Assembly (NCBI GenBank): GCA_024408495.1
Contig: JAKSUY010000002.1
Coordinates: 127 to 64,126, forward strand
Direction of reading: 5' to 3'
Length of the DNA: 64,000 nt
From: Bacilli bacterium
Lineage (GTDB): Bacteria > Bacillota_I > Bacilli_A > RFN20 > CAG-826
Positions 1 to 64,000 of this stretch are shown one piece after another (positions within the stretch are counted from its first letter, which is position 1; every line of letters starts with the position of its first letter). The translations under genes were made by a program, and so were the position numbers. The notes under the pieces were generated by a model that had not been told where the DNA came from, searched no databases, and was given only the letters and a program-made list of their open reading frames with translations.

Positions 1-9
1 TTTTTATCT

Positions 10-54
10 CTTTGCGATTATTAGCTCAAGCATAATGGCGTTTAACAACATCAA
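10..54 (+). repeat. 45-nt conserved leader element, copy 1, upstream of the C1 peptidase lipoprotein gene
   Basis: CTTTGCGATTATTAGCTCAAGCATAATGGCGTTTAACAACATCAA matches 1981..2025 at 40 of 45 positions. It ends about 60 nt before the ATG at 114. Confidence 0.6.
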
Positions 55-113
55 TTTTGTCTTTATTTACATTGTCTTCTTTTCATGCAATAATAACAAC
101 AAATGAGGTAAAT

Positions 114-1964
114 ATGATGAAAAGAAAAATAGTGTTAACTTTTAGTTTATTAACAATTTTGTCTTTAACCGCGTGTAACAATTCACCGAAATACACCGAG
201 GAAGACATAATTAATGCTTTTACGCAAGAAGCGCTAACAAGAATAGATAATCACGGAAAAGTTGGAAATAAGAAAGATGACATACCAATTTCCGCATTAA
301 AAGATTATCCAACCTCTTTTGATTTAAGAAAGGTTGACACTAATAACGATGGGATAGATGAAAATTATGTTACTGGTGTTAAATTCCAAAGACCATTTGG
401 TACTTGCTGGTCATTCGGTTCAACTGCCGCGGCAGAAACTTCAATTCTTTATGACTTGGGACAAGAAGCAATTATCGATGACAAAGACACGATTGATTTG
501 AGCGAACACCATACGGCCTGGTACGCCTATACTCCACTTCCTCAAACCGATGTACAAGGTGGAGAAGGCTTGATATCCATGGTTGATGGAGTAAATGAAA
601 ACCCAAGTTTAAGACTTAATTCTGGTTCTACCCAATTTGCAGCCTCTTCTTTGTGGGCAAGTGGAATGGGGGTTGTTCAAGAACCTGAATTTGATGAAAC
701 TTCTAAAGAAATAGAAGCTCAATTAACCTACCGTGGTAAAAACGCTATTAAGACCACAACCGAAAAAGGATATGCAGTTTATTCAAAAGAAGATGATTGG
801 TCAGTTGATGAATCTTTAAGATTCAGACAATCCTATATGTTAGAGAATTCGTTCTACCTTCCTCAATCTGTTTATATCAAAGAAGATGGAACGATGGATA
901 TTGATTATTGTGACTTAGCCAGTAAAGCGTATAAAGAGCAACTTATGAAAGGTCGAGCATTAGTTTTAGGATTTAAAGCTGATGCTTATTTAGCCGACAA
1001 AGTTGAAGGAATACCTAAATATATTAACGGAGAAACGTGGGCACATTATACTTATGAGCCATCAACTCCAAACCATTCTGTTTGCGTGGTTGGTTGGGAT
1101 GATAATTATTCTCGCACTAATTTCTTAACTAAAGTTCAATGCACTGTTAATGGAGAGCCGGCTTATGATAAAGAAGGTAAACCCATTATGAAGGCCGTTA
1201 ACCAACCACCTAAAGATGGTGCTTGGATTGTTAAGAATTCTTGGGGCGCGCTTGATACCAATTCCCAAGGATTAACCACTAGTGATTGGGGAATTGATGG
1301 AACCGGTTATTTTTACTTATCATATTATGATCTATCTATAGATTCGGTTGAAGCATATGACTTTGATGTTACTAATTCAATTAAAGGAGAATTAGATGAA
1401 TATATTATTGAGCAACATGATTTAATGCCTAACGAAGCCCCACACAACATTGAAACCAATTTCCCAATCGCAGAAGGTAATGTATTTATTGCAGAAGAAA
1501 GTGAAACAATTAAATTTATTAGTTGCATTTCCACAGAATATAAGGAAGAAATGAATATTAGTTTTTATAAGTTTAAAGGCGATGATCTTGATTATAATCA
1601 CCCAGTTTTAGAATTCAGTAAACAATTTGATAATAAAGGAATTCACGTTATTGAATTACCAAATTCAATCTCTTTAAACAAAGGAGAAAAGATTGCAGTA
1701 GCAATCAGTCAGAAAACTGATAACAATTATTTCTTAAGCGTAGGAAGCGAATGGAATAAAAAAGGATACGATAATAATCTATGTGATGACAAATATTACG
1801 CGGTTGGCGTGGTTAATAAGGGCGAAAGTTTTGTGATATTAGAAAATCAAGTATTTGATTTCGCTGATCTTAAACAGAAGATGGAAGAAATGGATGGTCC
1901 AACATCTTTCCTTAGTTACGATAATTTTCCAATTAAGTTATACGCTAGTATAGATAAAATATAA
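114..1964 (+). CDS. Papain-like (C1 family) cysteine peptidase, lipoprotein
   Basis: ORF 57..1964, with the start moved to the ATG at 114 behind a GAGGT SD. The signal peptide MMKRKIVLTFSLLTILSLTAC carries a lipobox. Catalytic Cys motif FGTCWSFGS, His motif NHSVCVVGWD and Asn/Trp motif WIVKNSWG are present. Confidence 0.8.
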   Translation: MMKRKIVLTFSLLTILSLTACNNSPKYTEEDIINAFTQEALTRIDNHGKVGNKKDDIPISALKDYPTSFDLRKVDTNNDGIDENYVTGVKFQRPFGTCWSFGSTAAAETSILYDLGQEAIIDDKDTIDLSEHHTAWYAYTPLPQTDVQGGEGLISMVDGVNENPSLRLNSGSTQFAASSLWASGMGVVQEPEFDETSKEIEAQLTYRGKNAIKTTTEKGYAVYSKEDDWSVDESLRFRQSYMLENSFYLPQSVYIKEDGTMDIDYCDLASKAYKEQLMKGRALVLGFKADAYLADKVEGIPKYINGETWAHYTYEPSTPNHSVCVVGWDDNYSRTNFLTKVQCTVNGEPAYDKEGKPIMKAVNQPPKDGAWIVKNSWGALDTNSQGLTTSDWGIDGTGYFYLSYYDLSIDSVEAYDFDVTNSIKGELDEYIIEQHDLMPNEAPHNIETNFPIAEGNVFIAEESETIKFISCISTEYKEEMNISFYKFKGDDLDYNHPVLEFSKQFDNKGIHVIELPNSISLNKGEKIAVAISQKTDNNYFLSVGSEWNKKGYDNNLCDDKYYAVGVVNKGESFVILENQVFDFADLKQKMEEMDGPTSFLSYDNFPIKLYASIDKI

Positions 1965-1980
1965 TTAAATTTTGTTTTTT

Positions 1981-2025
1981 CTTTGCGATTGTCAGTTCAA
2001 GCATAACGGTGTTTAACAACATCAA
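1981..2025 (+). repeat. 45-nt conserved leader element, copy 2, upstream of the second lipoprotein gene
   Basis: CTTTGCGATTGTCAGTTCAAGCATAACGGTGTTTAACAACATCAA is 40/45 identical to 10..54. It is followed by a CAACAT/ATGTTG hairpin. Confidence 0.6.
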
Positions 2026-2130
2026 GATGCCTAATGTTGATAATTAACTACTTTTCAAATATAGTGAAGTGTGAAATTATCCTAGGAGGAAAAAAAAAAG
2101 AAAAAACTAGGTTTATTTGTCGTACCATTA

Positions 2131-4593
2131 ATGTCTATCGCTCTTTTAGCAAGTTGTGGTGGCACTCCTACTCAACACATTGTTACTTTTGAATCTAATG
2201 GCGGTACTCATATTAACACTCAAAAAGTAAATGACAAAAAAACTGCTATAGAACCTAATCCAGCGCCAACTAAAACCGATTACACCTTTGGTGGTTGGTT
2301 TGTTACCCCCGAATTCACTGGCGAAGCTTTTAATTTCTCTACACCCATAACTAGTGATATTACTTTATTTGCAAAATGGGATGGGGGACCACAGCCAACT
2401 TATACAATTGAATTTCAAGGAGAAAATTGTACATCAACATTAACTCCTGCTGCTCAATATCATACTGGTGATGAGGTTAATTTTAATATCAATGTTTCTG
2501 ATAAAACAAAATATAAATTACCCGAGAAAATTAATATCGCTGGTGTTAGTAGTTATGATTACTATAACTTAGAAGGAAAAGTAAGTTTCACTATTGAAAG
2601 TAATAACGTTTTAGTTGCCATTAATGCAGAGGAAATCGAACCTAGTGTTACTCATACAGTAACATTTGTTCTTAATGGTGCAACTAGTTCGCCGATTGAA
2701 CCAGTAATAGTTAATGAAGGCAATCCTTTCCCAAGCGATAAGATTCCCGCTAATCCCACTAAGGCAGGTCATGCCTTTGAAGGTTGGTCTTATAATGAGA
2801 AAACTAAAACCATTGTTGATTTAACTAAAGCTCCTATTATCAATTATGATCTTATTCTATATGCTTGGTGGAGCGAGGCTCAATCAGTAGATATAACCTT
2901 TGACGCGAATGGTGGTTATTTCGATAACAATCCTGAAACAACTAGTAAAACAGTCTCAACCGCTTATGGACAAGTACCGGTCGCGCCTACCCCAACTAAT
3001 AAAGTTGCTGGACAAACACTAGGATTTAAAGGATGGAGTCCAACTTTAGTGGCTGCTACATCAGAAACTACATATACTGCTCAATGGGATAATACCTATA
3101 CAATTACAATTTCTGGTGAGAACGTAGAAACAACATCCGTAACCTTTGTTCACAATGATTTTCGTCCTATTTTGCATCAAGTTTTCTCTGTTAGTGGTTA
3201 TGTTTTAAACGAAAATTACATTGATGTAAATCCTAGCAATGCTGCTAATGTTCGCTACGCTAGTGAAAATGTTTTGGAAATTACACCTAAAGATAACATA
3301 GACAATATTACAATTACTCTTAAAGCCGATGAGGAACCTGAAATAAAATATTTTAACGTCACCTCTTCCGGAGTAAATATGGAATATTTCAAAGATGAAG
3401 CTATGGAAGTACCTTTAGACTTAGTTAAAGTTAAAAGTGGTGAGGATTTTGTGTTTTATATGTGCGCTACTCAGGAAAGTAATGACGAAGGCAATGTCCC
3501 CCCTTCTCTTTTGGATATTAAAAATGATCAGGTAACAATAAAAAAAGGTGATGGTTATAAAATTGAAAATGTTGAAGGAACATTGATTGAGAAAAAGGTA
3601 ACTATTGATAAAAAATATATTACAGGTGATATTTCGATAAAAGGTGACGCAGTTGAGGTTGATTGTTGTCAAATTACCTTCCCGTTCTTTGTTGGATTAA
3701 AAAGAATAGAAGAACCATTTTATTTTGATAAGGCTAACCCAATATCAATAAAATTTGAAGCTACGGATGATTATCATTATACTGGTGAATTATTAACACC
3801 AGATAATATTGTTCTTAATTTAACTGGTGAAGGAACAGATTGGAAATATTTAACTGATCCAATATTTAATGATTTATGGTCTTTTGATAGTTCAACATAT
3901 ACTTTAACCATAAATGCTAATGTTGTTGAAACTGATGTTAATGTAATTCAAATGGCAGCGAGAGGAGCTCAAACAAAGTTAGAAGAATACACTTGGGAAG
4001 AAATAGACGCTGTCTCAACTTATGGTTTTGCACAAGATGTTTTTGCAATTGGCGATACTAAATCAATATATGTTAATGAAATTATTTATCATTTAAGAAT
4101 AATTGATTTTGAAGCAGATAAAGATAAAGATGGTAACAATTTAATTACTTTTGAATTTGCTGAAACAATTAGGGATTTTTCGACACCTTGGAATAATAAA
4201 GATGGCGGCAGGTATTCTCGAAATCGCAATTTTATCAAACGTTCTAATCTAAACGATGCTCTTCAAAAAGGTGGAGAGGTATATAGAAAAATACCAACTG
4301 ATTTAAGAGATGTTATTAAAGTTGTTAATAAAATGGTTGAAATTCTTCTTAAATATCCGTTTACACCAGGCTATTACGACACTAAATTATTCCCGTTATC
4401 TAAACAAGAAATTGAAGGTGGATATGCATATTATAAAAATGGTGGAAGTCGAGCGAAGGGAGTGAATTATTGGCTCCGTTCACCTAATACAAATACCATA
4501 GTTGCCTCGTGGTATGTCGAAAGTGATGGTAGCCTTGATAGCAAACACGTTGATAATTATTTTTTCACTGTTGCCCCTGCTTTTTGTATTTAG
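2131..4593 (+). CDS. Surface lipoprotein with Listeria-Bacteroides repeat (Flg_new-type) domains and a C-terminal WLRSP-motif domain
   Basis: Repeated units of the form VTFESNGG...P.P.K.DYTFGGWF...TPITSDITLFAKW, and a LLASC lipobox. The first ATG is at 2131, but the frame is open from 2086 and encodes the K-rich n-region of the signal peptide (see finding). Confidence 0.75.
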   Translation: MSIALLASCGGTPTQHIVTFESNGGTHINTQKVNDKKTAIEPNPAPTKTDYTFGGWFVTPEFTGEAFNFSTPITSDITLFAKWDGGPQPTYTIEFQGENCTSTLTPAAQYHTGDEVNFNINVSDKTKYKLPEKINIAGVSSYDYYNLEGKVSFTIESNNVLVAINAEEIEPSVTHTVTFVLNGATSSPIEPVIVNEGNPFPSDKIPANPTKAGHAFEGWSYNEKTKTIVDLTKAPIINYDLILYAWWSEAQSVDITFDANGGYFDNNPETTSKTVSTAYGQVPVAPTPTNKVAGQTLGFKGWSPTLVAATSETTYTAQWDNTYTITISGENVETTSVTFVHNDFRPILHQVFSVSGYVLNENYIDVNPSNAANVRYASENVLEITPKDNIDNITITLKADEEPEIKYFNVTSSGVNMEYFKDEAMEVPLDLVKVKSGEDFVFYMCATQESNDEGNVPPSLLDIKNDQVTIKKGDGYKIENVEGTLIEKKVTIDKKYITGDISIKGDAVEVDCCQITFPFFVGLKRIEEPFYFDKANPISIKFEATDDYHYTGELLTPDNIVLNLTGEGTDWKYLTDPIFNDLWSFDSSTYTLTINANVVETDVNVIQMAARGAQTKLEEYTWEEIDAVSTYGFAQDVFAIGDTKSIYVNEIIYHLRIIDFEADKDKDGNNLITFEFAETIRDFSTPWNNKDGGRYSRNRNFIKRSNLNDALQKGGEVYRKIPTDLRDVIKVVNKMVEILLKYPFTPGYYDTKLFPLSKQEIEGGYAYYKNGGSRAKGVNYWLRSPNTNTIVASWYVESDGSLDSKHVDNYFFTVAPAFCI

Positions 4594-4597
4594 CGGC

Positions 4598-4740
4598 ACT
4601 ATAACTTTGGGGTGTCCAATTTTCAATGTTATAACTTTAGACCCCTAACCCACTTTAATGTTACACTTTTATAACGTTATCATAAGGGTATACCCTAAAG
4701 TTATCTCATTGAGGTCTCCCGGCCTATACCTTAAAGTCAC
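4598..4740. repeat. Cluster of short inverted repeats (REP-like) between convergent genes
   Basis: The ATAACTTTGGGG / ATAACTTTAGACCCC / CCCTAAAGTTAT / ACCTTAAAGT motifs occur in both orientations. TATACCCTAAAGTTAT recurs as TATACCCTAAAATTAT at 10281..10296. Confidence 0.5.
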
Positions 4741-4854
4741 ACTTACTGAAAATTATGTAGACCAGAGAAATGTTGGTGCTCATAAAGTTTAAGTTTTGAT
4801 TTTTTCACCGGTAATAAGTCATAAGAGAGTTTGTTAACTCTCCTCTTTCGTGAG

Positions 4855-6036
4855 TTAAACTATTATCTCTTTAAAAGCTTCTAACCTTAATCGAATTTGC
4901 TCAAATTCTTCATAATCATAAAGCGTTTCAATTGCGTTAAAGGGAATGTTATGTTTTATCGCTAGTTCGTTTAAAATCAATTTTTCATAATCATATTGGA
5001 TTTGTCCGCGTAATAAATAATATATAATCCCGCTTATTTTATCGCCTTTAGTATCTAATAATTTAACAACTTGCGAATTTGTATAAATTGGTGAAATGTC
5101 ATATTTTAGATAAAAGAACACTAAAGATTTGATATTGATGATTTTGTTAGTCAATAATTTTGATGATTTTATGTGTTCAATATCGGGATGGATCATTTTT
5201 TGTACATTTAAGTTAATTTCTTCCGCATTAAATATAAAACCATAATTAGGTGGATAAATTGGAGAACCAACAAGTAAAACATTTGAATTAATGTTTTCTT
5301 TTACTAAACAGTTTCGATTTATTTCGTTATTTAATAATTCAAGATGATGAATCCACTCCTTTTTATTTATACTCATATGATAACTATTCGCTAAATATAG
5401 AAACGTAGAGGCGCTTAACCTATGGTTATTTTTAAATTGAGATTCTATTTGTTCAAATTGAATAGCGGCGTTTCTTGAAATACGACATTCTTTGTTTAAT
5501 TTCGTTAATAATAGTTTCTTTCTAAAATGCTTTTCGATTAGTTTTATCACACGCTTAACTTCATTAATGTATCTTCTTTGTTGCGATATATCTTCTTTTT
5601 TAAAGGGGACTTCGTAACAAATTATGGTAACTTCATCAGCGAGAATAACGGGTAGTTTTTTATAATTATCATTAATTAACGGGATTAAAAGAACATCTTT
5701 TTTGCTTATGTTTAATTCTTTGCTTTTTAAAATACCAAGAATTGATTTAGTTTGATCATCGCTATCTTTTATATAACTTATGTCTTTAAATAAAGTAGAT
5801 TCATAACTACCGCCAAAAACATAAGTAAAAGGTAGATTCATGGCTCGAATTATTTCTTCAGGAAAAGAGTAGCCTAGCATAATCACTCGCCCGTTTTTAT
5901 TATTTTGTGCGCAAAAGGAAGGATAATTTTTTCCTATTTCTAGGAAATACTTAAACTCTTTAGTACCTAGATTCGCTTTTTCAAGTTTATCTAGAAATCT
6001 TTCCCATTCTAATTTATATTTGCTTTTCTCTTCCAT
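4855..6036 (-). CDS. 2-hydroxyacyl-CoA dehydratase / benzoyl-CoA reductase subunit-like protein (HgdB/BcrC-type family)
   Basis: 393-aa ORF that is the last gene of a 4-gene minus-strand operon, next to an activase gene. Size and context fit the D-component family. Assignment by eye is weaker than for its partner at 6833..8125. Confidence 0.5.
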   Translation of the reverse strand: MEEKSKYKLEWERFLDKLEKANLGTKEFKYFLEIGKNYPSFCAQNNKNGRVIMLGYSFPEEIIRAMNLPFTYVFGGSYESTLFKDISYIKDSDDQTKSILGILKSKELNISKKDVLLIPLINDNYKKLPVILADEVTIICYEVPFKKEDISQQRRYINEVKRVIKLIEKHFRKKLLLTKLNKECRISRNAAIQFEQIESQFKNNHRLSASTFLYLANSYHMSINKKEWIHHLELLNNEINRNCLVKENINSNVLLVGSPIYPPNYGFIFNAEEINLNVQKMIHPDIEHIKSSKLLTNKIINIKSLVFFYLKYDISPIYTNSQVVKLLDTKGDKISGIIYYLLRGQIQYDYEKLILNELAIKHNIPFNAIETLYDYEEFEQIRLRLEAFKEIIV

Positions 6037-6042
6037 AAATAA

Positions 6043-6840
6043 TTATTCACTACAATGTTCTTTAGCAAAAAAAGCCGCTCCAATCGCACCGTTAAATTGT
6101 GAATATTTACCTGATGTATAAACATCTTTTAATAATTCATCTTCAAAAGCTTTCTTTAATCCAATATCAAGTCCGCCCCCACCGCTTAAAAGAACATCTC
6201 CATTAATTAATTCATAACGAAGCATTTTCATGATTCGATTTACTAAAGCAATATGAATTCCTGCTAAGATGTCATTCCGATCATATTTTCTTGCGATTAA
6301 AGAAATGATTTCTGATTGAGCAAACACAACACAAGTACTATTGATATTACATGGTTGTTTGCTTTTTAACGATAATGGCCCGATTTGGTCAATGGAAGTT
6401 TCTAATATTTGAGCACAAGTTTCCATAAATTTGCCCGTTCCAGCTGCGCATTTATCGTTCATCGCAAAATTTTTGATTGAATAATCAGGATTAAGGTATA
6501 TAACCTTACTATCTTGCCCTCCGATATCAATTATTATTCCAGGCATGTAGCCTTCTGGAGCGGTGTGTTTTGCTCCATAAGCATGAGCGGTAATTTCTGA
6601 TACATCGCCATCTGCTATATCAATTATCTTTCGACTATAGCCAGTAGAAAATATTGATTTAATGTCATCTTTTTTAATTTTGTTTTTCTTAACAATTTTA
6701 TCGATTAATTTATTTGCCGCAGCCGAGTTATTAATACCACTATTACAAATAGCGGTATCAACTATTTCATTATCTTTAATTAAAGCGACTTTTATATAGG
6801 TTGAACCAGCATCAACGCCAATAAAATAATTCTCATTCAT
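6043..6840 (-). CDS. CoA-substrate-specific enzyme activase (BcrAD/BadFG/HgdC-type ATPase)
   Basis: N-terminal GVDAGSTYIKVAL ASKHA phosphate-1 motif, IIDIGGQDSKVI, and NDKCAAGTGKF, whose cluster-bridging Cys context is typical of HgdC-type activators. Length is 265 aa. Confidence 0.8.
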   Translation of the reverse strand: MNENYFIGVDAGSTYIKVALIKDNEIVDTAICNSGINNSAAANKLIDKIVKKNKIKKDDIKSIFSTGYSRKIIDIADGDVSEITAHAYGAKHTAPEGYMPGIIIDIGGQDSKVIYLNPDYSIKNFAMNDKCAAGTGKFMETCAQILETSIDQIGPLSLKSKQPCNINSTCVVFAQSEIISLIARKYDRNDILAGIHIALVNRIMKMLRYELINGDVLLSGGGGLDIGLKKAFEDELLKDVYTSGKYSQFNGAIGAAFFAKEHCSE

Positions 6841-8125
6841 TTTCCCTCATCTCCTTTATTTTTTTATAATTAATCATTTCGATAAACGCTCCAACGCGCG
6901 TTCTTATGAGTTCTAAATCTTCATCGTTCATATCGGTTTCTATTTTAATAACGCTTATCCCTTTATCGGTAAGATATTTTTCGATACGCTCACATTCATA
7001 TTCATTAGTAATGCATCCTTTTAAATTGTGGTAAATAACGCCATCGATATTTTTATCTTTAATGGTTTCCATTATTTTTTTAATTTGCACATCATTATCG
7101 ATGAAACACGGGCAAACACATGGTTTAATATATCGATTAGCTAGCGCACGATAATAGCCAGATAAAGAATCATTAGATATCGAGACAAAGTCATTCATAT
7201 ATCTATCGCCTAAACAAGATTTATCACTAACAACTATTCCGCCCTGTTCCTCAATAATTAACGGTAATTTAATATTAGGGAAAGATATAGCAGAACCCAT
7301 TAAAAGAATCCGTGGTAAACGTTTTTTGGTAAGATAATTGTTCTCTTCCTTTTTCTTTAAAAGTGCAGCGTTAAGTTTTTTAAGATGAATATACCAACTA
7401 TTAATATCATCGTATAAAAGTGCATTCATAATTATTGTAGCGTGAGTGCCGCGAATTAATAGATTCTTATTTGCGCATAATTTAGTAAATAATTGGATTT
7501 CTTCTTGAACTTTTTGCTGTAATTCTATTTGTTCTTTAAGCGCCGCTCTTTTTAAAGGGATCCCGGTAATCGATGATATTTGTTTAATCATATTTTTAAT
7601 TTCTTTTATATATAAACAAATTCCTTCATCATCATAACGGTTATAGGGAATATATAGCGGAATGGTTGGCTTATATAAAGAAAGTGACTTAGCTAGATTT
7701 TTCTTACAATCACAAGTAAGTGGCACTACGTACATATCACATGCATTATATATTTGACTAGTTTGGCTATTTACACTAGCAAGTATTGATTTAACAAGTG
7801 GACAACTATCTTTTGGTGTATTAGCATCTAACACATTAAATCCGATGACATTATTAGAACATAATAATAAAGGTCTCGCTCCTAATGCCCGAATGATTTC
7901 AAAAGGAACCATTACACAATATAAACCAATAAATTTTTCATCCTTTTTATAGATAGGTATTTCATTATCAATAAATATTTTTTTGATAACATTCTTAAAA
8001 TAATCAAATCCCTCTGGTGCGCCTGGTAGTGCATCTAATCTTTGAAGATATTTAGAAGCATTATTAATGATTTTATTTAAATAACGTTCTTGATATCTTT
8101 TAAATCGCTCATTTTCCTTGTTCAT
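6833..8125 (-). CDS. 2-hydroxyacyl-CoA dehydratase subunit-like protein (HgdA/BcrB-type family)
   Basis: 430-aa ORF with several conserved Cys clusters (SCPLV, LTCDCKK, KPCVCPCF). It overlaps the activase gene start by 8 nt. Confidence 0.6.
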   Translation of the reverse strand: MNKENERFKRYQERYLNKIINNASKYLQRLDALPGAPEGFDYFKNVIKKIFIDNEIPIYKKDEKFIGLYCVMVPFEIIRALGARPLLLCSNNVIGFNVLDANTPKDSCPLVKSILASVNSQTSQIYNACDMYVVPLTCDCKKNLAKSLSLYKPTIPLYIPYNRYDDEGICLYIKEIKNMIKQISSITGIPLKRAALKEQIELQQKVQEEIQLFTKLCANKNLLIRGTHATIIMNALLYDDINSWYIHLKKLNAALLKKKEENNYLTKKRLPRILLMGSAISFPNIKLPLIIEEQGGIVVSDKSCLGDRYMNDFVSISNDSLSGYYRALANRYIKPCVCPCFIDNDVQIKKIMETIKDKNIDGVIYHNLKGCITNEYECERIEKYLTDKGISVIKIETDMNDEDLELIRTRVGAFIEMINYKKIKEMRENE

Positions 8126-8918
8126 TTTCTTTACCTTTCTTATTTGATTGAGTGTTTAAAAAATCTTCAGTTGAAGATTTATAGATTATTTTATTACGAA
8201 TGGTTATAGATAAAGCGTTGTCTTTAGGACATTTTTTAATACATTCACCACAATATATGCATTTAGAAGTAGATATGTCTATTTTTTCTTTTTCTAGATA
8301 TATCGATTCAATTCGCATTGGACACGATTCATAGCAAGCACCGCATGAGGTACAAGCATCGTTATCTTTTTTCAATTTTACAAAATTAATTTTTCTAAAT
8401 AATCCAATAAAAGATCCAAGCGGGCACACGTTACAAAAAAACCTTCTCGCCATTGAATTAAGAGTAATCATAACTATTGGCACAATATATAAAATTAGCA
8501 TCGGAAATTTGATTTTAGCTAATATATCAGAGAAAAACGCAAGAAGAATGATTAAAGCAATAATAACGCCTAAAAAAACAATTAATAAGAATATATTAAA
8601 TGCATTAATAACTTTCATAAATTTACTATCACGTGGAAGTTGTGGCAAATGTAATTTGTTAGTTATCTTCCATAAGATATCTTGAAAGAGGCCGAGGGGA
8701 CATAAAAAACCACAAAATAATCTGCCTAATAAAATATAGAACACTAAACACAAAATTACGTATGAAATGATTATAGGAAGCAAGATATTTCTTAAATGTT
8801 CATTTGAGGAATTGATAATAGCAATTACACAACAGGCAATAAACCCAATATTTAAAATCGAGCCAATTATCATAAAGACTAATCTAATATTGTGAAATTT
8901 CTTATGATGCATGAACAA
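8109..8918 (-). CDS. Polytopic membrane protein with 4Fe-4S ferredoxin-type domain (NapH/MauN-like)
   Basis: Multiple TM helices, CGFLCPLG and CNVCPLGS membrane-proximal Cys motifs, and two ferredoxin motifs (CTSCGACYESCP, CIYCGECIKKCP). It overlaps the downstream dehydratase-like gene by 17 nt. Confidence 0.7.
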   Translation of the reverse strand: MFMHHKKFHNIRLVFMIIGSILNIGFIACCVIAIINSSNEHLRNILLPIIISYVILCLVFYILLGRLFCGFLCPLGLFQDILWKITNKLHLPQLPRDSKFMKVINAFNIFLLIVFLGVIIALIILLAFFSDILAKIKFPMLILYIVPIVMITLNSMARRFFCNVCPLGSFIGLFRKINFVKLKKDNDACTSCGACYESCPMRIESIYLEKEKIDISTSKCIYCGECIKKCPKDNALSITIRNKIIYKSSTEDFLNTQSNKKGKENEQGK

Positions 8919-9116
8919 ACCTTTTCTTAATTTTATATACTAAAATTAACAAACGCAAATGTTATACATTGTAGGCATGCGCTTAATGGCAACAGTCGAT
9001 ATTAAGATAAGGTTACATTATTTACATAATAACAAAGTGAAATTAGTTAAATAAGAATCAAAAAATATTGCTATTTAACCAAAAAATAGTATATTTTAGG
9101 TAAATAGGTGTTAATT

Positions 9117-10163
9117 ATGAGAACGTTTGACTATTCATTTTTAGAAAAAGAAATACCCGGGAAAATTGCCTCGTATTTATTTGCAATCGAGAGAAATAAA
9201 GGCCTCGCTAAAATGTTTGAGGAAAAATATCCTAAAGTATTTATTAATTTAACTAAGATCGCTAAGGTTCAATCAGTTAAAGCTAGTAACGCTATTGAAG
9301 GCATTGTTACGACTGACAAACGAATTGAGAGCATTGTAAATAAAAGTGTAGAACCTCTAAATCACGATGAAAAAGAAATAGCAGGTTATCGCGATGCCTT
9401 AAATTTTATCCATCTCAATTACGAAACCTTAGATGTTGATTTACGGCAAATCTTATTACTACATAGAACATTATTAAATTACGCGCAATCACCTACTAGA
9501 GGAGAATTAAAGAAAACTAATAACGTAATCATCGAAAAGTCGATAGATGGAACAAGAAAAATTAGATTTATACCAGTAAGCGCGGAAGAAACTCCAAAAG
9601 CAATGGAACAACTCGAATTAGCGTTTTTCGATGCGCGGAGTAATTCTAATATCAATCCATTATTATTGATACCTTGCTACATCTTAGATTTTCTATGTAT
9701 CCATCCTTTTGATGATGGCAATGGACGAATTTCGCGACTATTATCTTTATTACTTTTATATAAAAGCGGATATAACGTTGGAAAATACATTTCTTTAGAA
9801 CTAATAATTAATAAAAATAAGGGATTATATTATGATACTCTTTATTCTTCTTCTAACGGATGGCATGAAAATAAAAATAATTATTGGGTATTTATTGAAA
9901 ATTTTTTAATGACTTTGCTTTCATCATATAATGAACTTGCTGATCGATATGAAATAATTAAAGATAAAAAGTTATCAAAAGCTGAAAGAGTAGAAGAAAC
10001 AATTAAACGTTCGTTAGGAAAAATTAGCAAAGAAGAAATTCACAAAATATGGCCCGATATTTCCTATAACACAATTGAATTAGAACTAAGCAAGCTTTTA
10101 AAAAACGGACTAATTGATAAGATTGGCGCCACTAATGGAGTTAGTTACATTTGGAAAAAATAA
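9117..10163 (+). CDS. Fic family protein (AMPylase/phosphocholine transferase family) with C-terminal winged-helix
   Basis: Canonical Fic motif HPFDDGNGRISR. ORF 9108..10163 with the start moved to the ATG at 9117. Confidence 0.85.
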   Translation: MRTFDYSFLEKEIPGKIASYLFAIERNKGLAKMFEEKYPKVFINLTKIAKVQSVKASNAIEGIVTTDKRIESIVNKSVEPLNHDEKEIAGYRDALNFIHLNYETLDVDLRQILLLHRTLLNYAQSPTRGELKKTNNVIIEKSIDGTRKIRFIPVSAEETPKAMEQLELAFFDARSNSNINPLLLIPCYILDFLCIHPFDDGNGRISRLLSLLLLYKSGYNVGKYISLELIINKNKGLYYDTLYSSSNGWHENKNNYWVFIENFLMTLLSSYNELADRYEIIKDKKLSKAERVEETIKRSLGKISKEEIHKIWPDISYNTIELELSKLLKNGLIDKIGATNGVSYIWKK

Positions 10164-10195
10164 TTAAGACTATTTCCTTAATTCCGCTTATGGGT

Positions 10196-10300
10196 TGAAC
10201 TATAACTTAAGGTCCATCCTAAAGTGTCATAACAATAGGATTATAAAACCGATTTAAGTTACATTTTTGTACAATATGGCTATACCCTAAAATTATATTG
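10196..10300. repeat. Second REP-like inverted-repeat cluster between convergent genes (fic / secA)
   Basis: ACTATAACTTAAGG, CCTAAAGTGT and TATACCCTAAAATTAT share their core with the cluster at 4598..4740. Confidence 0.45.
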
Positions 10301-10316
10301 TTATGACTACACGCTG

Positions 10317-12764
10317 TTATTGGTTATTAGTAGGAATGTTTTTATCTTTGACTTCCGCGTTCATCGCTTCGGCTTTTTTCTTTTCTAATTCTTCTTTCTC
10401 TTTAGCGATTTCTTCTGGAGTCTTAATATGGATAATTACGTTAAGTAATTTATGGACAACATTAAGCGAAACATCATCTAACATTTCTCTAAACATTTGG
10501 TAACCTTCATTAACATAATCTTGAAGTGGGTTCGTATTCGCGTAGCCTCTTAAATGAATACCCTCACGGAAACTCGCCATCGCATCAATATGTTTCATCC
10601 AACCTTGATCAAGCGTTTGTAAAGTAATTTGTCTTTCAACTTGGTCAGCGATTTCTTGGCCCCATTCTTTACGACGTTTTAAATAGCGATCAAATAAGAC
10701 ATCAGTTAAATCAGGCGCGGCTTCTTCAACCGGCGCTTCATTAAACGCGCTGACTTTAATTGCGTTCTCAGGTAAGAATCGTGGCATTAATTCCTTTTCG
10801 AGAATGGATGCTTTAATTAATTTTTCGTGGTTATTTGGATCAATTGATTTATTGGCAATTTTACTACCGGCTTTTTGGAAGAATTCCGAGATAATATCTC
10901 CAATATCTTTGGCGAATAAAATCTTATCGCGCTTTCCGTATATAATCTCTCTTTGCTTAGCGAGAACATCATCGTAATCAAGCAAATTCTTACGAATATC
11001 AAAGTTCTTACCTTCAATTTGCTTTTGTGCGCCGGTAATCACGTTCATAACCATATTTGATTCAAGAGCCTCGGTTCCTAATCCTTCAAAATATTTCACC
11101 ATTCTTTCATTCGCGAAACGTTTCATTAATTCATCATCAAGCGAAACGTAGAAACGAGAGAAACCTGGATCACCTTGACGTCCGGAACGACCTCTTAATT
11201 GATTATCAATACGACGCGATTCATGACGTTCTGTACCAAATACACATAGACCGCCTAATTCTACGACTCCAGGTCCTAACTTAATATCGGTACCACGACC
11301 AGCCATATTAGTCGCAACGGTGATTTGCCCTTTTTCACCAGCATGCGAAATAATTTCCGCTTCGCGTGCGTGGTTCTTAGCATTAAGAACTTCGTATTTT
11401 AAGCCTTTAGTGTCTAATAATTTAGCAATCTCTTCACTGCTTTCAACCGATACAGTACCAATTAAGATTGGTTGTCCTTTATCGTGTCGTTCGCAAATTT
11501 CTTTTAATAAAGCCTCTAGTTTAGGTTGTTTATGTGCATACACATAATCAATCGCATCTTCTCGAATTACGGGTTTATTCGTTGGAATGCAAGTAACCCG
11601 CATGTTATAAATCTTTTGGAATTCTTCTTCTTCGGTTTTAGCGGTACCAGTCATACCTGCCATCTTTTTATATAAACGGAAGAAGTTTTGATAAGTAATG
11701 GTCGCTAAAGTAATGGTTTCGGTTTTAATATCAACGTTTTCTTTCGCTTGAATTGCTTGATGTAGACCATCACTATATTCTCTTCCTTTAAGAATACGAC
11801 CGGTAAATTGATCAATTAATTGAATTTGACGCTCGGCATCAACCATATATTCAACATCTCTCATCATAATGAAGTTCGCTTTTAAGGCTTGATGAATCCG
11901 GTGCACTAAATCAGCATAATCCGGATTATATAAATTAGGAATGCCAAACATCCTTTCGGCTTTCTTACTTCCTTCATCGGTTAAGTGACAAGTCTTTTCT
12001 TTAATATCAATTTCAAAATCTTTATTTTTCTTTAAAGTCTTAACAAAACGATCCGCAACCGTGTATTGACTTGGAGTAGCTTTTTGTCCACCACTGATAA
12101 TTAATGGAGTTCTACTTTCATCAATTAAAATCGAGTCAGCTTCATCTACTACGGCAAAATTAAGTCCGCGTAACACGCGTTGATTAGCGCTTTGCACCAT
12201 GTTATCTCTTAAATAGTCAAAGCCTAATTCACTGTTCGTAGTGTAGGTAATATCACATAAATAAGCTTCTTTCTTTTCGCTTCCAGATTTCTCTCTTAAG
12301 TTACAGCCAACGGTTAAACCTAAGAAACGATAGATTTGTCCCATCCAATCCGCATCACGACTAGCGAGGTATTCGTTAACAGTTACAACGTGAACACCTT
12401 TACCCGCTAATGCATTAAGATAAACCGCCATCGTAGCAGTTAAGGTTTTACCTTCACCAGTTCTCATTTCAGCGACATCGCCATCATGAAGCACTAAAGC
12501 GCCCATCACTTGAACTTTAAATGGGAACTGCCCTAAAGTTCTACGAGCGGCTTCACGAGCGACTGCCATTGCTTCGTATTTAATATCTTCCAAGGTTTTA
12601 CCTTGTTTTAGTTGATCTTTAAAATATTGAGTCTTAGCTCTTAATTCATCATCGCTTAATTTATGCATTGTTTCTTCAAATGCTAAAACTTTCGCGGCTT
12701 GTTTTTCGTAATGTTTAGTTACGCGTTGATCAATTCTGAATATTTTTTCAATAAAGTTTGCCAT
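10317..12764 (-). CDS. secA: Preprotein translocase ATPase SecA
   Basis: 815 aa with MRTGEGKTLTA Walker A, VDEADSILIDE DEAD-type box, TNMAGRGTDIKLG, and no C-terminal zinc finger. Confidence 0.97.
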   Translation of the reverse strand: MANFIEKIFRIDQRVTKHYEKQAAKVLAFEETMHKLSDDELRAKTQYFKDQLKQGKTLEDIKYEAMAVAREAARRTLGQFPFKVQVMGALVLHDGDVAEMRTGEGKTLTATMAVYLNALAGKGVHVVTVNEYLASRDADWMGQIYRFLGLTVGCNLREKSGSEKKEAYLCDITYTTNSELGFDYLRDNMVQSANQRVLRGLNFAVVDEADSILIDESRTPLIISGGQKATPSQYTVADRFVKTLKKNKDFEIDIKEKTCHLTDEGSKKAERMFGIPNLYNPDYADLVHRIHQALKANFIMMRDVEYMVDAERQIQLIDQFTGRILKGREYSDGLHQAIQAKENVDIKTETITLATITYQNFFRLYKKMAGMTGTAKTEEEEFQKIYNMRVTCIPTNKPVIREDAIDYVYAHKQPKLEALLKEICERHDKGQPILIGTVSVESSEEIAKLLDTKGLKYEVLNAKNHAREAEIISHAGEKGQITVATNMAGRGTDIKLGPGVVELGGLCVFGTERHESRRIDNQLRGRSGRQGDPGFSRFYVSLDDELMKRFANERMVKYFEGLGTEALESNMVMNVITGAQKQIEGKNFDIRKNLLDYDDVLAKQREIIYGKRDKILFAKDIGDIISEFFQKAGSKIANKSIDPNNHEKLIKASILEKELMPRFLPENAIKVSAFNEAPVEEAAPDLTDVLFDRYLKRRKEWGQEIADQVERQITLQTLDQGWMKHIDAMASFREGIHLRGYANTNPLQDYVNEGYQMFREMLDDVSLNVVHKLLNVIIHIKTPEEIAKEKEELEKKKAEAMNAEVKDKNIPTNNQ

Positions 12765-12850
12765 AATAAGTGCTTAATTATATTATCGTATTTGTAATTT
12801 TATTACAACATACACGTTTTATTTTTAAAAAGGATTGGTAAAATAATAAC

Positions 12851-13564
12851 ATGGAACATTTTTCAAAATATAATAAACCTAATATAAAAATTGTTTATGA
12901 ATATCTAATACCAATCGCAATTCAAATCGTAATTTTTCTTATCCTAGTTTTTTTGCACCGAGTGGTTAATTTAGGAGGCTATATTCAAAGTCCAGAAGTC
13001 GTTAATGGCTCAGTTTCCTCTCCAACAGTCGGACGTTTAGTTTATTTAATTATTAATCCGTTTTTAATTGCTACAGCCATTTTCTTTGCGCTACGTTTTA
13101 ATAAAAAAGAAAAACATCTTTATACATTTATTTGTGCAAATGTGGCAGGCATTTTACTTTGGCAATTTCTTGGCGAAGATTTTTGGCATTTCTCAGTTGG
13201 TGGTATTCATTTCCTAACTTTAGAAACAATTGAAGCATTACCTTTAATATTTGTACTAATTGCTGGTTTAGTATTTTTTGCCTTAAAGAAAGAAAAGAAT
13301 TGGGCTTTATGGTTAATTTTAGTTGTCTTCTCTTACAATTGGCTAGGGCATTATCTAACTGAAGGTTTTTATCCATTGGTTGCTAATTCTCTTCCTTTTT
13401 ATATGTGGGCAATTATTATTAGCATAACTGTTTGCGTGCCTTCTAGCCTATTTAGCATTTATCTAGGAGTATACGCGAGCAAAGACACTAAGGGACGCTA
13501 TCTTTCTTCAATCTTAACTTTCGCAACTATATCTATTTTGGTAATGAGCATTATTCATTCGTAA
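12851..13564 (+). CDS. Hypothetical polytopic membrane protein
   Basis: 237-aa ORF with about 6 hydrophobic helices. No recognisable motif. Confidence 0.5.
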   Translation: MEHFSKYNKPNIKIVYEYLIPIAIQIVIFLILVFLHRVVNLGGYIQSPEVVNGSVSSPTVGRLVYLIINPFLIATAIFFALRFNKKEKHLYTFICANVAGILLWQFLGEDFWHFSVGGIHFLTLETIEALPLIFVLIAGLVFFALKKEKNWALWLILVVFSYNWLGHYLTEGFYPLVANSLPFYMWAIIISITVCVPSSLFSIYLGVYASKDTKGRYLSSILTFATISILVMSIIHS

Positions 13565-14360
13565 ATAGATTATTTTTACAAAAATTAACTGTTTCTTGAA
13601 TTTGCTCTATTTGGCTGATACTTGCTAAACCATCACGTTCTTGTTCCCCGTACATCGCAAAGCCTGCATGGTTTCCGCCTTTGATAATGTGCTCTTGATA
13701 ATTAAACGGCAATTGGGATTTAGCTTTTTGATAAATGCTTTGATTTAAGATTAAATCTTGGTTGCCATAAATTAATGCTACATTTAAATTAGTAGTAGTT
13801 AAATTAGCATTTGCATAACTAGCTAACAAAATTAATCCTCTTATAGTACTTAGATGATTAATAGCATACATACTTGATACCAATCCACCTAGAGAGTGAC
13901 CTGCTACATACCATTGTTTAATATTAGCGTATTTATTAATTGGATTATCGGCGGCATTTACATCTAATAACGCAAAATTATAAGGCATATTAACTAAAAC
14001 ACAAAAAGTATTAGTATCTTTGGCGAAATGATAAAGTAGCGGAGCATAGCTAATGTTTTCTATTTTCGCTCCTTGATAAAAAACTAATCCACGTTGAATC
14101 TCGTTATTTTTCGGCGAAAAGGTATAACAATTATCATCAAAATTTACCGCAACAGTATCATCAGAATTTAAATATTTCCTAGCTTCGTTAGTGGCACGAT
14201 AGCATTTTGACAAGGAGACTAAAGTTGCTATTGCGAGAGCAGAAATAACTAATAAAATAGAACCAATAATGATCAAAATGTTTAATTGTTTTTCGCTTAA
14301 TTTATGTCCTTTATTATTAGCCATAAGTTTGTTTGCTAGTAATATTATACATAAATTCAC
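13551..14360 (-). CDS. Alpha/beta hydrolase, membrane-anchored
   Basis: Nucleophile elbow GHSLGG and an N-terminal TM helix. An alternative start (MANNKGH) lies at 14324. The GTG at 14360 overlaps the comFC stop (GTGA). Confidence 0.65.
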   Translation of the reverse strand: MNLCIILLANKLMANNKGHKLSEKQLNILIIIGSILLVISALAIATLVSLSKCYRATNEARKYLNSDDTVAVNFDDNCYTFSPKNNEIQRGLVFYQGAKIENISYAPLLYHFAKDTNTFCVLVNMPYNFALLDVNAADNPINKYANIKQWYVAGHSLGGLVSSMYAINHLSTIRGLILLASYANANLTTTNLNVALIYGNQDLILNQSIYQKAKSQLPFNYQEHIIKGGNHAGFAMYGEQERDGLASISQIEQIQETVNFCKNNLFTNE

Positions 14361-15013
14361 TCTTTAGATAAGTCGGGAACCTTTGCAACAATCAAAAAAT
14401 GCGTTTTTTTCGGCTGACCTTTTTTAATTAACGCTAAGCACGCTTTTAAGGTAGAACCAGTAGTAGAAATATCATCCACAAATAAGACTTTTTTGCTATG
14501 AATTTTCTCTAAATTAGTGATTTCTAGTTTATTAATTACTTTATTTCTTTCATCTTTACTTAAATCGGATTGTTTGTAATTAGTTTTCTTTTTGATAAGA
14601 GATAAAATCGGAAGATTTAATACCTTAAATATTTCAATCACGTGGTTAAATCCTCGTTCTTGATTATCGATTTCGCTACTAGGAGCAGGGATTAGGATAT
14701 AACCTCGATATTTTCTTATTAATTCATCCTTAAAATAGTTTAAGAACGCTTTAGCAAGTTCAATATCTCCGCATCCTTTTAAAGTGTAAATCTTTTCTTT
14801 CATATAATCGGAATACGTAAATAAATATTCGCCACTTATTCCATCTATCTTTTCGCTTTTTCTAATAGGCGAAAGTAAAGAGAGACAATGTTCACATATA
14901 TTAATGTCAGGATGAAGTAATGCATGAAGATTATTAATCTTTATTTCATTAAAACACATTAGACAATATGATTTTTTATCTTGTAAGATAGGTGTTATCA
15001 AGCTTGATGGCAT
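14357..15013 (-). CDS. comFC: ComF family phosphoribosyltransferase-like competence protein
   Basis: N-terminal CxxC...CxxC zinc finger (CLMCF...CEHC), PRTase motif VLFVDDISTTGSTL, and position directly downstream of comFA. Confidence 0.85.
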   Translation of the reverse strand: MPSSLITPILQDKKSYCLMCFNEIKINNLHALLHPDINICEHCLSLLSPIRKSEKIDGISGEYLFTYSDYMKEKIYTLKGCGDIELAKAFLNYFKDELIRKYRGYILIPAPSSEIDNQERGFNHVIEIFKVLNLPILSLIKKKTNYKQSDLSKDERNKVINKLEITNLEKIHSKKVLFVDDISTTGSTLKACLALIKKGQPKKTHFLIVAKVPDLSKE

Positions 15014-16133
15014 GGATGGCCTCCTTCATACTTTTACTTACTTTATTGGCTAAAAAGATGACTTCTCCTGTCGGTGCATCAATCTTTCTTCCTACGCGCC
15101 CTGAAATTTGAATGAGAACTCCGCTATCGTACATACTATTATCTGCGTTATAGATAATGACTTGTACATCGCGAATCGTGACTCCTCTTTCAAGCACAGA
15201 AGTAGTAACTAGGTAATCGTATGTATGTTTTTTAAAATCGGTAATAATTTCTTTACGGTTTAAACATTTTGAATGCACAAAATGACCTTTCTTCACAAAT
15301 ATTTTAAGAATGGAATAGATTTGTTCTGCAAGTGCGATTGTAGGTGCGAATATTAATAATGGTTTTTTATTTCTTCGATATTCTTTAATCTTCTTAATTA
15401 AATACGGAATTTTAAAATAACCAATCCGAATTACGTTAATTGGTTCAGGAAGCGCGTGTCGATGATATCTAGTATGAAGTTCTAAGATTGGTAAATTATT
15501 TTTCTTAAAATCATCTACTATCTCTTTAGGTGGAGTTGCGCTCATTAAGATATATGAACCTCGAAGCGATTTTTTAAATAGATTAATTAATAAACGATTA
15601 TCACGAAAAGGGAATGCATCGATTTCATCTAAAATCAATAAATCAAAATAATTACTGTATCGATACAATTGATGCGTAGTAAGAATAATCATATCGCCCG
15701 TAAGTTCATCCGTATGCCCTCCGTATACGCAAACGCTTCTACGATTAGGAAATGCAGATATAAAGCGTGGAAACAAATCAATCGCCACTTCTCTTCTAGG
15801 AACAGCAAATCCAACATGTAAACCATGAGAAAGAGCATAACTAACGACCCTATACACTAGCTCAGTCTTCCCACTTCCACACACCGCATGCACAAGAGTT
15901 GATTTATTTTCTTTAAAATTCTCTAGTAACTTCGCCGAAATTTTTTCCTGCTCAGATGATAGTGGATAAGTTAGACTTGCGCTAGTGTCTTCATCGTCTA
16001 CTTTGTAGCTATTTACCTCCCTTCCTTGAAACGAGATGCAAAGACGACAATATGTTTCGTTATTTTTCATGCCAAAATAGCGGGGATCACTATTACCGCA
16101 CCTTGGACAAACATAAATCGCATTACTTCCCAT
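14976..16133 (-). CDS. comFA: ComFA-like DEAD/DEAH-box helicase (DNA uptake ATPase)
   Basis: N-terminal zinc finger CPRCGN...CRLC, Walker A CGSGKTE, Walker B LILDEIDAF, motif SATP, and a helicase C domain TSVLERGVT. Confidence 0.85.
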   Translation of the reverse strand: MGSNAIYVCPRCGNSDPRYFGMKNNETYCRLCISFQGREVNSYKVDDEDTSASLTYPLSSEQEKISAKLLENFKENKSTLVHAVCGSGKTELVYRVVSYALSHGLHVGFAVPRREVAIDLFPRFISAFPNRRSVCVYGGHTDELTGDMIILTTHQLYRYSNYFDLLILDEIDAFPFRDNRLLINLFKKSLRGSYILMSATPPKEIVDDFKKNNLPILELHTRYHRHALPEPINVIRIGYFKIPYLIKKIKEYRRNKKPLLIFAPTIALAEQIYSILKIFVKKGHFVHSKCLNRKEIITDFKKHTYDYLVTTSVLERGVTIRDVQVIIYNADNSMYDSGVLIQISGRVGRKIDAPTGEVIFLANKVSKSMKEAIHAIKLDNTYLTR

Positions 16134-16262
16134 ATTATCTAATACGCGAAAAACAGGAAAAATGCCACGCGGAGAGGTGAAATATTTATTTATATAAATA
16201 AATATATTTTTTTCGAGTTTTTCAAAATGTTAACCAAATCACTCCTTTGGTTAACTTTTAAC
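16134..16262 (-). repeat. Terminator-promoter-leader module, copy A (minus orientation), directly upstream of comFA
   Basis: Reverse complement reads AAAAGTTAACCAAAGGAGTGATTTGGTTAACATTTTGAAAAACTCGAAAAAAATATATTTATTTATATAAATAAATATTTCACCTCTCCGCGTGGCATTTTTCCTGTTTTTCGCGTATTA. It aligns with copies at 16694, 38739, 60768 and 62238. Confidence 0.8.
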
Positions 16263-16306
16263 AAAAAAGTCTTGTAATAATGCAATCGCAGCAGACAAAC
16301 CTTTAC

Positions 16307-16693
16307 TTATCTATCTTTTAAATTATTAGCTTTAACAATGTAATCAAGGCGATCATCAATTCGATCAATCCTAGCATTAACATCTTTTTCTAAATTATCA
16401 ATTCGAGTATTAACGCGTTTAAAACCATCTTCAACGATTCTAGCCAAGTTAGTAATCGACTCTTCTATTCGATCAATTTTTTCTTCAAATCGACCCATTC
16501 TTCCTTCGAATTGGTCCATTCTTCCTTCTAGTTTATCTATTCTTGACTTCTTCACCGTCTTTCCTCCAGGATGATGGTCTTTTTTTATATTATCACTAAT
16601 TACAAAGGATTTGTCACGTAAAGAAGAATAATCTCCGTTATGGATTGCTATTGCAGTTTTAACTGCATCTATTAATTGATTAGGCTTTGACAT
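16307..16693 (-). CDS. Small coiled-coil protein, paralog family member 1
   Basis: Start moved to MSKPNQLIDAVKTA at 16693, behind an AGGAG SD. The N-terminus is near-identical to the 60910 gene. It has heptad RID.LE repeats and ends RLDYIVKANNLKDR. Confidence 0.75.
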   Translation of the reverse strand: MSKPNQLIDAVKTAIAIHNGDYSSLRDKSFVISDNIKKDHHPGGKTVKKSRIDKLEGRMDQFEGRMGRFEEKIDRIEESITNLARIVEDGFKRVNTRIDNLEKDVNARIDRIDDRLDYIVKANNLKDR

Positions 16694-16830
16694 AATAGTC
16701 CTCCTAATTATAGTTATTAGCGAAAACAAACTAAAATGACCCGCGGAAGCCTAAAATATTTATATATATAAATATATTTTTTTCGGACTTTTCAAAATGT
16801 TAACCAAATCACTCCTTTAGTTAACTTTTT
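16694..16830 (-). repeat. Terminator-promoter-leader module, copy B (minus orientation)
   Basis: Hairpin GTTAACTAAAGGAGTGATTTGGTTAAC (plus coordinates 16799..16825), a 20-nt AT palindrome at 16756..16775, and the conserved leader CCGCGGGTCATTTTAG. Confidence 0.8.
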
Positions 16831-16893
16831 ATTTATTTATCGTTTTATTTGTAAAATAAAAAGGTCTATAATTCTATCTAGTAGAGGTTAAAC

Positions 16894-17856
16894 ATGGCAA
16901 AGAAAGTTGGTGTACTTACAAGCGGTGGCGACGCCCCGGGTATGAATGCAGCGATTCGTGCGGTTGTTCGTGCGGGTCTTAGAAACGGCTGCGAAATGTA
17001 TTTTGTTTACGAAGGTTATAAAGGTCTAATCGAAGGTAATATTGAAAAAGTAGATCGTTCAAGTGTTAGTGAAATTATTTCCCATGGTGGAACAATTTTA
17101 AAAAGCGCTCGTCTACCTGGTTTTAAAGATGAAGCCGTTAGAAAGAAAGCCGTTGAACAATTAAAGAAACATAAAATCGATGCCTTAGTGTGCATCGGTG
17201 GCGATGGTACCTATATGGGCGCTAAAAAATTAACCGAGATGGGAATTAACTGTATCGGAGTACCTGGCACAATTGATAATGATATTGCCTCAACTGACTA
17301 CACCATCGGCTTTGATACTTGCTTAAATACCATTGTTGAATGTACCGATAAAATTAGAGACACTACTGAATCACATTCCCGTTGTTCCATTATTGAAGTT
17401 ATGGGCCGTCATTGTGGTGACCTTGCGCTTTTTTCAGGAATTGCTGAAGGTGTTGATATGATTATCACTCCTGATCATCCAATTAGTGATGAAGATATCA
17501 TTGAAAACTTAAAAGAGTGGAAGAAAGCGGGTAAACAACACATTATGATTATCATTAGTGAAAATATTTATCCGGATACTCGTGTGTTAAGCGAAAGAAT
17601 TCAAAAGGAAACAGGGTATGAAAGTAGAGTCGAAGTATTAGGAAGAATCCAAAGAGGTGGATCTCCAAGCGCTCAAGATCGTGTATTAGCGGCTCGACTT
17701 GGCGCACATGCCATTGACCTAATCATGGAAGGCAAAGGTGGACTTTGTGTTGGACTAGTAAACAATAAAGTTGTCCATTATGATATTTATGAAGCGTTAC
17801 ATCTTCCTCGTGATAAGCATATGAATTTACTTCGCTTAATTGATTTGTTAAAATAA
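16894..17856 (+). CDS. pfkA: ATP-dependent 6-phosphofructokinase
   Basis: 320 aa with GVLTSGGDAPGMNAAIR, IGGDGTY, PGTIDNDI and MGRHCGDLAL motifs. Confidence 0.97.
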   Translation: MAKKVGVLTSGGDAPGMNAAIRAVVRAGLRNGCEMYFVYEGYKGLIEGNIEKVDRSSVSEIISHGGTILKSARLPGFKDEAVRKKAVEQLKKHKIDALVCIGGDGTYMGAKKLTEMGINCIGVPGTIDNDIASTDYTIGFDTCLNTIVECTDKIRDTTESHSRCSIIEVMGRHCGDLALFSGIAEGVDMIITPDHPISDEDIIENLKEWKKAGKQHIMIIISENIYPDTRVLSERIQKETGYESRVEVLGRIQRGGSPSAQDRVLAARLGAHAIDLIMEGKGGLCVGLVNNKVVHYDIYEALHLPRDKHMNLLRLIDLLK

Positions 17857-17860
17857 AGTT

Positions 17861-19585
17861 ATTGAAATTACAAGAGACATTCTTAATCATTCATCTGCGC
17901 ACCTATTAGCGCACGCCATTCATCATCTTTATCCAAAAGCATTATTTGCGATTGGACCAAGCATTGAAGAAGGCTTTTATTATGATATTGATTTTAACGA
18001 TACTGTTTTAACGGAAAACGATTTCGCTAAAATCGAAGCCGAAATGAAGAAGATTTCTAAAGAAAATATTAAAATCGTTCGTAAGGAAATTTCTAAAGAT
18101 GAAGCGCTTAATTTATTTAAAGATAATCCATATAAGGTTGAACTCATCAAAGAATTAAAAGATGATGAGAAAATTAGTGTTTATGAACAAGGCGACTTTA
18201 CCGATTTATGTCGTGGTCCTCATGTTGGATATACGGGTAATCTTAAACACTTTAAACTTCTTAGTTTAGCCGGCGCTTATTGGCGTGGTGATAGCAAAAA
18301 TAAACAACTCACAAGAATATATGGAACAAGCGCAAAAACGAAAGAAGAATTAGACGCTTATTTAAAACTTCTAGAAGAGCGTAAAGCACGTGATCATAGA
18401 AAACTAGGTAAAGAACTTGGATTATTTATGATAAGTGAATACGGCCCAGGTTTCCCGTTCTGGTTACCACGTGGAATGATTCTTAGAAACGAACTTGAAA
18501 ATTATTGGTATGAAAGGCATACCGAAGAAGGTTACGTCTTTGTTAAGACCCCAATTATGTTAAGTAAAGAGCTTTGGATTACTAGCGGACATTGGGCGAA
18601 TTATAAAGACAATATGTATACTTCTAAAATCGATGATAAAGAATTCGCGATTAAACCCATGAACTGCCCAGGTGGTATGCTCATTTATAAAAATGTTTTA
18701 CATTCTTATAAGGATTTACCAATTCGCATGGGCGAACTTGGTTTAGTCCATCGAAACGAAGCTAGCGGCGCGCTCGCTGGTTTATTCCGCGTGAGAACTT
18801 TCACGCAAGATGATGCCCATATCTTCTGCCGGAAAGATCAACTTCAAGATGAAATTAAGAAGATGCTTAAACTTTACGATGAGATGTATTCACTTTTCAA
18901 TCTTAATTATTCAATTGAATTGTCCACTCGTCCAGAGAATAAATATATTGGTGATATTAAGATTTGGGATGAGTCCGAAAAGATTCTAGAAGAAGTATGT
19001 AAAGCTAGCGGGAAAGAATTTAAGATTAATAAAGGCGACGGGGCTTTCTATGGTCCTAAACTTGATTTTAAGATTCGAGATTCGATGAATCGAATCTGGC
19101 AATGCGGTACGATTCAACTTGATATGAATCTTCCCGAAAGATTCGATTTAACTTATGTCGATGAAAATAACAATAAGGTAAGACCGATTATGCTCCACAG
19201 AGCATTATTTGGAAGCATTGAAAGATTTATTGGCATTTTAATCGAACATTATGGCGGAGCCTTCCCGGTTTGGTTATCTCCCGAACAAGTAAGAGTATTA
19301 CCCGTTAATAACGAGTTCCATTTAGAACACGCTAAAAAAGTAGTGGAAGAAATGAAAAAACTTCATATCCGCGCTAGATTAGATGATAGTAACGAAAAAC
19401 TTGGATATCGTTTAAGAAACGCTCAAATAATGAAAATTCCTTACACCATTGTAATTGGCGATAAAGAAAGAGATAACGCTACTCTTACCTATCGTAAGTT
19501 TGGTGAACAAGCACAAACCACCGTTAAACAAGACGAATTTATTAAATTAGTATTAGATACCATTAAGGCTAAGAAAAAGGCTTAA
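17861..19585 (+). CDS. thrS: Threonine--tRNA ligase lacking the N-terminal TGS domain; start codon uncertain (probably non-ATG)
   Basis: The ORF track starts at ATG 18044, but the frame is open from 17852. The 62 upstream codons encode the conserved editing-domain motif HSSAHLLAHAIHHLYP...GPSIEEGFYYD. Class II motifs FRVRTFTQDDAH and GAFYGPK are present, as is an anticodon-binding domain. Confidence 0.9.
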   Translation: MEITRDILNHSSAHLLAHAIHHLYPKALFAIGPSIEEGFYYDIDFNDTVLTENDFAKIEAEMKKISKENIKIVRKEISKDEALNLFKDNPYKVELIKELKDDEKISVYEQGDFTDLCRGPHVGYTGNLKHFKLLSLAGAYWRGDSKNKQLTRIYGTSAKTKEELDAYLKLLEERKARDHRKLGKELGLFMISEYGPGFPFWLPRGMILRNELENYWYERHTEEGYVFVKTPIMLSKELWITSGHWANYKDNMYTSKIDDKEFAIKPMNCPGGMLIYKNVLHSYKDLPIRMGELGLVHRNEASGALAGLFRVRTFTQDDAHIFCRKDQLQDEIKKMLKLYDEMYSLFNLNYSIELSTRPENKYIGDIKIWDESEKILEEVCKASGKEFKINKGDGAFYGPKLDFKIRDSMNRIWQCGTIQLDMNLPERFDLTYVDENNNKVRPIMLHRALFGSIERFIGILIEHYGGAFPVWLSPEQVRVLPVNNEFHLEHAKKVVEEMKKLHIRARLDDSNEKLGYRLRNAQIMKIPYTIVIGDKERDNATLTYRKFGEQAQTTVKQDEFIKLVLDTIKAKKKA

Positions 19586-19808
19586 TTATTATTTGCTGGT
19601 TTAAATTATTGGACCATGTTCAACGTTTTTTGATTTTCTAGAACATTAATAAACAGGTTATATTAAAATGAAATTAGGTATGAAAAAGAAAAAGGTGACT
19701 TTAAAAGATCCAAACGCCAAAGCGATGTGGGGGAGAACTAAATCCGTAACTTTTAAAGACAAAACAAAATACACTAGAAAAGTAAAACACAAAAATAATT
19801 ACAATTAA

Positions 19809-20237
19809 TTATTGTTCAATCATTTGAATGCGAGTTAAATGACGCCCGCCGTCAAATGGAGTATTCAAAAAGATATCTACGCGATGAAGTACATCATCTA
19901 ATTTCATAAATTTTTGACCAAAGCTAATCGCATTTGCGTTATTATGATGTCTCATCAAGCTTACTACTTCATCATCGTAGCCAACTCCGCATCTAATTCC
20001 TTTAAAGCGATTCGCGGTCATACATACGCCTTCTCCAGTTGTGCACACTAGAATTACTCTTTCGACTTTATTGTCCGCTAGCATTTGACACGCTTTCTTG
20101 GCAAATTCTGGATAATGACAGGAATCGAGCGAATTCGTGCCACAATCAAAAGTTTCGTGATTATTTTTCTTTAAATGTTCAATAATCTTAGTTTTATACT
20201 CAAGACCCCCATGGTCACTTGCTAATGCGATTTTCAT
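19809..20237 (-). CDS. rpiB: Ribose-5-phosphate isomerase B (RpiB/LacAB family)
   Basis: 142 aa with MKIALASDHGG, VCTTGEGVCMTANR and MRHHNNAN motifs. Confidence 0.9.
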   Translation of the reverse strand: MKIALASDHGGLEYKTKIIEHLKKNNHETFDCGTNSLDSCHYPEFAKKACQMLADNKVERVILVCTTGEGVCMTANRFKGIRCGVGYDDEVVSLMRHHNNANAISFGQKFMKLDDVLHRVDIFLNTPFDGGRHLTRIQMIEQ

Positions 20238-20839
20238 AATTTGTTATATACCTCAATTAATTTCTTTGAAGGTATTTTACCTTCACGAATCACTTTTATT
20301 TTATCACTAATTAAAATAACCGTAGAGGGTTTATCTTTCTTAATCTTAGCGTTAATAACGGCATCTAACTCACCTTCAAATTCTTTTTTGATTAATTTAA
20401 TATCACTTAATGGTTCTTCATTACTTCGATTAAGCGAAGGGACTAGTAACGGTCCGCTTAATTTTAAAAGACTAAGCGCTATTTTGTGATCAGGGACTCT
20501 AATTCCAATATAACCGTCTTTACTTAAATATTTAGGCATCCCTAATTTAGCGGGAAGAATTAAAGTAACTGATCCAGGTAGTATCTTTTTAATAAATGCT
20601 GTTATCTTCTTATTAAGTTTAGCGAATTTCTTAATATCGTTAATATCACCAAGCATTAATGTATATGGTTTATTAGGTGTTCGCCTTTTTAATTTATTTA
20701 AGGCTTTATAAGCTTTGTTTGAATTATAAATTGCGCCTACACCATAAACGGTTTCCGTAGGAAACGCTACTAATTTACCTTGTTTTAAAAGTAACGCTGC
20801 GCGTTTTATGTTTTGTGAGGAATTAGAAAGAATTAACAT
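20234..20839 (-). CDS. tsaC: L-threonylcarbamoyladenylate synthase (TsaC/YwlC/Sua5 family)
   Basis: 201 aa with VAFPTETVYGVGA and YTLML motifs. It overlaps the rpiB start by 4 nt. Confidence 0.85.
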   Translation of the reverse strand: MLILSNSSQNIKRAALLLKQGKLVAFPTETVYGVGAIYNSNKAYKALNKLKRRTPNKPYTLMLGDINDIKKFAKLNKKITAFIKKILPGSVTLILPAKLGMPKYLSKDGYIGIRVPDHKIALSLLKLSGPLLVPSLNRSNEEPLSDIKLIKKEFEGELDAVINAKIKKDKPSTVILISDKIKVIREGKIPSKKLIEVYNKL

Positions 20840-21691
20840 TTATAAATATAACTTTTTATAATACATCTTTGCGTAATCAATAATCATATTATTATCAATT
20901 AAAGCCTTAACTTGTTTTTTGGCAACTTTTAGAGCTCTATCGTTACTAAATTTACTCGGAACAAAGCAAAAATAATTGATGGATTTTTCTTTATAAAGGT
21001 AACTAACTACAATCTCTTTAAAATCTTTATTGTTGTTCGGTGCTTTTTTAAATTTGAAAGTAAAATCGTTTAGAACGTAACTTTTTGCCTTAATTTCTTT
21101 ATCATTAATCTTTTCTAGTGCTGCTAAAAATGAAGTATTCTCCGCGTTTAATTCTGAGGTAATTCTATTTCTTCTTTTTATAAGGTCTATCTTATAAGCT
21201 TCAACTTGGCGTTGTTGGTCTTCCTTAGCTTGGATTAGTTTGGCTTCCGCTTCTTTTTTAAGCGCAATTTCCCTTTCTTTTTCTTGAATACGCTTAGCCT
21301 TTTCTTCTTTCTTAAGCGCAAGTTTCTTTTCTTTTTCTTGAATACGTTTGGCTTCCTCTTCTTTCTTTAAAGCCGCAAGTTTTTCTTTTTGCGCTAATTT
21401 AGCTACAATTTTTCTTTCTCTTTCGATTTCTTTAGTTTGTCTGTTTTTTTCAGCTTCTAACTTTTTTTGATCCTGTTTAGCTTTTGAATAAGCTAAATTT
21501 TCCGCTTTCATAATTTCTTTATTTCGCTGTTCCAACAAAAATTCGGTTTTTTTATCTTGTTTAGCTTTATCCTTTATAGCTTTATGCACTAAAGCATCTT
21601 GCTTTTTTTTGGCTTTCACCACTTTTTTTTCTTTAGCGTTTTTAATCTTAATTGATTTCTTATTTTCTTTCATATCAAGTATTATATACAA
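20840..21691 (-). CDS. Lys/Glu-rich repeat protein, hypothetical
   Basis: 283-aa ORF containing 18-aa tandem repeats AKRIQEKEKKLALKKEEK. It sits between prmC and tsaC in the same operon. Confidence 0.6.
   Translation of the reverse strand: MYIILDMKENKKSIKIKNAKEKKVVKAKKKQDALVHKAIKDKAKQDKKTEFLLEQRNKEIMKAENLAYSKAKQDQKKLEAEKNRQTKEIERERKIVAKLAQKEKLAALKKEEEAKRIQEKEKKLALKKEEKAKRIQEKEREIALKKEAEAKLIQAKEDQQRQVEAYKIDLIKRRNRITSELNAENTSFLAALEKINDKEIKAKSYVLNDFTFKFKKAPNNNKDFKEIVVSYLYKEKSINYFCFVPSKFSNDRALKVAKKQVKALIDNNMIIDYAKMYYKKLYL
21247..21400 (-). repeat. About 54-nt tandem coding repeat (about 2.7 units) inside the K/E-rich gene
   Basis: CTTCTTT(T/C)TTAAGCGCAA(T/G)TT...TTTTTCTTGAATACG(C/T)TT(A/G)GC repeated head-to-tail. 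Confidence 0.7.
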
Positions 21692-21712
21692 GTTTCATTA
21701 ATAATGAAAGTT

Positions 21713-22537
21713 TTAGATAAGCACGGTTAAAAAACGAACTTTGCCATTAATATCTTTAGAAAAATTGAAACTATATTGGTCGATTTTTCTATTCATTAAT
21801 TCTTTTAATTCATCTACTATATTTGGTGCAATTTCAAATAACATCAAACACGGAGATTTTACTCTATTGCTTTCAAACACTTTTTGATAAACGTTATTTT
21901 GCTTAGAAATAAATAACGCCGAATGAGGCTCATAATCTAAAACACTTTGATCGACATCTTTCTTGAATTTAATGTATGGGGGATTAGATACGATTATATC
22001 GTATTTTATCTTATTATTTGGGAAAGTATCCGCATGATATACATTGACTTTAACATGATGATTTTTAATATTGTGTTCGGCAACTTTAATTGCTTTTTCG
22101 CTTATTTCAGTTGCATCAACTCTAGCATCGGGGAATTCTTTTTTTAATTTAATCGCAATTACTCCACTTCCAGTACCGATATCAAGAATATTTAAATTCT
22201 TTTTATTTGGATAATATTCATTAATTCTTTTAACTGCTAAAGCGAGTAATTCTTCAGTCTCCGCTCGAGGAATTAAAACGTCTTTATTTACATAATAAAT
22301 ATCACCTAAAAAATAAGCTTTATTGCTAATATAAGAAAGAGGGACTCCATCTTTTAACTGTTGAAAGCCTTTTTCAATAACTTTTGTGTCTTTAATTTCT
22401 TGATCTAAATTTAAATAAAAAGAAGAAGCGAAATCCATATCTAATAAATCCATAATTAAGAAGCGAATATCTAGTTCATTTATTTGATATTTTTTGCCTT
22501 CTTTAATTAATGATAAATAAAGTTCTTTTAATTTCAT
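21713..22537 (-). CDS. prmC: Release factor glutamine N5-methyltransferase
   Basis: 274 aa with SAM motif ILDIGTGSG and catalytic VSNPPYI. It overlaps prfA by 4 nt. Confidence 0.92.
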
Positions 22538-23607
22538 TTATTTAACATCTTTTGTTCATTGTCAAAATGGATTAAAGCTTCGATGATATCTTCGATATCG
22601 CCTTCCATTACTCGATCTAATTCTTGTAAAGTAAAGTTAATTCTGTGATCAGTCACACGGTTCTGCGGATAGTTATAAGTTCTAATCTTTTCACTACGTT
22701 CTCCATGCCCAACTTTAAGTTTTCTTTCTTTACCCATTTTTTCTTGTTGCTCATCAAGCGCTTTTTGATACACTTTGGTACGTAACATTTGCATACAAAT
22801 TTCTCGGTTCTGAATTTGACTCTTTTCGGTTTGACAAGAGACCACAATTCCCGTTGGTTTATGCGTCATTCTAACCGCGGATTCGGTTTTGTTAACATTT
22901 TGACCGCCTGCACCTTGACTCCGATAAGTATCAACTTCAATATCACTTGGATTAATGACAATATCGATTTCTTCAGCTTCTGGCATCACTAAAACAGTTG
23001 CGGTTGAGGTGTGAATACGCCCGCTTGCTTCCGTCTTAGGCACGCGCTGCACACGATGCGCGCCTGATTCATATTTAAGTTTAGAGTATACTTTCTCACC
23101 ACTAATCTTAAAGGATATATTAGAAAATCCACCAGCATTTGAATAACTAGCATCTAATAATTGAATACGCCAACTATTCTTTTCCGCGTATTTGGTATAC
23201 ATTCTAAATAAATCGCCCGCGAAGATATTGGCTTCATCTCCACCGACAGCGCCTTTAATCTCAACAATGATGTTTTTATCATCGTTTGGATCTTGGGGAA
23301 GTAGTAGAACCGTTAATTTAGCGATTAATTCTTCCATTAGATTGCTTAAACGTTTATGTTCTTCTTTACCAAAATTAGCGATTTCTGTGTCTTTATCGTT
23401 AGACATAGTTAAAGCATCTTTAACGTTCTTTTCAGCTTCTAGGTATTGCTTAAAAAGCTCTCCGATTTCATCAAGAAGCGCTCTTTCTTTACTTAAATCA
23501 CGAAAAAGCTTCTTGTTTTTAATCGTAGATTCAAGAAGAAGCTCGTTATCAATTTCTTTTAGTCTAGTAGCGCTTGCTACAAGACGATTTCGCATATTTT
23601 CTTCCAT
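22534..23607 (-). CDS. prfA: Peptide chain release factor 1
   Basis: 357 aa with a PxT-type recognition region, GGQ motif [11 protein letters not shown], and HRVQRVP. Confidence 0.97.
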
Positions 23608-23726
23608 AAACGTTTAGATTATAAAATAAAACATAAAAAACTAGCAATAATTATTATTTTAAGCCTACTTTTTTAAGCATTAAGAAGCATTGTTTCTAGA
23701 AGTTATTTCTAGTGATAAATTAAATC

Positions 23727-23755
23727 TTGATATTTTTACGGTGTACCGTTAAAAT
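23727..23755 (+). promoter_or_regulatory. Sigma-70-type promoter TTGATA-17-TAAAAT with an ACGGT-gt-ACCGT inverted repeat in the spacer; probably yields a leaderless mRNA
   Basis: -35 at 23727..23732 and -10 at 23750..23755. The ATG at 23762 lies 7 nt after the -10 and has no SD upstream. Confidence 0.5.
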
Positions 23756-23761
23756 TATGAT

Positions 23762-24145
23762 ATGACATTTTTAGATTTATTAGCATTTAAGCACTTGAGC
23801 ATTACCGACTTATCAAAAAAAAGTGGGGTAGCGAATTCTACTGTTAACGACATCGCACATGGTCGTTACGATTTGATCGATTGTAGTGGAAGAATTCTTC
23901 AGGCATTTGCTACTGCACTAAAAATAAAGATTGAGGACTTATTAGCGCTAGAGAAAGAAGAGGCTACTACTCTTCTACCATCTTTTTTAAATGACTCCAT
24001 AACAAAATATCGAAAAGCTATAAAAAACGAAGATTTTTCTGCTGACTGCTATAGCATAGAATTAAATAGTTCTATTAATGTTGCCGAAGTAGAAAATCTG
24101 ATTAGTAAAGAAACCGCTAATCGTTTAAGAAGGAGGTATTTCTAA
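23762..24145 (+). CDS. XRE-family helix-turn-helix protein, putative HipB-like antitoxin
   Basis: The N-terminus (LSITDLSKKSGVANSTVNDIAHGR) is a Cro/C1-type HTH. The gene ends 1 nt before the kinase gene. Confidence 0.7.
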   Translation: MTFLDLLAFKHLSITDLSKKSGVANSTVNDIAHGRYDLIDCSGRILQAFATALKIKIEDLLALEKEEATTLLPSFLNDSITKYRKAIKNEDFSADCYSIELNSSINVAEVENLISKETANRLRRRYF

Positions 24146-24146
24146 T

Positions 24147-25031
24147 ATGATTGATTTTACTAATTGCAAACAATTAAAAAAAGCCTATGGTGGAGCTAAT
24201 GGAAATAAGCTATCGATTGTTAGAAACGGTAAAGTATATATGCTTAAATTCCCTGCTTATGCAAAAAGAAATCCAAACATCACATATACCAATAGTTGCG
24301 TTTCGGAATATTTAGGATCTCACATTTTTAATATGCTTGGAGTTAAGGCTCAAAATACAATTTTAGGTAAATATTATTTCAATGGTAAAGAAAAAAACGT
24401 AGTCGCCTGTGAAGATTTCACTTCCGATAATTCTTATACTTTCTTAGATTTTGCCTCGATTAAAAACAAAATCATCGACTCGAATTCTAACGGATATGGA
24501 ACCGAACTTAAAGACGTTCTCCAAGTAATCGAAAGCCAAAACGTTATGGAAAGTAAAATCTTGTTAAACTTTTTTTGGGATATGTTTGTAATTGATGCCT
24601 TTGTGGGCAATTGGGATCGTCATAATGGCAACTGGGGTTTTTTATATGATGGTAAAAAAGATACTATGACCATCGCCCCGGTTTTTGATTTAGGTTCCTC
24701 ATTATTTCCTCAAATCGATGAATCTATCATCGCTACTGTATTAAAATCAAAGGCAGAAATGAACAAAAGAGTTACTGATTTCCCAACATCTGCATTATTG
24801 ATCGATAACAAAAGAATTAATTATTATTCTTTTATCACTGAACATATGAGTAAAGATTGTGATGCAGCAATCAAGCGAATTGCCAAAAGAATTAATATGG
24901 ATGAAATAAACAAACTAATTGATAGTATTGAAATTATTGATAATAACCATAAAGCTTTTCTTAAACAAATATTGAAACTACGAAAAACAATGATTATCGA
25001 TAAGGCTTTAAACGATTTAAAATCCAATTAA
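24147..25031 (+). CDS. HipA-like Ser/Thr kinase, core kinase domain only (putative toxin)
   Basis: Catalytic loop FVGNWDRHNGNWGF matches the HipA_C D-R-H-x-x-N signature. An activation-loop-like FDLGSS is present. It is only 294 aa. Confidence 0.7.
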   Translation: MIDFTNCKQLKKAYGGANGNKLSIVRNGKVYMLKFPAYAKRNPNITYTNSCVSEYLGSHIFNMLGVKAQNTILGKYYFNGKEKNVVACEDFTSDNSYTFLDFASIKNKIIDSNSNGYGTELKDVLQVIESQNVMESKILLNFFWDMFVIDAFVGNWDRHNGNWGFLYDGKKDTMTIAPVFDLGSSLFPQIDESIIATVLKSKAEMNKRVTDFPTSALLIDNKRINYYSFITEHMSKDCDAAIKRIAKRINMDEINKLIDSIEIIDNNHKAFLKQILKLRKTMIIDKALNDLKSN

Positions 25032-25178
25032 CTATTAAGGCGATTTCGTATATTTTCACCTATAATTGCTATGACTATGGCATAAAAGATAGCTTTTGAT
25101 ATAAAAATTATTTGCTTTAATGTAATTAAACTTGTAAAATCATAGAGCGTGTTTATTTATAAACAAGGGTTTTAAATT

Positions 25179-27281
25179 ATGAAAAAGTCAAAATTAATCA
25201 CATGCCTATCCGCCACATTTGTATCGGCGATGGCTCTAATGAGTTGTTCCTCATTAATTAAATCAAGGAGCGGTGTCATCTTAACAGTCGATGGCGTGGA
25301 ATACACAGCCGAAGAATTGTTTAACGATCAAAAGACACCAGCAGCTGCAGAAGCGAAATTTAACGCAGTCTATAAAGTTGCAGTACGTGCACATTTCACT
25401 AAAGATCATCCTGGTTATAGTGATATGGATGAAATTACTCGTAACACTAAGATTAAAATTAATGAACAAAAAGCAACTGCTCAATCTAACGCGGAGAAAA
25501 ACGGCACTAAATACGATGAAGAATGGGAAAAGATTCTTGATTCTAATAGTGTAGAAGATGAACAAGGCTTATACGATAAATTTGAATACGAACTTCAAAA
25601 AGAGAAATTCGAAGATAAATTATACGAGAATAACTACGATGTTTTAAGAAGCGGGGGAGTACTCCACGGAGATACAGAAGATACTCCAACAGGTCAAACT
25701 CCTGTTCCTGGTTATCTAAACGAAAAGATGCCATATCACATGAAGCATATCTTAGTTAAAGTTAGTGCTGCTAGTGGTGATAATACAACTGGAACCATTA
25801 CTGCGGATGAATCTGAAAAACTCTATAACGTTATTAAAAACTTAGCTAGTGGAGCAGATTTCGATGCGGTTTCTAATGACTTTAGTGATGATACTACTGC
25901 AGTTGAAAGCCACGCGAGCTTAGGTATTATGAGCCGCGATACTTCATTTGTTGATGATTTTAAATTAGGTACTTATTTCTATGAAGCTGAATACGGAAAG
26001 AGTACTAGTGGATTACTTGGCAGTCCATATAATCCACAAAAAGCGCATGATGCATTATTTAAGGACACACCAGTCGCTGAAAGTTGGGAAGAAAAAATTA
26101 AAGATTTAGAAGATCCGACTTCTGGCGAAACCTTAGGCGTAATTCCTTACGAAGCAGCTTTAAAATTAGCAAAGAAGAAGGATGGCGGATACGCTGATGT
26201 TAATTATGAAGATATTCCAAATCTTACTGCTGCTAAAGTTAGTAAAGATAATTTTAAAGATAAATATCTCCCACGTAACATTATCTTTAATAAATATTTC
26301 AATAAGCACAACATAATGGTTATCGCGCCTGCCAAGTTGCCAACATATGATCAAGATAAACTTATCGGAGATACTAAAGATATGTATTATTTCACCGGTG
26401 ATGGAAAATTACGTAAAAGTAAAGATAATTACGCCCTTACATACGATAGCACCTATGCTAAAGAAAAAGGATTTAGCCATGCCGCTAAAAACGGTGATGA
26501 TATAATCGCCGGCACAACGTTAAGTAAAATCATTACTGAACTTGAACCCACTAACGCTACAGGCGATCAACACATCTTACGTGATCAAAATGGTAGAACT
26601 ATTTTTGTTTTCCGCAGCGGAAGCGGTGGTTCTGATGATAGCGGTTATCAAGGCATTCACTTTGTGGTTATCGAAAGAAGTCCATTTATCGGAAAAGAAT
26701 TCGATGATGGTGATCCTGTTGAAACAAATAAGAAATTCACTACATTAGATGAATACTATACTCATTATTATCCTGGCCAATCAGGTGGTAGCCATCCACA
26801 ATATGAAGGCACTACAGATGACAAGCACACTTATGTTAACTACATTATGAGTGAAACTGATTCCAAAAAATTAAAAGATAGAGCGGATTCAGTGAAATCT
26901 GAATTAAAGAAATGCACTTCTGATTTAAATACTTATATCTATGATTATTTAATTAAGACAAATGCAGTTAAATTTAATCCAGATAGTAAAGAAGCGGAAG
27001 CTATCCAAAACTCTATTGAAACATGGATTAAGATTAATCGTGAAGATGCAGCAATCGAAAAGACACGCAGTTGGGATAACAATTGGCAAACTTATTATTA
27101 CAGTCTTGCCGCAAAGAGCGCTGAGCGTGAAGAAATCGATAACAAGGAAGAAGCCGCTGAAGCCGGATATACGAGTCGTCTTGTTCCTGAAGCGTGTACA
27201 GCGGCTTTATTCAGCACAAAAACTAGCATAATTAGTTTCATCACAAGCGCTTTTGATGTAGGAGGTGTGTTCCATGAATAA
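25179..27281 (+). CDS. Large lipoprotein with parvulin-type PPIase (PrsA-like foldase) domain
   Basis: Signal peptide with LMSCSS lipobox. The rotamase signature is YHMKHILVKV...GADFDAVSNDFSDD...SLG. Confidence 0.65.
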   Translation: MKKSKLITCLSATFVSAMALMSCSSLIKSRSGVILTVDGVEYTAEELFNDQKTPAAAEAKFNAVYKVAVRAHFTKDHPGYSDMDEITRNTKIKINEQKATAQSNAEKNGTKYDEEWEKILDSNSVEDEQGLYDKFEYELQKEKFEDKLYENNYDVLRSGGVLHGDTEDTPTGQTPVPGYLNEKMPYHMKHILVKVSAASGDNTTGTITADESEKLYNVIKNLASGADFDAVSNDFSDDTTAVESHASLGIMSRDTSFVDDFKLGTYFYEAEYGKSTSGLLGSPYNPQKAHDALFKDTPVAESWEEKIKDLEDPTSGETLGVIPYEAALKLAKKKDGGYADVNYEDIPNLTAAKVSKDNFKDKYLPRNIIFNKYFNKHNIMVIAPAKLPTYDQDKLIGDTKDMYYFTGDGKLRKSKDNYALTYDSTYAKEKGFSHAAKNGDDIIAGTTLSKIITELEPTNATGDQHILRDQNGRTIFVFRSGSGGSDDSGYQGIHFVVIERSPFIGKEFDDGDPVETNKKFTTLDEYYTHYYPGQSGGSHPQYEGTTDDKHTYVNYIMSETDSKKLKDRADSVKSELKKCTSDLNTYIYDYLIKTNAVKFNPDSKEAEAIQNSIETWIKINREDAAIEKTRSWDNNWQTYYYSLAAKSAEREEIDNKEEAAEAGYTSRLVPEACTAALFSTKTSIISFITSAFDVGGVFHE

Positions 27282-29265
27282 GAAAATATTAACTCCGCTA
27301 TTTGTGGCGGCGAGCTTCCTTCTAATTGGTTGCTCCACAAGCGAAATCGTTGGTCGCCCAAGTTGGATAGACGATAAAATTGTAACCGAACCAACTGATT
27401 TAAAAGATAACACCATGAAAGAAATTTATGATGCTATTAAAAAGTTAGGCGATACCAACGCTAATGTCTTAAATAAGGTCATGTATGATATTGGAAAGAA
27501 ACAAGTCGGACCTTTATTTGATGAAGTAGACAAAGATGGCAACAAGGTACTTGGCCTTAAGTCGATTGTTGATGGCACTGCAACTGCTGAAGAAGTTAAA
27601 GCATTTGTTGATCAACATCCACTCTATGCTAGTGAAGACCAAGGTTATAAAAAAGGTGATACTGAAGCCACTAATTTTACTCCAGAAGAAAAATTAGAAG
27701 TTTCACGCATTAAAATTACGCAACAATATGATTCCATCATTGAAAGAGTCTTTGAAAAGATGTATAACGAAGTAAAGGGTGGCTCTTATACAACTGATTC
27801 ACTTAAGAAACTTTTTAGTGAAGAAGAATATGTTAGACATTTAAAGAAAGATTTCTATGCACCAGATACAACTGGCATTGCTTTTAATGGTAAACAAGTA
27901 TTCGCACCAAAACCAATCGGTATAACTTGGAAAAAGTTCGTTAACTCTGCCGGTAATAAAGATGGCTATCTTCACATTATGGATGCCGAAGATAATTTTA
28001 CTAAACTTTATTATCCTACTGAAAAAGATCCTAAATATCCTGATGATAAGAGTAAAGAAACTCATGGATATATCGGTCGTAAGATTTTACCTGATATTTA
28101 CCGCGAACTCTTAATCGAAAAATATGTCCAAGAACAAAGATACACCAACTTAGGTCGTGGATATGCTCGTAAAGCACAAATGATTAAAATTAGTCCAAGT
28201 AACTCTGCTTACTATGACAAAGTGCGTGAAATGCTCCAATATTACGCTAAACTTCATATTACTGGTGACGGTAGCAAAAAAGCAACATACGCTCCATTAG
28301 ATGACTTAAATTCTGCAATGATAGGAATTGCTGATGCTGAAAACACAGCAACAAATTATGGCGTAGTTCGTGATTATCTTGAAGCTGGTAAATTCCAAAA
28401 AATTAATTTCCCCGGCACTGATACACCAGTTAAATGGGCAATGCATATAGACGAAAACGGTGAACCTTTAACAGAGGGTACTACTACCATAAAATCAACT
28501 TATGTATTCCGTGGCACCAAATTAGGCGACCTTGTTGAAAAATATATGGATGCCTTCGATTTAAAAGAAGCTAGTGCAACTGATGGGACTAATTTTACCG
28601 CAGTATTAAAATATCCATTCACTGAAACTGCAAAATCAGCCTATAACGATTTAACTAACAGCGGTGCTTATACAGTTGATGTTGGACTTGAATTAAAAGA
28701 AAGAGAATTACTTTCTAATGATTTAACTCAAGATGGTTGGTATCTAAAAGAAGGCGGTTTAACCGACTTACACGAAGATTTCCGCAGTCATTTATTTAAC
28801 ATCTCCACTTCTAATATCGTTGATGATTCTGAATATATGAAGACCAATGATAAAGGTTGGGGTTACTATGAATCTGGTGACTATGCCCGTTATTTTGAAC
28901 AAGATAATGGAACTAAACATGCATATATCGTAGGTGAAGCAATTCAATCTGATGAACCTTGGAAAACTGTTGTTCTTGAAAAAGATCACAATTTCTACAT
29001 CGTTCAAGTTGATGAAGCGGCTTCGTTATCAAAATTATCTGATGCTGATACTCGTGCGTATATTAGATCAAAGGCAACAGATAATATAATTGATTCTGTT
29101 GTAGCGAAGAGTGAAATTGTCCGTGATATCACTAAACAAGTCGCTAGTAGCGATACTTATAAGAAGAACGCGGAACAATATTACTTAATGATTAGTAACA
29201 TTCTCTTCTACGATGATAGCGTATACGCTTACTTTAAATCACAATTCCCAGATTTATTTAAGTAA
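27274..29265 (+). CDS. Hypothetical lipoprotein
   Basis: The ATG at 27274 lies 9 nt after AGGAGG. The signal peptide MNKKILTPLFVAASFLLIGCS carries a lipobox. The gene overlaps the end of the upstream lipoprotein gene. Confidence 0.65.
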   Translation: MNKKILTPLFVAASFLLIGCSTSEIVGRPSWIDDKIVTEPTDLKDNTMKEIYDAIKKLGDTNANVLNKVMYDIGKKQVGPLFDEVDKDGNKVLGLKSIVDGTATAEEVKAFVDQHPLYASEDQGYKKGDTEATNFTPEEKLEVSRIKITQQYDSIIERVFEKMYNEVKGGSYTTDSLKKLFSEEEYVRHLKKDFYAPDTTGIAFNGKQVFAPKPIGITWKKFVNSAGNKDGYLHIMDAEDNFTKLYYPTEKDPKYPDDKSKETHGYIGRKILPDIYRELLIEKYVQEQRYTNLGRGYARKAQMIKISPSNSAYYDKVREMLQYYAKLHITGDGSKKATYAPLDDLNSAMIGIADAENTATNYGVVRDYLEAGKFQKINFPGTDTPVKWAMHIDENGEPLTEGTTTIKSTYVFRGTKLGDLVEKYMDAFDLKEASATDGTNFTAVLKYPFTETAKSAYNDLTNSGAYTVDVGLELKERELLSNDLTQDGWYLKEGGLTDLHEDFRSHLFNISTSNIVDDSEYMKTNDKGWGYYESGDYARYFEQDNGTKHAYIVGEAIQSDEPWKTVVLEKDHNFYIVQVDEAASLSKLSDADTRAYIRSKATDNIIDSVVAKSEIVRDITKQVASSDTYKKNAEQYYLMISNILFYDDSVYAYFKSQFPDLFK

Positions 29266-29283
29266 TAAAGTAAATATAACATT

Positions 29284-29311
29284 AAGGAGACTATGGTCTC
29301 CTTTTTGTTTT
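29284..29311 (+). terminator. Rho-independent terminator
   Basis: AAGGAGAC-tatg-GTCTCCTT stem-loop followed by TTTGTTTT. Confidence 0.75.
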
Positions 29312-29324
29312 ATAATATACATAT

Positions 29325-29738
29325 ATGGATAATTGTATATTTTGTAAAATCATTAAAGGTGAAATTCCTTCTAGTAAAATCTATGAAGACGATGATGTTC
29401 TAGCGATCTTAGATATATCGCAAGCAACGCATGGTCATACGTTAGTAATTTCTAAAGCGCATTACGATAACTTCTTATGTACGCCTAAAGAGATTATGCA
29501 TAAGGTTATGGATGTTGCGCAGCGTATTGGACAAGTAGAAATTGCTGTGCTTGGCGCTAAGGGAGTTAATATCTTAACTAATGTAGGCGAAGAAGCTGGG
29601 CAAACCATTATGCATTATCACGTACATGTAGTGCCTCGTTATACGCGTGATGCTGGTTTCCAAATTACTTTAAAAGAAAACGCGGTCGATAAATCATTAC
29701 TTCCCGCGCTTGCTAATAAGATTAAAGAAAAACTTTAA
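29325..29738 (+). CDS. HIT family (Hint-like) nucleotide hydrolase
   Basis: CIFCKI N-terminus and histidine triad HYHVHVVP. Confidence 0.9.
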   Translation: MDNCIFCKIIKGEIPSSKIYEDDDVLAILDISQATHGHTLVISKAHYDNFLCTPKEIMHKVMDVAQRIGQVEIAVLGAKGVNILTNVGEEAGQTIMHYHVHVVPRYTRDAGFQITLKENAVDKSLLPALANKIKEKL

Positions 29739-29739
29739 T

Positions 29740-30669
29740 TTATTTCTTCTTTTTATATAATCGACGCATATCTAATGTCATTAAACGATTAGTGAACTCT
29801 CCAGGGTTAAGTTCTTTAGTGTTGTTATCATACATCATCATCTTTGCATCTAAATCATCAATGAAATTAACCATAATCGCTTCTTTAGTCGCGCCTAAAA
29901 CCGGTGAACCATATTCGTATTTCCCATGACTCGATAATACACAGTGCTCGATATGAATAATCTTCTCGTTATCTTCTAAATGATGTTTAGTAGCCACATT
30001 ATTAATTAAATTAGTAGCAATCACTAAATGGCCTAATAAATGTCCTTCGGCGGTATATTCAATTGGAAGTAGTCCGCTTAATTCTTTAATCTTACCTAAA
30101 TCATGTAGGAAGACACTCGCTAAGACAATATCGCTATCTACATCCGAATAATGCTTAATTAAGAAACTAGCGACGTCTAGCATGCTCACGGTGTGATAAA
30201 GTAGCCCGCTAGCAAATGCATGGTGGTTATTACTTGCTGCCGGATAAATTAAAATCTTTTCTTTATAAGTTGAATATAATTCATCAATAATAGTTTTAAT
30301 ATCCTTATCCTTAATATTATTAAGATGAGCCTCTAATTTCTTTTGTAAGGTCTCTTTAGGGATTGGAGAAGTAGGGATATAATCGTCAAGCTTAGTGACT
30401 TCGACTGGACGAGCATCTCTAATTCTAAGTTCTAATTTCTCTTTATAAGAAGTAACATCAAATGAAATATTCACGAATTTACCGGGTTTAAAGATTTCTT
30501 GATCTTCCGCTGTGGCGTCCCATTTTTTCGCGTTCATAGAACCAGTTTTATCTTGAAGCAAAATCGTTAAAAGCTTCTTGTTATTAACCGTAACACTCAT
30601 GGTTGCGCTTTTAACTAAATAGATTTCTTGGTAAGCATCGCCTTCTTTAAGCGTATTAAGAAATATCAT
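29740..30669 (-). CDS. yhaM: 3'-5' exoribonuclease YhaM (OB-fold + HD domain)
   Basis: N-terminal OB-fold (LLQDKTGSMNAKKWD) and HD domain motifs HHAFASGLLYHT and FLHDLGK. Length is 309 aa. Confidence 0.8.
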   Translation of the reverse strand: MIFLNTLKEGDAYQEIYLVKSATMSVTVNNKKLLTILLQDKTGSMNAKKWDATAEDQEIFKPGKFVNISFDVTSYKEKLELRIRDARPVEVTKLDDYIPTSPIPKETLQKKLEAHLNNIKDKDIKTIIDELYSTYKEKILIYPAASNNHHAFASGLLYHTVSMLDVASFLIKHYSDVDSDIVLASVFLHDLGKIKELSGLLPIEYTAEGHLLGHLVIATNLINNVATKHHLEDNEKIIHIEHCVLSSHGKYEYGSPVLGATKEAIMVNFIDDLDAKMMMYDNNTKELNPGEFTNRLMTLDMRRLYKKKK

Positions 30670-31424
30670 AATGAATCCTCCATTACACCTTTTATTTTAC
30701 TATAGCTGTAACCTTTTCGCCTTAAGGCATTTACTATTTTTTGATTATCATCGTATAAACGTTTAAATTTTTGATGATCCCTTTTAATCGCACTTTCATA
30801 GTTTATATAAGTAAGTTTAACCTTCTCTAAGGCCTTATTAATCTCACTTAATGAATAACCATTACGAAGTAAATTATTAATAATCTTATTCTTCTTATCG
30901 ATAATATCTTTCTTAGAATATTGAGTATCTAATTTCTTAATGTATTTAATTAAAGTTTCGCTAATAGCGTTAATATCTAAACCTTGAATCACTTTGATGA
31001 TGTCTTCTTCACTAATTCCTAATTCATGCAATTTCTCTTTAATAAAGTTTTTTCCTTTATGACGATGGATTAAAGTATCTGCATAACTAACCGCAAAAGC
31101 AAAATCGTTTAGAAGTTCATGCTCCGCTAGATAGCGCATAATCATCTTGATATTAGTGTCTTTAATTTTCTTTGCGATTAATTTCTTTTTTAATTTAGAG
31201 GATGTATAGGCGTATTTAGAAATTAACCCTAGCGCATAATTTAAATCTTTGGTGTAACTATCAAAAGCGAGTAATTTATCGATATCAACTTTTGATATTA
31301 ATTTATTTAGATATAAATTAAATTCCGTAAATGTATTTGGATTTATTTCTATCTTCTCATCATCAAAATAAATGACAATCTTCTTTTTTAAAATGTGAAT
31401 ATCGGTAATTCTTTTCTTTTCCAT
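30666..31424 (-). CDS. recX: RecX family regulatory protein
   Basis: Start moved to MEKKRITD at 31424, which removes the overlap with the upstream gene. Repeated three-helix units (YTSSKLKKKLIAK...IMRYLAEHELLND) are typical of RecX. Confidence 0.7.
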   Translation of the reverse strand: MEKKRITDIHILKKKIVIYFDDEKIEINPNTFTEFNLYLNKLISKVDIDKLLAFDSYTKDLNYALGLISKYAYTSSKLKKKLIAKKIKDTNIKMIMRYLAEHELLNDFAFAVSYADTLIHRHKGKNFIKEKLHELGISEEDIIKVIQGLDINAISETLIKYIKKLDTQYSKKDIIDKKNKIINNLLRNGYSLSEINKALEKVKLTYINYESAIKRDHQKFKRLYDDNQKIVNALRRKGYSYSKIKGVMEDSL

Positions 31425-31425
31425 A

Positions 31426-32865
31426 TTATTTAATATTAAAATCTCTCCAGCCTTCATCACGGGAATAACGATTTCTCTTCTTACTTGAACGTGGCAAGAT
31501 ATCTTCATCGACCACAAACGGAGAATTATCATCTAAATCCGTATCATCTAATTGATATTGTTTAACTTCTTCTTTTTTCTTAATTTCCATTCTTTCTTTA
31601 ATATTTAAAGCGTCTTTAAGACGGTTCTGTAATTCTTTACGAGACATTTGAGATGTTTCATATAAAGTGTCGCTGCTTCTTTTTCTTTCTTCGTAAGTCT
31701 CAAGTTGCATTGTTACGAATGTCTTTCTATCCACATTAAGCGTTTCCTCTTTAGGAGATGCTTTATATAAAACCGTTACAATGCCCGCTAAAAGAACCAT
31801 AATGTAGTAAGTAGCCGAACGCCAAATAAGTAATGCACTGCTCATATACACTCCACTAGCGCCACCTAAATAGAATGTATCAAATAAGGATGAGAAGAAT
31901 AATTCACTGACACCAGCTCCGCCTGGGATCGGGAATAATCCAGTAATCATTTGGTGATAACTAGACATAAAACATACATCAAAGAAAGAGCGAACGGTAA
32001 GTGCGCTAGAAGAGGTTGCGTTAAGTGCCATGCCCGCAAACCAAGGAATCGAGAATTTACATATTAAGCCAATGAATAATAGCACTAGAATTAAAATTGT
32101 TACTCTTACATTACTAAGTAATCGTCTAAGTTCAATCTTGAAGTTCTCAACTTGAATTCTTAACGATTCACGAGTTTGATCAGGATGCTTTAAAATATGG
32201 AGCTTAGCGAGTAATCCTACTCCATAATGCATGATAAAGTTATGCATCTTGTGGGAATAACTCATTAAAAGAAGAATGCCTATAACCGAAACGTTAAGCG
32301 CAAAACCGATAATCGTTAAAGGCGCTAAAGGAATGGTGAATGACCAAGTACCAATATGACCAGTAATTGACATGCTAGTCATTAAATCGGCTTTAAAAAT
32401 CACGGTTACAATATCAAAAATAATAAGAGCAGAGTGATATAGAATAAAGTACATCACCAATAGACTAGCCGCATTAGATATTTGGGTACCTTGTTTCTTT
32501 AAGGTATAAGCTTGCATCACTTGTCCGCCTTTAGCACCAGGAGTAATTCCGCTATAGAAGGTCCCAATCATGCTTACCGCAATCCCTTGGTTAATATAAT
32601 ATTTACGTGTATATAGGCGCATAAAGACCGTAATAACTAGCCCATCAATTAGAATCGAAAATAGCATCACTCCAACAATCGCTCCAATCCAGCGGCCATC
32701 ACAATTCGAGAATGCTTCAACTATATCTTTAGAGTGGCCTTTAAGTGTTAAAAACAAGGATAAACCGGTCGCAATTAAAACAAGCCCGATATAAACGGCG
32801 TAACGACGAATCCCACTTTTTTTCTTATTTGCGGGCGCTTCATTTTTAATTTCGGCTTTGTCCAT
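31426..32865 (-). CDS. Flippase-like polytopic membrane protein (UPF0104 / lysyl-PG synthase TM-domain family)
   Basis: 479 aa with about 8 TM helices, a GITPGAKGGQ loop and PIPGGAGVSE motifs typical of the family, and a charged C-terminal tail. Confidence 0.6.
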   Translation of the reverse strand: MDKAEIKNEAPANKKKSGIRRYAVYIGLVLIATGLSLFLTLKGHSKDIVEAFSNCDGRWIGAIVGVMLFSILIDGLVITVFMRLYTRKYYINQGIAVSMIGTFYSGITPGAKGGQVMQAYTLKKQGTQISNAASLLVMYFILYHSALIIFDIVTVIFKADLMTSMSITGHIGTWSFTIPLAPLTIIGFALNVSVIGILLLMSYSHKMHNFIMHYGVGLLAKLHILKHPDQTRESLRIQVENFKIELRRLLSNVRVTILILVLLFIGLICKFSIPWFAGMALNATSSSALTVRSFFDVCFMSSYHQMITGLFPIPGGAGVSELFFSSLFDTFYLGGASGVYMSSALLIWRSATYYIMVLLAGIVTVLYKASPKEETLNVDRKTFVTMQLETYEERKRSSDTLYETSQMSRKELQNRLKDALNIKERMEIKKKEEVKQYQLDDTDLDDNSPFVVDEDILPRSSKKRNRYSRDEGWRDFNIK

Positions 32866-32909
32866 TATTAAAAGTGTAGCACACCTAAATATGGTTTTGG
32901 TGCACCACT

Positions 32910-33767
32910 TTATTTACTTATAGTAATTTTTACAATTTCAGGGTTACAATTGACGCGAAGCGGGAACATCGCGGAATATCCAAGGCCTCGAGAAATGACT
33001 AAATCCGTACTGTTTCTATGGTAAATTCCGCCCATATATTCGCCTTCTTCTAAAGCAATTGATGAAGGCGTCCAATTACCAATTTTAAATTGGCCTCCAT
33101 GAGTGTGACCACTAACCACTAAATCGAAATTATAATTATCCGCAATCTTTTTGAAATTTTCTGGGCGATGGCTAAGTAAGATATTAAAATCATCTTTATT
33201 AAATGCTTTAGTCATTTCATCCAAGGATGCTAAAGTTGCTTCCTCTCTACTTTTAAACGAAGCACCACCTCTAGTTTTAAAACGAGCGTCTTCTAATCCA
33301 TATATATGAAAATGTTCATTGATATCAATGTGATCATCTTTAATATAGGTAACGCCTTCTTCATGCATTTTATCTTGTAAACCTTGCCAGTTAGGAGCGT
33401 ACTCTTCATGATTACCAGTTACAAAATAAGAATGCTTGCTAATGCTATTACCAGCTTTAAATATTTCATTGATATCGTCTAGTGAGTTAGTGTAACTATC
33501 AATTAAATCACCGGTATAGAAAATATAATCAACTGGATTTTGTTCTTTTAAGATATCAATCATATTGCCATTACTGAAATTTAGTGAGCGGTGATGGTAA
33601 TCACTAATTACTAAGCAAGTGAATGTATCAATATTCTTACTAGTCTTAAATTCATAAGAAACAATATCAAGCTTATCACTACTAACAGCGCAAAAAATTA
33701 AGCCTACTAAACAAAAAGTAAGCACAACATAACTAACGATTCTAATAACACGTTTAAAGATATACAT
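32910..33767 (-). CDS. Membrane-anchored metallophosphoesterase (YkuE-like)
   Basis: Calcineurin-like motifs ISDYHH, TGDLID, GNHE and GHTHGGQ, with an N-terminal TM helix. Confidence 0.85.
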   Translation of the reverse strand: MYIFKRVIRIVSYVVLTFCLVGLIFCAVSSDKLDIVSYEFKTSKNIDTFTCLVISDYHHRSLNFSNGNMIDILKEQNPVDYIFYTGDLIDSYTNSLDDINEIFKAGNSISKHSYFVTGNHEEYAPNWQGLQDKMHEEGVTYIKDDHIDINEHFHIYGLEDARFKTRGGASFKSREEATLASLDEMTKAFNKDDFNILLSHRPENFKKIADNYNFDLVVSGHTHGGQFKIGNWTPSSIALEEGEYMGGIYHRNSTDLVISRGLGYSAMFPLRVNCNPEIVKITISK

Positions 33768-33830
33768 CCTAATTATTATATAAGAACAAATAAACGATAG
33801 TTTGAATATTTAGTTGCATTGATAATAATG

Positions 33831-33839
33831 TGCTATAAT
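33831..33839 (+). promoter_or_regulatory. Extended -10 promoter (TGcTATAAT) for the antitoxin RNA
   Basis: TGCTATAAT lies about 16 nt upstream of the first repeat unit. Confidence 0.5.
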
Positions 33840-33854
33840 GATTGTGCAATCGAA

Positions 33855-33942
33855 AGGTTGCAACATAAAGGGAATGGGTGAGCCCTACCAAACAGCCTAG
33901 ATTGTAACATAAAGGGAATGGGTGAGCCCTACCAAACAGCCC
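33855..33942 (+). ncRNA. Type III antitoxin RNA (ToxI/antiQ-like): two tandem 44-nt repeats
   Basis: AG(G/A)TTG(C/T)AACATAAAGGGAATGGGTGAGCCCTACCAAACAGCC(T/C) occurs twice head-to-tail (3 mismatches). A promoter precedes it, and a terminator and a ToxN/AbiQ-like ORF follow it. Confidence 0.8.
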
Positions 33943-33953
33943 GATTTTAACAG

Positions 33954-33980
33954 ATATGGTTCCCAAAACCATATTTTTTT
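33954..33980 (+). terminator. Rho-independent terminator between the antitoxin repeats and the toxin ORF
   Basis: ATATGGTT-cccaa-AACCATAT stem-loop followed by a T run (T7). This is the arrangement that sets the antitoxin:toxin ratio in toxIN loci. Confidence 0.8.
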
Positions 33981-33999
33981 ATTGTATAATGGGGTAACT

Positions 34000-34571
34000 A
34001 TGTACAAGATTTATGAAATAAACCCTACCTATATTAAGTATCTAAAGCGGTTTTAAAAGCATGTTTATCTACCAGATGAAGATAGTTCTTTTGGGCGAAA
34101 ATATGTTGGAATAGTATTAGAAATTAATAATTTTAAGTATTTTGCCCCGTTAACTTCTAGCATTTGGAAAAAAAATTAAATGAATCCAATGAATTTATAT
34201 ATGTTTTAGATCAAAATGGATGCAAAAAATTAAAACGAAATTTTACCGATATTATTATCCGTAATAATAACAACCAACCTGTTGCGGCGGTGAAATTAAA
34301 TGATATGGTTCCTATTCCTAACAACCTTATCGGTTTAATTGCGGTTGCTAACATAAAAGAATTACAGCTATCAAGTGAAAGCAAAGATCGTAAATACGGA
34401 TCGTTACTAGAATTAGAACTAGAATATATTAATCGTCCAGCGGTTGCGACAAAAATTAAAGAGAAGGCGTTGGATTATTATTCAAATTATAAAATAAATG
34501 AAAAATACAAAAGAGTTTGCTTAGATTTTAAACTCCTAGAACAAAAGGCGAATGACTATAAAATAAATTAA
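34000..34571 (+). pseudogene. ToxN/AbiQ-family type III toxin endoribonuclease, disrupted
   Basis: MYKIYEINPTYIKYLKRF*KHVYLPDEDSSFGRKYVGIVLEINNFKYFAPLTSS resembles the ToxN/AbiQ N-terminus recalled from memory (MKFY..S.YI.YLK.FD...GIVLEI....Y.APLTS). There is an in-frame TAA at 34054..34056. A 1-nt frame change at the A8 tract 34168..34175 joins to ORF 34164..34571. Confidence 0.8.
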
Positions 34572-36358
34572 TTACGTTTATTCGCGAATTGCGAATTATA
34601 TAAGTCGGCGTATAAGCCGCCCTTAGCGAGTAATTGATCATGATTACCACATTCAAGGACATCGCCATCTTTCATAACGATAATCATATCCGCGTTCTTA
34701 ATGGTTGATAAACGGTGAGCGATGACAAATGAGGTTCGACCTTTCATTAATTTATCCATCGCATCTTGAATTAATAATTCAGTACGAGTATCAACGCTAC
34801 TAGTAGCTTCATCCAAGATTAGCATTGGCGCATTTTGTACCATGGCTCTTGCGATGGTAAGTAATTGTTTTTGACCACTAGATAATCCGCTATCTTCTTT
34901 AAGCATCTTATCGTAACCACCAGCCTGTTTAATAAATTCATCGCAGTGTGTGGCTTTACACGCTTCATATACTTCTTCATCGGTTGCATCTCGACGAGAG
35001 AACTTTAAGTTCTCCATGAAGGTACCTTCAAATAACCAAGTATCTTGTAACACCATGCCGAATAGACTACGAACATAACTACGATTCATAGATGTAGTAT
35101 CAACGCCTTCAATCGTAATCTTACCACCATTGACCTCGTAGAATCTCATAAGGAGGTTAACCATCGTAGTTTTACCTGCACCAGTAGGACCAACAATCGC
35201 AATCTTTTGACCGCTCTTCGCGACTTGTGAGAAGTCATGAATGATGACTCGATCTTTAGTATAACCAAAGCGAATATGATCAAAAGCTACATTACCTTCA
35301 ACTTTCTCGAGTTTAGTCGTCTTACTAGATTCATCGGGTTGATTATTCTCTTCAAGCATAGAGAAGACACGAGAGGCTGCGGCTAAAGCTTGTTGGAAAG
35401 TACCTAATAGTTGAGCAATGTTAGTAAGTGGCGAAATTAATTGTTCACCATAAGTAACCGCTGCAACGATGGTTGCCACTCTTTCAGGATCGCCACCTTG
35501 TTGAACCGCCATATAACCACCGATTAAACAAATGAAAGCAAACATTAAGTTAGCAAAGAAGCTAGTAATTGGAATCATTAAACCAGAAAGCGCATCTGCT
35601 TTGAAGGTGTACTTTTCAAGTTTTAAGTTAGTGTTAGCGAACTTATCCTTAAAGCGTTTAGTAGCACCAAATGACTTCACAATATAGTAAGCAGTGTAAC
35701 TTTCTTCAGCTAATGAAGAGAGGTTACCAGTTAATTCTTGACGTTGACCAAAGGCTTTTTGTGATTTCTTACCAACGATAGATAAAACAATTAAGATTAC
35801 TGGTAAAGTACATAAGACAACTAAGCCTAATTTCCAGTCAAAAACGAATAAGATAATAACTGAACCAACCACTGTAATAGTTGCAGCAATAAAGCTTGAT
35901 AAGGTTAAGTTAAGAGTTTGACCAATTGTATCAACATCGTTAGTGACATAGCTAAGAACATCACCAATATTACGTGTGTCGAAATAATTAAGCGGTAATT
36001 TATTAATCTTGACCGCCATTCTTTGACGTAGTTCACGGCTAGTCTCAGTTGTGACACCGGTAATTACATACACTTGAATATATTCAAAGAGGAACCCACA
36101 GAAATATAATGCTAAGGCAATACCTGCGTATTTCCAAATCTCACCATAAGTGAAATCAAGATGTTGGGTTTCGTAACTAGATAGTAAAGTTGAAATCTCT
36201 TTAATGACAATTGGGCTGAAGATTCTAAATAATGCACCAATTGCGCCTAAACATAAGGCAATAATAATAGCTACTCTATGAGGAGCTAAGCATTTCGCTA
36301 ATTTTCTGAACGAGGATTCGCCTTTACGTTCATAAATGTTTTTAATTGTCGTTTCCAT
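34568..36358 (-). CDS. ABC exporter, fused permease/ATPase subunit (heterodimer partner 2)
   Basis: Six TM helices, Walker A GPTGAGKTT, signature LSSGQKQ and Walker B ILDEATS. Confidence 0.9.
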   Translation of the reverse strand: METTIKNIYERKGESSFRKLAKCLAPHRVAIIIALCLGAIGALFRIFSPIVIKEISTLLSSYETQHLDFTYGEIWKYAGIALALYFCGFLFEYIQVYVITGVTTETSRELRQRMAVKINKLPLNYFDTRNIGDVLSYVTNDVDTIGQTLNLTLSSFIAATITVVGSVIILFVFDWKLGLVVLCTLPVILIVLSIVGKKSQKAFGQRQELTGNLSSLAEESYTAYYIVKSFGATKRFKDKFANTNLKLEKYTFKADALSGLMIPITSFFANLMFAFICLIGGYMAVQQGGDPERVATIVAAVTYGEQLISPLTNIAQLLGTFQQALAAASRVFSMLEENNQPDESSKTTKLEKVEGNVAFDHIRFGYTKDRVIIHDFSQVAKSGQKIAIVGPTGAGKTTMVNLLMRFYEVNGGKITIEGVDTTSMNRSYVRSLFGMVLQDTWLFEGTFMENLKFSRRDATDEEVYEACKATHCDEFIKQAGGYDKMLKEDSGLSSGQKQLLTIARAMVQNAPMLILDEATSSVDTRTELLIQDAMDKLMKGRTSFVIAHRLSTIKNADMIIVMKDGDVLECGNHDQLLAKGGLYADLYNSQFANKRN

Positions 36359-38091
36359 TATTCTAACTCCTCCTTACTTAATTGCGATAAGGCAATCTCT
36401 TTATAAACTTGGCAGTTTTGTAAGAGCTCCTTATGGGTACCTTTGCCCACCATATTGCCATTATCTAAGACGATGATTTGATCTGCGTCCATAATGGTAC
36501 CAACACGTTGCGCAACGATAATATTAGTAATACCTTTTAAGCGGCTCTTAATTTCGCCTCTTAAAACTTTATCGGTTTTATAGTCAAGCGCTGAGAAGGA
36601 ATCATCAAAGATGAAAATCTCAGGTTTAGTAATAAGCGCTCGAGCAATACTTAATCTTTGTCTTTGACCACCCGAAACATTCTTACCACCTTGGGAGATT
36701 TCGTATTCAACACCATTTTCGAGTTTACTTACAAATTCCGTTGATTGAGAAATAGAAAGAGCTTCTTCTAAATCTTCTTTAGTGGCATCGGGTTTACCTA
36801 AGCACACGTTATTCTTTAAAGTATCGTGGAATAGATATGGCTTTTGTGGAACATAACCGAATTTCTTGAATAAGACATCGAGTTGATATTGTTTAACATT
36901 GATTCCATCCACTAAAACTTCACCACTTGAAGTATCATAGAATCTTTGGATTAAGTTTAAGACTGTAGTCTTACCCGCACCGGTTGCACCGATGAAGGCT
37001 AAGGTTTGACCTTTATTAACTTTAAAACTAATATTCTTTAAACTTGGAGCGCCACCACCTGGATAGGTGAAAGATACATCTTTAAATTCAATTGTACCAA
37101 CTTCGGTGAAACGTGGAGTTTCTTTAGCATCTTTAATGCTTGGCTCAGTTTCAATAATTTCGTTAATTCTTTTTGCACAAATGGTAGAACGAGGAATCAT
37201 AACGAAGATAATAACCATCAATACAAATCCGGTTAATAATAAGCTGGCGAATTGAGTAATAGTTGCAGTTTGAGCAAAATTAATTAAACCATCTTTAATA
37301 AGATAAGAGCTAACCACAGAGATCATAACTAACATTAAACCAACGACTAATTGGATACCTGGAGTTAAGAAGCCAAGCGCGCGGTTTGCGAAACGGTCAT
37401 CTTTAGTTAAACTGTTATTAACATTATTAAATTTCTCTTCTTGGTAACCTTCAGCGTTATAGGCTCTAACTACGCGTAAACCTTCAAGGCTTTCTTTAGT
37501 GACTAAGTTAACTTTATCAATCCGACTTTGCATGGATTGGAAACGTGGTTGTGCTAAATGGACCACGAAGTAGATAATAACACTTAAAAGTACAATTGCA
37601 GCAATAATGACTACTAAGAATTGCCATCTTGCTCCAATTAATAATAAGAAGACAAATGCTCCAACCGCAAGTAACGGACCATAGAGCATAAATCTAAAGA
37701 TTAATACGTATGTGTTACTTACGTTAGTGATATCGTTGGTTGTTCTAGTAATTAAGCTAGAAATAGAGAATCCATTCATTTCTGCTGAAGAGAAAGAGGA
37801 GATTTTGCTATATAATTCATAGCGAACTCTCGCCATCATCTTAGAAGTGACTTTAGAAGCTAATACGCAAATGCCAACAGAAGTGATACCACTCGCTAAC
37901 GCTACAAAAATCATCTTAATTGAGGTTAAAATAATATCTTCCATCACAATTGGTGGGGTTTGAATCATGCTGATGATTGAACCCATCATGTAAGGTAGCA
38001 AGAAGTCAAAAACAACTTGAACACAAGTTAATACCACTATTAGAGCGACTAACCACCAATAGCTTTTTAAACGTTTTAGGAACTTTAACAT
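36358..38091 (-). CDS. ABC exporter, fused permease/ATPase subunit (heterodimer partner 1)
   Basis: Walker A GATGAGKTT, signature VSGGQRQR and Walker B IFDDSFS. The Walker B lacks the catalytic Glu, which suggests a degenerate site as in LmrCD/EfrCD-type heterodimers. The stop overlaps the partner's start. Confidence 0.9.
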   Translation of the reverse strand: MLKFLKRLKSYWWLVALIVVLTCVQVVFDFLLPYMMGSIISMIQTPPIVMEDIILTSIKMIFVALASGITSVGICVLASKVTSKMMARVRYELYSKISSFSSAEMNGFSISSLITRTTNDITNVSNTYVLIFRFMLYGPLLAVGAFVFLLLIGARWQFLVVIIAAIVLLSVIIYFVVHLAQPRFQSMQSRIDKVNLVTKESLEGLRVVRAYNAEGYQEEKFNNVNNSLTKDDRFANRALGFLTPGIQLVVGLMLVMISVVSSYLIKDGLINFAQTATITQFASLLLTGFVLMVIIFVMIPRSTICAKRINEIIETEPSIKDAKETPRFTEVGTIEFKDVSFTYPGGGAPSLKNISFKVNKGQTLAFIGATGAGKTTVLNLIQRFYDTSSGEVLVDGINVKQYQLDVLFKKFGYVPQKPYLFHDTLKNNVCLGKPDATKEDLEEALSISQSTEFVSKLENGVEYEISQGGKNVSGGQRQRLSIARALITKPEIFIFDDSFSALDYKTDKVLRGEIKSRLKGITNIIVAQRVGTIMDADQIIVLDNGNMVGKGTHKELLQNCQVYKEIALSQLSKEELE

Positions 38092-38738
38092 AGAACCTCC
38101 TTTTTATTTATAAAATAAAAAACTATTAAAACTATACCATAAAATTTAATGAATAACATACATTTATGTTAAATATATCGATTTTCGAATATAATTTAGC
38201 TTTTTTTAGCAAATAATAGAATTATAATGATGAATTTTATTTAGGAATCTAATTGGTAGGGAACTCTCTACTCTTTTTGCTAAATATAAAAAACAACTTA
38301 TACCGAAAAAAGTCTTTTTTTAAAAGTTGAATTTATTTATGTTCTGTATAAGTCGTACGATTATAATTCTGCTATTTCGTAGCAAGTGAATCCAAATGCG
38401 GAACGAGCGAGTCTTTGATCAGCAATGTTTTCTGCATCTGCTTTTGATTTGCCTTCTAATACTTCACGAAAACAGACCCTCTTAGTTTTAAGGCATTCTT
38501 GGTCAAAGTAATATCTGATTTCGTATTGCATAGTGTAAATATAATAAAGCAAAAAAATAAATTATGTAAACTAATTTTTTAAATTGTGCGATTTTTCGGA
38601 CAAAATCACTACAATATTTTTTTATTTTCCGCTTTGCGATGGATAAAAAATGCGTGTAAGCGCGTAAAATAAGAAAGAAATGACTACAAACTGATTTAAG
38701 AATTGTTAATGAGCGGGTGGGTAAACATATTATGTTAT

Positions 38739-38850
38739 GTTAACCAAACGTGGTATTTTATATTTTTTTATATTTATAAAATAAATATATTCTTCTTTTT
38801 AGGAAAATTAATCATCTCTTTTTGTGTATTACTATATAGGAAGACATCTT
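38739..38850 (+). repeat. Terminator-promoter-leader module, copy C (degenerate)
   Basis: GTTAACCAAACGTGG retains only one hairpin arm, and the AT-rich palindrome is degraded. The SD region TATAGGAAGACATCTT-ATG aligns with TATAGGAGGACTATTTTCAATG of copy D. Confidence 0.55.
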
Positions 38851-39144
38851 ATGTATACAAGTGAATTTCATAATGCAGAAGAAACTAAAAAGGTTCTAGA
38901 AAAAGGTGCACCTGGTACCTTGCATAAGTGGTATCAAAAAAAGGAGAAAGGTCCAGCGCATCATACTGGAGATAATACTATGAAAAAGCCTACATTAAGA
39001 CAAAAAATGAATCAGTTAGAAGTATCAATTAATGAATTGACTAAAATAGTTAATGATGGATTTAAGCAAGTTAACAATCGAATTGATCGCATTGAAAATC
39101 GACTTGACTATAACGGACTTAAAAAATTACCTAATAATAGATAA
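38851..39144 (+). CDS. Small coiled-coil protein, paralog family member 2
   Basis: HHTGDNTMKKPTLRQKMNQLEVSINELTKIVNDGFKQVNNRIDRIENRLDYNGLKKLPNNR aligns with the genes at 60910 and 62393. The start is placed at ATG 38851 by homology of the SD region. Confidence 0.7.
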   Translation: MYTSEFHNAEETKKVLEKGAPGTLHKWYQKKEKGPAHHTGDNTMKKPTLRQKMNQLEVSINELTKIVNDGFKQVNNRIDRIENRLDYNGLKKLPNNR

Positions 39145-39339
39145 TATTTGATATTGATTGTTCTTTATTACGACAAGCAAAATCTTTAATTTGATATCAT
39201 TTTTTGTTATTTGATTATATTAGTAGTTCTGATATTCAATAGATACGTTTGGAACAGAAAAGAGTTTCATATATTCTCTTTTACATAATCCACATGGGAC
39301 CTTGTGGGTTTTGTTTATAGAAAAGATATAATATACATA

Positions 39340-40052
39340 ATGAACGAATTCGATGTAATTAAAGAGAAGGCGAAAATTAACTATCAAAATTACAACACTG
39401 AAGATGATTCAAAGTAGTATAAAATAGTCGATACAGTTTTAAACAAGGTGATATATCGAGTTCTAGATAAATATGATTGTAGTGATGCGATTATTTTAAA
39501 TGCGGGGTCGGGTGGACAGAGCTATAACACTAAAGGTAAATTAATCCATTTAGATTTAGTAGATAATTACATAAACAATTCAAACATTTTCTAGTTGGTT
39601 CAGTTGAATCGATGCCGCTTGCTGATAATAGTATCGATATTCTTATTTGCGTTGGTAGCGTATTTAATTACACCAATTATGAAAAAAGCATTAAAGAATT
39701 TTATCGCGTTCTTAAGAAGAACGGGGTTCTTATTTTAGAATTCGAACGTAGTAATAGTGGCGACTTTCTCTTTAATAAAAATCATCATAAAAAAGCATTC
39801 TTACAAAAATACGAATATAGCGGTCAAGAACATTTATTGATGATGTATAACGAAAAGTTCATTATTAATTGTCTTAAAGATAATGGTTTCAGATTAAATT
39901 ATAAGAAACGCTTTCATACTTTATCGACCCTTTTATGCCGTTTAGGCATGAAAGAAGAAAGCGCTGCTAAATACGCAAAAGGAGATTGGATACTTAGACC
40001 AGCATCTTATCCTTTAGCGCATAATGTAATTATGGTACTTAAGAAGCTTTAA
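39340..40052 (+). pseudogene. Class I SAM-dependent methyltransferase (Methyltransf_11-like), disrupted
   Basis: Starts at ATG 39340. There is an in-frame TAG after ...EDDSK. SAM motif I is ILNAGSGGQ. A frameshift lies before ...HFLVGSVESMPLADNSIDILICVGSVFNY, which continues into ORF 39612..40052. Confidence 0.7.
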
Positions 40053-41607
40053 TTTTATCTTTTGTAGCAGGGATTTCGTATTCATCGTGCCCGTGTTCGA
40101 ATTCAATCGATAATTCGAAACCGAATTTAATATCTTCTTCTTCGCTCACCTCAGTTTGATTCATAGTATAAGTTCCCTTACTTACAATTGATATCTTGGC
40201 AATCTTATTCTGCGTGTCAGTGGTTATTATATATTCAAAATTCTTTGCGTTAAAATCACCTTTAATGTCATAGACATCAATCCACTTAATTAAATCCTTA
40301 TCTAATCTAATTGAAGCATTATAAGTGGTAAGCATTTCTTTGATTGCTTCATTTGATAAACCAAGTTTCCATGTAGTAGTGTTATCACTTTCTGTAGTTT
40401 TTCTTAAAGCTTTTACATAGGATGAGCTAAACCATTTTTCTTTAGGCAGCATGTAATAATCATCAACCGGTTCATTAGCATAGGGCGAAACCGAATGATA
40501 CTCATCTGTACCAAGTTGTGCCTTAACATCCCAAACGCTATTGTCATTTGAAACACGAGCACGTGTGTATTTATAGTCGTCTATAATTCCTTTATATTGA
40601 TCTTTGTTCTTATAATCGCTATCGAGTTCAAGTTCGTTATGAAAATAAAGTGTACCGTTTTGCGATTTTCTCTCTGCAAAACCTTTAGAGGTGGAATTCA
40701 CCGCTAATCCTAATGGATTCCCTTTAGCCATACCGTGATCGACAGCTGTTTTTAATTTATAGGTATAATAACTATCTTTTGAATTTTCAAAAGAGGTTTT
40801 TAATGAAGCGATGTTTGAATCAATCTCTTCGCTTTTAAAATAACAGTCTTTAAGAACAGGAGGAATTGTAACATCGAAGCTCCCGCCGATTTGAGAAAAG
40901 TTTTGGTCTAACTTAAAGATAACATTGACTATGTCTTTAAATTCTAGGTTTAAATCAAAATGGAAGTTCTTAACATATTTATCGTTATCATCAAGAATGA
41001 AATAGCAATCCGGTTTAAATGCTAGTCCCCATTTATCTTGAGATATCTTGTTTAAGATATTAAACACAATGGTAAGATCAATTACGTTCAGAGCGGATAA
41101 GAATTTATTCTTAAATGTGGTGTGACCTAACCCAATTTTAAATTTATGTTTATTGGAAGAATCGTTCTTTATATCTATGATATCTTCACTAGATAATGCT
41201 TTAAAGATCTTACCAACACTGCTTGATTCAAAATCGTATCCAAGAGTAAAGTTCTCTTTGTTAACCACTTCAAAGTCATCTTTCTTGGTATTAATTTTAA
41301 TTAAATCGTTACCTTGATTAAATGTATATGTAGTTGAATCTATCATTAGGATTCCAGAATTTTCTTTTTTATTTAAATATTGATTGCCGTTATATAAAAC
41401 TTGACCAGTCATTTTCGCAGGCGAAATATTGAATAAAGGGAACTTCACTGACGCACTTAATGAATAGTCATATTTATATGTAGATGCCAATGTGGTTGTT
41501 TTAGCACCCATCAAAAGCTTTTTAGCTTCTTCTATATTTCCTCCACCGCAGGAAGATAAAGAGCAAATAGCCATTGAGCATAGGATGATTGGTAAGATTT
41601 TTTTCAT
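40039..41607 (-). CDS. Hypothetical lipoprotein
   Basis: Signal peptide MKKILPIILCSMAICSLSSCGGG with lipobox. 522 aa with no recognised domain. Confidence 0.65.
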   Translation of the reverse strand: MKKILPIILCSMAICSLSSCGGGNIEEAKKLLMGAKTTTLASTYKYDYSLSASVKFPLFNISPAKMTGQVLYNGNQYLNKKENSGILMIDSTTYTFNQGNDLIKINTKKDDFEVVNKENFTLGYDFESSSVGKIFKALSSEDIIDIKNDSSNKHKFKIGLGHTTFKNKFLSALNVIDLTIVFNILNKISQDKWGLAFKPDCYFILDDNDKYVKNFHFDLNLEFKDIVNVIFKLDQNFSQIGGSFDVTIPPVLKDCYFKSEEIDSNIASLKTSFENSKDSYYTYKLKTAVDHGMAKGNPLGLAVNSTSKGFAERKSQNGTLYFHNELELDSDYKNKDQYKGIIDDYKYTRARVSNDNSVWDVKAQLGTDEYHSVSPYANEPVDDYYMLPKEKWFSSSYVKALRKTTESDNTTTWKLGLSNEAIKEMLTTYNASIRLDKDLIKWIDVYDIKGDFNAKNFEYIITTDTQNKIAKISIVSKGTYTMNQTEVSEEEDIKFGFELSIEFEHGHDEYEIPATKDKIKAS

Positions 41608-41622
41608 AATTCATTTTCTCCT

Positions 41623-42915
41623 TTATATGTTATTTAACATTACCTTATTATTTATTTCAATAGAAATAAAACCTTTTAAATATTCTTTCGCGGATTCTAA
41701 TACCTCTTCTTTTAATTCTTCAGGAAATAAGAATCCTTCATTTGGATGATTTTTAATATATTGATACGCTCCATAGACACCAGCAGATACTTGGCGAGTC
41801 GTGGCAAGTTCATCTAATTCTTTTGAATCTAAATAATTAGCAAAGTATCTACTTTTAAAACGTTTACCTTGAATTAGAACACCTACTTCTTCCCCTCCGT
41901 TAACATAATCTTTTTTAGTTAATAATTGAAAGTTAGGTTGTTCGTTATAGAAATTGTCATTAATCGAAGTAAGAGCAAGATTAGATGGATGATATAAGAA
42001 AATCACCGTAGGACGATATTTTTTATAAGTTAAATATTCACGCATCGAGAAAATTTCTTCATGGCAAATTAAATTAGCAGTAACTTTCCCTTTTGAATAT
42101 ATTGTTTCTTCTTGATATTTAATTCCCGATGCTCTTAAAGCGATATATTGATCTTTAATATCGATATCATAATACGCATCGTGCTTTAGGCAGTTTTGAA
42201 CGTTATTATAAGCAATTTCAGGGCTATTAACCGATTCGTAATAGAACGCTTTAACGTTCCATGTGGAATAAATAGTATTAGGATTACGTTCAACCGAGAA
42301 CTTTTGATTATCCACATCAATTTCTTCGATTAAAGTTATTTTAAGTTTTTTCGCTACTAGATTATATTTATTATCTTCTATTAACTTCTTTAGTTTGTTT
42401 CTAAATAAACGAACGTACAAGGAATTATCTTTATTAACGATATCTTTAATCGCTTCTTTCATAAATAAAGACACTAATCCCGGATTCATCCCAAATTCAA
42501 TAACCGAAGTCGCTCCTTTGTGCCCATATTTTTCTCTAAGCTTCTTATATTCCAAGAAGTGTTGATGAACGCTAATCCAAGACTTATCGTTTACCCAAGA
42601 TGAATCTGCAGTAAATAAATAATGGATATTATGATTTAAACAATACTCTAAAATCGTTAAACTCTTTACATTGGTGGTAAAGTCAAATAAACAATCACCT
42701 TCTTGTAAATCCTTTAAAACGTTTAGCAAATTATCTTGTGTGATTTTGATGTTTTTAAAGTTTGTGGATTTGCCACCTAATTTAATAAAGTAATTAAACT
42801 TACTTTTATCTTCTTCGATGCAATAAAAAGTATTAGGATCAAATTCGCCTTTATTTTTTAAAATATTTAAAAACGATAGACCGACTAAGCCTAACCCTAA
42901 TACATAGTATTTCAT
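41623..42915 (-). CDS. Saccharopine dehydrogenase / homospermidine synthase-like NAD(P)-binding protein
   Basis: N-terminal Rossmann motif VLGLGLVGLS and a GMNPGLVS motif resembling the G-x-(D/N)-P-G loop of the saccharopine dehydrogenase family. Assignment is tentative. Confidence 0.45.
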   Translation of the reverse strand: MKYYVLGLGLVGLSFLNILKNKGEFDPNTFYCIEEDKSKFNYFIKLGGKSTNFKNIKITQDNLLNVLKDLQEGDCLFDFTTNVKSLTILEYCLNHNIHYLFTADSSWVNDKSWISVHQHFLEYKKLREKYGHKGATSVIEFGMNPGLVSLFMKEAIKDIVNKDNSLYVRLFRNKLKKLIEDNKYNLVAKKLKITLIEEIDVDNQKFSVERNPNTIYSTWNVKAFYYESVNSPEIAYNNVQNCLKHDAYYDIDIKDQYIALRASGIKYQEETIYSKGKVTANLICHEEIFSMREYLTYKKYRPTVIFLYHPSNLALTSINDNFYNEQPNFQLLTKKDYVNGGEEVGVLIQGKRFKSRYFANYLDSKELDELATTRQVSAGVYGAYQYIKNHPNEGFLFPEELKEEVLESAKEYLKGFISIEINNKVMLNNI

Positions 42916-43178
42916 TAAATAACCTTAGCGCATTTAAGTAACGCACAGAATAAGCCGATAATTACACCAATTGCCAGTAACACTAAGAAGAACTTAAGTA
43001 ATCTTTTGCTTCTTCTTTTACTAATTGCTTCTTGGTGCGCTTCTTCTTGACGTTGATACTGAGATAAACGAGCCTCCTTTTCTTCCGGAGTCATTTCGTC
43101 TAACTCTTTTTCACTCGGCATGGTTGGCTTACTTGGTATATAGTCGCCACCACCGAAACTTCCACCACCTGATCCCAT
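42915..43178 (-). CDS. Small tail-anchored membrane protein, hypothetical
   Basis: 87 aa with a Gly-rich N-terminus, a charged helix and one C-terminal TM helix. The stop overlaps the downstream start. Confidence 0.5.
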   Translation of the reverse strand: MGSGGGSFGGGDYIPSKPTMPSEKELDEMTPEEKEARLSQYQRQEEAHQEAISKRRSKRLLKFFLVLLAIGVIIGLFCALLKCAKVI

Positions 43179-43190
43179 AATTTAATCTCC

Positions 43191-44087
43191 TTATTTAATT
43201 CTTCCTATTAGATAAAACGGAAAAGATACGGATGCACATATCATTGATAACGCTAGTGCGAAACCAAAAATAAATACTCCAATCGCTGCGCTAATAATCC
43301 CACCAGCAATCTTTAATGGAATTAAAACTACCACATCACCATCAAATAGATGCCCAACAAAGTACACAGGAACTTTTACACTTGTAGTAGCAATATCCAC
43401 AAACATTTCGGTAATATATGTATCCGAGAAGATACAATAAACAACGGCTAAAACTAAATAGGCAAATAAAAACGCTAATCCTACCCAGCCACCTGGGCTA
43501 ACCGCTTTACCGAATATAATGCCAAGTACTAAAGTTAAGATAAAGGCAACGACTGCACTAATAATTCCACCAATTAAAGATTTATGGCCTTCAACTCCAG
43601 TGATTTTACTTTTAAATTTGCTAGATGAGACTCCACTTTTGCTTCTAGTTGGATGAATCTTTTCAATTTTTTGATCAAGTTCTAATCCTTTTTGATAACA
43701 ATCATCACAAATGTTAACCTCAACGCGTTCACCATTATCGCGTCTAAATACTTTATGGGTTGTTTCGGTTTCACCAATCTTGCGATGACAATCATGGCAC
43801 GTCATCGCTCCATAATCAACGCTATCTTGTATATCATTAATGACAATATTGGTTACATCGTCACCTTTACTCTCTTTTTTGTTTTCTTCTTTTTGCCCAT
43901 AGATTAAGTCATCGAGTTTACAATCAAAAACTTCAGCCATTTTCTCAAGCATATCGAGATTTGGTTCAACTTCATCTTTCTCGTAACGTGAAATCGCTTG
44001 GGGCGAAATGAATAGACGCTCCGCTAATTGTTTTTGGGTTAGTCCCATCTTCTCACGATAGGCTTTTATGTTGCTTCCAACTTTCAT
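43191..44087 (-). CDS. Membrane-anchored XRE-family transcriptional regulator with zinc ribbon
   Basis: The start at 44087 lies behind GAGGT plus 8 nt. HTH is MGLTQKQLAERLFISPQAISRYEKD. The zinc ribbon is CHDC...CDDC, and there are about four C-terminal TM helices. Confidence 0.75.
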   Translation of the reverse strand: MKVGSNIKAYREKMGLTQKQLAERLFISPQAISRYEKDEVEPNLDMLEKMAEVFDCKLDDLIYGQKEENKKESKGDDVTNIVINDIQDSVDYGAMTCHDCHRKIGETETTHKVFRRDNGERVEVNICDDCYQKGLELDQKIEKIHPTRSKSGVSSSKFKSKITGVEGHKSLIGGIISAVVAFILTLVLGIIFGKAVSPGGWVGLAFLFAYLVLAVVYCIFSDTYITEMFVDIATTSVKVPVYFVGHLFDGDVVVLIPLKIAGGIISAAIGVFIFGFALALSMICASVSFPFYLIGRIK

Positions 44088-44184
44088 TCGTTTTGACCTC
44101 ATGCGTCTATTTAACCGAAATACTTTGTAAAAGTAAATCAACTAAATAGAGAATCGCTCAACAATTTGTAGAATCCTCATGTTA

Positions 44185-44200
44185 TTTTGATTATATCAAA
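44185..44200 (-). promoter_or_regulatory. Extended -10 promoter (minus strand TTTGATATAATCAAAA) for the XRE-TM operon
   Basis: The reverse complement contains TGATATAAT (TGnTATAAT). The same 15-nt palindromic string recurs at 54144..54158. Confidence 0.45.
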
Positions 44201-44275
44201 TATCAACATATTTATTAAATATGCGTAGAAAAACTAAGTAAACCAGTCTAAACTACTTATTCATAAAATCAATAA

Positions 44276-45316
44276 CTATTTAATATATTTATCTAGTAAT
44301 CTATCACTTATCTCAACATTCTTAGTTAAGCGTTTATGGGTTGGATGAATGACTTCTCTATTGTTAATCTCTTCGACCGACATGCCTTCTTCCATGTAAT
44401 TCTCTTCTAAAATAAATATAGCATCATATCTAGCCTTTATTTTATTTAATAAGCAATGAGCGGCTATTGCTTTAGCTTCATTTTTGCTCTTCCCTTTTCC
44501 CTTAGAGACAAATAACTTAGATGGCCATTGATAAATGTCGACGAAAGGTTCGGAATAAGTCGGATGCATTGTGCGTTTTAAATCAACCGTAGAGTCTTTG
44601 GGGAATTTAGCAAGACAAAGGTGAATAATAGGGTTATCCCCTCCTCTCTCCATCGTGAACTCATAAGTAATCGGAGGAATCTTCTTTCTGTCCGATAAGC
44701 GCTTTAAATGTGAGATATCATCAACATTATCAGAGAATAGTTCGTCTCTTTTTAAAACTACTTCAGTTGTGAAATCACTACCTAATTCACTTTCTGTAAA
44801 TTCGGGTAAATCTAAACTTCTATAAATTAAATCAATATGAGAAGAATAGATATCACTGATCTTCTTTAAATCAGTTGAATATCTTGAATGAAACGATTCA
44901 ATTGCAATTGCACCTATAATCCGTTCGTATAAGTCGCCTAAGCGATGATTGTTATTACGTAAACCGTTTCTTTCGTCTTCTTCGCTTAAAGGCATATCAG
45001 CGACTAAATCTAGTTTACGAATAATTATGGCAAATGTACTATTACTAGTTAGCTTAGATTTAATATCACTTAGTTGTTTAACGTTAAGTGTTTCAATTCC
45101 ACCATAATCCCACTCTAAGTTATAACGAGATAATTGAGTGTATTTTTTAATCATATACTCACTAGCAGCACCGTATAAGGCAATATCCCCAAAGAATTCA
45201 TACGAATCACTTAATTTAGTTCGATCGATTGCTTCGTTTAAAATATCCAAGTTTTCAAACTTATAATTAAACTTTTCTTGAATCTTATTAAGATATTGCC
45301 GTCTACGTTTATCCAT
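44276..45316 (-). CDS. Divergent RNase III-like protein (RNase III catalytic domain + dsRBD + C-terminal extension)
   Basis: The start at 45316 lies behind GAGGT plus 6 nt. Signature DSYEFFGDIAL corresponds to ERLEFLGDAVL, and LGDLYERIIGAIAI corresponds to ADxFEAxIGAIYL, so all acidic catalytic positions are kept. The dsRBD tail is SKGKGKSKNEAKAIAAHCLLNKI. Confidence 0.7.
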   Translation of the reverse strand: MDKRRRQYLNKIQEKFNYKFENLDILNEAIDRTKLSDSYEFFGDIALYGAASEYMIKKYTQLSRYNLEWDYGGIETLNVKQLSDIKSKLTSNSTFAIIIRKLDLVADMPLSEEDERNGLRNNNHRLGDLYERIIGAIAIESFHSRYSTDLKKISDIYSSHIDLIYRSLDLPEFTESELGSDFTTEVVLKRDELFSDNVDDISHLKRLSDRKKIPPITYEFTMERGGDNPIIHLCLAKFPKDSTVDLKRTMHPTYSEPFVDIYQWPSKLFVSKGKGKSKNEAKAIAAHCLLNKIKARYDAIFILEENYMEEGMSVEEINNREVIHPTHKRLTKNVEISDRLLDKYIK

Positions 45317-45329
45317 ATATACCTCTATT

Positions 45330-46031
45330 TTATAGTTTTTTAAGCTTCCTTGCAGTTTTAAATGTTTGTGAGATGAAGAAGTCTGCGCCTCCAAAGTTAA
45401 TGACTGCTTGACCTACTAAGAAGGTATCTCGGTCAATTAAACTCTTAAATTTCTTAAGTTTAAGGAGCAATTCTGGATTAATCTTTAAAACCGGATACTC
45501 TTCTTTATCATCCATCAAGGCAAAACTATTAATGATATGTTCATATTCTTGATTATTAATATAACCACAGTCGTGCATTACAATACTCATCATAATGTTA
45601 TTAAAGCGTTTGGTGAAATTAGTGCGAACACTGATATTTTGGATTTCACCTTGGTTCCCAGATAAACATTGATGATACATCACACATGTAGTAGGAGTAA
45701 TAAAACGTTTATCTCCATGCGTGAAGATAATGGCATCTGCACTAGCGACCATCCCTAATGCATAGGTATAAACCGGTGCATCAATATGATCCATCGTGTT
45801 AAGCACCATCTTACACGCTTCACCATCTCCGCCGGGACCAGAGATATATAAGTGAATTGGTTTTTTAGTATCAAGAGAATTAAGATAAAGTAATTGTTCA
45901 CAAACAAATGAACACTTAGTCTCATCAACTTCTCCAGTTAAGTAAATGATTCTTTCTTTGAATAGGACTGAATCAAGCTGTAAGGCCGCATTTTCCATTA
46001 ACACGGCGGGTGAATAAATTCTCTCGTACAT
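45330..46031 (-). CDS. Divergent ClpP-like serine protease
   Basis: ERIIYLTGEVDE, LYISGPGGD, catalytic Ser in GMVASAD (GMAASMG in ClpP), His in VMYHQ (MIHQP) and Asp in LIDRD (DTDRD). There is an insertion between the His and Asp regions. Confidence 0.75.
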   Translation of the reverse strand: MYERIYSPAVLMENAALQLDSVLFKERIIYLTGEVDETKCSFVCEQLLYLNSLDTKKPIHLYISGPGGDGEACKMVLNTMDHIDAPVYTYALGMVASADAIIFTHGDKRFITPTTCVMYHQCLSGNQGEIQNISVRTNFTKRFNNIMMSIVMHDCGYINNQEYEHIINSFALMDDKEEYPVLKINPELLLKLKKFKSLIDRDTFLVGQAVINFGGADFFISQTFKTARKLKKL

Positions 46032-46032
46032 A

Positions 46033-48348
46033 TTATCTATCCTCCTTTAAGCCATCAAAGCTTTTGGTGAGTTTAGAGAGTAAATACTTCTTTAAGACAT
46101 TAGGAATACATCTAGCGCCTACTTCTTTAACGTTTGATTTATCCACTAAGGCCTTTAATTCATCCTCACTCACTTTAAGTGAAGCATAGTTAGAATTACT
46201 AGCTTGGAGCTCTTTTAAGCGTAATTTAAGAATATCTAATACATTTTCCTTACTAAGCGCTTTAAAGACGATGAAATGATCAATTCTACCGATAAACTCA
46301 GGTTTGAAATAACTTTTAAGTGCTTCCTTGATATTAGCCGCAGCCGTTTCATCGTTAATCGCGGTAGACATTACTAGTGATCCAATATTCTTATTAGAAT
46401 CATTACATCCTAAGTTAGAAGTAAAGATAATCACTGAGCCTCTAAAGGATAAGGTATTACCTCTTCCGTCATCGGCAATTCCTTCATCAAGCGCGACAAG
46501 TAAAGTTTTCATTACATCTGGATCAGCCTTTTCAATTTCATCAAAGACAATTACTCCACATGGATGAGCGGTAATAAACTTAGCAAGAGGAGACGAATAG
46601 TTAAATAAAGTAGCACCGCTAAATGGAACAGCATAATCAGCCATATTGACTTTAAGCATTGAGTTTTCGTTTTTAAAACAGATTTTCGCTAACTGTTTAG
46701 CGCTTTCGGTCTTTCCTACCCCAGTAGGTCCTACAAAGAATAAGGATAATGGGCGAATAGAACTTTCAAAGTCATACTTGTATTCAGTTAAGTCAGTAGT
46801 TAACTGATCAATAGCGGTATCTTGACCAATAATCATTGATTTTAATTCTTTAGATAAATTCTTGAGAGTTTCGTTTGTGACATTGCAATTGAATTTATCC
46901 TTAATAAAGTTATTTAATGAATCAACGTTAAAGATATTGTATTTAGGTTGAGTGAAACTTTTAATATTAGCGAATAAATCGTTAATTAAGGATTTAATCG
47001 CCGCTGGATTAGCCTTACCAGGATAAAACTTCTTGGTATAGCCTGATAAACGTTCCACTAATAAGTCCTTATCTATGAATTTAATACCATTACCATCTTT
47101 AGTTTCGAATTCGGTTAATAAGGATTTCGCTAAATTCTTAGCCTCTTCATCCTTCATCTCAACAAGCGTAACTTCTTTAAATCTACGACAAAGCGCTTTT
47201 TCACCAAACATAAATTGGTTATAGCGACTAGTAGTCTCCATTCCAATTACTTGAACTTTACCTTCACTTAATGCGGGTAATATCTTAGAACCTAAGTTAT
47301 TCGTTTGGTCATATTGATATCCACCATTATTAGCGAATTCAGCAAATTCATCAATTACTAGAATACAATTAGGATTCTCTTCAAAGGTTTTAAAGAGCTT
47401 CATCATATTGATTCCGGTTTCTCCAATATGCTTTTGTTCAATATTACTAGCGTTTAATTTATAGAATACTTTATCTTTTAATTCTTTGCATTTGCCTTGT
47501 GAAACAAGGTTAATGACATAATTTACTACGCTAGTCTTACCTGAACCAGACGCTCCTAAGACCATACAGTTATTCTCTTTTTTAGGTCCGCTTAAAATAC
47601 CAATAATTCTTTTAACCGCGCTATCTTGAACAACGTAGGTTTTATTAAAATCATTAGGATTGGCTTTAATTAATTCAATCCATTGTTTTTTAGTTAACAT
47701 TACTAGTTTCTCTAATGGCGTTAAATCTAAAAAGAATTCTTTATCTTTTTCTTCTCTAGTGTCATAGCTTTCTTCTAGATCATTAAGCTTGTCGTTTAAA
47801 CTTGCTTTAGCTTCTTCTAATCTATCGTCAAAGTCTTTAGGCTCATTAATACTCTTATAAGTACGGAAGTGATGATCCCAAGCATCTTCAAAGTGTAAAA
47901 TGTGGGTATCACTAGTAATTACGAATTCAAATTGTGGTGTTCCTACACCATCAATCGTTGCGTCAAAAGAGTCATAAGCGTAATTATAAACATCCCTTTT
48001 AGTGTCTACAGATAAACTATCATCATTAAACATATAGCTATGATGCCCATAACGATCAATAACTAAGTCGAACCATTTATTTATGGTTTCTTCTAGATGA
48101 TTAATAAATTCATCTTTTAATTTAAGGAAGGTTTCATTTTCCTTAGAGAAATCTAGACTCATAAAAGTCTCTTTGAAATCAATAAGATTACGGTAATAGT
48201 ACTCGTTAACCTCTAAATTATCTAGGTCAAGCGAAGCGCAATGTAGGTATCCTTTAGTTTCATCAATCAAAGTAGAGAGTCTCTTTTCTTCTACTTTAAT
48301 GTTTTGGGTGTCATTATTAGACACACCATTTAAATTGTTATTTTTCAT
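46033..48348 (-). CDS. Two-ring Clp/Hsp100-type AAA+ ATPase with a novel ~240-aa N-terminal domain
   Basis: D1 has Walker A LGASGSGKTS, Walker B ILVIDEF and ALCRRFKEV. D2 has IIGQDTAI, FVGPTGVGKTE, VIVFDEIEKADPDV, IIFTSNLG and FKPEFIGRIDHFIVF. No Clp_N repeat or UVR/M-domain was recognised. Confidence 0.8.
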   Translation of the reverse strand: MKNNNLNGVSNNDTQNIKVEEKRLSTLIDETKGYLHCASLDLDNLEVNEYYYRNLIDFKETFMSLDFSKENETFLKLKDEFINHLEETINKWFDLVIDRYGHHSYMFNDDSLSVDTKRDVYNYAYDSFDATIDGVGTPQFEFVITSDTHILHFEDAWDHHFRTYKSINEPKDFDDRLEEAKASLNDKLNDLEESYDTREEKDKEFFLDLTPLEKLVMLTKKQWIELIKANPNDFNKTYVVQDSAVKRIIGILSGPKKENNCMVLGASGSGKTSVVNYVINLVSQGKCKELKDKVFYKLNASNIEQKHIGETGINMMKLFKTFEENPNCILVIDEFAEFANNGGYQYDQTNNLGSKILPALSEGKVQVIGMETTSRYNQFMFGEKALCRRFKEVTLVEMKDEEAKNLAKSLLTEFETKDGNGIKFIDKDLLVERLSGYTKKFYPGKANPAAIKSLINDLFANIKSFTQPKYNIFNVDSLNNFIKDKFNCNVTNETLKNLSKELKSMIIGQDTAIDQLTTDLTEYKYDFESSIRPLSLFFVGPTGVGKTESAKQLAKICFKNENSMLKVNMADYAVPFSGATLFNYSSPLAKFITAHPCGVIVFDEIEKADPDVMKTLLVALDEGIADDGRGNTLSFRGSVIIFTSNLGCNDSNKNIGSLVMSTAINDETAAANIKEALKSYFKPEFIGRIDHFIVFKALSKENVLDILKLRLKELQASNSNYASLKVSEDELKALVDKSNVKEVGARCIPNVLKKYLLSKLTKSFDGLKEDR

Positions 48349-48731
48349 TTTCTAAATCTCCTTGCTTGAAAAATCTTTAGAAATGAAATACCGCTAATAT
48401 CAAACAAAAGCATTGCTGATGTTTGTAACAATTTTGTTATGCTAATTAAGTTTAACTTGCTTCTCCCGTAGGATTAGTAGGTCTTGTTAATAATCTAACA
48501 ATATTGATTAGAAGTTTTTCACTTCTGGTATTATTTTCTCATAATAAAAAAGAATTGCAATACCTATTTTCAGTATGTACGGTTTTTGGGATTTAAGTTA
48601 TGCTCTTATATTATATTAAAGCCGACTTTATGATATCTAACAATAATTATTTTTTTAACTTAATTAGATAAATAAATGGTATTTATGTACGCAAACAATG
48701 GTTTGATAGTGATATAATTAACTTGCTTGAT

Positions 48732-50903
48732 ATGTCAATAAATTCTCGTTGTCTTTATAATAGTAGCATTGATGAATTTTTAAATGCCGACGAGAAATCT
48801 ATTTTCGGGACTCTTTGTTCGAATTATCACGGTGAAGCCCTTACAACAACCAGAGAAGCCTGGAACAACGAAATAACTATCTTAAAACAAGTTTTAGCCA
48901 GCTTCGCAGGTTTAAACGGACAAATTATTTTTGAATATGATATACCGCGTCTAGGCAAAAGAATTGATGTTGTTGTTTTATTAAAAGGAATTGTATATTG
49001 TCTCGAGTTTAAAGTCGGTGAACATCAAATACACGAAGCCGACATTGATCAAGTATTGGATTATGCGATTGATTTAAAGAATTTTCATAAATTCAGCAAG
49101 GATAGAATTATTGTTCCTATCCTCATTGCGACAAATTACAACAATTCTTCTACCAACATTCAAATGTCGATATATGATGACAGGGTCGTTAACCCTCTAT
49201 TAACTGGAAAAAATGGAATTACTAATTTAATTAGTAATGTAATGAACAAATTTCCCGAAGAAAGTGAAGTTGATTCTAACTGGATTATTAGCCCATACGC
49301 TCCTACTCCAACGATAATCGAAGCCGCCAAAACTTTATACGAAAATCATACTGTTGAAAATATTACACGTCACGAGGCTGATAAAGTTTTTACTGATCGA
49401 ACAATTAATTGCATTATGAATATAATTCAAAAAAGTAAACAAAACCAAGAAAAAAGTATTTGTTTTGTCACCGGAGTTCCAGGAGCTGGAAAGACTCTTG
49501 TAGGATTAGATGTTGCTGTTCGCCAAACTTATCAAAGTAAAAATGAAACAATTAACGATGAGGGTGCGGTTTATTTATCAGGCAACGGTCCGCTTGTCGC
49601 TGTTTTAATTGAAGCTTTAGCTCAAGATAATTACAAAAAATGTAGAGAAAGGGGTGAAAAAAAGAAAATAACCGATTCACGTCGTGAAGTGAGTAAAACT
49701 ATTCAAATGATTCACCGTTATCGCGATAATATGTTGGCAAAAATTAAAAACCCAATTGAAAACAATATCGTAGAAATTGACCCAAAAAAAGCTGTAGATC
49801 AAGAACAATCTGGATATGGTGAAGTTGAACATGTTGCAATTTTTGATGAAGCACAGCGTTCATGGACACACAAAAGACTTGCTGATTATTTAAAGAAAGG
49901 TGGTACATACGGTAATAAATTAAAAGTAAGTGATTTTCCGATGTCTGAACCTTCCTTTTTAATCTGGTCTCTTAATCAGCGCAAAGATTGGGCATGCATT
50001 GTTTGTCTTGTCGGCGGTGGCCAAGAAATTAATACAGGCGAAGCTGGAATTTTAGAGTGGATAAGAGCATTAAATGAAAAATTCACTGATTGGAAAATCT
50101 ATATATCTCCTGAATTGAATGAAGAAGAATACGCTGAGGGAAGAATAAAAGAGATTTTAAAAAATAATATGAATGTTTTTTATGAAAAGGATTTACATCT
50201 TAGCGTGTCATTGCGATCATTTAGAGCTGAAAAATTATCAGCGTTTGTTCATGCATTATTATCTTTTGATGATAACGCCTCAAAAATTTATGACGAGATT
50301 AGGGATAAATATCCTATAGTTTTAACAAGAAATATGGATAAAGCAAGGGCGTGGCTTCATGATCGTGTTAGAGGCAATGAACGAACTGGCGTATTAATCA
50401 CAAAAGAATCTGCAAGGTACAAACCGCTGGCTGTTCACGTTCTGCCTTCTGGCGATGATAATGCAGTCCATTGGTTTTTGGATGATAAAGAAGATAGTAG
50501 GTCTTCAAATTATCTTGAGGACGCGGCCACTGAAATTCAGGTTCAAGGACTAGAACTTGATTATACGTGCTTATTATGGGACGCAGATATGAGATACGAA
50601 AATGGTTCATGGGGATTTTATAACTTTATATACCCAAGAGAAAATCTTAATAGTTCAAACAAAAAATACCCAGAATGGAAAAAATTAGTTCCAAATACCG
50701 AAAATAAACAAGATAAGATGAAATATATGTTGAACGCTTATAGAGTATTACTTACTCGAGCGAGATCCGGCATGGTTATCTGCGTGCCTAATGGTAATTC
50801 TAATAAAACTAAAAACGGTTATTGGGAAGACAACACAAGATTACCAGAATTTTATGATGCGACCTATAGATATTTAAAAAAGATAGGAATTAAAGAAATA
50901 TAA
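48732..50903 (+). CDS. DUF2075-type protein: N-terminal PD-(D/E)xK-like nuclease fold + SF1-like P-loop NTPase
   Basis: Nuclease-like IDVVVLLKGIVYCLEFK, Walker A VTGVPGAGKT, Walker B VAIFDEAQR and C-terminal LLTRARSGMVICV. The start is moved to ATG 48732. Confidence 0.7.
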   Translation: MSINSRCLYNSSIDEFLNADEKSIFGTLCSNYHGEALTTTREAWNNEITILKQVLASFAGLNGQIIFEYDIPRLGKRIDVVVLLKGIVYCLEFKVGEHQIHEADIDQVLDYAIDLKNFHKFSKDRIIVPILIATNYNNSSTNIQMSIYDDRVVNPLLTGKNGITNLISNVMNKFPEESEVDSNWIISPYAPTPTIIEAAKTLYENHTVENITRHEADKVFTDRTINCIMNIIQKSKQNQEKSICFVTGVPGAGKTLVGLDVAVRQTYQSKNETINDEGAVYLSGNGPLVAVLIEALAQDNYKKCRERGEKKKITDSRREVSKTIQMIHRYRDNMLAKIKNPIENNIVEIDPKKAVDQEQSGYGEVEHVAIFDEAQRSWTHKRLADYLKKGGTYGNKLKVSDFPMSEPSFLIWSLNQRKDWACIVCLVGGGQEINTGEAGILEWIRALNEKFTDWKIYISPELNEEEYAEGRIKEILKNNMNVFYEKDLHLSVSLRSFRAEKLSAFVHALLSFDDNASKIYDEIRDKYPIVLTRNMDKARAWLHDRVRGNERTGVLITKESARYKPLAVHVLPSGDDNAVHWFLDDKEDSRSSNYLEDAATEIQVQGLELDYTCLLWDADMRYENGSWGFYNFIYPRENLNSSNKKYPEWKKLVPNTENKQDKMKYMLNAYRVLLTRARSGMVICVPNGNSNKTKNGYWEDNTRLPEFYDATYRYLKKIGIKEI

Positions 50904-50925
50904 CTTATATTTATAGCACAAGATA

Positions 50926-52140
50926 TCATGAATAACTAAAAAGAGAATAAAATTTTTTCAACCAATCGAAAGATTTAGGACAGTTATATTCGCGTACGGC
51001 TTTTTTTAAATCTATGTAGAAACATTTAATAGTTTCATACTTTTTTTGACTAGATTTCCAGCTTGATGTCGCATCGCCATAATAGGAAAATAATTGGTCC
51101 TTCGGCAAAGAAGCCGGGAAAATAAAACAATTGTAAATCTCGTCACGATCGTATAAAAAAGGAGGCGCAGAAAGTCTATCGTGATTGAAATCAATGTTTT
51201 CAGCATAGGTTATCTGCTTTTGTATGCTAGAGATTTCTGGTAAACTCCCTTTGGCATAGCATTTAGAATCAATTACATACACCTTATTGTTGGCGATGTG
51301 AATAGTATCAGGAATTAATTTGTTTTTTAAAGGAGATGCTTTCCCACCAATTAAATAACTCGCGGAAGGCTCATAAATGGTTTTATTAACAACGTTACCA
51401 AGAATACTATCCACTATACTTTCAAAAACCACATCAAAACTTGAAACACCAAACGAGCTGATAACACCATCTTTACCTATTGTTTCGCAAACAATATTTT
51501 TCATGTGAGTCAGTAATAATCGATTGTCATCATTAAAAGTGCTATCGAGTTCTTTTTTTATGCAATTCAAATATTTACTTTTGAGATAGGGGGTAATAAT
51601 TTTCTTTTCCCAAGGGACAGATTTAGGATTCATGCCTTCTAACCAAATTCCTACTTTAGAAACCGCCTCATAGACACAATAATAATAGGCATCGATAATT
51701 AAAGAATTTGAAATGCATTTATTTTCGTAAATAGCATTTTTAAAATACACATCATTTCCAATAATGAAAGTCTCACCATGTAAAGTTCTTTTCCAATTGA
51801 TTCGCCCTGAAGTGTTAACTGAATAGCGCTTTTCATAAGTTAATGGACGACCATAAGTTTTGTAATGGCCAAGAATCCAAACCATTGATGATAGTGGAAA
51901 ATCATTAATGAATTCTCCTTCAACGCCTTCTATCTTTCTTAGTTCAGAACGACGTGTCCTAGCTTTATGTAGAGCCTTTAAAAAGTATTTAATATCAGCA
52001 AAAAAGTTTGGATCATCGTTCGACATAACATAATCATTCGGGACGCTTAATAAAATCTGTCCATTTTTTTCAAAATCGATGCCGACAAAATTTTTAGCCG
52101 GCTTGTGAATTATTTTTATCCTTCCTACAGGGTCAATCAT
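50926..52140 (-). CDS. McrC / LlaJI-R2-like restriction endonuclease subunit
   Basis: 404 aa, overlapping the upstream McrB-like gene by 4 nt. The PD-(D/E)xK-like core is IPDTIHI...VYVIDSKCY. Confidence 0.65.
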   Translation of the reverse strand: MIDPVGRIKIIHKPAKNFVGIDFEKNGQILLSVPNDYVMSNDDPNFFADIKYFLKALHKARTRRSELRKIEGVEGEFINDFPLSSMVWILGHYKTYGRPLTYEKRYSVNTSGRINWKRTLHGETFIIGNDVYFKNAIYENKCISNSLIIDAYYYCVYEAVSKVGIWLEGMNPKSVPWEKKIITPYLKSKYLNCIKKELDSTFNDDNRLLLTHMKNIVCETIGKDGVISSFGVSSFDVVFESIVDSILGNVVNKTIYEPSASYLIGGKASPLKNKLIPDTIHIANNKVYVIDSKCYAKGSLPEISSIQKQITYAENIDFNHDRLSAPPFLYDRDEIYNCFIFPASLPKDQLFSYYGDATSSWKSSQKKYETIKCFYIDLKKAVREYNCPKSFDWLKKFYSLFSYS

Positions 52141-54119
52141 TTGTTATTGCCTTTATGAAATAAACCATTGCGAAAAATTAAACCATCTCCATCTGTATAT
52201 TTCTTTAAGATTTTATCAAACGATTCATCTTCAAATTGGAATAATTGCGTTCTATCAATATTTTTCCCGACATCATTCCAAAGATACTCCAATACTTTAT
52301 TAGCAAAGAGGAATGGATCACCGTTGATTTCTCTTTTTTTGGCGAACCAATATCCAATTTGTCTATCCTCTTCCAATCCGTTAGCGATAATTACACGATT
52401 AACCGCATCTACGAAATCCGCCCAACTAACATTATTCGTCTTGGGGACAATGAAATCGTGTTCAGGCTTTCTAATAACATCCTCTGATTCTTCATTAGTT
52501 ACACGAATCATTTGCCATCTTCTTTTAAATGCAGCATCTAACTTAAACACATTTTGATCAGATGTATTCATAGTAGCGAAAATGAATAAATTATTTGGAA
52601 GTTTAATTTTTTCACTTATATCAATATTTTCTTGTTTAAAGTATTCGGCAATCACGTTATTAAATATACTATACTCGCTAAATCCGTTTTCATCTCTATC
52701 TAGGATTTGAAAAATATCTCCAAAAATAGCCGCAGAATTACCGCGATTTATTTCTTCGATAACCAAAGCGACTTTTCGCAGATTACCAGATTTTGAAGAT
52801 TCAATTGCTAAACGAAGTGCTTTTGTAAAAGGACCTGCTATAACTCGATAGTCTATGCCATCTTTGTTTTTTATAGGCATCAGTTGACCCACAAAATCAG
52901 AATTACTGTAATCAGGATGGAAGGTTGTTCTAATTATGAATTCTTCATCTTCCTTGGATTTTTTAAAATTTCTAGATAATAGGTGAGAATTAAGTTTGTA
53001 AGATTTTCCGCATCCTGGAATTCCATAATAAATGATGTTTGTACCAACTATTTTTTCTTCGCCAAAATCACTGTTGTTCTCATCATCTTCGTTTTCTAAA
53101 GGTTCCGTAATGCTCAAATCATCAATTTCTACTTTATTGACACTTTTATACGGCAAATCGAGCCCAAGTCTCCAAGAAAACCTACCAATAATTGCAGATA
53201 GCTCGAAATTTTTCATTGTGCTATTTCTAGTGAATTTATTGACTTCCTTGCAACACTCAAAATAATCTAATTTATAATCTTTAACTTGTAAAAATTTAAA
53301 TGTTATATCGATAAAATCATCTCCGATACAATCATAGAAAACGTTTGGATATATAAGAAATAAATATTTTTTAAACCATTTACGAATTTTGCTAAAACCA
53401 ACTTCTTTACAGTTCTTGTTTATCAATTTGACAATATCATCAAAAGAAGAAACTTCGTCTAACTTAGCAAATTGTCTAGGGGTAAAGTTAATTTGTTTAG
53501 ATTCAATAAAATTGAAAATGTCAATGAATGCTGTTCTTATTTCTTTAGCTTTTTTGATCGCGTCATCTTCAGAGATCTCCTTTTTTTCAAACCACCAAGC
53601 AGTTTTATTTTCCTTTTCCTTTCTGCAATAAGCAAAACCCTTGTTGACGCAACTTCCATCTCTGGCCTTTGGGCCGAAATTCGATGCTTCCATTTCCATA
53701 ATCAAACTTTTAAAGGTTTCGTTTACGCGACGACCGGCGTTAAAAAATTTATTTAAGAATTCTTCATCAGACATTTTATCAATTGCATTTTTTCCAAATA
53801 AATCGTTAAAAGAAGTGATGTACATTTTTCTGCCATCTAGTTCGTGCGAAAAACGTATTTCATCAATAATACTGTTTAAATCACAATTTGATTTGTTAGT
53901 GTTTAACTTATTAAGATTATTAAGATAATTTTTAAATAATTTAATTATGCTGTTGCAATTCTCTTCTTGTTGTTTATACACTTTTAATTTAGTAATTTCG
54001 CTCGGTATATTTTTTGCGTTTGTTGCAACGAATATATTAGGGTTCTCTTTTACAATTAATTCGTATAAATTACTATAACCATCTTTTTCGCATAAACGCA
54101 AATAAGTGTAAAAATACAT
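52137..54119 (-). CDS. McrB-like AAA+ GTPase restriction subunit with an unrecognised ~350-aa N-terminal domain
   Basis: Walker A YGIPGCGKS, Walker B/McrB signature LVIEEINRGN, FIFATMNTSDQ and AAFKRRW. Confidence 0.75.
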   Translation of the reverse strand: MYFYTYLRLCEKDGYSNLYELIVKENPNIFVATNAKNIPSEITKLKVYKQQEENCNSIIKLFKNYLNNLNKLNTNKSNCDLNSIIDEIRFSHELDGRKMYITSFNDLFGKNAIDKMSDEEFLNKFFNAGRRVNETFKSLIMEMEASNFGPKARDGSCVNKGFAYCRKEKENKTAWWFEKKEISEDDAIKKAKEIRTAFIDIFNFIESKQINFTPRQFAKLDEVSSFDDIVKLINKNCKEVGFSKIRKWFKKYLFLIYPNVFYDCIGDDFIDITFKFLQVKDYKLDYFECCKEVNKFTRNSTMKNFELSAIIGRFSWRLGLDLPYKSVNKVEIDDLSITEPLENEDDENNSDFGEEKIVGTNIIYYGIPGCGKSYKLNSHLLSRNFKKSKEDEEFIIRTTFHPDYSNSDFVGQLMPIKNKDGIDYRVIAGPFTKALRLAIESSKSGNLRKVALVIEEINRGNSAAIFGDIFQILDRDENGFSEYSIFNNVIAEYFKQENIDISEKIKLPNNLFIFATMNTSDQNVFKLDAAFKRRWQMIRVTNEESEDVIRKPEHDFIVPKTNNVSWADFVDAVNRVIIANGLEEDRQIGYWFAKKREINGDPFLFANKVLEYLWNDVGKNIDRTQLFQFEDESFDKILKKYTDGDGLIFRNGLFHKGNNK

Positions 54120-54143
54120 AATGTTTCTCCTTTAAAATCTTAA

Positions 54144-54158
54144 TTTGATTATATCAAA
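54144..54158 (-). promoter_or_regulatory. Extended -10 promoter (minus strand TTTGATATAATCAAA) for the McrBC-like operon
   Basis: TGATATAAT lies about 25 nt upstream of the AGGAG SD and the ATG at 54119. Confidence 0.45.
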
Positions 54159-54245
54159 TTATTGGGTACAAGTTTTGTTTTTTTCGATAGCATATAAACA
54201 AATCACAAATTAACTTTTAAAGTATTTTTATGAGTTTAAAGTATA

Positions 54246-57200
54246 CTACTGAATGTTATAAATATAAGTTTCGCTATCGATATTCATAGTTGTTTTAAGT
54301 GCTTCTTGATAAGCTTGTAATTGGTCAGTATGATCAGTAGTGACATCTTTATCCGTCTTATAGTCAATGATAATAGCCTTATCATCTTTAATAATTAATA
54401 AGTCAATTACACCATTACTGATTTTACGGTCGTTGTAGATTGCAAATGGTACTTCAGCGTGGCATTCATTACTCTTAATTAATTCATAGATGTTATCATC
54501 GATACCACTTATTTGTTTAAATCCGGTTGAATAGATTGTGTTATAAACTTTTTTAAGTTGTTCTAATAAATGCATAGCATCGTATTCTTTAGCAATCGTC
54601 TCACAAATGGAGATATCTAACTTATTAGTTTTACTTATAACAATATCTTCCATTAGTTTATGGACAATTGTGCCAAAGAGAAGACTATCTTTATTGCTCT
54701 TTTCTAGTGTAATTGGTAATTTAGATTCTTCTACTACTTCCTCATCGTGTTTCATAGCGCTTATAGTGGAAGCGTTGATAATTTCGTAAGTCGAAGCAAT
54801 TAAATCATTATGGCTAGTAACAGCGATATTAGATTGATTAATGACTTCTAACGCACTTATATAACTAGGAGTATTAATAACATTAATCGCATTAACTTCA
54901 AACGCTTTTACTAAAGTATTGTTATTAATTAATGGTGACCACTTGGATGCACCTTTATTCGGTTTATTAACAATCAAGAGTTCTTTTGCTCTAGTTGCAG
55001 CAACGTAAAGTAAACGTTCATGCTCGGCTTTAGAATATTGCGCTTCTTTATCTTTATTGCCTTCTTTATCATCATTCGTAGATAATAGGGATTCTTTTCT
55101 TCCAGTAAATTCATCACTTTCACCTAAGATATCAAAATAATATATTTGGTTACGATCTAAATCGCAATATTGAGGAACTCGAGTATCAGTATTAATTCCA
55201 GCTTTAGTCAAAATCACAACATTTGATTCTAATCCTTTTACTTTGTGTAAATTAGCGATATGAACGGAATCAATTTGATTATCTAATAACGAAACTCGTT
55301 CGATTTCGCTTTCTTCTTGTAATCCTCTTAAATATAGAACTGCATCATATAAAGAATTAATCTTCCCGTTCATTTCTTCGTTTCTTAATAAAGAGATAAT
55401 CGCTACTAAGATATCAAAGCCTTCATAACCTAAACGCTCTAGAATAACTTGTTGATTGATTATTTCCTCTAAGATATATGATCCTGGTTGATCTAAGTCA
55501 ACACTAATTAAGTTAGCTAATAAATCACTTTCCAGATCAATACTTTTATCTAATGAGAAATTAAATAAAGGCGATGATAATAAAGAAAGTCGGTTAAATA
55601 AATTATTCTTATCAATTAAATAATTAAATAAATTAACTACGCTTACTAGCATTGAAGAATAAGAGAAATCAATGCTACCTTCACAGAAACAAGGAATCTT
55701 AGCTTTATTAAGTGCGGCTAAATATTTTTTAATTGCATCTTTAGAGGAAGTAATTAGCATAAATTCTTGATATTTAAATCCATTTTCTTTCTTTAATTTC
55801 TTAATCATATCAGCAACGCATTCGGGTTCTGCGGGCTGAGTAGCTAAATTATTAGTGTAACTATATACGCCACTTATTCCATTACTAGCCTTTTTACTTG
55901 TAGATGGAATATCTGGATGCTCTAAACTATTAAAGCTCTTAAAGGTATTGTTAAAATAATTAACTAGATCATCGTTGCTTCTAAAATTCGAGGATAAATC
56001 ACAAATCTTACCAAGCGGGTTAGATGAATCTTTAAATATTTCTTCAATAATGTCATAGGCTCTAACATCTGCGCCTCTAAAGTGATAAATAGATTGCTTG
56101 CGGTCACCAACGATAAATAAACGTCCACCTTCAATTGGTAATTTCTTCCAATCTTGATTTCGGTTAGAGGAATTTAATCTAAATAATAGTTCATATTGAA
56201 GTAAATCTGTATCCTGACATTCATCTAATAAATAGTATTTATATTTCTTTTGCAAATTATTAATTACATCAATCTTACTTTGATCATCGTTTCTTAATAA
56301 ATTAACCGCATAGATTAACGATTCTTTAAAAGTGATTTTCCCGTTTTCTCTTAAATAATCTACGATGGCATCCTTAGCCTTTAATAAGAACGGCATAATT
56401 TCTTGATAAATAATTTTGTTAATTAATACCATTAAACGATCATCAAGCGTATAACGTATGACTTTCTTTACTTCCTTAACATTACATAAACTATATAATG
56501 GATTTAATGTTTTTATATCAGCGGGTACAATTAAACCTTTAAGTTTTGATATATAGTAACGTTTACTTCTATATGAATATTTACTACTAGAGATATGACG
56601 ATAAATATAGGATGCTTGCTGTAATTGCTCATAAGCCTTCGTGCTATCTTTAACGGCATTCATTTCATTTGATACACCGTTTTTCTTAACATAATCAAGT
56701 AAAGCGTTTAATCCGGTTTCTAAAACGATTAAACTACTATTAAAAGATTTAATATCGCTCATAAGGCTAGAACCATCATATTGAACATTAAAGTTTCGAT
56801 TATTAAGAATCGTTTTCATCACGATTGGGAAGTTCTTACCACCTACATAAGAGTTGAACTTAAGCGCTTCGCTTTTAAGAGAGTATAAGTTATCGTGACT
56901 CATCTTATGATATAGGTCCACTAAGATGTTTGTAAATTCTTCTTCATCAATAACTTCACTACTAGTTGGAATATTCGCATCAATTGGATGCTCGGTTAAA
57001 ATCGTTTGAACAAATGAATCGATCGTGCCTAAGAAACACGTATCAATATATTGAAGTGCGATTAAATCACGCTTCTTCATATCTTCGTTTGGATCATCTA
57101 ATAAGGAATAAGGGTCATCTCGGCTCTTTAAGAAATTCGGTTCGCTTCTTTTTTCTAATTTGCGGTATAAGCGTTCATAAAATTCATTCGCAGCTTTCTT

Positions 57201-57377
57201 AGTAAAGGTAAGAGCGATAATTTCGTTAATATGAACATCATCACTAGACTCAATAAGCGCGACTACGCGTTCAACTAAAATTGAAGTCTTGCCACTGCCC
57301 GCCGAGGCGCGCACTAAAATATTCTCTTTTAATGAATTTTTACTAACGATGTATGCTCTAGTGCTGGTGTCGTCCAT
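54246..57377 (-). CDS. addA: ATP-dependent helicase/nuclease subunit A (AddA/RexA)
   Basis: UvrD-type motifs ASAGSGKTS, LDECQDT, VGDRKQSIYHFRGA and YVAATRAKE. The C-terminal RecB-type nuclease is GVIDLLIIKDDKAIIIDYKTD. Confidence 0.85.
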   Translation of the reverse strand: MDDTSTRAYIVSKNSLKENILVRASAGSGKTSILVERVVALIESSDDVHINEIIALTFTKKAANEFYERLYRKLEKRSEPNFLKSRDDPYSLLDDPNEDMKKRDLIALQYIDTCFLGTIDSFVQTILTEHPIDANIPTSSEVIDEEEFTNILVDLYHKMSHDNLYSLKSEALKFNSYVGGKNFPIVMKTILNNRNFNVQYDGSSLMSDIKSFNSSLIVLETGLNALLDYVKKNGVSNEMNAVKDSTKAYEQLQQASYIYRHISSSKYSYRSKRYYISKLKGLIVPADIKTLNPLYSLCNVKEVKKVIRYTLDDRLMVLINKIIYQEIMPFLLKAKDAIVDYLRENGKITFKESLIYAVNLLRNDDQSKIDVINNLQKKYKYYLLDECQDTDLLQYELLFRLNSSNRNQDWKKLPIEGGRLFIVGDRKQSIYHFRGADVRAYDIIEEIFKDSSNPLGKICDLSSNFRSNDDLVNYFNNTFKSFNSLEHPDIPSTSKKASNGISGVYSYTNNLATQPAEPECVADMIKKLKKENGFKYQEFMLITSSKDAIKKYLAALNKAKIPCFCEGSIDFSYSSMLVSVVNLFNYLIDKNNLFNRLSLLSSPLFNFSLDKSIDLESDLLANLISVDLDQPGSYILEEIINQQVILERLGYEGFDILVAIISLLRNEEMNGKINSLYDAVLYLRGLQEESEIERVSLLDNQIDSVHIANLHKVKGLESNVVILTKAGINTDTRVPQYCDLDRNQIYYFDILGESDEFTGRKESLLSTNDDKEGNKDKEAQYSKAEHERLLYVAATRAKELLIVNKPNKGASKWSPLINNNTLVKAFEVNAINVINTPSYISALEVINQSNIAVTSHNDLIASTYEIINASTISAMKHDEEVVEESKLPITLEKSNKDSLLFGTIVHKLMEDIVISKTNKLDISICETIAKEYDAMHLLEQLKKVYNTIYSTGFKQISGIDDNIYELIKSNECHAEVPFAIYNDRKISNGVIDLLIIKDDKAIIIDYKTDKDVTTDHTDQLQAYQEALKTTMNIDSETYIYNIQ

Positions 57378-57383
57378 AATTAT

Positions 57384-59930
57384 TTACTTTCCTTTATGGC
57401 AAATATGCTCATAATTACAATATTTGCAAACATCTTCTTCTAATACTTTTTCGTTAAACACAGGGATTGGGAACGATTTATTCTTAATGGTATCCGTAAA
57501 TTCAGAGATTAAATCCTTTAGTTTATTTTGAGTATCAACGCTAAATGGATCTTCATAAGTAAAGATTTTATTAAAGCGGGTATAGATGAAGGATACTCTC
57601 TTTACTTTGATTCCTTTTTCTTTTTCTAATAGATAAGCGTAGATAATACCTTGAATATCTTGAATAAAATCGTTGTTTGCATGATCAATGCTTTTTGCAC
57701 TCTTATAATCAAAGATTATATAATCACCGGTATTAGGATCCTTCACTAATAAGTCAATTGAAGAATGAAACTTAATTCCCAAAATATCTTGATCTTTAAT
57801 TTCAATTTCCGCTCCTACAAATTCATAATCCTTAATTGCATTATAGGCGTGCACACAAGAAAGAATAAAATCATCATATTGATCGTTTGGATTCACTAAA
57901 GGAACGTTGAATTTAATATAAGCCTCAAATAATTCATCCGCTAAAGCAATAAAACTTTCTTCTGTAGGATATTTATTTTTATTATTAGCGTAGGTTTCCA
58001 TTACTAGATGAACTAAATCGCCAAACACTCCACCTTGGAAAATACTAATCGCATCATATTCTCTAGGCTTATCCGCATATAGGACGTTAGTTAAATAAAA
58101 TCTTAATTTACATTTTAAATAAGTAGATAAAGCGCTAGGAGAATATCCTTTAGTAAGTAAATCGTTTGGATGAAGTGGCTGAGCAATATTAGGCCTAACA
58201 ATGCTAATTTCTTTATTGTCTTTAAATAATTCACTCATTTTTCTTAAACTAGATATTTGATTATCAAACTGTTTAGCGGATTCTCTAGAATCTTTAATCG
58301 AGAAACCGATTTTATGTGCATATTCAAAGACTACACTACTTGGATTAACATCTTTTACTTCTTCTATGTTCTTGCAAGAATAAGTAAGATGAACATTCAC
58401 GCCCAACGATTTATAAATATTAATTAAACTAATTAAGTATTCTCTTTTTTGAATAATACGTTCATCACTTTTACTATTAGAGCCCGTTAATAAATGATAG
58501 GCCTCATTATTCATTAAATAATCTTCGATGGGTTTGCCAGGGAAGTTCGCAGCACTTAATCCAACAATATAAATATGAGGTCTAACGGTAGATAAGGCTC
58601 GAGAAATAGTAGTAACGTGAAGCGCACCGCTTTTAAAAGCCTTACCTAATAGATATTTATCCTTCATTTCTTCTAGATAAGTATTAATAAAGCTTTTATT
58701 CACTAAGCCGTTAGCCTGATTAATCGTATCTAAGATATAAGTAGAAGCTAATTCATTAAAGTCCTTATAAGAATCGGATGGGATATTCGTATAATTTTTA
58801 ATGATATAAGGTAAACCATTTGAGAATTCTTCTAAGGCATGGAGCGCTTCTTGTTCAGCTTCTTTTTTAATCCACGAACGATGATCAACCTTATCGATAA
58901 AGGACTCTCTATAAATTGGATTAATTGATTGGTAATTCGCTAAGAAAGCATCATTACTATTCTTATCATAACTAACTTTCCATCTACCTAATAGATTAGC
59001 GACCGTTTCTAAACTTTGTGGTTTAACTAGTAAATCGCTTTTAAAACAAGAAGCCTTTAATAATCTAAGATAGCCATTTACATCATAGAAATATTGATTC
59101 TTTAATAAATCTAATAATTGATATAACGAATACGGCGTACTTAGATGAATCGGTAGGCCACATTCAAACGTCATCGGAATATTATAAATTCGACTATCTT
59201 CATTTAATAAATGCACGTATTTATCTTTTTTTGCTAAAACGATTAGACAACTATCTAAAGGATATTTATGTTCTGCAATATCAGATAAGATTCCATCGAT
59301 TTCGCTTTTCTCACCATAATAGGCCTTGATAGTATCAACCTTTGCATCTTTAATTAAAGTTTTGTGATATAAATCTACTAGAGATACTTTCTTGATGGTT
59401 CCTAATGTATTTAACAACAAGATTTCTAATGGTGTTAAGGTTTCTTCTTCCAATATACATATTTCTTCGTATATTTTTTTGTTTTGTTTAATAATCGATT
59501 TTGCTAATAAAACATCATCACATAAAGATCTTTTATTAAGTTCTTCTAAATATTTCTGATAAATTTGCGTCAAGATATTAATGTTTTGATTAGCTTTCAA
59601 TTTAGAAGCGACCTTATCTTGGAACTCTTTAAATTCATCATCGCTAGTGATATTCATTCTTAGGTCATGAATTGTATTAAAAGCATGACGAACGTCCGTA
59701 AACGAAGAGAAAGAATAAATATCACGAATAAAGCTTTCGAGTAAAAATAAAGCGTCTTTTTGATTAACCATAGACGCACGATTAAACGCTCCTAATCTTA
59801 AATGCGCGTTCTCTAATAAATCATTAAAACGATACACTCGATAATTAAAACTATTGACTCCATTTAAAGAAAGAGAGCGTAATAATTCCGTTTGATTTAA
59901 TAAATTAGAGTAGACAATCGTTTCTTTCAT
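57384..59930 (-). CDS. addB: Helicase/nuclease subunit B (AddB/RexB)
   Basis: The C-terminal nuclease is SIDLLVKDPNTGDYIIFDYKSAK. The Fe-S cluster cysteines are CKLRF ... CKYCNYEHIC. It sits immediately upstream of addA. No Walker A was seen. Confidence 0.8.
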   Translation of the reverse strand: MKETIVYSNLLNQTELLRSLSLNGVNSFNYRVYRFNDLLENAHLRLGAFNRASMVNQKDALFLLESFIRDIYSFSSFTDVRHAFNTIHDLRMNITSDDEFKEFQDKVASKLKANQNINILTQIYQKYLEELNKRSLCDDVLLAKSIIKQNKKIYEEICILEEETLTPLEILLLNTLGTIKKVSLVDLYHKTLIKDAKVDTIKAYYGEKSEIDGILSDIAEHKYPLDSCLIVLAKKDKYVHLLNEDSRIYNIPMTFECGLPIHLSTPYSLYQLLDLLKNQYFYDVNGYLRLLKASCFKSDLLVKPQSLETVANLLGRWKVSYDKNSNDAFLANYQSINPIYRESFIDKVDHRSWIKKEAEQEALHALEEFSNGLPYIIKNYTNIPSDSYKDFNELASTYILDTINQANGLVNKSFINTYLEEMKDKYLLGKAFKSGALHVTTISRALSTVRPHIYIVGLSAANFPGKPIEDYLMNNEAYHLLTGSNSKSDERIIQKREYLISLINIYKSLGVNVHLTYSCKNIEEVKDVNPSSVVFEYAHKIGFSIKDSRESAKQFDNQISSLRKMSELFKDNKEISIVRPNIAQPLHPNDLLTKGYSPSALSTYLKCKLRFYLTNVLYADKPREYDAISIFQGGVFGDLVHLVMETYANNKNKYPTEESFIALADELFEAYIKFNVPLVNPNDQYDDFILSCVHAYNAIKDYEFVGAEIEIKDQDILGIKFHSSIDLLVKDPNTGDYIIFDYKSAKSIDHANNDFIQDIQGIIYAYLLEKEKGIKVKRVSFIYTRFNKIFTYEDPFSVDTQNKLKDLISEFTDTIKNKSFPIPVFNEKVLEEDVCKYCNYEHICHKGK

Positions 59931-60013
59931 CGTGGTTATTATAACATAGTTATAGATATTAATAAGTGGGTGTCCTATTTTTAAGACATCGATTTTCTTA
60001 TATATAAAGTTAT

Positions 60014-60322
60014 ATGAATGATAGCCGTTGGAATCGATTAGCTACTGCAATCTTACTTCAAGCCGTTAGAGATTGGAGAGGACACGCTAAAGAATTAAAG
60101 AATATTAAGAAACGTGATATTGCGATGAGAGAACTTAAAAGCATTATTGATTTTATTAATAGTGAGTGGTTCTTATATCTCACAAATGGAGATCGAGCGC
60201 AATTAGATTATTGTAAGCGTCTAATCCAAGATATTGAAAACAAGAAAGATCAAAAAGAATTAACTGCTTATATGAATAATAGCCATCAAAGATTTATTGG
60301 AGGATTAAAGTATGGACATTAA
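60014..60322 (+). CDS. Hypothetical small protein
   Basis: 102-aa ORF, divergent from addB, overlapping the next ORF by 11 nt. Confidence 0.5.
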   Translation: MNDSRWNRLATAILLQAVRDWRGHAKELKNIKKRDIAMRELKSIIDFINSEWFLYLTNGDRAQLDYCKRLIQDIENKKDQKELTAYMNNSHQRFIGGLKYGH

Positions 60323-60767
60323 AGAAGTGTATGATTTATTAGTGAAACAATGGGATAAGATTGAATTCCGTTATCACGAAAACCCTAAAGAACATGAATA
60401 TTCTTATATTATGTCTTACTTTCAACACAAAAAGACTAATATCGGATTCTATGTAAGAACAAAATTAATTAGCGATAATCTTCTTTTAGATTTTAGCTTT
60501 GGAAAAATTAATAATTATAACCAAGCGATTTATTACGTTAATGAATTTAACAAGAATACCGCTTCTTGTTATAAAGCATATATCAACGATAATAAGGATG
60601 GAGATTATTTCCATATTACTTACGCAATTGGAGTCAATAGTCTAAGCGATGTGGATTTTCGCTTTAACCAAGCGCTTGAAGAAATAGTTAAAAAACCACT
60701 CTATCAATATATTAGCCCGTTATGTGCAATGCTAGAAAATGAAGAGCAATTTAAAACGATGGCTTAA
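60312..60767 (+). CDS. Hypothetical protein
   Basis: 151-aa ORF, translationally coupled to 60014..60322 and terminated by the hairpin of module D. Confidence 0.5.
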   Translation: MDIKEVYDLLVKQWDKIEFRYHENPKEHEYSYIMSYFQHKKTNIGFYVRTKLISDNLLLDFSFGKINNYNQAIYYVNEFNKNTASCYKAYINDNKDGDYFHITYAIGVNSLSDVDFRFNQALEEIVKKPLYQYISPLCAMLENEEQFKTMA

Positions 60768-60909
60768 AAAAGTTAACCAAAGGCGTGGTTTAGTTAACTT
60801 TTAGAAAAGTTCGAAAAAATTATATTTATTTATATAAATAAATATTACTAGTCTCCGTGAGTCATTTTAGCCTGTTTCTGCGTATTAATATATAGGAGGA
60901 CTATTTTCA
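60768..60909 (+). repeat. Terminator-promoter-leader module, copy D
   Basis: Hairpin GTTAACCAAAGGCGTGGTTTAGTTAAC (60772..60798) plus TTTT. A 24-nt AT palindrome lies at 60822..60845. The leader is CTCCGTGAGTCATTTTAGCCTGTTTCTGCGTATTA, followed by an AGGAGG SD. Confidence 0.8.
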
Positions 60910-61260
60910 ATGTCAAAACCTAATCAATTAATCGATGCAGTTAAAACTGCAACTGATATCCATAATGGAGATTATTCTTCTTTACGTGGAAAATATCTTG
61001 TAATCCGTGGTAAGATAAAAAAGACGAGAGACCATCATCCTGGAGATAATACTGTGAAGAAACCTACATTGAGTCAAAGAATGGATCAGTTAGATGGAAG
61101 AATTGATCGAATAGAAGTGTCAATTACTAAGTTGGCAGAAGAAATGAGAAATGGTTTTAAGCAAGTTAATACGCGGATTGATAATTTAGAAAAAAGGATT
61201 GATGGTATTGACGCTCGTCTTGATTATAACGGCCTTAAGAAATTACCTAAAAGTAGATGA
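60910..61260 (+). CDS. Small coiled-coil protein, paralog family member 3
   Basis: MSKPNQLIDAVKTATDIHNGDYSSLRGK... is near-identical at the N-terminus to the 16693 gene. The C-terminus is RIDNLEKRIDGIDARLDYNGLKKLPKSR. Confidence 0.8.
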   Translation: MSKPNQLIDAVKTATDIHNGDYSSLRGKYLVIRGKIKKTRDHHPGDNTVKKPTLSQRMDQLDGRIDRIEVSITKLAEEMRNGFKQVNTRIDNLEKRIDGIDARLDYNGLKKLPKSR

Positions 61261-61321
61261 CATAATTCAATTCTTTTTTACTTAACAATCCAATATATAT
61301 TTGTTTATAATTAATATAATT

Positions 61322-62206
61322 ATGAACAAAGCTGAATTAATTAATTTAACGAAGTCTCTTCTAAATGAAGTAGATTTAAGTAAAAGAAAAGATGACTTAC
61401 TTTATTTAAAGAAACAATATAAGTATTTTTCAAGTAAGGATGAAGATTCTTTTTATGAACAAGAGCAAACAAAGACCTTTATTGATTTATATAAAGAATT
61501 AGCGAAGAAAGATCCAAAATTAATCCAATCTCCATACGAAGAAAAGAAAGAAATCATCGAATTAGCGAAATCGCTTCTTTTAGAAAATAATATTCAAAAA
61601 GCCTCTAAGGATTTAGATAATTACACTTACGCTTTTAAAAATGCTGGTAAATGCTCTAACGAACAAGATGATGCTTTATGGCAAGAATTTAGAAGCATAA
61701 AAGATGAATTCTATAAAAAGAGAAAGACTTACTACGAAACCTTAAATAAGCAAAACGAAGAAAAGAATAAAGCGAAAGAAAATATTATCGCTAAAGCCAA
61801 AGAACTTTTAGTCATTAAAAACATTAAAGATGCTAATAAGCAAATGGATGAATTAATGGAAGAGTGGAAAAAGATTGGTTATTCCGGAAAAGATAGAAAT
61901 GAAGCCTTATGGGAAGAATTTTTAGCCGTTCGAAAAGAATTCCAACTTAAGAAAAAAGAAAAATACGAAGAATTAACTAAAGTCTTTGAAGAACGCGCAA
62001 AGAAGAAAGAAGAAATGATAGTAGAAATGAAAAAGCTCTTGCTAGATGCATATTTCACCGAAGAAGAAGTTCAAAAGGTCAAAAAGATGCGGCAAGATTT
62101 TAATCGCATTGGTTTTGCGGGAAAAGAAAAAGATGAAGAACTATATCAAAAATTTGACGGAATCATTAAACAATATTTTGATGAAAAGAAGTTCTATACA
62201 ATCTAG
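61322..62206 (+). CDS. DUF349 repeat protein
   Basis: Repeated (D/N)EALW(Q/E)EF...(K/R)(D/K)EF...KK units typical of DUF349. The start is moved to ATG 61322. Confidence 0.7.
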   Translation: MNKAELINLTKSLLNEVDLSKRKDDLLYLKKQYKYFSSKDEDSFYEQEQTKTFIDLYKELAKKDPKLIQSPYEEKKEIIELAKSLLLENNIQKASKDLDNYTYAFKNAGKCSNEQDDALWQEFRSIKDEFYKKRKTYYETLNKQNEEKNKAKENIIAKAKELLVIKNIKDANKQMDELMEEWKKIGYSGKDRNEALWEEFLAVRKEFQLKKKEKYEELTKVFEERAKKKEEMIVEMKKLLLDAYFTEEEVQKVKKMRQDFNRIGFAGKEKDEELYQKFDGIIKQYFDEKKFYTI

Positions 62207-62237
62207 TTCATTACAATAAATCTATTCATTTTTTATT

Positions 62238-62392
62238 AAAAGTTAACCAAAGGAGTGGTTTGGTTAACATTTTCTAAAACTCAAAAAAATATATTTATTT
62301 ATAAATAAATATTATTACCCTCCGTGAGTCATTTTAGCCTCTTTTTGTTAAGTATATAGTAGAGGCATTATTGCTTAAAGGAGACGAATAAG
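62238..62392 (+). repeat. Terminator-promoter-leader module, copy E
   Basis: Hairpin GTTAACCAAAGGAGTGGTTTGGTTAAC (62242..62268), a 22-nt AT palindrome at 62291..62312, and the leader CCTCCGTGAGTCATTTTAGCCTC. Confidence 0.8.
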
Positions 62393-62698
62393 ATGGCGAT
62401 AAATTATAAAGATTTACTTCTAAAAGAAGTCAAGGAATTACTTAAAAAATTACCCCCGAATGTAAGAATAAGGGTGTATTATGATGATATGGGTAAGAAT
62501 AAATACACATTGAATCAGATTGGCGATATGGTTTTATCATTAGGCACTCGTCTTGATAATTTAGAAAAAGATGTTAATTCTTTAAAACAAGATGTAAAAG
62601 ATGTTAATGCTAGAATTGATCGTATCGATACTCGTCTTGATGGTATTGAAGCTCGTCTTGATTATAACGGTCTTAAGAAATTACCTACTAATAGATAA
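62393..62698 (+). CDS. Small coiled-coil protein, paralog family member 4
   Basis: The N-terminus is different, but the C-terminus RLDNLEKDVN...VNARIDRIDTRLDGIEARLDYNGLKKLPTNR is shared with the family. Confidence 0.75.
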   Translation: MAINYKDLLLKEVKELLKKLPPNVRIRVYYDDMGKNKYTLNQIGDMVLSLGTRLDNLEKDVNSLKQDVKDVNARIDRIDTRLDGIEARLDYNGLKKLPTNR

Positions 62699-62701
62699 TA
62701 T

Positions 62702-63820
62702 TTAAAAATCACTATAATTCATATCAAACACGATTTTAGTCGTGTAGTTAGGATATATTTTGTTTATTTCTTTTTCTGCTAATTTAGTGATTTCATCCTT
62801 TTGTTTAACTAAGCTAAAATCAATTCCGATATCTAAAGATACTCTTTTCTCTTTTTGGTGAATAAATACTCCATGAACGCTTAAGACTCCTTCTTTATTC
62901 TTTAAAGCATCTTTAACCATTTTCCTAATCTTTTCTGTATTAGCGTTCACTGAATATAATCCAACGGTTAGAAAGATATCGTATTTTTTAAGAATCGTTT
63001 GTTGGATTTCTGTAGTTAAGATATGAAATTTATCAATCCCTAATTTATTATCTACTTCAACGTGCACTGATCCAATCGCAAAATCCGGACCATAATTATG
63101 AATCACTAAATCAAAGGCGCCTATAACATTTGGGATTTTAGATATTTCTTCTTTAATTTGTTTAGTGATATTCGCATCTGGTCTAATGCCAATTAATTTA
63201 GATGCTGAAGTTAAGATAATGGTAATGCCGGTTCTTAACACGAATATTGATATTAATACGCCTACAATACCATCAATTGAATATTTAGTCGTCATCGCTA
63301 CAATAATTGCAATTAAAGTAGAAGTAGATATAATCGCATCTAATATAGCATCGATTCCTGAACCCATTAATGCATCTGAAGAATATTTTTTGCCTTTAAC
63401 ACGAGTAAAAATTCCTAACGCTAATTTAACAACAATCGCTAAGGATATAACAATAAGCTGAGGCCAACCATACTCTGGCATAGTAGGAGTAATGATCTTT
63501 TCAATACTTTCTTTAATAAATAAGATACCAGTCGCTAGAATAATAGCCCCGATAATAAGAGAACTAAAATATTCAATTCTTCCAAAACCATAAGGATGCT
63601 TTTTAGTCGGATTCTTTTTTGATAACTTAACTCCAATCAAAGTAACTACTGATGATATTGCATCAGTTAAGTTATTAACTGCATCAAGAATAATCGCAAT
63701 TGAATTAGCAATAATTCCTACGACTGCTTTAGCCGCTACTAACAATACATTAGTAATAATACCAATCGCGCTAACCTTAACAATGTTCTTTTGACGAACT
63801 GTACTATTAATTTTCTTCAT
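62702..63820 (-). CDS. Cation diffusion facilitator (CDF) family metal efflux transporter
   Basis: Six TM helices with LDAVNNLTD (TM2) and IDAILDAI (TM5) metal-site motifs, and a C-terminal cytoplasmic domain. Confidence 0.8.
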   Translation of the reverse strand: MKKINSTVRQKNIVKVSAIGIITNVLLVAAKAVVGIIANSIAIILDAVNNLTDAISSVVTLIGVKLSKKNPTKKHPYGFGRIEYFSSLIIGAIILATGILFIKESIEKIITPTMPEYGWPQLIVISLAIVVKLALGIFTRVKGKKYSSDALMGSGIDAILDAIISTSTLIAIIVAMTTKYSIDGIVGVLISIFVLRTGITIILTSASKLIGIRPDANITKQIKEEISKIPNVIGAFDLVIHNYGPDFAIGSVHVEVDNKLGIDKFHILTTEIQQTILKKYDIFLTVGLYSVNANTEKIRKMVKDALKNKEGVLSVHGVFIHQKEKRVSLDIGIDFSLVKQKDEITKLAEKEINKIYPNYTTKIVFDMNYSDF

Positions 63821-63939
63821 AAAAATATTTTATAACATTTCGTCGATATTAAATAAAAAAAGCACAATCGAGATGAAGCGAACACTAAATTGTGTTACAT
63901 TTCAAACGAGAGTGCTTTTGTTTTACTCAATTATAATTA

Positions 63940-64000
63940 CTTAACAATCGTACCAAACATTTGTCCAATGCATCCAGCAGCGTTACTTTCATCAGTATCA
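63940..64000 (-). CDS. 3' end of an unidentified minus-strand gene (partial, runs off the window)
   Basis: Open frame ...DTDESNAAGCIGQMFGTIVK* ends at the TAA at 63940..63942 (reverse complement). Confidence 0.3.

What the first reader, a model, noticed from the sequence alone, without database searches (positions are those of the whole stretch)
33831..34571. Type III (ToxIN/AbiQ-like) toxin-antitoxin locus with an intact RNA antitoxin cassette but a doubly disrupted toxin gene
Seen in sequence: a TGcTATAAT promoter is followed by two head-to-tail 44-nt repeats (33855..33898 and 33899..33942, 3 mismatches). A strong terminator hairpin with a T run follows at 33954..33980. An ORF starts at 34000 whose N-terminus (MYKIYEINPTYIKYLKRF...GIVLEINNFKYFAPLTS) matches my recollection of ToxN/AbiQ. 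This promoter-repeats-terminator-toxin layout is the hallmark of type III TA/abortive-infection loci. The toxin frame carries an in-frame TAA at codon 19 (34054) and a frame change in an A8 run (34168..34175). The antitoxin repeats, promoter and terminator look undamaged. Inference: the toxin was inactivated while the antitoxin RNA was retained, perhaps as an anti-addiction element or simply through recent decay. The A8 tract could alternatively be a reversible slippage switch, but the nonsense codon argues for true decay. The 44-nt unit is longer than the 34-36 nt I recall for ToxI/antiQ, so this may be a distinct subfamily.
Basis: partly seen in the sequence, partly recalled or inferred. Interest (0 to 1): 0.6.

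Follow-up and report, generated by a model that had tools for sequence, protein, structure and literature searches.

The report
Decayed ToxIN toxin-antitoxin cassette
This is an ordinary phage-defence toxin/RNA-antidote cassette of the ToxIN/AbiQ family that was inserted between two housekeeping genes of a small gut bacterium, and its toxin gene is now broken by a stop codon and a one-base deletion while the RNA antidote part is still intact.

Summary
There is a TGcTATAAT promoter, two 44-nt repeats with 3 mismatches plus a partial third, a hairpin with a T-run, and a ToxN-like ORF with TAA at codon 19 and a frame change at an A8 run.

Both toxin pieces hit Pfam ToxN_toxin (5e-14 and 6e-16; read through 4e-31) and PADLOC AbiQ. 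An intact homologue at 77% identity has CAA where the window has TAA and one more base at the A-run.

Two genomes of the same genus have the flanking genes 22 bp apart or overlapping, so about 780 bp is an insertion.

The repeats belong to a small RNA subfamily (six lineages, units of 43-47 nt). Covariation in it supports an H-type pseudoknot. No Rfam family matches.

A 44-nt unit present in 2.2 copies lies inside the published toxIN range (31-62 nt, 1.9-5.6 copies).

The best reading is recent, ordinary decay. The toxin must die first in any toxin-antitoxin locus, so an intact antitoxin needs no special explanation.

The scan has noted several such decayed ToxIN loci in other genomes. This is a new member of a known kind, of low to moderate interest.

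The parts
33787..34564 (+). Inserted cassette (approximate limits), lying between the metallophosphoesterase start (33767, minus strand) and the ABC transporter stop (34568, minus strand)
   Evidence: In G006, a genome of the same genus, the two flanking genes are 22 bp apart. In G002 they overlap. Homology to the G006 empty site resumes at AATTAATTACG, about 34565. No significant target-site duplication was found.
33831..33839 (+). Extended -10 promoter TGcTATAAT of the antitoxin/toxin operon
   Evidence: Read. A TGnTA(T/A)AAT element stands upstream of the first repeat in all relatives of the subfamily (L015-L019, L096). Activity was not tested.
33846..33861 (+). Predicted 5' hairpin of the primary transcript (GCAAUC GAAA GGUUGC)
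   Evidence: Folds at -7.7 kcal/mol. L096 has a hairpin at the same place. Its role is inferred only.
33855..33898 (+). Antitoxin repeat unit 1. Helix H1 pairs 33869-33872 with 33883-33886. The pseudoknot helix pairs 33876-33879 with 33895-33898.
   Evidence: TRF. Covariation on alignment A4 gives 97.7% of cells paired, with 0 of 500 shuffles as good. The nested alternative gives only 54.5%.
33899..33942 (+). Antitoxin repeat unit 2. Helix H1 pairs 33913-33916 with 33927-33930. The pseudoknot helix pairs 33920-33923 with 33939-33942.
   Evidence: Same as unit 1. The core is identical to unit 1, and the 3 differences lie in the linker and at a G.U/G-C pseudoknot position.
33943..33953 (+). Partial third unit (linker only, GATTTTAACAG)
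   Evidence: TRF counts 2.2 copies. The same tail is present in L014.
33952..33980 (+). Intrinsic terminator: 10-bp stem, 5-nt loop, T7 run
   Evidence: -8.5 kcal/mol. Relatives have a hairpin with T-run at the same place but with different stem sequences.
33983..33990 (+). Second extended -10-like element TGTATAAT, 9 nt before the toxin ATG
   Evidence: A perfect TATAAT lies 8-11 nt before the ATG only in this subfamily (5 of 98 unique upstream regions), and most of those lack a Shine-Dalgarno sequence. Function is inferred.
34000..34056 (+). Toxin gene, codons 1-18, then the premature TAA (34054-34056)
   Evidence: The intact homologue P0002/L014 has CAA (Gln) at this codon.
34057..34179 (+). 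Toxin gene, codons 20-58, in the original frame. It holds the active-site stretch FAPLTSSIWKK. The A8 run is at 34168-34175. The frame then ends at TAA 34177-34179.
   Evidence: Pfam profile positions 2-52. L014 has AAGAAAACG (9 nt) where the window has AAAAAAAA (8 nt), a one-base loss.
34164..34571 (+). C-terminal 135 codons of the toxin in the -1 frame (called as a separate protein, P0003, in public annotation)
   Evidence: Pfam ToxN_toxin profile positions 54-159, E 6e-16. P0003 is on record in NCBI nr from a single contig.

Best explanation
This is a ToxIN/AbiQ-family type III toxin-antitoxin (abortive-infection) cassette of about 780 bp.

How it got there: it was acquired horizontally and inserted into the short spacer between an ABC-transporter gene and a metallophosphoesterase gene of a small (about 1.3 Mb, 34% G+C) uncultured gut Bacilli-type bacterium.

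How the intact form works: one extended -10 promoter transcribes two pseudoknot-forming 44-nt RNA units. Most transcripts stop at the hairpin terminator. Read-through, or possibly a second -10 element just before the ATG, gives toxin mRNA. The ToxN endoribonuclease cuts the repeat RNA into units, and each unit binds and blocks a toxin molecule.

What has happened in this genome: the toxin is dead. A CAA-to-TAA nonsense change at codon 19 leaves an 18-residue peptide. A one-base loss in an A-run at codon 58/59 also splits the catalytic N-terminal part from the RNA-binding C-terminal part. The promoter, both RNA units and the terminator are unchanged, so a repeat RNA of roughly 130-140 nt is probably still made. 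It is probably not processed, because processing needs the toxin.

The state is a recent, ordinary stage of decay. In any toxin-antitoxin pair the toxin has to be lost first, because loss of the antitoxin first is lethal.

Shown here: family membership, both lesions relative to an intact homologue, the insertion, and RNA covariation. Inferred: transcription, lack of processing, and the timing of decay.
For: - Family: Pfam ToxN_toxin hits at 5e-14, 6e-16 and 4e-31, and PADLOC AbiQ at 2e-28. The nearest solved structures are ToxN 7D8O, 2XD0 and 4ATO, and AbiQ 4GLK.
- Lesions: the intact homologue at 77% identity (P0002, L014) has CAA at codon 19 and one more base at the A-run, and its alignment to the window is otherwise gapless over 190 codons.
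- Selection: dN is 0.15 while synonymous sites are saturated (pS 0.74), and there is no third lesion in 570 nt. Purifying selection therefore acted for nearly all of the gene's history.
- RNA conservation: the antitoxin core differs from L014 by 1 base while synonymous sites next door are saturated.
- RNA structure: the pseudoknot model has 97.7% of cells paired, and 4 pairs show changes on both sides. The nested alternative has 54.5%.
- Insertion: empty sites are present in G006 and G002.
- Stop codon: TAA is the normal stop here, used by 706 of 926 long ORFs.
- Assembly quality: long ORFs cover 86% of the genome, and 22 of 41 A8/T8 runs lie in intact ORFs.
- No intact copy seen: no intact protein closer than 77% exists among 5.8 billion clusters.
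- Published criteria: the layout matches the criteria and ranges for toxIN loci in PMC3401426.
- Active site: the active-site residues lie in the N-terminal part, according to PMC8860590.
Against: - The genome is a metagenome-assembled draft (72 contigs, 85% complete, 6% contamination), so either lesion could be an assembly error or a variant of only part of the population.
- No transcript data are available.
- Only one close intact relative is available, and its contig breaks inside the repeat array.
Confidence: 0.8

Rival explanations
1. The toxin gene is intact in the organism. On this view the TAA and/or the A8 length are assembly or consensus artefacts, or alleles of a minority of the population captured by the metagenome assembly.
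For: The genome is a draft metagenome-assembled genome with 6% estimated contamination. Homopolymer length is a classic error site. Reads could not be checked.
Against: - Two independent lesions of different kinds lie in one 570-nt gene.
- A substitution to TAA is not a typical assembly error.
- Long ORFs cover 86% of the genome, and 22 of 41 A8/T8 runs sit inside intact ORFs, so the assembly is not prone to frameshifts.
- No intact near-identical protein is on record anywhere.
Confidence: 0.12
2. The antitoxin array is kept by selection after toxin loss. It would act as an anti-addiction or immunity RNA that neutralises related incoming ToxN toxins carried by plasmids or phages.
For: The promoter, both RNA cores and the terminator are untouched while the toxin has two lesions. 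Toxin-dead loci with intact repeats recur: L018 here, and several earlier notes of this scan.
Against: - Decay looks too recent for neutral damage to the 150-nt RNA region to be expected, so its intactness carries no signal.
- Toxin-first loss is the only viable order of decay.
- Unit release needs a ToxN that recognises these repeats, and type III antitoxins are reported to be highly specific (PMC5086642).
- The RNA subfamily is rare: 2 of 151 family genomes searched have it.
Confidence: 0.1
3. The locus is a switch or recoding device. Slippage at the A8 run, during transcription or replication, would restore the frame, so the toxin would be made conditionally.
For: The C-terminal part lies in the -1 frame, which gain of one A would restore to the length of the homologue. 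A8 runs are rare in this genome: 41 compared with 603 A7/T7 runs.
Against: The TAA at codon 19 lies upstream of the run and ends translation after 18 residues whatever happens at the run. TAA is the main stop codon of this genome. No in-frame ATG, GTG or TTG lies between the TAA and the run. The intact homologue has no homopolymer there (AAGAAAACG).
Confidence: 0.03

Closest known systems
ToxIN of Pectobacterium atrosepticum pECA1039, E. coli and Bacillus thuringiensis (PDB 2XD0/2XDD, 7D8O, 4ATO)
   Same: - The operon layout is the same: promoter, tandem RNA repeats, intrinsic terminator, toxin.
- The toxin matches Pfam ToxN_toxin.
- The motifs GRKYVG (Arg33, Gly37) and APLTS (Thr52, Ser53) are conserved.
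- The RNA unit forms a pseudoknot flanked by A-rich single-stranded linkers.
   Different: - Similarity to the solved ToxN sequences is weak (E about 1e-10, significant only over the N-terminal 76-78 residues).
- The unit is 44 nt in 2.2 copies, against 36 nt x 5.5 or 34 nt x 2.9.
- No Rfam family matches the RNA.
- The position of catalytic Lys55 is Ser in the phmmer alignment, and an invariant Lys lies two residues later.
- The toxin gene here is broken.
AbiQ/antiQ of Lactococcus lactis pSRQ900 (PDB 4GLK)
   Same: The best PADLOC model is AbiQ (2e-28), and the alignment to the PDB chain covers the full length (query 4-187). It comes from a Gram-positive host and has 2-3 repeats.
   Different: antiQ has 35 nt x 2.8 copies (PMC5086642). 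Identity is low. No phage-resistance phenotype is known for this subfamily.
CptIN of Eubacterium rectale / Coprococcus catus
   Same: The repeat geometry is alike: cptIN units are 40-48 nt in 1.9-3.4 copies, always chromosomal (PMC3401426 Table 2).
   Different: The toxin matches only the ToxN/AbiQ models, and no other family appears in Pfam or PADLOC at E <= 1. It is therefore not a CptN.
Other decayed ToxIN loci noted earlier by this scan in gut bacteria
   Same: The pattern is the same: the toxin is killed by a stop codon, frameshift or deletion while the promoter, repeats and terminator survive.
   Different: Those are on different genomes and have different repeat families (34-38 nt). No look-alike sequence was found among earlier windows.

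Membership tests
toxIN family of type III TA systems (Blower et al. 2012 criteria) | Toxin homologous to ToxN/AbiQ (Pfam PF13958) | tested here: met
   Both pieces score above the gathering cut-off (53.2 and 59.4 bits against 25). The read-through protein scores 108.7 bits, E 4e-31. PADLOC AbiQ gives 2e-28.
toxIN family of type III TA systems (Blower et al. 2012 criteria) | [quoted passage not shown] | tested here: met
   44 nt in 2.2 copies at 92% matches. The range is from PMC3401426 Table 2.
toxIN family of type III TA systems (Blower et al. 2012 criteria) | Rho-independent terminator between the repeats and the toxin gene | tested here: met
   A 10-bp hairpin (-8.5 kcal/mol) followed by T7 at 33952-33980. 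The strict consensus scan missed it because it has only 2 G-C pairs. Homologous loci have a hairpin with T-run at the same place. Termination itself was not measured.
toxIN family of type III TA systems (Blower et al. 2012 criteria) | Each RNA unit folds as a pseudoknot | tested here: met
   The H-type pseudoknot has 97.7% of cells paired across 11 units from 6 lineages, and 0 of 500 shuffles do as well. Three H1 pairs and one pseudoknot pair show changes on both sides. The nested alternative gives 54.5%. Caveat: the alignment was made by hand and leans towards the model.
toxIN family of type III TA systems (Blower et al. 2012 criteria) | Functional endoribonuclease toxin that is neutralised by, and processes, its own repeat RNA | not testable with these tools
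   As assembled, the ORF cannot give a full-length toxin. Activity and neutralisation would need expression of the intact homologue with and without the repeats.
Rfam antitoxin RNA families (ToxI and others) | Match to a curated covariance model | tested here: not met
   No Rfam family matched at E <= 10 in 33000-35000 on either strand.
cptIN / tenpIN families | Toxin belongs to the CptN or TenpN lineage | tested here: not met
   For the read-through protein only ToxN_toxin (Pfam) and AbiQ (PADLOC) matched at E <= 1; the C-terminal piece alone also gave one weak sub-threshold hit, AbfS_sensor (E 0.08, 13.2 bits against a cut-off of 26). All PDB sequence matches are ToxN or AbiQ.

The most novel reading that the evidence does not exclude
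Two linked readings are not excluded by the evidence.

(1) In this small ToxIN subfamily the toxin may not be expressed by terminator read-through. It may instead come from a second, conserved -10 promoter placed 8-11 nt before the ATG. That would give a leaderless or near-leaderless toxin mRNA and would uncouple toxin transcription from antitoxin transcription.

(2) The surviving repeat array of the window may be kept as a stand-alone immunity RNA against related incoming ToxN toxins.
Probability: 0.15. Interest if true: 0.5.

Novelty: new member of a known kind. Interest (0 to 1): 0.25.

Why it matters
On its own this is an ordinary pseudogenised defence module, so it matters little. It is useful in three modest ways:
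- It gives a clean example of a roughly 780-bp type III TA cassette dropped into a 22-bp intergenic spacer, with an empty site in sister genomes and no recombinase or target duplication.
- It defines a small, uncatalogued antitoxin RNA subfamily from rumen and gut bacteria with low G+C and small genomes. Units are 43-47 nt, there are two per locus, and covariation supports a pseudoknot. This could be added to RNA family databases.
- It adds one more case to the repeated observation in this scan that decaying ToxIN loci pass through a toxin-dead, antitoxin-intact stage. A survey across genomes could test this for or against anti-addiction.

Tried and rejected
The reality of the two lesions in the reads therefore stays untested.
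- Rfam search of 33000-35000 at E <= 10 found nothing.
- Covariance model R1 built from the subfamily found no further members in 100 fetched loci or in 151 genomes of the family, apart from G000 and G002. One weak hit inside the ABC gene (window 36400-36435, E 0.015) is taken as chance.
- Search for the genome of the intact homologue P0002 among 400 genomes of the family failed. Its public record could not be fetched.
- Viral contigs hold no relative of the subfamily. Annotated plasmids and phages hold only relatives below 30% identity.
- Target-site duplication at the insertion borders was rejected: the best local match was equalled by 81 of 500 shuffles.
- A nested (non-pseudoknot) fold, which ViennaRNA prefers for a single unit, was rejected by covariation at 54.5% paired.
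- TAA reassignment was rejected: TAA ends 706 of 926 long ORFs.
- The automatic MAFFT alignment of the units (A3) put helix H1 out of register, so it was replaced by a hand alignment padded with N (A4).
- A first count of broken toxins was inflated by spurious N-terminal extensions on two query proteins. It was redone with trimmed queries.

Full report
**Observation**

The sequence shows each feature at the stated place.
- TGcTATAAT lies at 33831-33839.
- Two head-to-tail 44-nt units lie at 33855-33898 and 33899-33942. They differ at three positions, and a partial third copy follows.
- Tandem Repeats Finder gives period 44, 2.2 copies, 92% matches and score 160.
- A hairpin with a 10-bp stem and a T7 run lies at 33952-33980 and folds at -8.5 kcal/mol. 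The strict consensus scan did not list it, because the stem has only two G-C pairs.
- An ORF starts at ATG 34000, meets TAA at 34054-34056 (codon 19), runs on in the same frame to an A8 tract (34168-34175), and stops at 34177.
- The rest of the protein is read in the -1 frame as a 135-codon ORF, 34164-34571.

**Identity of the toxin**

- The N-terminal piece hits Pfam ToxN_toxin (PF13958) at 5e-14 over profile positions 2-52.
- The C-terminal piece hits it at 6e-16 over positions 54-159.
- The read-through protein, with X at the stop, hits it at 4e-31 over positions 2-159.
- PADLOC gives AbiQ at 2e-28.
- For the read-through protein no other family appears at E <= 1; the C-terminal piece alone also gave one weak sub-threshold hit, AbfS_sensor (E 0.08, 13.2 bits against a cut-off of 26).
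- The nearest solved structures by sequence are E. coli ToxN 7D8O, Pectobacterium ToxN 2XD0, B. thuringiensis ToxN 4ATO and AbiQ 4GLK, at E 3e-10 to 4e-7.

According to PMC8860590 the active site of ToxN is formed by Lys33, Thr52, Ser53 and Lys55, and Gly37 and Ala49-Leu51 shape it. The window keeps Arg33, Gly37 and APLTS (49-53). All of these lie between the TAA and the frameshift. Neither fragment could therefore act alone, and translation ends after 18 residues anyway.

**The lesions are real differences from an intact relative**

A search of 5.8 billion protein clusters found one close intact homologue, P0002 (210 aa, 77% identity). The next relatives are at 45% and 40% identity. No intact protein closer than 77% was found. 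The only record of the window's own allele is the 135-aa fragment P0003.

The DNA of P0002 (locus L014) aligns with the window without gaps over 190 codons, apart from one base.
- L014 reads TTC CAA GAA where the window reads TTT TAA AAG.
- L014 reads TGG AAG AAA ACG TTA where the window reads TGG AAAAAAAA TTA.

One lesion is therefore a C-to-T nonsense change. The other is the loss of one base in or beside an A-run.

Between the two genes dN is 0.15 while synonymous sites are saturated (pS 0.74). The ratio is about 0.05-0.13. There is no third lesion in 570 nt. The gene was therefore under purifying selection for nearly all of its history, and its inactivation is recent.

**Could the lesions be artefacts?**

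That is the main open point.

Indirect evidence favours real lesions:
- The genome is a draft of 72 contigs, 1.28 Mb and 33.8% G+C.
- ORFs of 150 aa or more cover 86% of it.
- TAA ends 706 of 926 such ORFs.
- 22 of 41 A8/T8 runs lie inside intact long ORFs.

The assembly is therefore not prone to frameshifts, and TAA is a true stop here.

**Insertion**

The flanking genes are a calcineurin-like metallophosphoesterase (32910-33767, minus strand) and an ABC transporter (34568-36358, minus strand).

In G006, a genome of the same genus whose phosphoesterase is 80% identical, the two genes are 22 bp apart. In G002 they overlap by one base. The window has 800 bp there, so about 780 bp (roughly 33787-34564) was inserted.

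- Homology to the empty site resumes at AATTAATTACG. The last two codons and the stop of the toxin are therefore made of flank-like sequence.
- No target duplication is detectable.
- No recombinase gene lies in the insert.
- The right-hand neighbour of the intact homologue in L014 is a different gene with no Pfam hit.
- In G002 the related cassette sits at yet another site.

The module therefore moves between sites.

**The RNA**

The upstream regions of the closest toxin relatives all show the same plan:
- an extended -10 element;
- two units of 43-47 nt;
- a hairpin with a T-run;
- a TATAAT element;
- the ATG.

Six lineages share a recognisable unit: the window, L014, L015/L016/L018, L017, L019 and L096. 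L096 is G002, recorded as Bacillales bacterium UBA1719.

A hand alignment (A4) supports an H-type pseudoknot.
- Helix H1 pairs AGGG with CCCU in the window, GAGG with CCUC in L096, GUGG with CCAC in L017 and CUAG with CUAG in L019.
- The second helix pairs the hairpin loop with a downstream segment: GGGU with GCCY, GGAU with GUCC, and GGAC with GUCC.
- 97.7% of cells are paired.
- Four of the eight pairs show changes on both sides.
- No shuffle out of 500 does as well, and all slid registers are far worse.

The nested fold that ViennaRNA prefers for one unit has only 54.5% of cells paired.

The A-rich third loop and the A-rich linkers (UAAAA(A)U in relatives, CAUAAAG in the window) resemble the A-rich cleavage sites of ToxN and AbiQ described in PMC5086642. 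The cleavage site here is not known.

No Rfam family matches. A covariance model of the unit found no further members in 100 loci, and only G000 and G002 among 151 genomes of the family.

The unit length is inside the published toxIN range of 31-62 nt and 1.9-5.6 copies (PMC3401426 Table 2). This is an uncatalogued RNA sequence subfamily, not a new kind of system.

Between the window and L014 the core differs by one base while neighbouring synonymous sites are saturated. This shows long-term constraint on the RNA.

**How it works, and what is left**

By analogy with ToxIN and AbiQ (PMC5086642, PMC8860590), the intact cassette works as follows:
- It makes an excess of repeat RNA.
- A little toxin mRNA is also made.
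- The toxin cuts the RNA into units.
- Each unit blocks a toxin until phage infection disturbs the balance.

In the window only the RNA half can still work. It is probably transcribed and terminated at 33980, and it probably stays uncut. These last steps are inference.

Retention of the RNA needs no special selection, for two reasons. The toxin must be lost first in any viable path of decay. The decay is also too recent for neutral damage to a 150-nt region to be expected.

Among 163 related loci three others have broken toxins (L018, L044, L149). L018 keeps intact repeats beside a GAA-to-TAA change at codon 9, while its sister locus L015 is intact.

This scan has noted several other decayed ToxIN loci with surviving antitoxin parts in other genomes. 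None is similar in sequence to this one.

**Verdict**

This is a new member of a known kind, in a decayed state.

Two points may deserve a second look:
- the conserved -10 element just before a toxin ATG that lacks a Shine-Dalgarno sequence;
- the mosaic toxin alleles of the rumen clade.

Noticed in passing
window 33983-33999; L014 70-87; L015-L019 just upstream of the toxin ATG: A perfect TATAAT lies 8-11 nt before the toxin start codon in this subfamily only (5 of 98 unique ToxN upstream regions). L014 and L015-L019 have no Shine-Dalgarno sequence there. This may be a second promoter giving a leaderless toxin mRNA. Many other ToxN loci have AAGGAG/GGAGG at this place instead.
   Followed up: partly
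L015, L016, L017, L018, L019 (rumen metagenome and Logan contigs): The toxins of these loci share nearly identical N- and C-termini. L015, L017 and L018 share the promoter region, and L016, L017 and L019 share the terminator. Their centres are only 59-65% identical, and their antitoxin units have different helix sequences. The pattern looks like mosaic alleles in which the specificity parts of toxin and RNA change together.
   Followed up: partly
L018 1474-2001; L044; L149: Three further broken ToxN genes were found among 163 related loci. L018 has GAA-to-TAA at codon 9 with intact repeats, while its sister locus L015 is intact. L044 has a nonsense codon in the EINxFKYF motif. L149 has a frameshift plus a stop.
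   Followed up: partly
L020-L023, L025, L032, L034-L037, L039, L040, L043, L044, L046, L047, L051, L098 (contigs whose named members are Treponema; most are unnamed metagenome contigs): A large clade of ToxN loci shows no obvious tandem repeat in the 260 nt upstream. It has only one conserved element (TATAAGGAxATCGCGCCTTTxAxCGCGA...TTATACGG), and a terminator whose T-run runs straight into the start codon.
   Followed up: no
whole genome G000: Homopolymer runs drop sharply at length 8: there are 603 A7/T7 runs but only 41 A8/T8 and 6 A9/T9 in 1.28 Mb. This suggests selection against slippage-prone tracts in this A+T-rich small genome.
   Followed up: no
window 34150-34175 (residues 51-58 of the toxin): In the phmmer alignment to ToxN, the position of catalytic Lys55 is Ser in the window, in P0002 and in P0005 (APLTSSIWKK). 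A Lys two residues after the aligned Trp is invariant in the subfamily. The catalytic lysine may have moved.
   Followed up: no
window 33846-33861; L096 about 1355-1372: A stable hairpin lies at the predicted 5' end of the antitoxin transcript in two lineages. It may protect the RNA end.
   Followed up: no
window 36400-36435 (minus strand): A weak match to the antitoxin unit model lies inside the ABC transporter gene (22.4 bits, E 0.015). It is taken as chance.
   Followed up: no

Follow-up and report, generated by a model that had tools for sequence, protein, structure and literature searches.

Organization of the locus

In the 64,000-nt window, i.e., the whole stretch of DNA analyzed, three minus-strand genes (46033-48348, 45330-46031 and 44276-45316) encode an AAA+ ATPase, a ClpP-like protease and an RNase III-like nuclease. 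The features of this triad and its surroundings are listed below by position.

44205-44275, no strand: boundary of the variable segment; homology to the related genome MAG346, which lacks the triad, starts near 44204, where the HTH gene has its promoter/palindrome (blastn, three-way alignment)
44276-45316, minus strand: class-1 RNase III-like dsRNA endonuclease, 346 aa (TIGR02191, alignment, AF2 and Foldseek)
44279-44416, minus strand: helical low-confidence tail of the nuclease, residues 301-346
45330-46031, minus strand: divergent ClpP-family serine protease, 233 aa (CLP_protease, 1e-31)
46033-48348, minus strand: double-ring AAA+ ATPase, 771 aa, ClpA/ClpE-like topology without M-domain (Pfam, TIGR02639, PDB relatives)
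46036-46878, minus strand: ATPase D2, residues 491-771
46369-46389, minus strand: ClpP-docking loop N-I-G-S-L-V-M (aligned to solved and homologous Hsp100s)
46597-46608, minus strand: D2 pore-loop remnant LFNY; canonical G-A-P-P-G-Y-V-G deleted, 9-10 residues shorter (alignments)
46879-47628, minus strand: ATPase D1, residues 241-490
47419-47433, minus strand: D1 pore-loop position KHIGE; K-Y-R-G-E/D in Hsp100 proteins, Tyr replaced by His (alignments)
47629-48348, minus strand: ATPase N-domain, residues 1-240, acidic, net charge -23
48349-48722, minus strand: divergent intergenic region, 374 nt, with a promoter-like site (48639-48610) and a leader of ~260 nt
48723-50903, plus strand: DUF2075/SLFN-g3 helicase, divergent neighbour (PADLOC PDC-S41, 4e-242)
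48723-54119, no strand: defence genes next to the triad, within its variable segment, absent from L013 and L014
50926-52140, minus strand: LlaJI-type nuclease (profile match)
52137-54119, minus strand: McrB-like AAA_5 ATPase (profile match)

The TAA stop of the ATPase gene is followed after 1 nt by the ATG of the ClpP-like gene, and the 13 nt between the ClpP-like stop and the nuclease ATG at 45316 read 'aatagaggtatat', including GAGGT; a Shine-Dalgarno sequence precedes the downstream start at both spacers. This is the tight packing described in the initial annotation, and the short spacers imply that the triad would be expressed as a single, translationally coupled transcript. The longer nuclease reading frame in the open reading frame list, from a TTG at 45394, is unconserved in the relative L001, and both the NCBI and the Logan gene calls give the 346-aa ATG form. 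The promoter-like site is putative, being matched to consensus only; the leader has a predicted folding z of -3.2 and no match in Rfam. Upstream, the divergent DUF2075 gene and the McrBC-like pair that had been pointed out were recovered as a PDC-S41 match and as a LlaJI-type nuclease with an AAA_5 ATPase, and these neighbours speak for a defence reading.

The ATPase and the ClpP-like protease

The ATPase (MCQ2795786.1, 'AAA family ATPase' in NCBI) contains the Pfam domains AAA (residues 262-393), AAA_2 (535-691) and ClpB_D2-small (698-762), matches TIGR02639 ClpA at 2e-70, and has ClpE, ClpC1, ClpC and ClpA as its closest solved relatives in PDB alignments. Walker A/B, sensor and arginine-finger motifs are intact in both AAA+ modules, in agreement with its original assignment as a double-ring Hsp100 protein. 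The first 240 residues, in which no recognizable features had been seen, gave no Pfam match at E ≤ 0.05 and no PDB sequence match at E ≤ 10, and are covered by no homologue among 5.8 billion proteins. This novel N-domain is a candidate substrate-, adaptor- or trigger-recognition domain.

At the docking-loop position, I-G-S aligns with VGF of ClpE, VGL of ClpC1 and IGF/LGF/VGF of ClpA/ClpC-like homologues, whereas ClpB homologues have a gap; the IGSL motif is kept in L001. A loop at the docking position asked about in the initial annotation is present, but its tripeptide is I-G-S and not I/V-G-F/L. The retention of the loop where ClpB has none, as in ClpP-binding Hsp100s, together with nearest solved relatives that are ClpP partners, speaks for docking. 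With neither pore loop canonical and IGS as the docking tripeptide, classical unfolding is uncertain, and processive unfolding by the ATPase into its ClpP-like partner is not assured. The 'regulated unfolding' proposed earlier becomes less secure, given KHIGE in D1, the deleted GYVG loop in D2 and the I-G-S docking.

In the ClpP-like protein, S97 (nt 45741-45743), H120 and D202 fall in conserved alignment columns, and a PDB alignment recovers the DRD segment; from these residues, catalytic integrity is well supported. The protein had been described as divergent, with Ser-His-Asp kept and an insertion, and all of this stands: the insertion comprises 33 aa (residues 157-189, nt 45465-45563) and is unique to its lineage, and identity outside that lineage is at most 43%. 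The N-terminal axial loop has a 4-residue deletion, and the C-terminus is basic. The non-canonical pore-1 loops, the IGS docking, the shortened axial loop and the 33-aa insertion count against the main reading given below.

The RNase III-like nuclease

The nuclease consists of a nuclease domain (residues 1-150), a linker (151-199), a dsRBD (about 200-300) with a β2-β3 insertion, and a C-terminal tail (301-346), which at about 46 aa is shorter than the ~55 aa first estimated. TIGR02191 RNaseIII matches residues 13-141 at 1e-11, and Pfam Ribonuclease_3 scores 25.6 bits, slightly under its cut-off of 27. An alignment with 20 RNase III relatives shows no variation at E40, D44 and E131 and hardly any at D128; the nuclease keeps all four of these core acidic residues. 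A Foldseek search with the AlphaFold model (pLDDT 72) ranks bacterial RNase III first, with matches that span both the nuclease domain and the dsRBD (E 8e-8) and include the E. coli, T. maritima and A. aeolicus enzymes. The early reading as an RNase III with dsRBD and acidic residues is thus upheld in motif and fold, and the enzyme is, as far as its residues tell, well supported as catalytically intact. Among 5.8 billion proteins just two clusters represent it, and its best remote match in an exhaustive search of 1.84 billion proteins has E=2e-7.

Divergence and distribution among relatives

All three proteins are near-orphans by sequence comparison. Against their best solved homologues, the ClpP-like protein reaches 83 bits (ClpP) and the nuclease 23 bits (RNase III), compared with 873 bits for SecA of the same contig against B. 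subtilis SecA; the distance from housekeeping proteins noted at the outset is borne out by these values. Comparison with L001 indicates purifying selection on each gene of the triad (dN/dS 0.06-0.17, dS 0.4-0.7). The nuclease (dN/dS 0.17) changes ~2.5 times as fast as the other two proteins, and most rapidly in its tail, which is 57% identical to that of L001.

The triad is kept together in the relatives L001 and L002. It is limited to about two species-level variants within a single narrow lineage, and no recurrence beyond this lineage was found; co-occurrence of the three genes is seen within that lineage only. In two relatives, synteny extends from the triad into the downstream genes for the HTH, 87-aa and saccharopine-dehydrogenase-like proteins. 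In the related horse-faeces MAG (MAG346), these flanking genes are present at 85.5% nucleotide identity, and the triad slot is occupied by a WYL regulator, a DUF2779/Cas4-like nuclease and a Phd/ParE pair instead, while L014 lacks the entire 39-62 kb segment; tblastn of the triad detected no remnant in either genome. Preserved flanks without the triad in MAG346 and absence of the segment from L014 indicate that the triad is accessory, as had been suspected, and lies in a variable defence hotspot. The triad is well supported, on comparative grounds, as a lineage-restricted accessory operon of an uncultured horse-gut 'Bacilli bacterium'. Co-retention under purifying selection in L001 and co-absence from two relatives argue that it is not a chance juxtaposition. 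Because it occurs in about two variants of one lineage, the argument from gene neighbourhood comes from a single island, which counts against the main reading.

The island contains no detected integrase or other mobility gene, and the base composition of the triad equals that of the rest of the contig, giving no compositional sign of recent transfer. These two observations also count against the main reading, as does the restriction of ATPase matches in PADLOC to the generic D2.

Comparison with known systems

No PADLOC model matches the ClpP-like or RNase III-like protein, and literature searches found no such triad, in line with the initial statement that no named defence system has this composition. 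The ATPase resembles those of ClpAP, ClpCP and ClpEP in its two AAA+ modules with intact motifs, its ClpA-like topology without M-domain, its docking-position loop and the Ser-His-Asp ClpP encoded beside it. In contrast to these machines, it has a 240-aa acidic orphan domain in place of a Clp_N, zinc or UVR N-domain, no AAA_lid_9 match, His for Tyr in D1, no GYVG loop in D2 and IGS at the docking site; its ClpP partner has the 33-aa insertion and the shortened axial loop, and its operon is an accessory one that sits in an island and has a nuclease coupled to it. The nuclease shares with bacterial class-1 RNase III (rnc) the nuclease domain with a single dsRBD, the ExxxD and DxxE motifs and the fold, but is 346 aa long versus about 225, with an insert after helix 3, a 50-aa linker, the dsRBD insertion and the 46-aa tail; unlike rnc, it lies outside the usual rnc context, is dispensable in relatives and falls under the Pfam gathering score.

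Dodola (DolA/DolB) and PDC-M37 also have a ClpB-D2-like AAA+ ATPase, and the triad D2 matches DolB (6e-29) and PDC-M37B (1e-26), both matches being limited to the generic D2 domain (residues about 450-657). However, the DolB and PDC-M37B models span 375-518 positions, versus the double-ring 771-aa ATPase, and PADLOC models detected no DolA or PDC-M37A partner among the triad proteins. Protease-gated toxin systems include CmdTAC, Lon-dependent type II TA, IetAS, CalpL/CalpT and BrxL; CmdTAC and type II TA use host ClpP or Lon, and the other three carry other protease families. To our knowledge, none of them combines an RNase III effector with a ClpP and Hsp100 of its own. In CmdTAC, toxin release in defence is reported to be gated by proteolysis via host ClpP (PMC11618068), a functional precedent. 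The likeness to the logic proposed for the triad, in which an ATP-dependent protease would free or activate a toxic effector upon infection, is functional and not one of homology.

Interpretation

We tentatively favour the reading that the triad, an accessory private Clp protease with a coupled RNase III in a variable defence island, acts as an anti-phage or anti-mobile-element module. A real, though unlikely, alternative is a lineage-specific regulatory or physiological module outside immunity, in which Clp and RNase III paralogues would serve RNA processing or ribonucleoprotein turnover, such as stress-induced ribosome or mRNA decay, and would lie in the plastic region by chance. Purifying selection with intact active sites in all three genes, the unremarkable base composition, the lack of mobility genes and the downstream synteny would fit such a role; however, the triad is dispensable, defence-type genes fill its slot in MAG346, its immediate neighbours are defence genes, and extreme divergence with a fast-evolving nuclease suits conflict genes better. 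Derivation from degraded cargo of a prophage, ICE or satellite, in which the Clp pair and nuclease once served host takeover or superinfection exclusion, seems rather improbable. Phage protein families are matched by the ATPase (phrog_4871 'ATP-dependent protease', 5e-90), the ClpP-like protein (phrog_1827) and the nuclease (phrog_28637, 5e-6), ClpP and ClpA have been reported from jumbo phages (PMC7824862), and the segment is variably present with gene order differing between relatives. Yet the phage ClpA-like matches are only 27-35% identical to the ATPase, the two phage loci scanned (L011, L012) have a canonical Clp_N and motifs without a neighbouring ClpP or RNase III, the nuclease is unmatched in 50,697 phage records and IMG/VR, and 38-64 kb holds no integrase, structural or replication genes.

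It is very unlikely that three independent genes merely lie side by side, the ATPase being a ClpP-free chaperone or remodeller like ClpB or ClpV and the nuclease unrelated. Non-canonical pore loops and docking tripeptide would suit such an ATPase, and related double-ring ATPases are found without ClpP neighbours, but the 1- and 13-nt spacers, the joint retention in L001 and L002, the joint loss in MAG346 and L014 and the docking loop missing from ClpB-type proteins all argue otherwise, and the ClpP-like protein would be left with no other obvious partner. That the triad supplies the sole ClpP, Hsp100 and rnc of the organism, as strongly diverged housekeeping genes, is scarcely credible. In its favour, canonical ClpP is often missing from reduced-genome lineages classed as 'Bacilli'. 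Against it, neither the nuclease nor the ATPase N-domain has a match among the proteins of MAG346, a relative at ~86% DNA identity, in the searched collection, SecA encoded on this contig shows normal conservation, and the RNase III score is more than 100-fold weaker than expected of an orthologue.

Under the favoured reading of an accessory Clp-RNase III module, the effector would be an RNase III-like dimer that cleaves dsRNA, whether of phage origin and produced by convergent transcription or in the form of structured host RNA, and the cognate ATPase-ClpP pair would dock and set its activity through proteolysis. The pair may hold the nuclease, or a partner of it, at a low level until infection disturbs this; or the N-domain may sense a trigger, upon which threaded substrate, the nuclease C-terminal tail or an inhibitor, would be removed. 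The outcome would be protection against phages or mobile elements, possibly by abortive infection, and the triad would represent a candidate new defence system confined to one narrow lineage.

Organization of the operon

The window covers nearly all of a 64.8-kb contig from an NCBI MAG labelled 'Bacilli bacterium', and the presence of SecA and ThrRS genes indicates that this contig is chromosomal. The operon, hereafter the triad, consists of the following ORFs:

46033-48348, minus strand, ATPase, 771 aa
45330-46031, minus strand, ClpP-like protein, 233 aa
44276-45316, minus strand, RNase III-like nuclease, 346 aa counted from the ATG

NCBI lists the three proteins under MCQ2795784-86 (the ATPase as MCQ2795786.1), and the respective product names are 'AAA family ATPase', 'ATP-dependent Clp protease proteolytic subunit' and 'ribonuclease III domain-containing protein'. 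Reading of the sequence reproduced the tight junctions described in the initial annotation: the TAA of the ATPase gene is followed after 1 nt by the ATG of the ClpP-like gene, with AAGGAGG upstream, and the TAA of the latter is separated by 13 nt containing GAGGT from the ATG of the nuclease gene. A longer, TTG-start form of the nuclease ORF was rejected, being neither kept in a relative nor used by gene callers.

No convincing small ORF was found in the 5' intergenic region of the triad. A putative leader of ~260 nt (window 48349-48610, minus strand) folds more stably than shuffled sequences (z = -3.2) and has no match in Rfam, which returned nothing at the gathering threshold in the whole window and nothing at E <= 1 on the triad locus. 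Provided that the predicted promoter is real, this leader could represent a regulatory or RNase III-sensitive structure.

Distribution of the triad and variability of its locus

The triad is carried by the MAG contig and by two Logan contigs, L002 (99.97% identical) and L001 (86% DNA identity). In L001 the gene order is ATPase, ClpP, nuclease, HTH_3 membrane protein, 87-aa protein and saccharopine-dehydrogenase-like protein. Against L001, dN/dS is 0.07 for the ATPase C-terminus, 0.06 for ClpP and 0.17 for the nuclease, with 0.05-0.07 for the flanking genes, and the nuclease tail is just 57% identical. These low values indicate that all three triad genes are functional and that the nuclease is the fastest-evolving of them.

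To find related loci, GTDB species genomes were scanned with the saccharopine-dehydrogenase-like protein, using two aligned sequences as the query, which yielded one relative, 'Bacilli bacterium isolate Horse_feces346' (MAG346, JAKSUZ01). The AddA-like protein, used as a synteny anchor in a genome-contig search, gave no match, and an exact look-up of the 87-aa neighbour found it not on record. MAG346 shares the HTH, 87-aa and dehydrogenase-like genes with the window at 85.5% identity; homology ends at window position ~44204, exactly at the HTH promoter, and the triad slot upstream of HTH is occupied by a WYL/WCX regulator, a DUF2779/Cas4-like nuclease and a Phd/ParE pair. In a further relative, the ENA contig L014, ABC-transporter genes, a small ORF and a cation-efflux gene are followed directly by WYL and DUF2779, with nothing of window 39.3-62.6 kb. 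In both relatives, tblastn detected no trace of the triad, the PDC-S41 helicase, the McrBC-like pair or the UvrD/PD-(D/E)XK pair. Although the searched collection included the MAG346 proteins, neither the nuclease nor the N-domain of the ATPase had a match among them. The absence of the triad from MAG346 and L014 thus places it in a variable slot and agrees with its earlier description as an accessory module rather than a core one.

The slot holds defence-type genes in each relative examined. In the window, the neighbours of the triad are a DUF2075/SLFN-g3 helicase gene, matching the PADLOC family PDC-S41 at 4e-242, and a pair encoding a LlaJI-type nuclease and a McrB-like ATPase; PADLOC matches of these upstream neighbours are confined to PDC-S41/AbiO and REase_II models. 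The proposed defence-island context is upheld by these adjoining genes and by the variation of the segment among relatives. The triad is therefore accessory and located in a defence hotspot.

Several further features of the locus were recorded. The gene order around the cation-efflux gene (window 39119-39316 and 62605-63861) is unlike in the three genomes: ABC, efflux, short element and WYL in L014; efflux, MTase-to-HTH block, short element and WYL in MAG346; and short element, MTase-to-HTH block, triad with other defence genes, and efflux in the window. These orders are unexplained by a single insertion and could reflect rearrangement or MAG misassembly. A class I SAM methyltransferase gene at window 39316-40037 is a pseudogene with an in-frame stop and a frameshift; its MAG346 counterpart is intact (265 aa, positions 14187-14984 of that locus). 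Window 54246-59930 encodes a UvrD/RecB-like helicase (1043 aa) and a PD-(D/E)XK/Cas4-like nuclease (848 aa) resembling AddAB, and because the pair lies inside the segment missing from both relatives' loci, it may be island cargo rather than housekeeping AddAB. An exact 16-nt palindrome, TTTGATTATATCAAAT, occurs twice. One copy (window 44186-44201) falls within the promoter of the gene for the HTH_3 membrane protein and is kept in front of the HTH gene in L001 and MAG346; the other (54144-54159) closely precedes the McrB-like gene. The palindrome is not present upstream of the triad. The palindrome may be an operator of the HTH protein, linking that protein to the McrBC-like pair. Elsewhere, at 25179-29265 on the plus strand, adjacent ORFs of 700 and 666 aa have no Pfam match at E <= 1e-5.

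The Clp-type ATPase and the ClpP-like protein

Pfam assigns AAA (D1) to residues 262-393 of the ATPase, AAA_2 (D2) to 535-691 and ClpB_D2-small to 698-762, and the best NCBIfam model is ClpA (2e-70), aligned in a single stretch, 238-762. The closest solved relatives are the ClpP-binding Hsp100s ClpE, ClpC1, ClpC and ClpA, with ClpB further off; solved ClpA aligns without interruption, which implies that there is no M-domain. Both Hsp100 rings recognised by the first reading are present, each with intact nucleotide-binding motifs. Walker A and B, sensor-1, the arginine finger and sensor-2 (GAR) fall in invariant columns of the alignment of the ATPase with its relatives and include the following sequences:

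ATPase D1: GASGSGKTS, ILVIDEF, ALCRRF
ATPase D2: GPTGVGKTE, VFDEIEKA, TSNLG, FIGRID, GARCIP

In Hsp100 proteins, tyrosines of the pore-1 loops thread the substrate. Neither canonical loop tyrosine (KYRGEFE in D1, GYVG in D2) was found in the ATPase when it was aligned with relatives: the D1 loop reads KHIGETG against the family KYRGE/D pattern, and in D2 the GAPPGYVG segment is deleted, leaving LFNY in a loop 9-10 residues shorter. A putative ClpP-docking loop exists where ClpB homologues have a gap; its tripeptide is I-G-S, followed by L, compared with the family pattern [ILV]-G-[FL] (VGF in ClpE, VGL in ClpC1, and IGF, LGF or VGF in ClpA/ClpC-like homologues), and IGSL is also kept in the ATPase of L001. 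Together, the changed pore loops and the IGS tip are real caveats for the mechanism: instead of threading substrates processively, the ATPase may act by gating or activating ClpP, or by remodelling a partner.

The N-domain (residues 1-240) is strongly acidic, with a net charge of -23, and searches of Pfam, of the PDB sequences and of 5.8 billion proteins gave no match to it. As had been noted by eye, no Clp_N or zinc-binding N-terminal domain was found there with Pfam and the PDB. A similar architecture was observed in P0105, an 808-aa double AAA+ Clp-like ATPase of Candidatus Saccharibacteria (locus L006, 6001-8427), which likewise has neither Clp_N nor the two canonical pore-loop motifs and has no ClpP neighbour.

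ClpP forms a tetradecamer with hydrophobic docking pockets and a gated axial pore. The triad protein matches PF00574 (CLP_protease) at 1e-31, over the cut-off. When it is aligned with 10 relatives, H120 and D202 are the same in all and S97 in nearly all, in keeping with the retained Ser-His-Asp positions first read from the sequence. The divergence and insertion described at the same time also stand: 33 residues at 157-189 are unique to its own lineage, and the axial loop at the N-terminus has lost four residues. Outside that lineage, identity does not exceed ~43% over part of the length, and the protein is roughly as far from ClpPs of the housekeeping type as from accessory ones. Placement in a known accessory ClpP clade was dropped, the Aliarcobacter protein P0154 (31-34%), which is surrounded by defence-type genes, being no closer than P0167 (33%), a ClpP of conventional length from a Culicoidibacterales MAG. 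In Aliarcobacter cryaerophilus (NERN01000001.1; locus L003, 8001-8594), a 197-aa 'ClpP family protease' gene lies among STAND/NACHT, WYL, Card1-endonuclease, DUF2130 and cREC_REC genes, which suggests that stand-alone accessory ClpPs occur in defence-type neighbourhoods of other phyla. Judged by its motifs, the operon encodes a Clp-type ATPase and peptidase with intact catalytic residues.

The RNase III-like nuclease

The nuclease matches TIGR02191 at 1e-11 over residues 13-141 and scores 25.6 bits with Pfam PF00636 (Ribonuclease_3), slightly below the cut-off of 27. An indexed search of 5.8 billion proteins returned only the protein itself and one 81% relative (2 clusters), and when 1.84 billion representatives were scanned exhaustively with HMMER, there were 19 matches at E <= 1e-3 (best 2e-7), whose best-scoring stretches all lie in the N-terminal half, none extending into the dsRBD or tail. 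In the alignment with the HMMER matches, E40, D44 and E131 do not vary and D128 is the same in nearly all; they correspond to E41, D45, E117 and D114 of E. coli RNase III, so that all the acidic catalytic positions claimed in the initial annotation are kept. The best remote matches (P0206-P0217) are bacterial RNase IIIs of 320-400 aa that seem to have two dsRBDs, some with Lys-rich tails.

An AlphaFold model was built on a 20-sequence alignment, the single-sequence model being unusable (pLDDT 34); pLDDT is 72 overall, rising to ~90 for the nuclease domain and 80-88 for the dsRBD, which comprises a helix at 200-209, strands at 217-275 and a helix at 278-310. The top Foldseek matches in the PDB for both domains are the E. 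coli, T. maritima and A. aeolicus RNase IIIs (E ~1e-7; aligned to 7r97, 1o0w and 2ez6), and the dsRBD by itself retrieves Staufen, TRBP and Loqs. With the nuclease domain by itself, the superposition on RNase III of C. jejuni is 3.3 A. Together with the TIGR02191 profile, the model and Foldseek confirm an RNase III fold with a dsRBD, and the protein is a class-1 RNase III with intact catalytic residues. Its extra elements are an insert after the signature helix, a ~50-aa linker, an insertion within the dsRBD and a helical 46-aa tail, modelled with low confidence.

Search for the module elsewhere and in known systems

No match to the nuclease was found in an IMG/VR scan or by tblastn against a phage database, and phage ClpA-like matches to the ATPase are only 27-35% identical. 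Two of these loci were scanned, in the 735-kb megaphage LR756501 and the faecal contig MT835891, and were rejected as counterparts of the triad: both encode canonical Clp_N proteins, with no ClpP or RNase III neighbour. The nearest cellular ATPase homologues (a Saccharibacteria gene, a T6SS ClpV and a housekeeping gene) have unrelated surroundings and form no triads; the first has neither ClpP nor RNase III adjoining it. Co-occurrence of the three genes, a check suggested by the first reading, holds for L001 and L002 of the same lineage and fails around the nearest homologues.

PADLOC contains no family matching the ClpP-like protein or the nuclease. DolB and PDC-M37B match the ATPase in the generic D2 domain only, and the Dodola/PDC-M37 partner (DolA/PDC-M37A) was not found beside it. 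A literature search retrieved no paper describing a ClpA/ClpP/RNase III module, and the main text of DefensePredictor mentions neither Clp nor RNase III; these searches agree with the first reading, to which no named defence system of this composition was known. CmdTAC and type II toxin-antitoxin systems use host ClpP or Lon, whereas the triad would carry its own ClpP and Hsp100.

Interpretation and alternative explanations

We interpret the triad as a machine of the Clp protease kind to which an RNase III partner is dedicated. The nuclease would be the effector cleaving dsRNA, the cognate protease would set its level or activation, the orphan ATPase N-domain would act as the recognition element, and the outcome would be protection against phage or mobile elements; we give this joint mechanism slightly less than an even chance. 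A new defence system in which the N-domain senses a phage product and a private ClpAP-like machine gates the RNase III-family nuclease is a tentative reading and somewhat unlikely.

A non-immune, lineage-specific regulatory module is, in our view, unlikely. The triad is confined to one narrow uncultured horse-gut lineage, which limits generality and further computational testing, and the comparison of relatives supports the accessory, defence-island reading. Carriage as mobile-element cargo appears improbable; the window revealed no compositional anomaly, no tRNA marking an integration site and no integrase. We regard it as quite improbable that three unrelated genes merely happen to be neighbours: they are co-inherited and under purifying selection.

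That the triad genes are the organism's sole housekeeping copies is highly improbable. Housekeeping rnc and clpP orthologues would be conserved and highly similar among relatives, but MAG346 and L014 lack the triad. The best score against solved structures is 83 bits for the ClpP-like protein (to a ClpP) and 23 bits for the nuclease (to an RNase III), which places both far from the housekeeping consensus, as had been proposed. Fast evolution of the whole genome might produce such scores, but SecA on the same contig reaches 873 bits against B. subtilis SecA, which argues against it.

If the triad is an immune module with a dedicated Clp machine and an RNase III partner, it would provide a system-encoded ClpP/Hsp100 protease and an RNase III-family effector, both absent among catalogued defence systems, and would tie bacterial immunity to double-stranded-RNA cleavage, with chemistry as in eukaryotic Dicer and Drosha. 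Were the new-system reading true, bacterial antiviral dsRNA cleavage would stand under dedicated regulated proteolysis. With or without a defence role, the triad presents an Hsp100 in which both pore-loop tyrosine motifs are altered, with an IGS tip and an orphan N-domain beside an insertion-bearing ClpP partner, and these natural oddities make it a useful test case for the minimal requirements of Clp coupling.

Follow-up and report, generated by a model that had tools for sequence, protein, structure and literature searches.

The 64-kb stretch of DNA analysed here (the window) carries around 48 genes, and five copies of a composite intergenic module, each about 130–150 nt long and with a full promoter-leader part, lie among them (Table 1). 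A search of the whole window with a profile of the module (nhmmer) returned matches at 60764-60924(+), 62233-62397(+), 16114-16263(-), 16679-16832(-) and 38734-38865(+) and no sixth copy. Together with pattern counts, this search recovers all five copies at the sites claimed for them in a preliminary description of this DNA. Within the window the 27-nt hairpin pattern has four matches against 0.00 expected, the leader block three against 0.09, and the AT inverted repeat ATATTTA-N3-10-TAAATAT five against 0.17, all of the latter confined to modules.

Four of the five modules sit 5' of paralogous genes for proteins of 97–128 aa, and one sits 5' of comFA. The four small ORFs are confirmed, as are the neighbouring genes named previously (ComFA/ComFC, PfkA, a truncated methyltransferase, DUF349 and a CDF transporter). 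Module copy 3 is flanked by divergent genes, with the start of pfkA at 16894.

Table 1. Positions of the module copies, the family genes and the comF genes in the window
Feature	Position	Strand	Details
Module copy 1	60768..60909	+	Hairpin 60772-60798; AT palindrome 60822-60845; Shine-Dalgarno AGGAGG 60894-60899
Module copy 1 leader	from ~60853	+	Conserved block CTCCGTGAGTCATTTTAGCCT
Family gene, 116 aa	60910..61260	+	N-terminus type A (MSKPNQLIDAVKTA..); C-terminus type 1 (RLDYNGLKKLPKSR)
Module copy 2	62238..62392	+	Hairpin 62242-62268; AT palindrome 62291-62312; leader from ~62320; GGAG 62380-62383
Family gene, 101 aa	62393..62698	+	N-terminus type B (..LKKLPPNVRIRVYYDD); C-terminus type 1; 21-nt tandem repeat 62616-62662
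Module copy 3	16694..16832	-	Hairpin 16799-16825; AT palindrome 16756-16775
Family gene, 128 aa	16307..16693	-	N-terminus type A; C-terminus type 2 (RLDYIVKANNLKDR); 21-nt tandem repeats 16461-16544
Module copy 4	16134..16263	-	Hairpin 16229-16255; AT palindrome 16182-16205; abuts comFA start codon at 16133
ComFA-like helicase gene	14976..16133	-	Non-family; module copy 4 directly upstream
comFC	14357-15013	-	After ComFA-like helicase gene
Module copy 5, short subtype	38734..38850	+	Truncated hairpin GTTAACCAAACGTGGT then T run; AT inverted repeat 38770-38788
Family gene, 97 aa (P0022)	38851..39144	+	Divergent N-terminus; C-terminus type 1 (NRLDYNGLKKLPNNR)

The anatomy proposed earlier holds with adjustments. 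Of the four full hairpins, two have the perfect 10-bp stem that had been described, and those at 16799-16825 and 60772-60798 contain a T.G pair and a C.A mismatch, respectively. The AT palindromes are indeed perfect, at lengths of 20–24 nt. The AGGAGG Shine-Dalgarno site is complete in two of the five copies and incomplete in the other three; that of copy 5 is weak (AGGAAG). The short subtype that copy 5 represents is also found in the Horse_feces346 MAG. The C-terminus of the protein encoded at 38851, previously read as ARLDY..., is corrected in Table 1.

Terminator, promoter and leader parts of the module

The hairpins of the module fold with ΔG values of −8.5 to −13.5 kcal/mol and are accompanied by T runs. 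In a terminator scan the hairpin at 62242-62268 is terminator-like on both strands; as to the stable stem-loop and following T run expected of intrinsic terminators, the other hairpins have the T runs and only three G-C pairs per stem. Modules without the GTTAAC hairpin carry a different hairpin and T run in the same slot. A bidirectional hairpin of this intrinsic-terminator-like kind would insulate the unit of each gene, and we propose that an A-tract and an AT-only inverted repeat of 8–12 bp (ATATTTA..TAAATAT) then supply the promoter, the right arm of the repeat contributing a presumptive −10-like element and a −35 being absent.

A perfect AT stem of 8–12 bp, together with a conserved distance to GTGAG and the T run, is present in all 20 modules compared, ten of which were collected by a pattern that demanded the hairpin stem, so that conservation of the hairpin stem is partly by construction. 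A scan for sigma-70 sites (TTGACA-16-18-TATAAT, at least 9 of 12 matches) found none inside the modules at 60768-60909 and 62238-62392; with the same scan the promoters of neighbouring genes reach 11 of 12. The only promoter element conserved at the right arm of the AT repeat is a −10-like TATnnn, and these hexamers are weak. The predicted promoter of the module is of a non-canonical, −35-less type. We infer the −10 element and the transcription start solely from conserved spacing: transcription would begin at the conserved GTGAG/GCGAG, 10–13 nt 3' of the right arm, and the transcript would open with a T-rich 5' UTR of 45–65 nt that has no conserved fold and leads to a Shine-Dalgarno site, strong in most copies.

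We also considered whether the conserved leader acts in cis as a regulatory RNA, occluding the ribosome-binding site in the manner of a riboswitch or thermometer, or instead specifies a small RNA or leader peptide. Such roles are very improbable. Rfam gives no gathering-score match in the whole window and no relevant match at E ≤1 over the modules, RNAalifold finds zero consensus pairs among the leaders, and their fold energies are not better than those of shuffled sequences (z +0.65 to −1.7). Several leaders do contain CTCC or GCCTCC blocks complementary to the GGAGG site, but the idea that the CTCC block masks the Shine-Dalgarno site was rejected, as the pairing probability of that site in four modules is not above that in shuffled leaders (z 0.4–0.9). 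Similarly, the short GTG-initiated ORF that can be read from the sequences of several leaders is not conserved, its start codon being absent in the module at 16830 and in both SGB_4354 copies, and was discarded as a candidate leader peptide.

Linkage of the module to family genes and to other genes

The tight linkage of module and small gene seen in the window is confirmed across six genomes, in which the core of the module (AT inverted repeat, GTGAG, T-rich leader and Shine-Dalgarno site, in that order) is present at every one of the 16 family genes whose upstream DNA is readable. Moreover, six of ten modules that were located via the hairpin sit 5' of family genes. Both counts tie the module to the family and oppose its being a generic repetitive extragenic element or standard terminator independent of the downstream gene. 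The hairpin, with A and T runs on its flanks, does resemble an ordinary bidirectional terminator, and the preliminary description had pointed out that a module found at most intergenic regions would be of this generic kind. However, the window has modules in only 5 of around 40 intergenic regions, and the five copies in 64 kb, all with the promoter-leader part, contradict a generic element. REP and MITE elements are also poor models for so few copies, in the alignments of which no terminal inverted repeats were found. We give the generic reading hardly any credence.

A different account of the linkage is that terminator, promoter, leader and gene are copied or moved as a unit in which the module has no regulatory meaning. 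This is close to the cassette proposed in the preliminary description, and signs of unit copying are present in several genomes: L001 has tandem module-gene units, one contig of Horse_feces346 has two identical 90-aa copies, and SGB_4354 has a unit after rpiB that is missing at the corresponding site in the window. In addition, the GTTAAC hairpin is retained between divergent genes where there is nothing to terminate (16830, L001 8424 and L103), which fits copying of the whole unit. Nevertheless, the module also occurs 5' of five unrelated genes, and the more distant relatives MJ206 and MJ207 have the gene as a single syntenic ortholog. The module copies in the window are mutually 71–79% identical, about equal to their identity with the copies of another species; the duplications are therefore old. 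As for mobility, no terminal inverted repeats were found, and there is no integrase, transposase or recombinase among the annotated window ORFs. An integron-type cassette would be a promoterless ORF with attC and an integrase, whereas these units have their own promoter-like region and no recombinase among the annotated ORFs. The earlier proposal thus stands as regards linkage, tandem units and retained hairpins, and falls short in the unrelated genes behind the module, the age of the copies and mobility. We regard copying without regulatory meaning as unlikely. The module is neither a generic REP element nor a strictly gene-bound cassette.

In front of the five unrelated genes the module runs right up to the ribosome-binding site or start codon. 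The comFA arrangement is seen again in the MAG SGB_4354 (L013), and hence in two species in all; the other non-family genes behind a module are an ABC transporter and ORFs of 160 and 127 aa. We asked whether these two ORFs are disguised family members, but they are unrelated to the family. The five non-family genes could have come to lie behind a module by accidental deletion of a family gene, without belonging to any regulon; three of them directly adjoin a family gene. Since a few unrelated genes also stand behind this module, a co-regulated gene set is most likely; the module is probably a shared −35-less promoter type that marks its members, with the AT palindrome as their likely control site. 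A competence regulon was rejected, since the comFA-dprA operon of Horse_feces346 has no module and the link to comFA is not general.

In its most specific form, co-regulation would mean that the AT inverted repeat, typically with 8-3-8 geometry, is the operator of a dimeric repressor on the core promoter, that the GTTAAC palindrome may bind a further protein (such as an activator or BirA-like repressor), and that all genes behind a module, from the family members to comFA, the ABC transporter and the rest, are switched on together. The sharing of the module by unrelated genes is consistent with this, as is the position of the AT palindrome on a promoter core from which a −35 element is absent. 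The 8-3-8 geometry is found in 10 of 20 modules, the innermost pair of the repeat is T-A or C-G and complementary in all modules but one, and the two GTTAAC palindromes lie about 20–21 bp apart. Yet the arms of the AT repeat are set 3–10 nt apart overall and 5–10 nt apart in the window genome, and such variation at the centre, which a rigid dimeric regulator could not tolerate, weakens the operator idea. Symmetric changes could also arise without selection, by template-switch correction of quasi-palindromes. No module has a candidate regulator encoded beside it, and the search of the window for one yielded no sigma factor; its HTH_3 protein (43191-44141) was dismissed because it is a membrane-anchored Xre-type protein and not Rgg-like.

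The hairpin arms have the core GTTAACC-N12/13-GGTTAAC, which is like the BirA operator consensus TTGTAAACC-N14/15-GGTTTACAA and fits its core, GT(A/T)AACC...GGTT(A/T)AC (PMC545781). The spacing and outer flanks do not fit, as the spacer is 12–13 nt and the flanks are reversed (AA..TT, not TT..AA). BirA sites normally number one or two per genome and lie beside bio genes, whereas the hairpin recurs many times in a genome and none of the modules adjoins biotin genes. Furthermore, four of five variants with a one-sided change in the hairpin still have U.G pairing in their sense RNA, which favours an RNA hairpin over a protein site. We therefore find the repressor-operator form of co-regulation doubtful. 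The broader proposal, a conserved −35-less palindromic promoter common to comFA and the ABC transporter, offers a candidate regulon signal that can be tested. So clean a shared promoter, through whatever condition or regulator activates it, also gives a handle on the role of mosaic coiled-coil families such as DUF16 of Mycoplasma pneumoniae.

A mosaic family of coiled-coil proteins

The family genes are real and coding: relatives of the small ORFs form around 45 clusters at 50% identity with an invariant R-L-D-Y-N-L, and the window paralogs have pairwise dN/dS of 0.27–0.76. The preliminary description had asked whether the ORFs are conserved in relatives, and they are, although only in uncultured low-GC 'Bacilli bacterium' gut MAGs of a lineage with about 32% GC. 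With RF1 as a taxonomic marker, too, the relatives were all unnamed or 'Bacilli bacterium'. As judged from these genomes, this is an undescribed, lineage-specific multigene family confined to uncultured gut 'Bacilli'. Its signature GFKQVN.RID...RLDY-N-LK could, together with the upstream DNA signal, be used for annotating the MAGs of this lineage. The shorter pattern R[IL]DxI[DE][AT]RLD proved generic in a metagenome scan, its matches being unrelated coiled-coil proteins.

The proteins are soluble, basic and about 62–128 aa long, and agree with the earlier statement that signal peptides and transmembrane segments are absent, as there is no hydrophobic run of 10 or more residues. They consist of a short N-terminal helix, a basic lysine-rich linker, a long heptad helix and a non-helical tail. 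The N-terminal helix-loop element comes in two interchangeable types and the tail in two types, both with the invariant signature RLDY-(0 or 4 residues)-N-x-L-K; the aligned window proteins accordingly keep the RLDY.N.LK tail. AF2 models the monomer as a single helix at residues 54-106, or 40-91 in a second member, with pLDDT above 90. [quoted passage not shown] In its strict form it is found at least once in 34 of 46 members, and window proteins have one or two strict and up to five relaxed copies.

The preliminary description did not recognise the protein family, and neither do the databases: no protein passes a threshold in Pfam, NCBIfam, PHROGs or the PDB profile search, and these searches and Foldseek return sub-threshold coiled-coil matches only. 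The N-terminal parts match no known family. The weak named matches are nearly all coiled-coil proteins, including HA2, CoV S2, HSBP1, Lpp, DUF16 and a phage tail fibre, several of which (among them HA2, CoV S2 HR1, HSBP1 and Lpp) are known trimers. We put the HA2 similarity (E 2e-4) down to coiled-coil bias. Against Pfam HSBP1 (PF06825), which is matched weakly by 11 of 46 members, the 60910-61260 protein scores 25.4 bits over just 24 profile positions, below the cut-off of 28.6 bits.

The family is mosaic and its genes change fast. All four combinations of N-terminal and C-terminal types occur (7, 9, 14 and 9 members), and P0002 and P0016 are identical over their first 37 residues and differ in their C-termini. 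The 21-nt tandem repeats inside two window genes are accompanied by heptad-unit indels in the alignments. In the syntenic orthologs of MJ207 and MJ206 (L003/L095), the flanks are 97–100% identical (dN 0–0.007), the first two-thirds of the gene have a dS of 0.36 and a dN of 0.17, and the last 32 codons have a dS of 0; by this comparison, an internal segment has been replaced in the pair, between near-identical flanks. We propose that the family grew by duplication of the whole module-gene unit and diversifies by recombination between paralogs and by gain and loss of 21-nt heptad units. The module 5' of each gene and the 3' coding end that specifies the C-terminus, both conserved, may serve as homology arms. 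Domain shuffling, a likely trimer and the parallel to RepMP1/DUF16 drawn below did not feature in the preliminary description.

With guarded confidence, we favour as the best joint explanation a lineage-specific family of duplicated units with a shared −35-less promoter, mosaic recombination and a co-regulated gene set. It would be going a good deal further, and is for now speculative, to propose that recombination serves to diversify intracellular trimeric coiled coils and that the set is switched on with comFA and a few other genes via the AT palindrome. If that were true, both the regulon and the protein family would be new, in a gut lineage that is uncultured and mycoplasma-like. We rate the significance of the family as moderate, since it comes with no assignable function or phenotype.

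Nearest known systems

The closest analogue is RepMP1/DUF16 of Mycoplasma pneumoniae, and the family resembles mycoplasma mosaic gene families without belonging to DUF16. Like the RepMP1/DUF16 proteins (PMC3472980), it is a large paralog family of small proteins without signal peptides in a low-GC lineage, with a conserved but exchangeable proximal part and a distal heptad coiled coil. In RepMP1/DUF16, too, heptad number changes via 21-nt tandem repeats, recombination swaps proximal and distal domains among paralogs, and short repeats occur only in intergenic DNA beside family genes (PMC3472980); the 21-nt heptad variation and the domain exchange are both found here. In sequence, however, the two families are not significantly related: against Pfam DUF16 (PF01519; cut-off 40 bits) the window proteins reach 20.2 bits at best, and just 5 of 46 members have E <0.01. 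The present proteins are shorter and all carry the RLDY-N-LK tail, which is not in the DUF16 description, and the flanking repeat is a complete terminator-promoter-leader unit that other genes use as well. The host also differs from M. pneumoniae in being an uncultured gut lineage with the standard genetic code. The family is thus a second, independent mosaic coiled-coil paralog family with dedicated flanking repeats, beside that of M. pneumoniae. By analogy with what is suspected for DUF16 proteins, our best guess is a structural or adaptor role. Should the proposal of co-regulated diversification hold, this independent parallel could help to explain the purpose of such families.

The likeness to short parallel trimers with R-h-x-x-h-E (coronin-1, ccβ, engineered GCN4 and cortexillin) is one of sequence features only, namely repeated RIDNLE, RIDRIE and RLDGIE heptads with Ile or Leu at a and d, and the motif is shared by some dimers. 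XhlA (PF10779) and other phage or small coiled-coil families match the heptad region weakly in 10 of 46 members; for XhlA the scores reach at most 23.6 bits (cut-off 34.7), the family proteins have no membrane segment, and a prophage context is absent.

The variable surface lipoproteins of mycoplasmas (vsp, vlp and vsa) combine a conserved upstream region with mosaic, repeat-rich coding parts, have signal peptides, and switch by site-specific inversion or promoter-tract slippage. The present family has no signal peptide or lipobox, and an invertible element or homopolymer switch was not found; its paralogs nevertheless share with those systems a conserved 5' promoter-leader block in front of mosaic coding parts.

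Distribution and architecture of the module

An nhmmer profile built from the module copies gave exactly five full-length matches in the 64-kb window and no others (see table), at the same places as the preliminary description had put them; its four small ORFs were also located correctly. The 27-nt hairpin pattern occurs four times in the window (0.00 expected); two of the four stems carry one non-Watson-Crick position. There are three matches to the leader block (0.09 expected) and five to the AT inverted repeat ATATTTA-N3-10-TAAATAT (0.17 expected), which is restricted to modules. All three components thus greatly exceed chance. The perfect AT palindromes measure 20-24 nt. The window contains ~48 real genes and the modules therefore fill just a small share of its intergenic regions. 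A generic REP element or terminator, raised in the preliminary description as the alternative, is excluded within the window. A full AGGAGG site, ascribed there to every intact copy, is present in two window copies only. The unrelated neighbours are as described (ComFA/ComFC, PfkA, a truncated methyltransferase, DUF349 and a CDF transporter).

A hairpin scan of one genome per species found module copies in two related MAGs, Horse_feces346 (JAKSUZ) and SGB_4354 (JAZLFE); its other matches were unrelated and due to chance. Looking up the family proteins, independently of the DNA pattern, added loci in MJ206, MJ207, MJ208 and an ENA assembly, and we collected 20 distinct modules from six genomes. 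All 20 contain ATATTTA..TAAATAT as a perfect AT stem of 8-12 bp, with 8-3-8 geometry in half (10/20). In 19 of them the eighth pair (T-A or C-G) is complementary. GTGAG or GCGAG (or a CG-containing variant) lies 10-13 nt past the right arm and is followed by a T-run, a T-rich stretch and the ribosome-binding site. The GTTAAC hairpin occurs in 12 of the 20; the others mostly have another hairpin and T-run in its slot, and a few have none. In Horse_feces346, a second repeated element, CTCACCCCGATAAGATCGTCGTGAG, lies just 5' of module hairpins at three loci; the window does not have it. On the 3' side of rpiB, the window and SGB_4354 share a conserved small ORF of ~42 aa (MKKKKVTLKDPNAKAMWGR..). 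The SGB_4354 copy adjoins a module hairpin, after which comes a family gene; the corresponding window site has no module.

Every family gene whose upstream DNA could be read (16 in all) is preceded by a module. The converse fails, because modules also precede five genes from outside the family: comFA (once in the window, once in SGB_4354), an ABC transporter gene (locus L102) and two small ORFs unrelated to the family. Three of these five cases lie directly 3' of a family gene. The window copies are 71-79% identical to one another and about equally similar to those of Horse_feces346; the duplications are thus old and the copies are not being homogenised. The observation in the preliminary description is therefore confirmed, and its interpretation, that promoter and gene were duplicated or mobilised as a unit, is partly supported: the association with family genes holds, but a purely mobile cassette is weakened because the copies diverged long ago, unrelated genes also carry the module, and no mobility hallmark was seen (no terminal inverted repeats, and no recombinase or transposase among the annotated window ORFs).

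Features in the window and at related loci
Feature	Coordinates	Strand	Details
Module match	60764-60924	+	nhmmer profile
Module match	62233-62397	+	nhmmer profile
Module match	16114-16263	-	nhmmer profile
Module match	16679-16832	-	nhmmer profile
Module match	38734-38865	+	nhmmer profile
Two overlapping ORFs	60014-60767	+	102 and 151 aa; immediately 5' of module copy 1
21-nt tandem repeats	16461-16544, 62616-62662		within two family genes
ORF 3' of rpiB	19680-19808	+	window
ORF 3' of rpiB	~6185-6310	+	SGB_4354 L020
CTCACCCCGATAAGATCGTCGTGAG element	~9830-9865		Horse_feces346 L001
CTCACCCCGATAAGATCGTCGTGAG element	~7590-7630		Horse_feces346 L011
CTCACCCCGATAAGATCGTCGTGAG element	~5840-5880		Horse_feces346 L099
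Bmp-family lipoprotein gene start	L003 12000-12600		59-87% identity to L095, with indels
MuF_C-like gene 3' end	L003 9300-9449		85% identity to L095
Type III toxin-antitoxin locus	33814-34571	+	promoter TTGCAT-17-TATAAT, canonical
Tandem 44-nt repeats	33855-33897, 33899-33941		95% identical
Strong terminator hairpin	~33956-33985
Toxin ORF	34164-34571	+	Pfam ToxN_toxin, E 6e-16
Defence-type gene cluster	48723-54119
Schlafen-group-3-like helicase	48723-50903
LlaJI-type restriction endonuclease	50926-52140
AAA_5 (McrB-like) ATPase	52137-54119
HipA-like kinase with HTH partner	23762-25031
Fic protein	9108-10163
54-nt tandem repeat	21221-21390		~2.5-2.8 copies
ORF containing 54-nt repeat	20840-21691	-	283 aa

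Function of the module

The hairpin has A and T runs on either side, and in one copy both strands score as a terminator. Folding energies across all copies range from −8.5 to −13.5 kcal/mol, and most single-sided substitutions retain a U.G pair in the sense RNA. Most hairpins come immediately after the stop codon of an upstream gene read in the same direction. Three have a divergent gene upstream and therefore seem to have been inherited together with the rest of the unit. The hairpin core is similar to the BirA operator (PMC545781), from which the module departs in spacing, flanks, copy number and gene context.

A consensus promoter scan found good sigma-70 promoters at neighbouring genes and none inside the modules. 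The constant spacing between TAAATAT and GTGAG fits a right arm that acts as a −10-like TATnnn element, with transcription starting at the G of GTGAG. On that reading, the module promoter would lack a −35 element and be embedded in a palindrome, the usual signature of a regulated promoter. A cis-regulatory RNA is unsupported: the leader matches no Rfam family and shows no conserved fold, and in the four modules tested the ribosome-binding site is no more paired than in shuffled controls. We conclude that the module is most likely an insulated promoter and 5' UTR of a lineage-specific type, its promoter and start site being those proposed from the spacing.

The palindrome is the likely control point, and the module-bearing genes are probably co-regulated. 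Its variable centre of 3-10 nt argues against a rigid dimeric binder. The palindrome may instead have a structural role, as a hairpin or cruciform, or none, and its symmetric changes could also be explained by template-switch correction of quasi-palindromes. A general competence regulon is unlikely, because the comFA-dprA operon of Horse_feces346 lacks the module.

A mosaic coiled-coil family

When the four window ORFs are aligned, the R-L-D-Y-N-x-L-K tail is invariant. Searching 5.8 billion proteins through a word index recovered ~20 relatives, each of them in an uncultured 'Bacilli bacterium' MAG (horse faeces or another gut sample) or on an unlabelled metagenome contig. An exhaustive profile search gave ~45 full-length clusters at 50% identity (62-123 aa), beyond which it found only generic heptad-repeat proteins. 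The preliminary description did not recognise the family. Against Pfam and NCBIfam models all members score below the curated cut-offs, and PHROG, PDB-profile and Foldseek searches returned nothing significant. Nearly all named weak matches are coiled-coil proteins (influenza HA2, coronavirus S2 HR1, HSBP1, Lpp, DUF16, phage tail fibre and YadA), several of which are trimeric. Two AlphaFold2 models, one for each N-terminal type (A and B, below), agree: a short helix at the N-terminus is joined by an unstructured basic linker to a single long helix (pLDDT >90; residues 54-106 and 40-91, respectively), which ends in a non-helical tail of ~10 residues. The heptad pattern is R-I-D-x-L-E-x, and 34 of 46 members contain the strict R-h-x-x-h-E motif defined as a trimerisation motif (PMC3653964). 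The proteins are net basic and have no hydrophobic segment, in line with the lack of a signal peptide or TM segment in the preliminary description. We infer, as a working view, that they form a parallel trimeric coiled coil.

Pairwise dN/dS values of 0.27-0.76 between window paralogs mark the genes as coding but fast-evolving. Two N-terminal types, A (..LIDAVKTA..IHNGDYSSLRGKSFVI) and B (..LLKNPPPxVxIxVY..), and two C-terminal types (RLDYNGLKKLP.. and RLDYIVKANNLKD..) occur in all four combinations, in 7, 9, 14 and 9 members. Two members, P0002 and P0016, share 37 identical N-terminal residues and have different C-termini. Alignment gaps come in units of 7 or 14 residues, and 21-nt tandem repeats lie within two window genes. 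The clearest case of mosaicism is a syntenic single-copy ortholog shared by two closely related MAGs (loci L003 and L095), with a ferredoxin gene on one side and rpsI-rplM on the other. Identity is 97-100% in the flanking DNA (flanking genes dN 0-0.007) and the upstream module is nearly unchanged; within the family gene, dS is 0.36 and dN 0.17 over the first two-thirds, and dS is 0 over the last 32 codons. Such a distribution suggests that an internal segment was replaced between conserved flanks, rather than drift by point mutation, and recombination would be the diversifying mechanism of the family. Segments of a Bmp-family lipoprotein gene and a MuF_C-like gene are further local divergence hot spots in this otherwise 97-100% identical pair.

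Among systems already described, the nearest is RepMP1/DUF16 of Mycoplasma pneumoniae, a family which has many paralogs, an exchangeable proximal part, a distal heptad coiled coil, 21-nt repeats of varying number, domains shuffled by recombination and short repeats only in adjoining intergenic DNA (PMC3472980). Our family shares its paralogy, exchangeable proximal part, heptads, 21-nt repeats, shuffling and intergenic repeats, but it scores 20 bits against a DUF16 cut-off of 40, has an invariant tail of its own and is flanked by a complete expression module. It is therefore an undescribed protein family and not a new type of system: a clean, fast-evolving set with a recognisable promoter signal.

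Other loci in the window

The two overlapping ORFs immediately 5' of module copy 1 have no match in Pfam or NCBIfam, and the 283-aa ORF containing the 54-nt repeat has none in Pfam. The window also carries a type III toxin-antitoxin locus, whose 44-nt repeats have no Rfam match and are most likely a ToxI-like antitoxin RNA, and a cluster of defence-type genes; genes for a HipA-like kinase and a Fic protein lie elsewhere.
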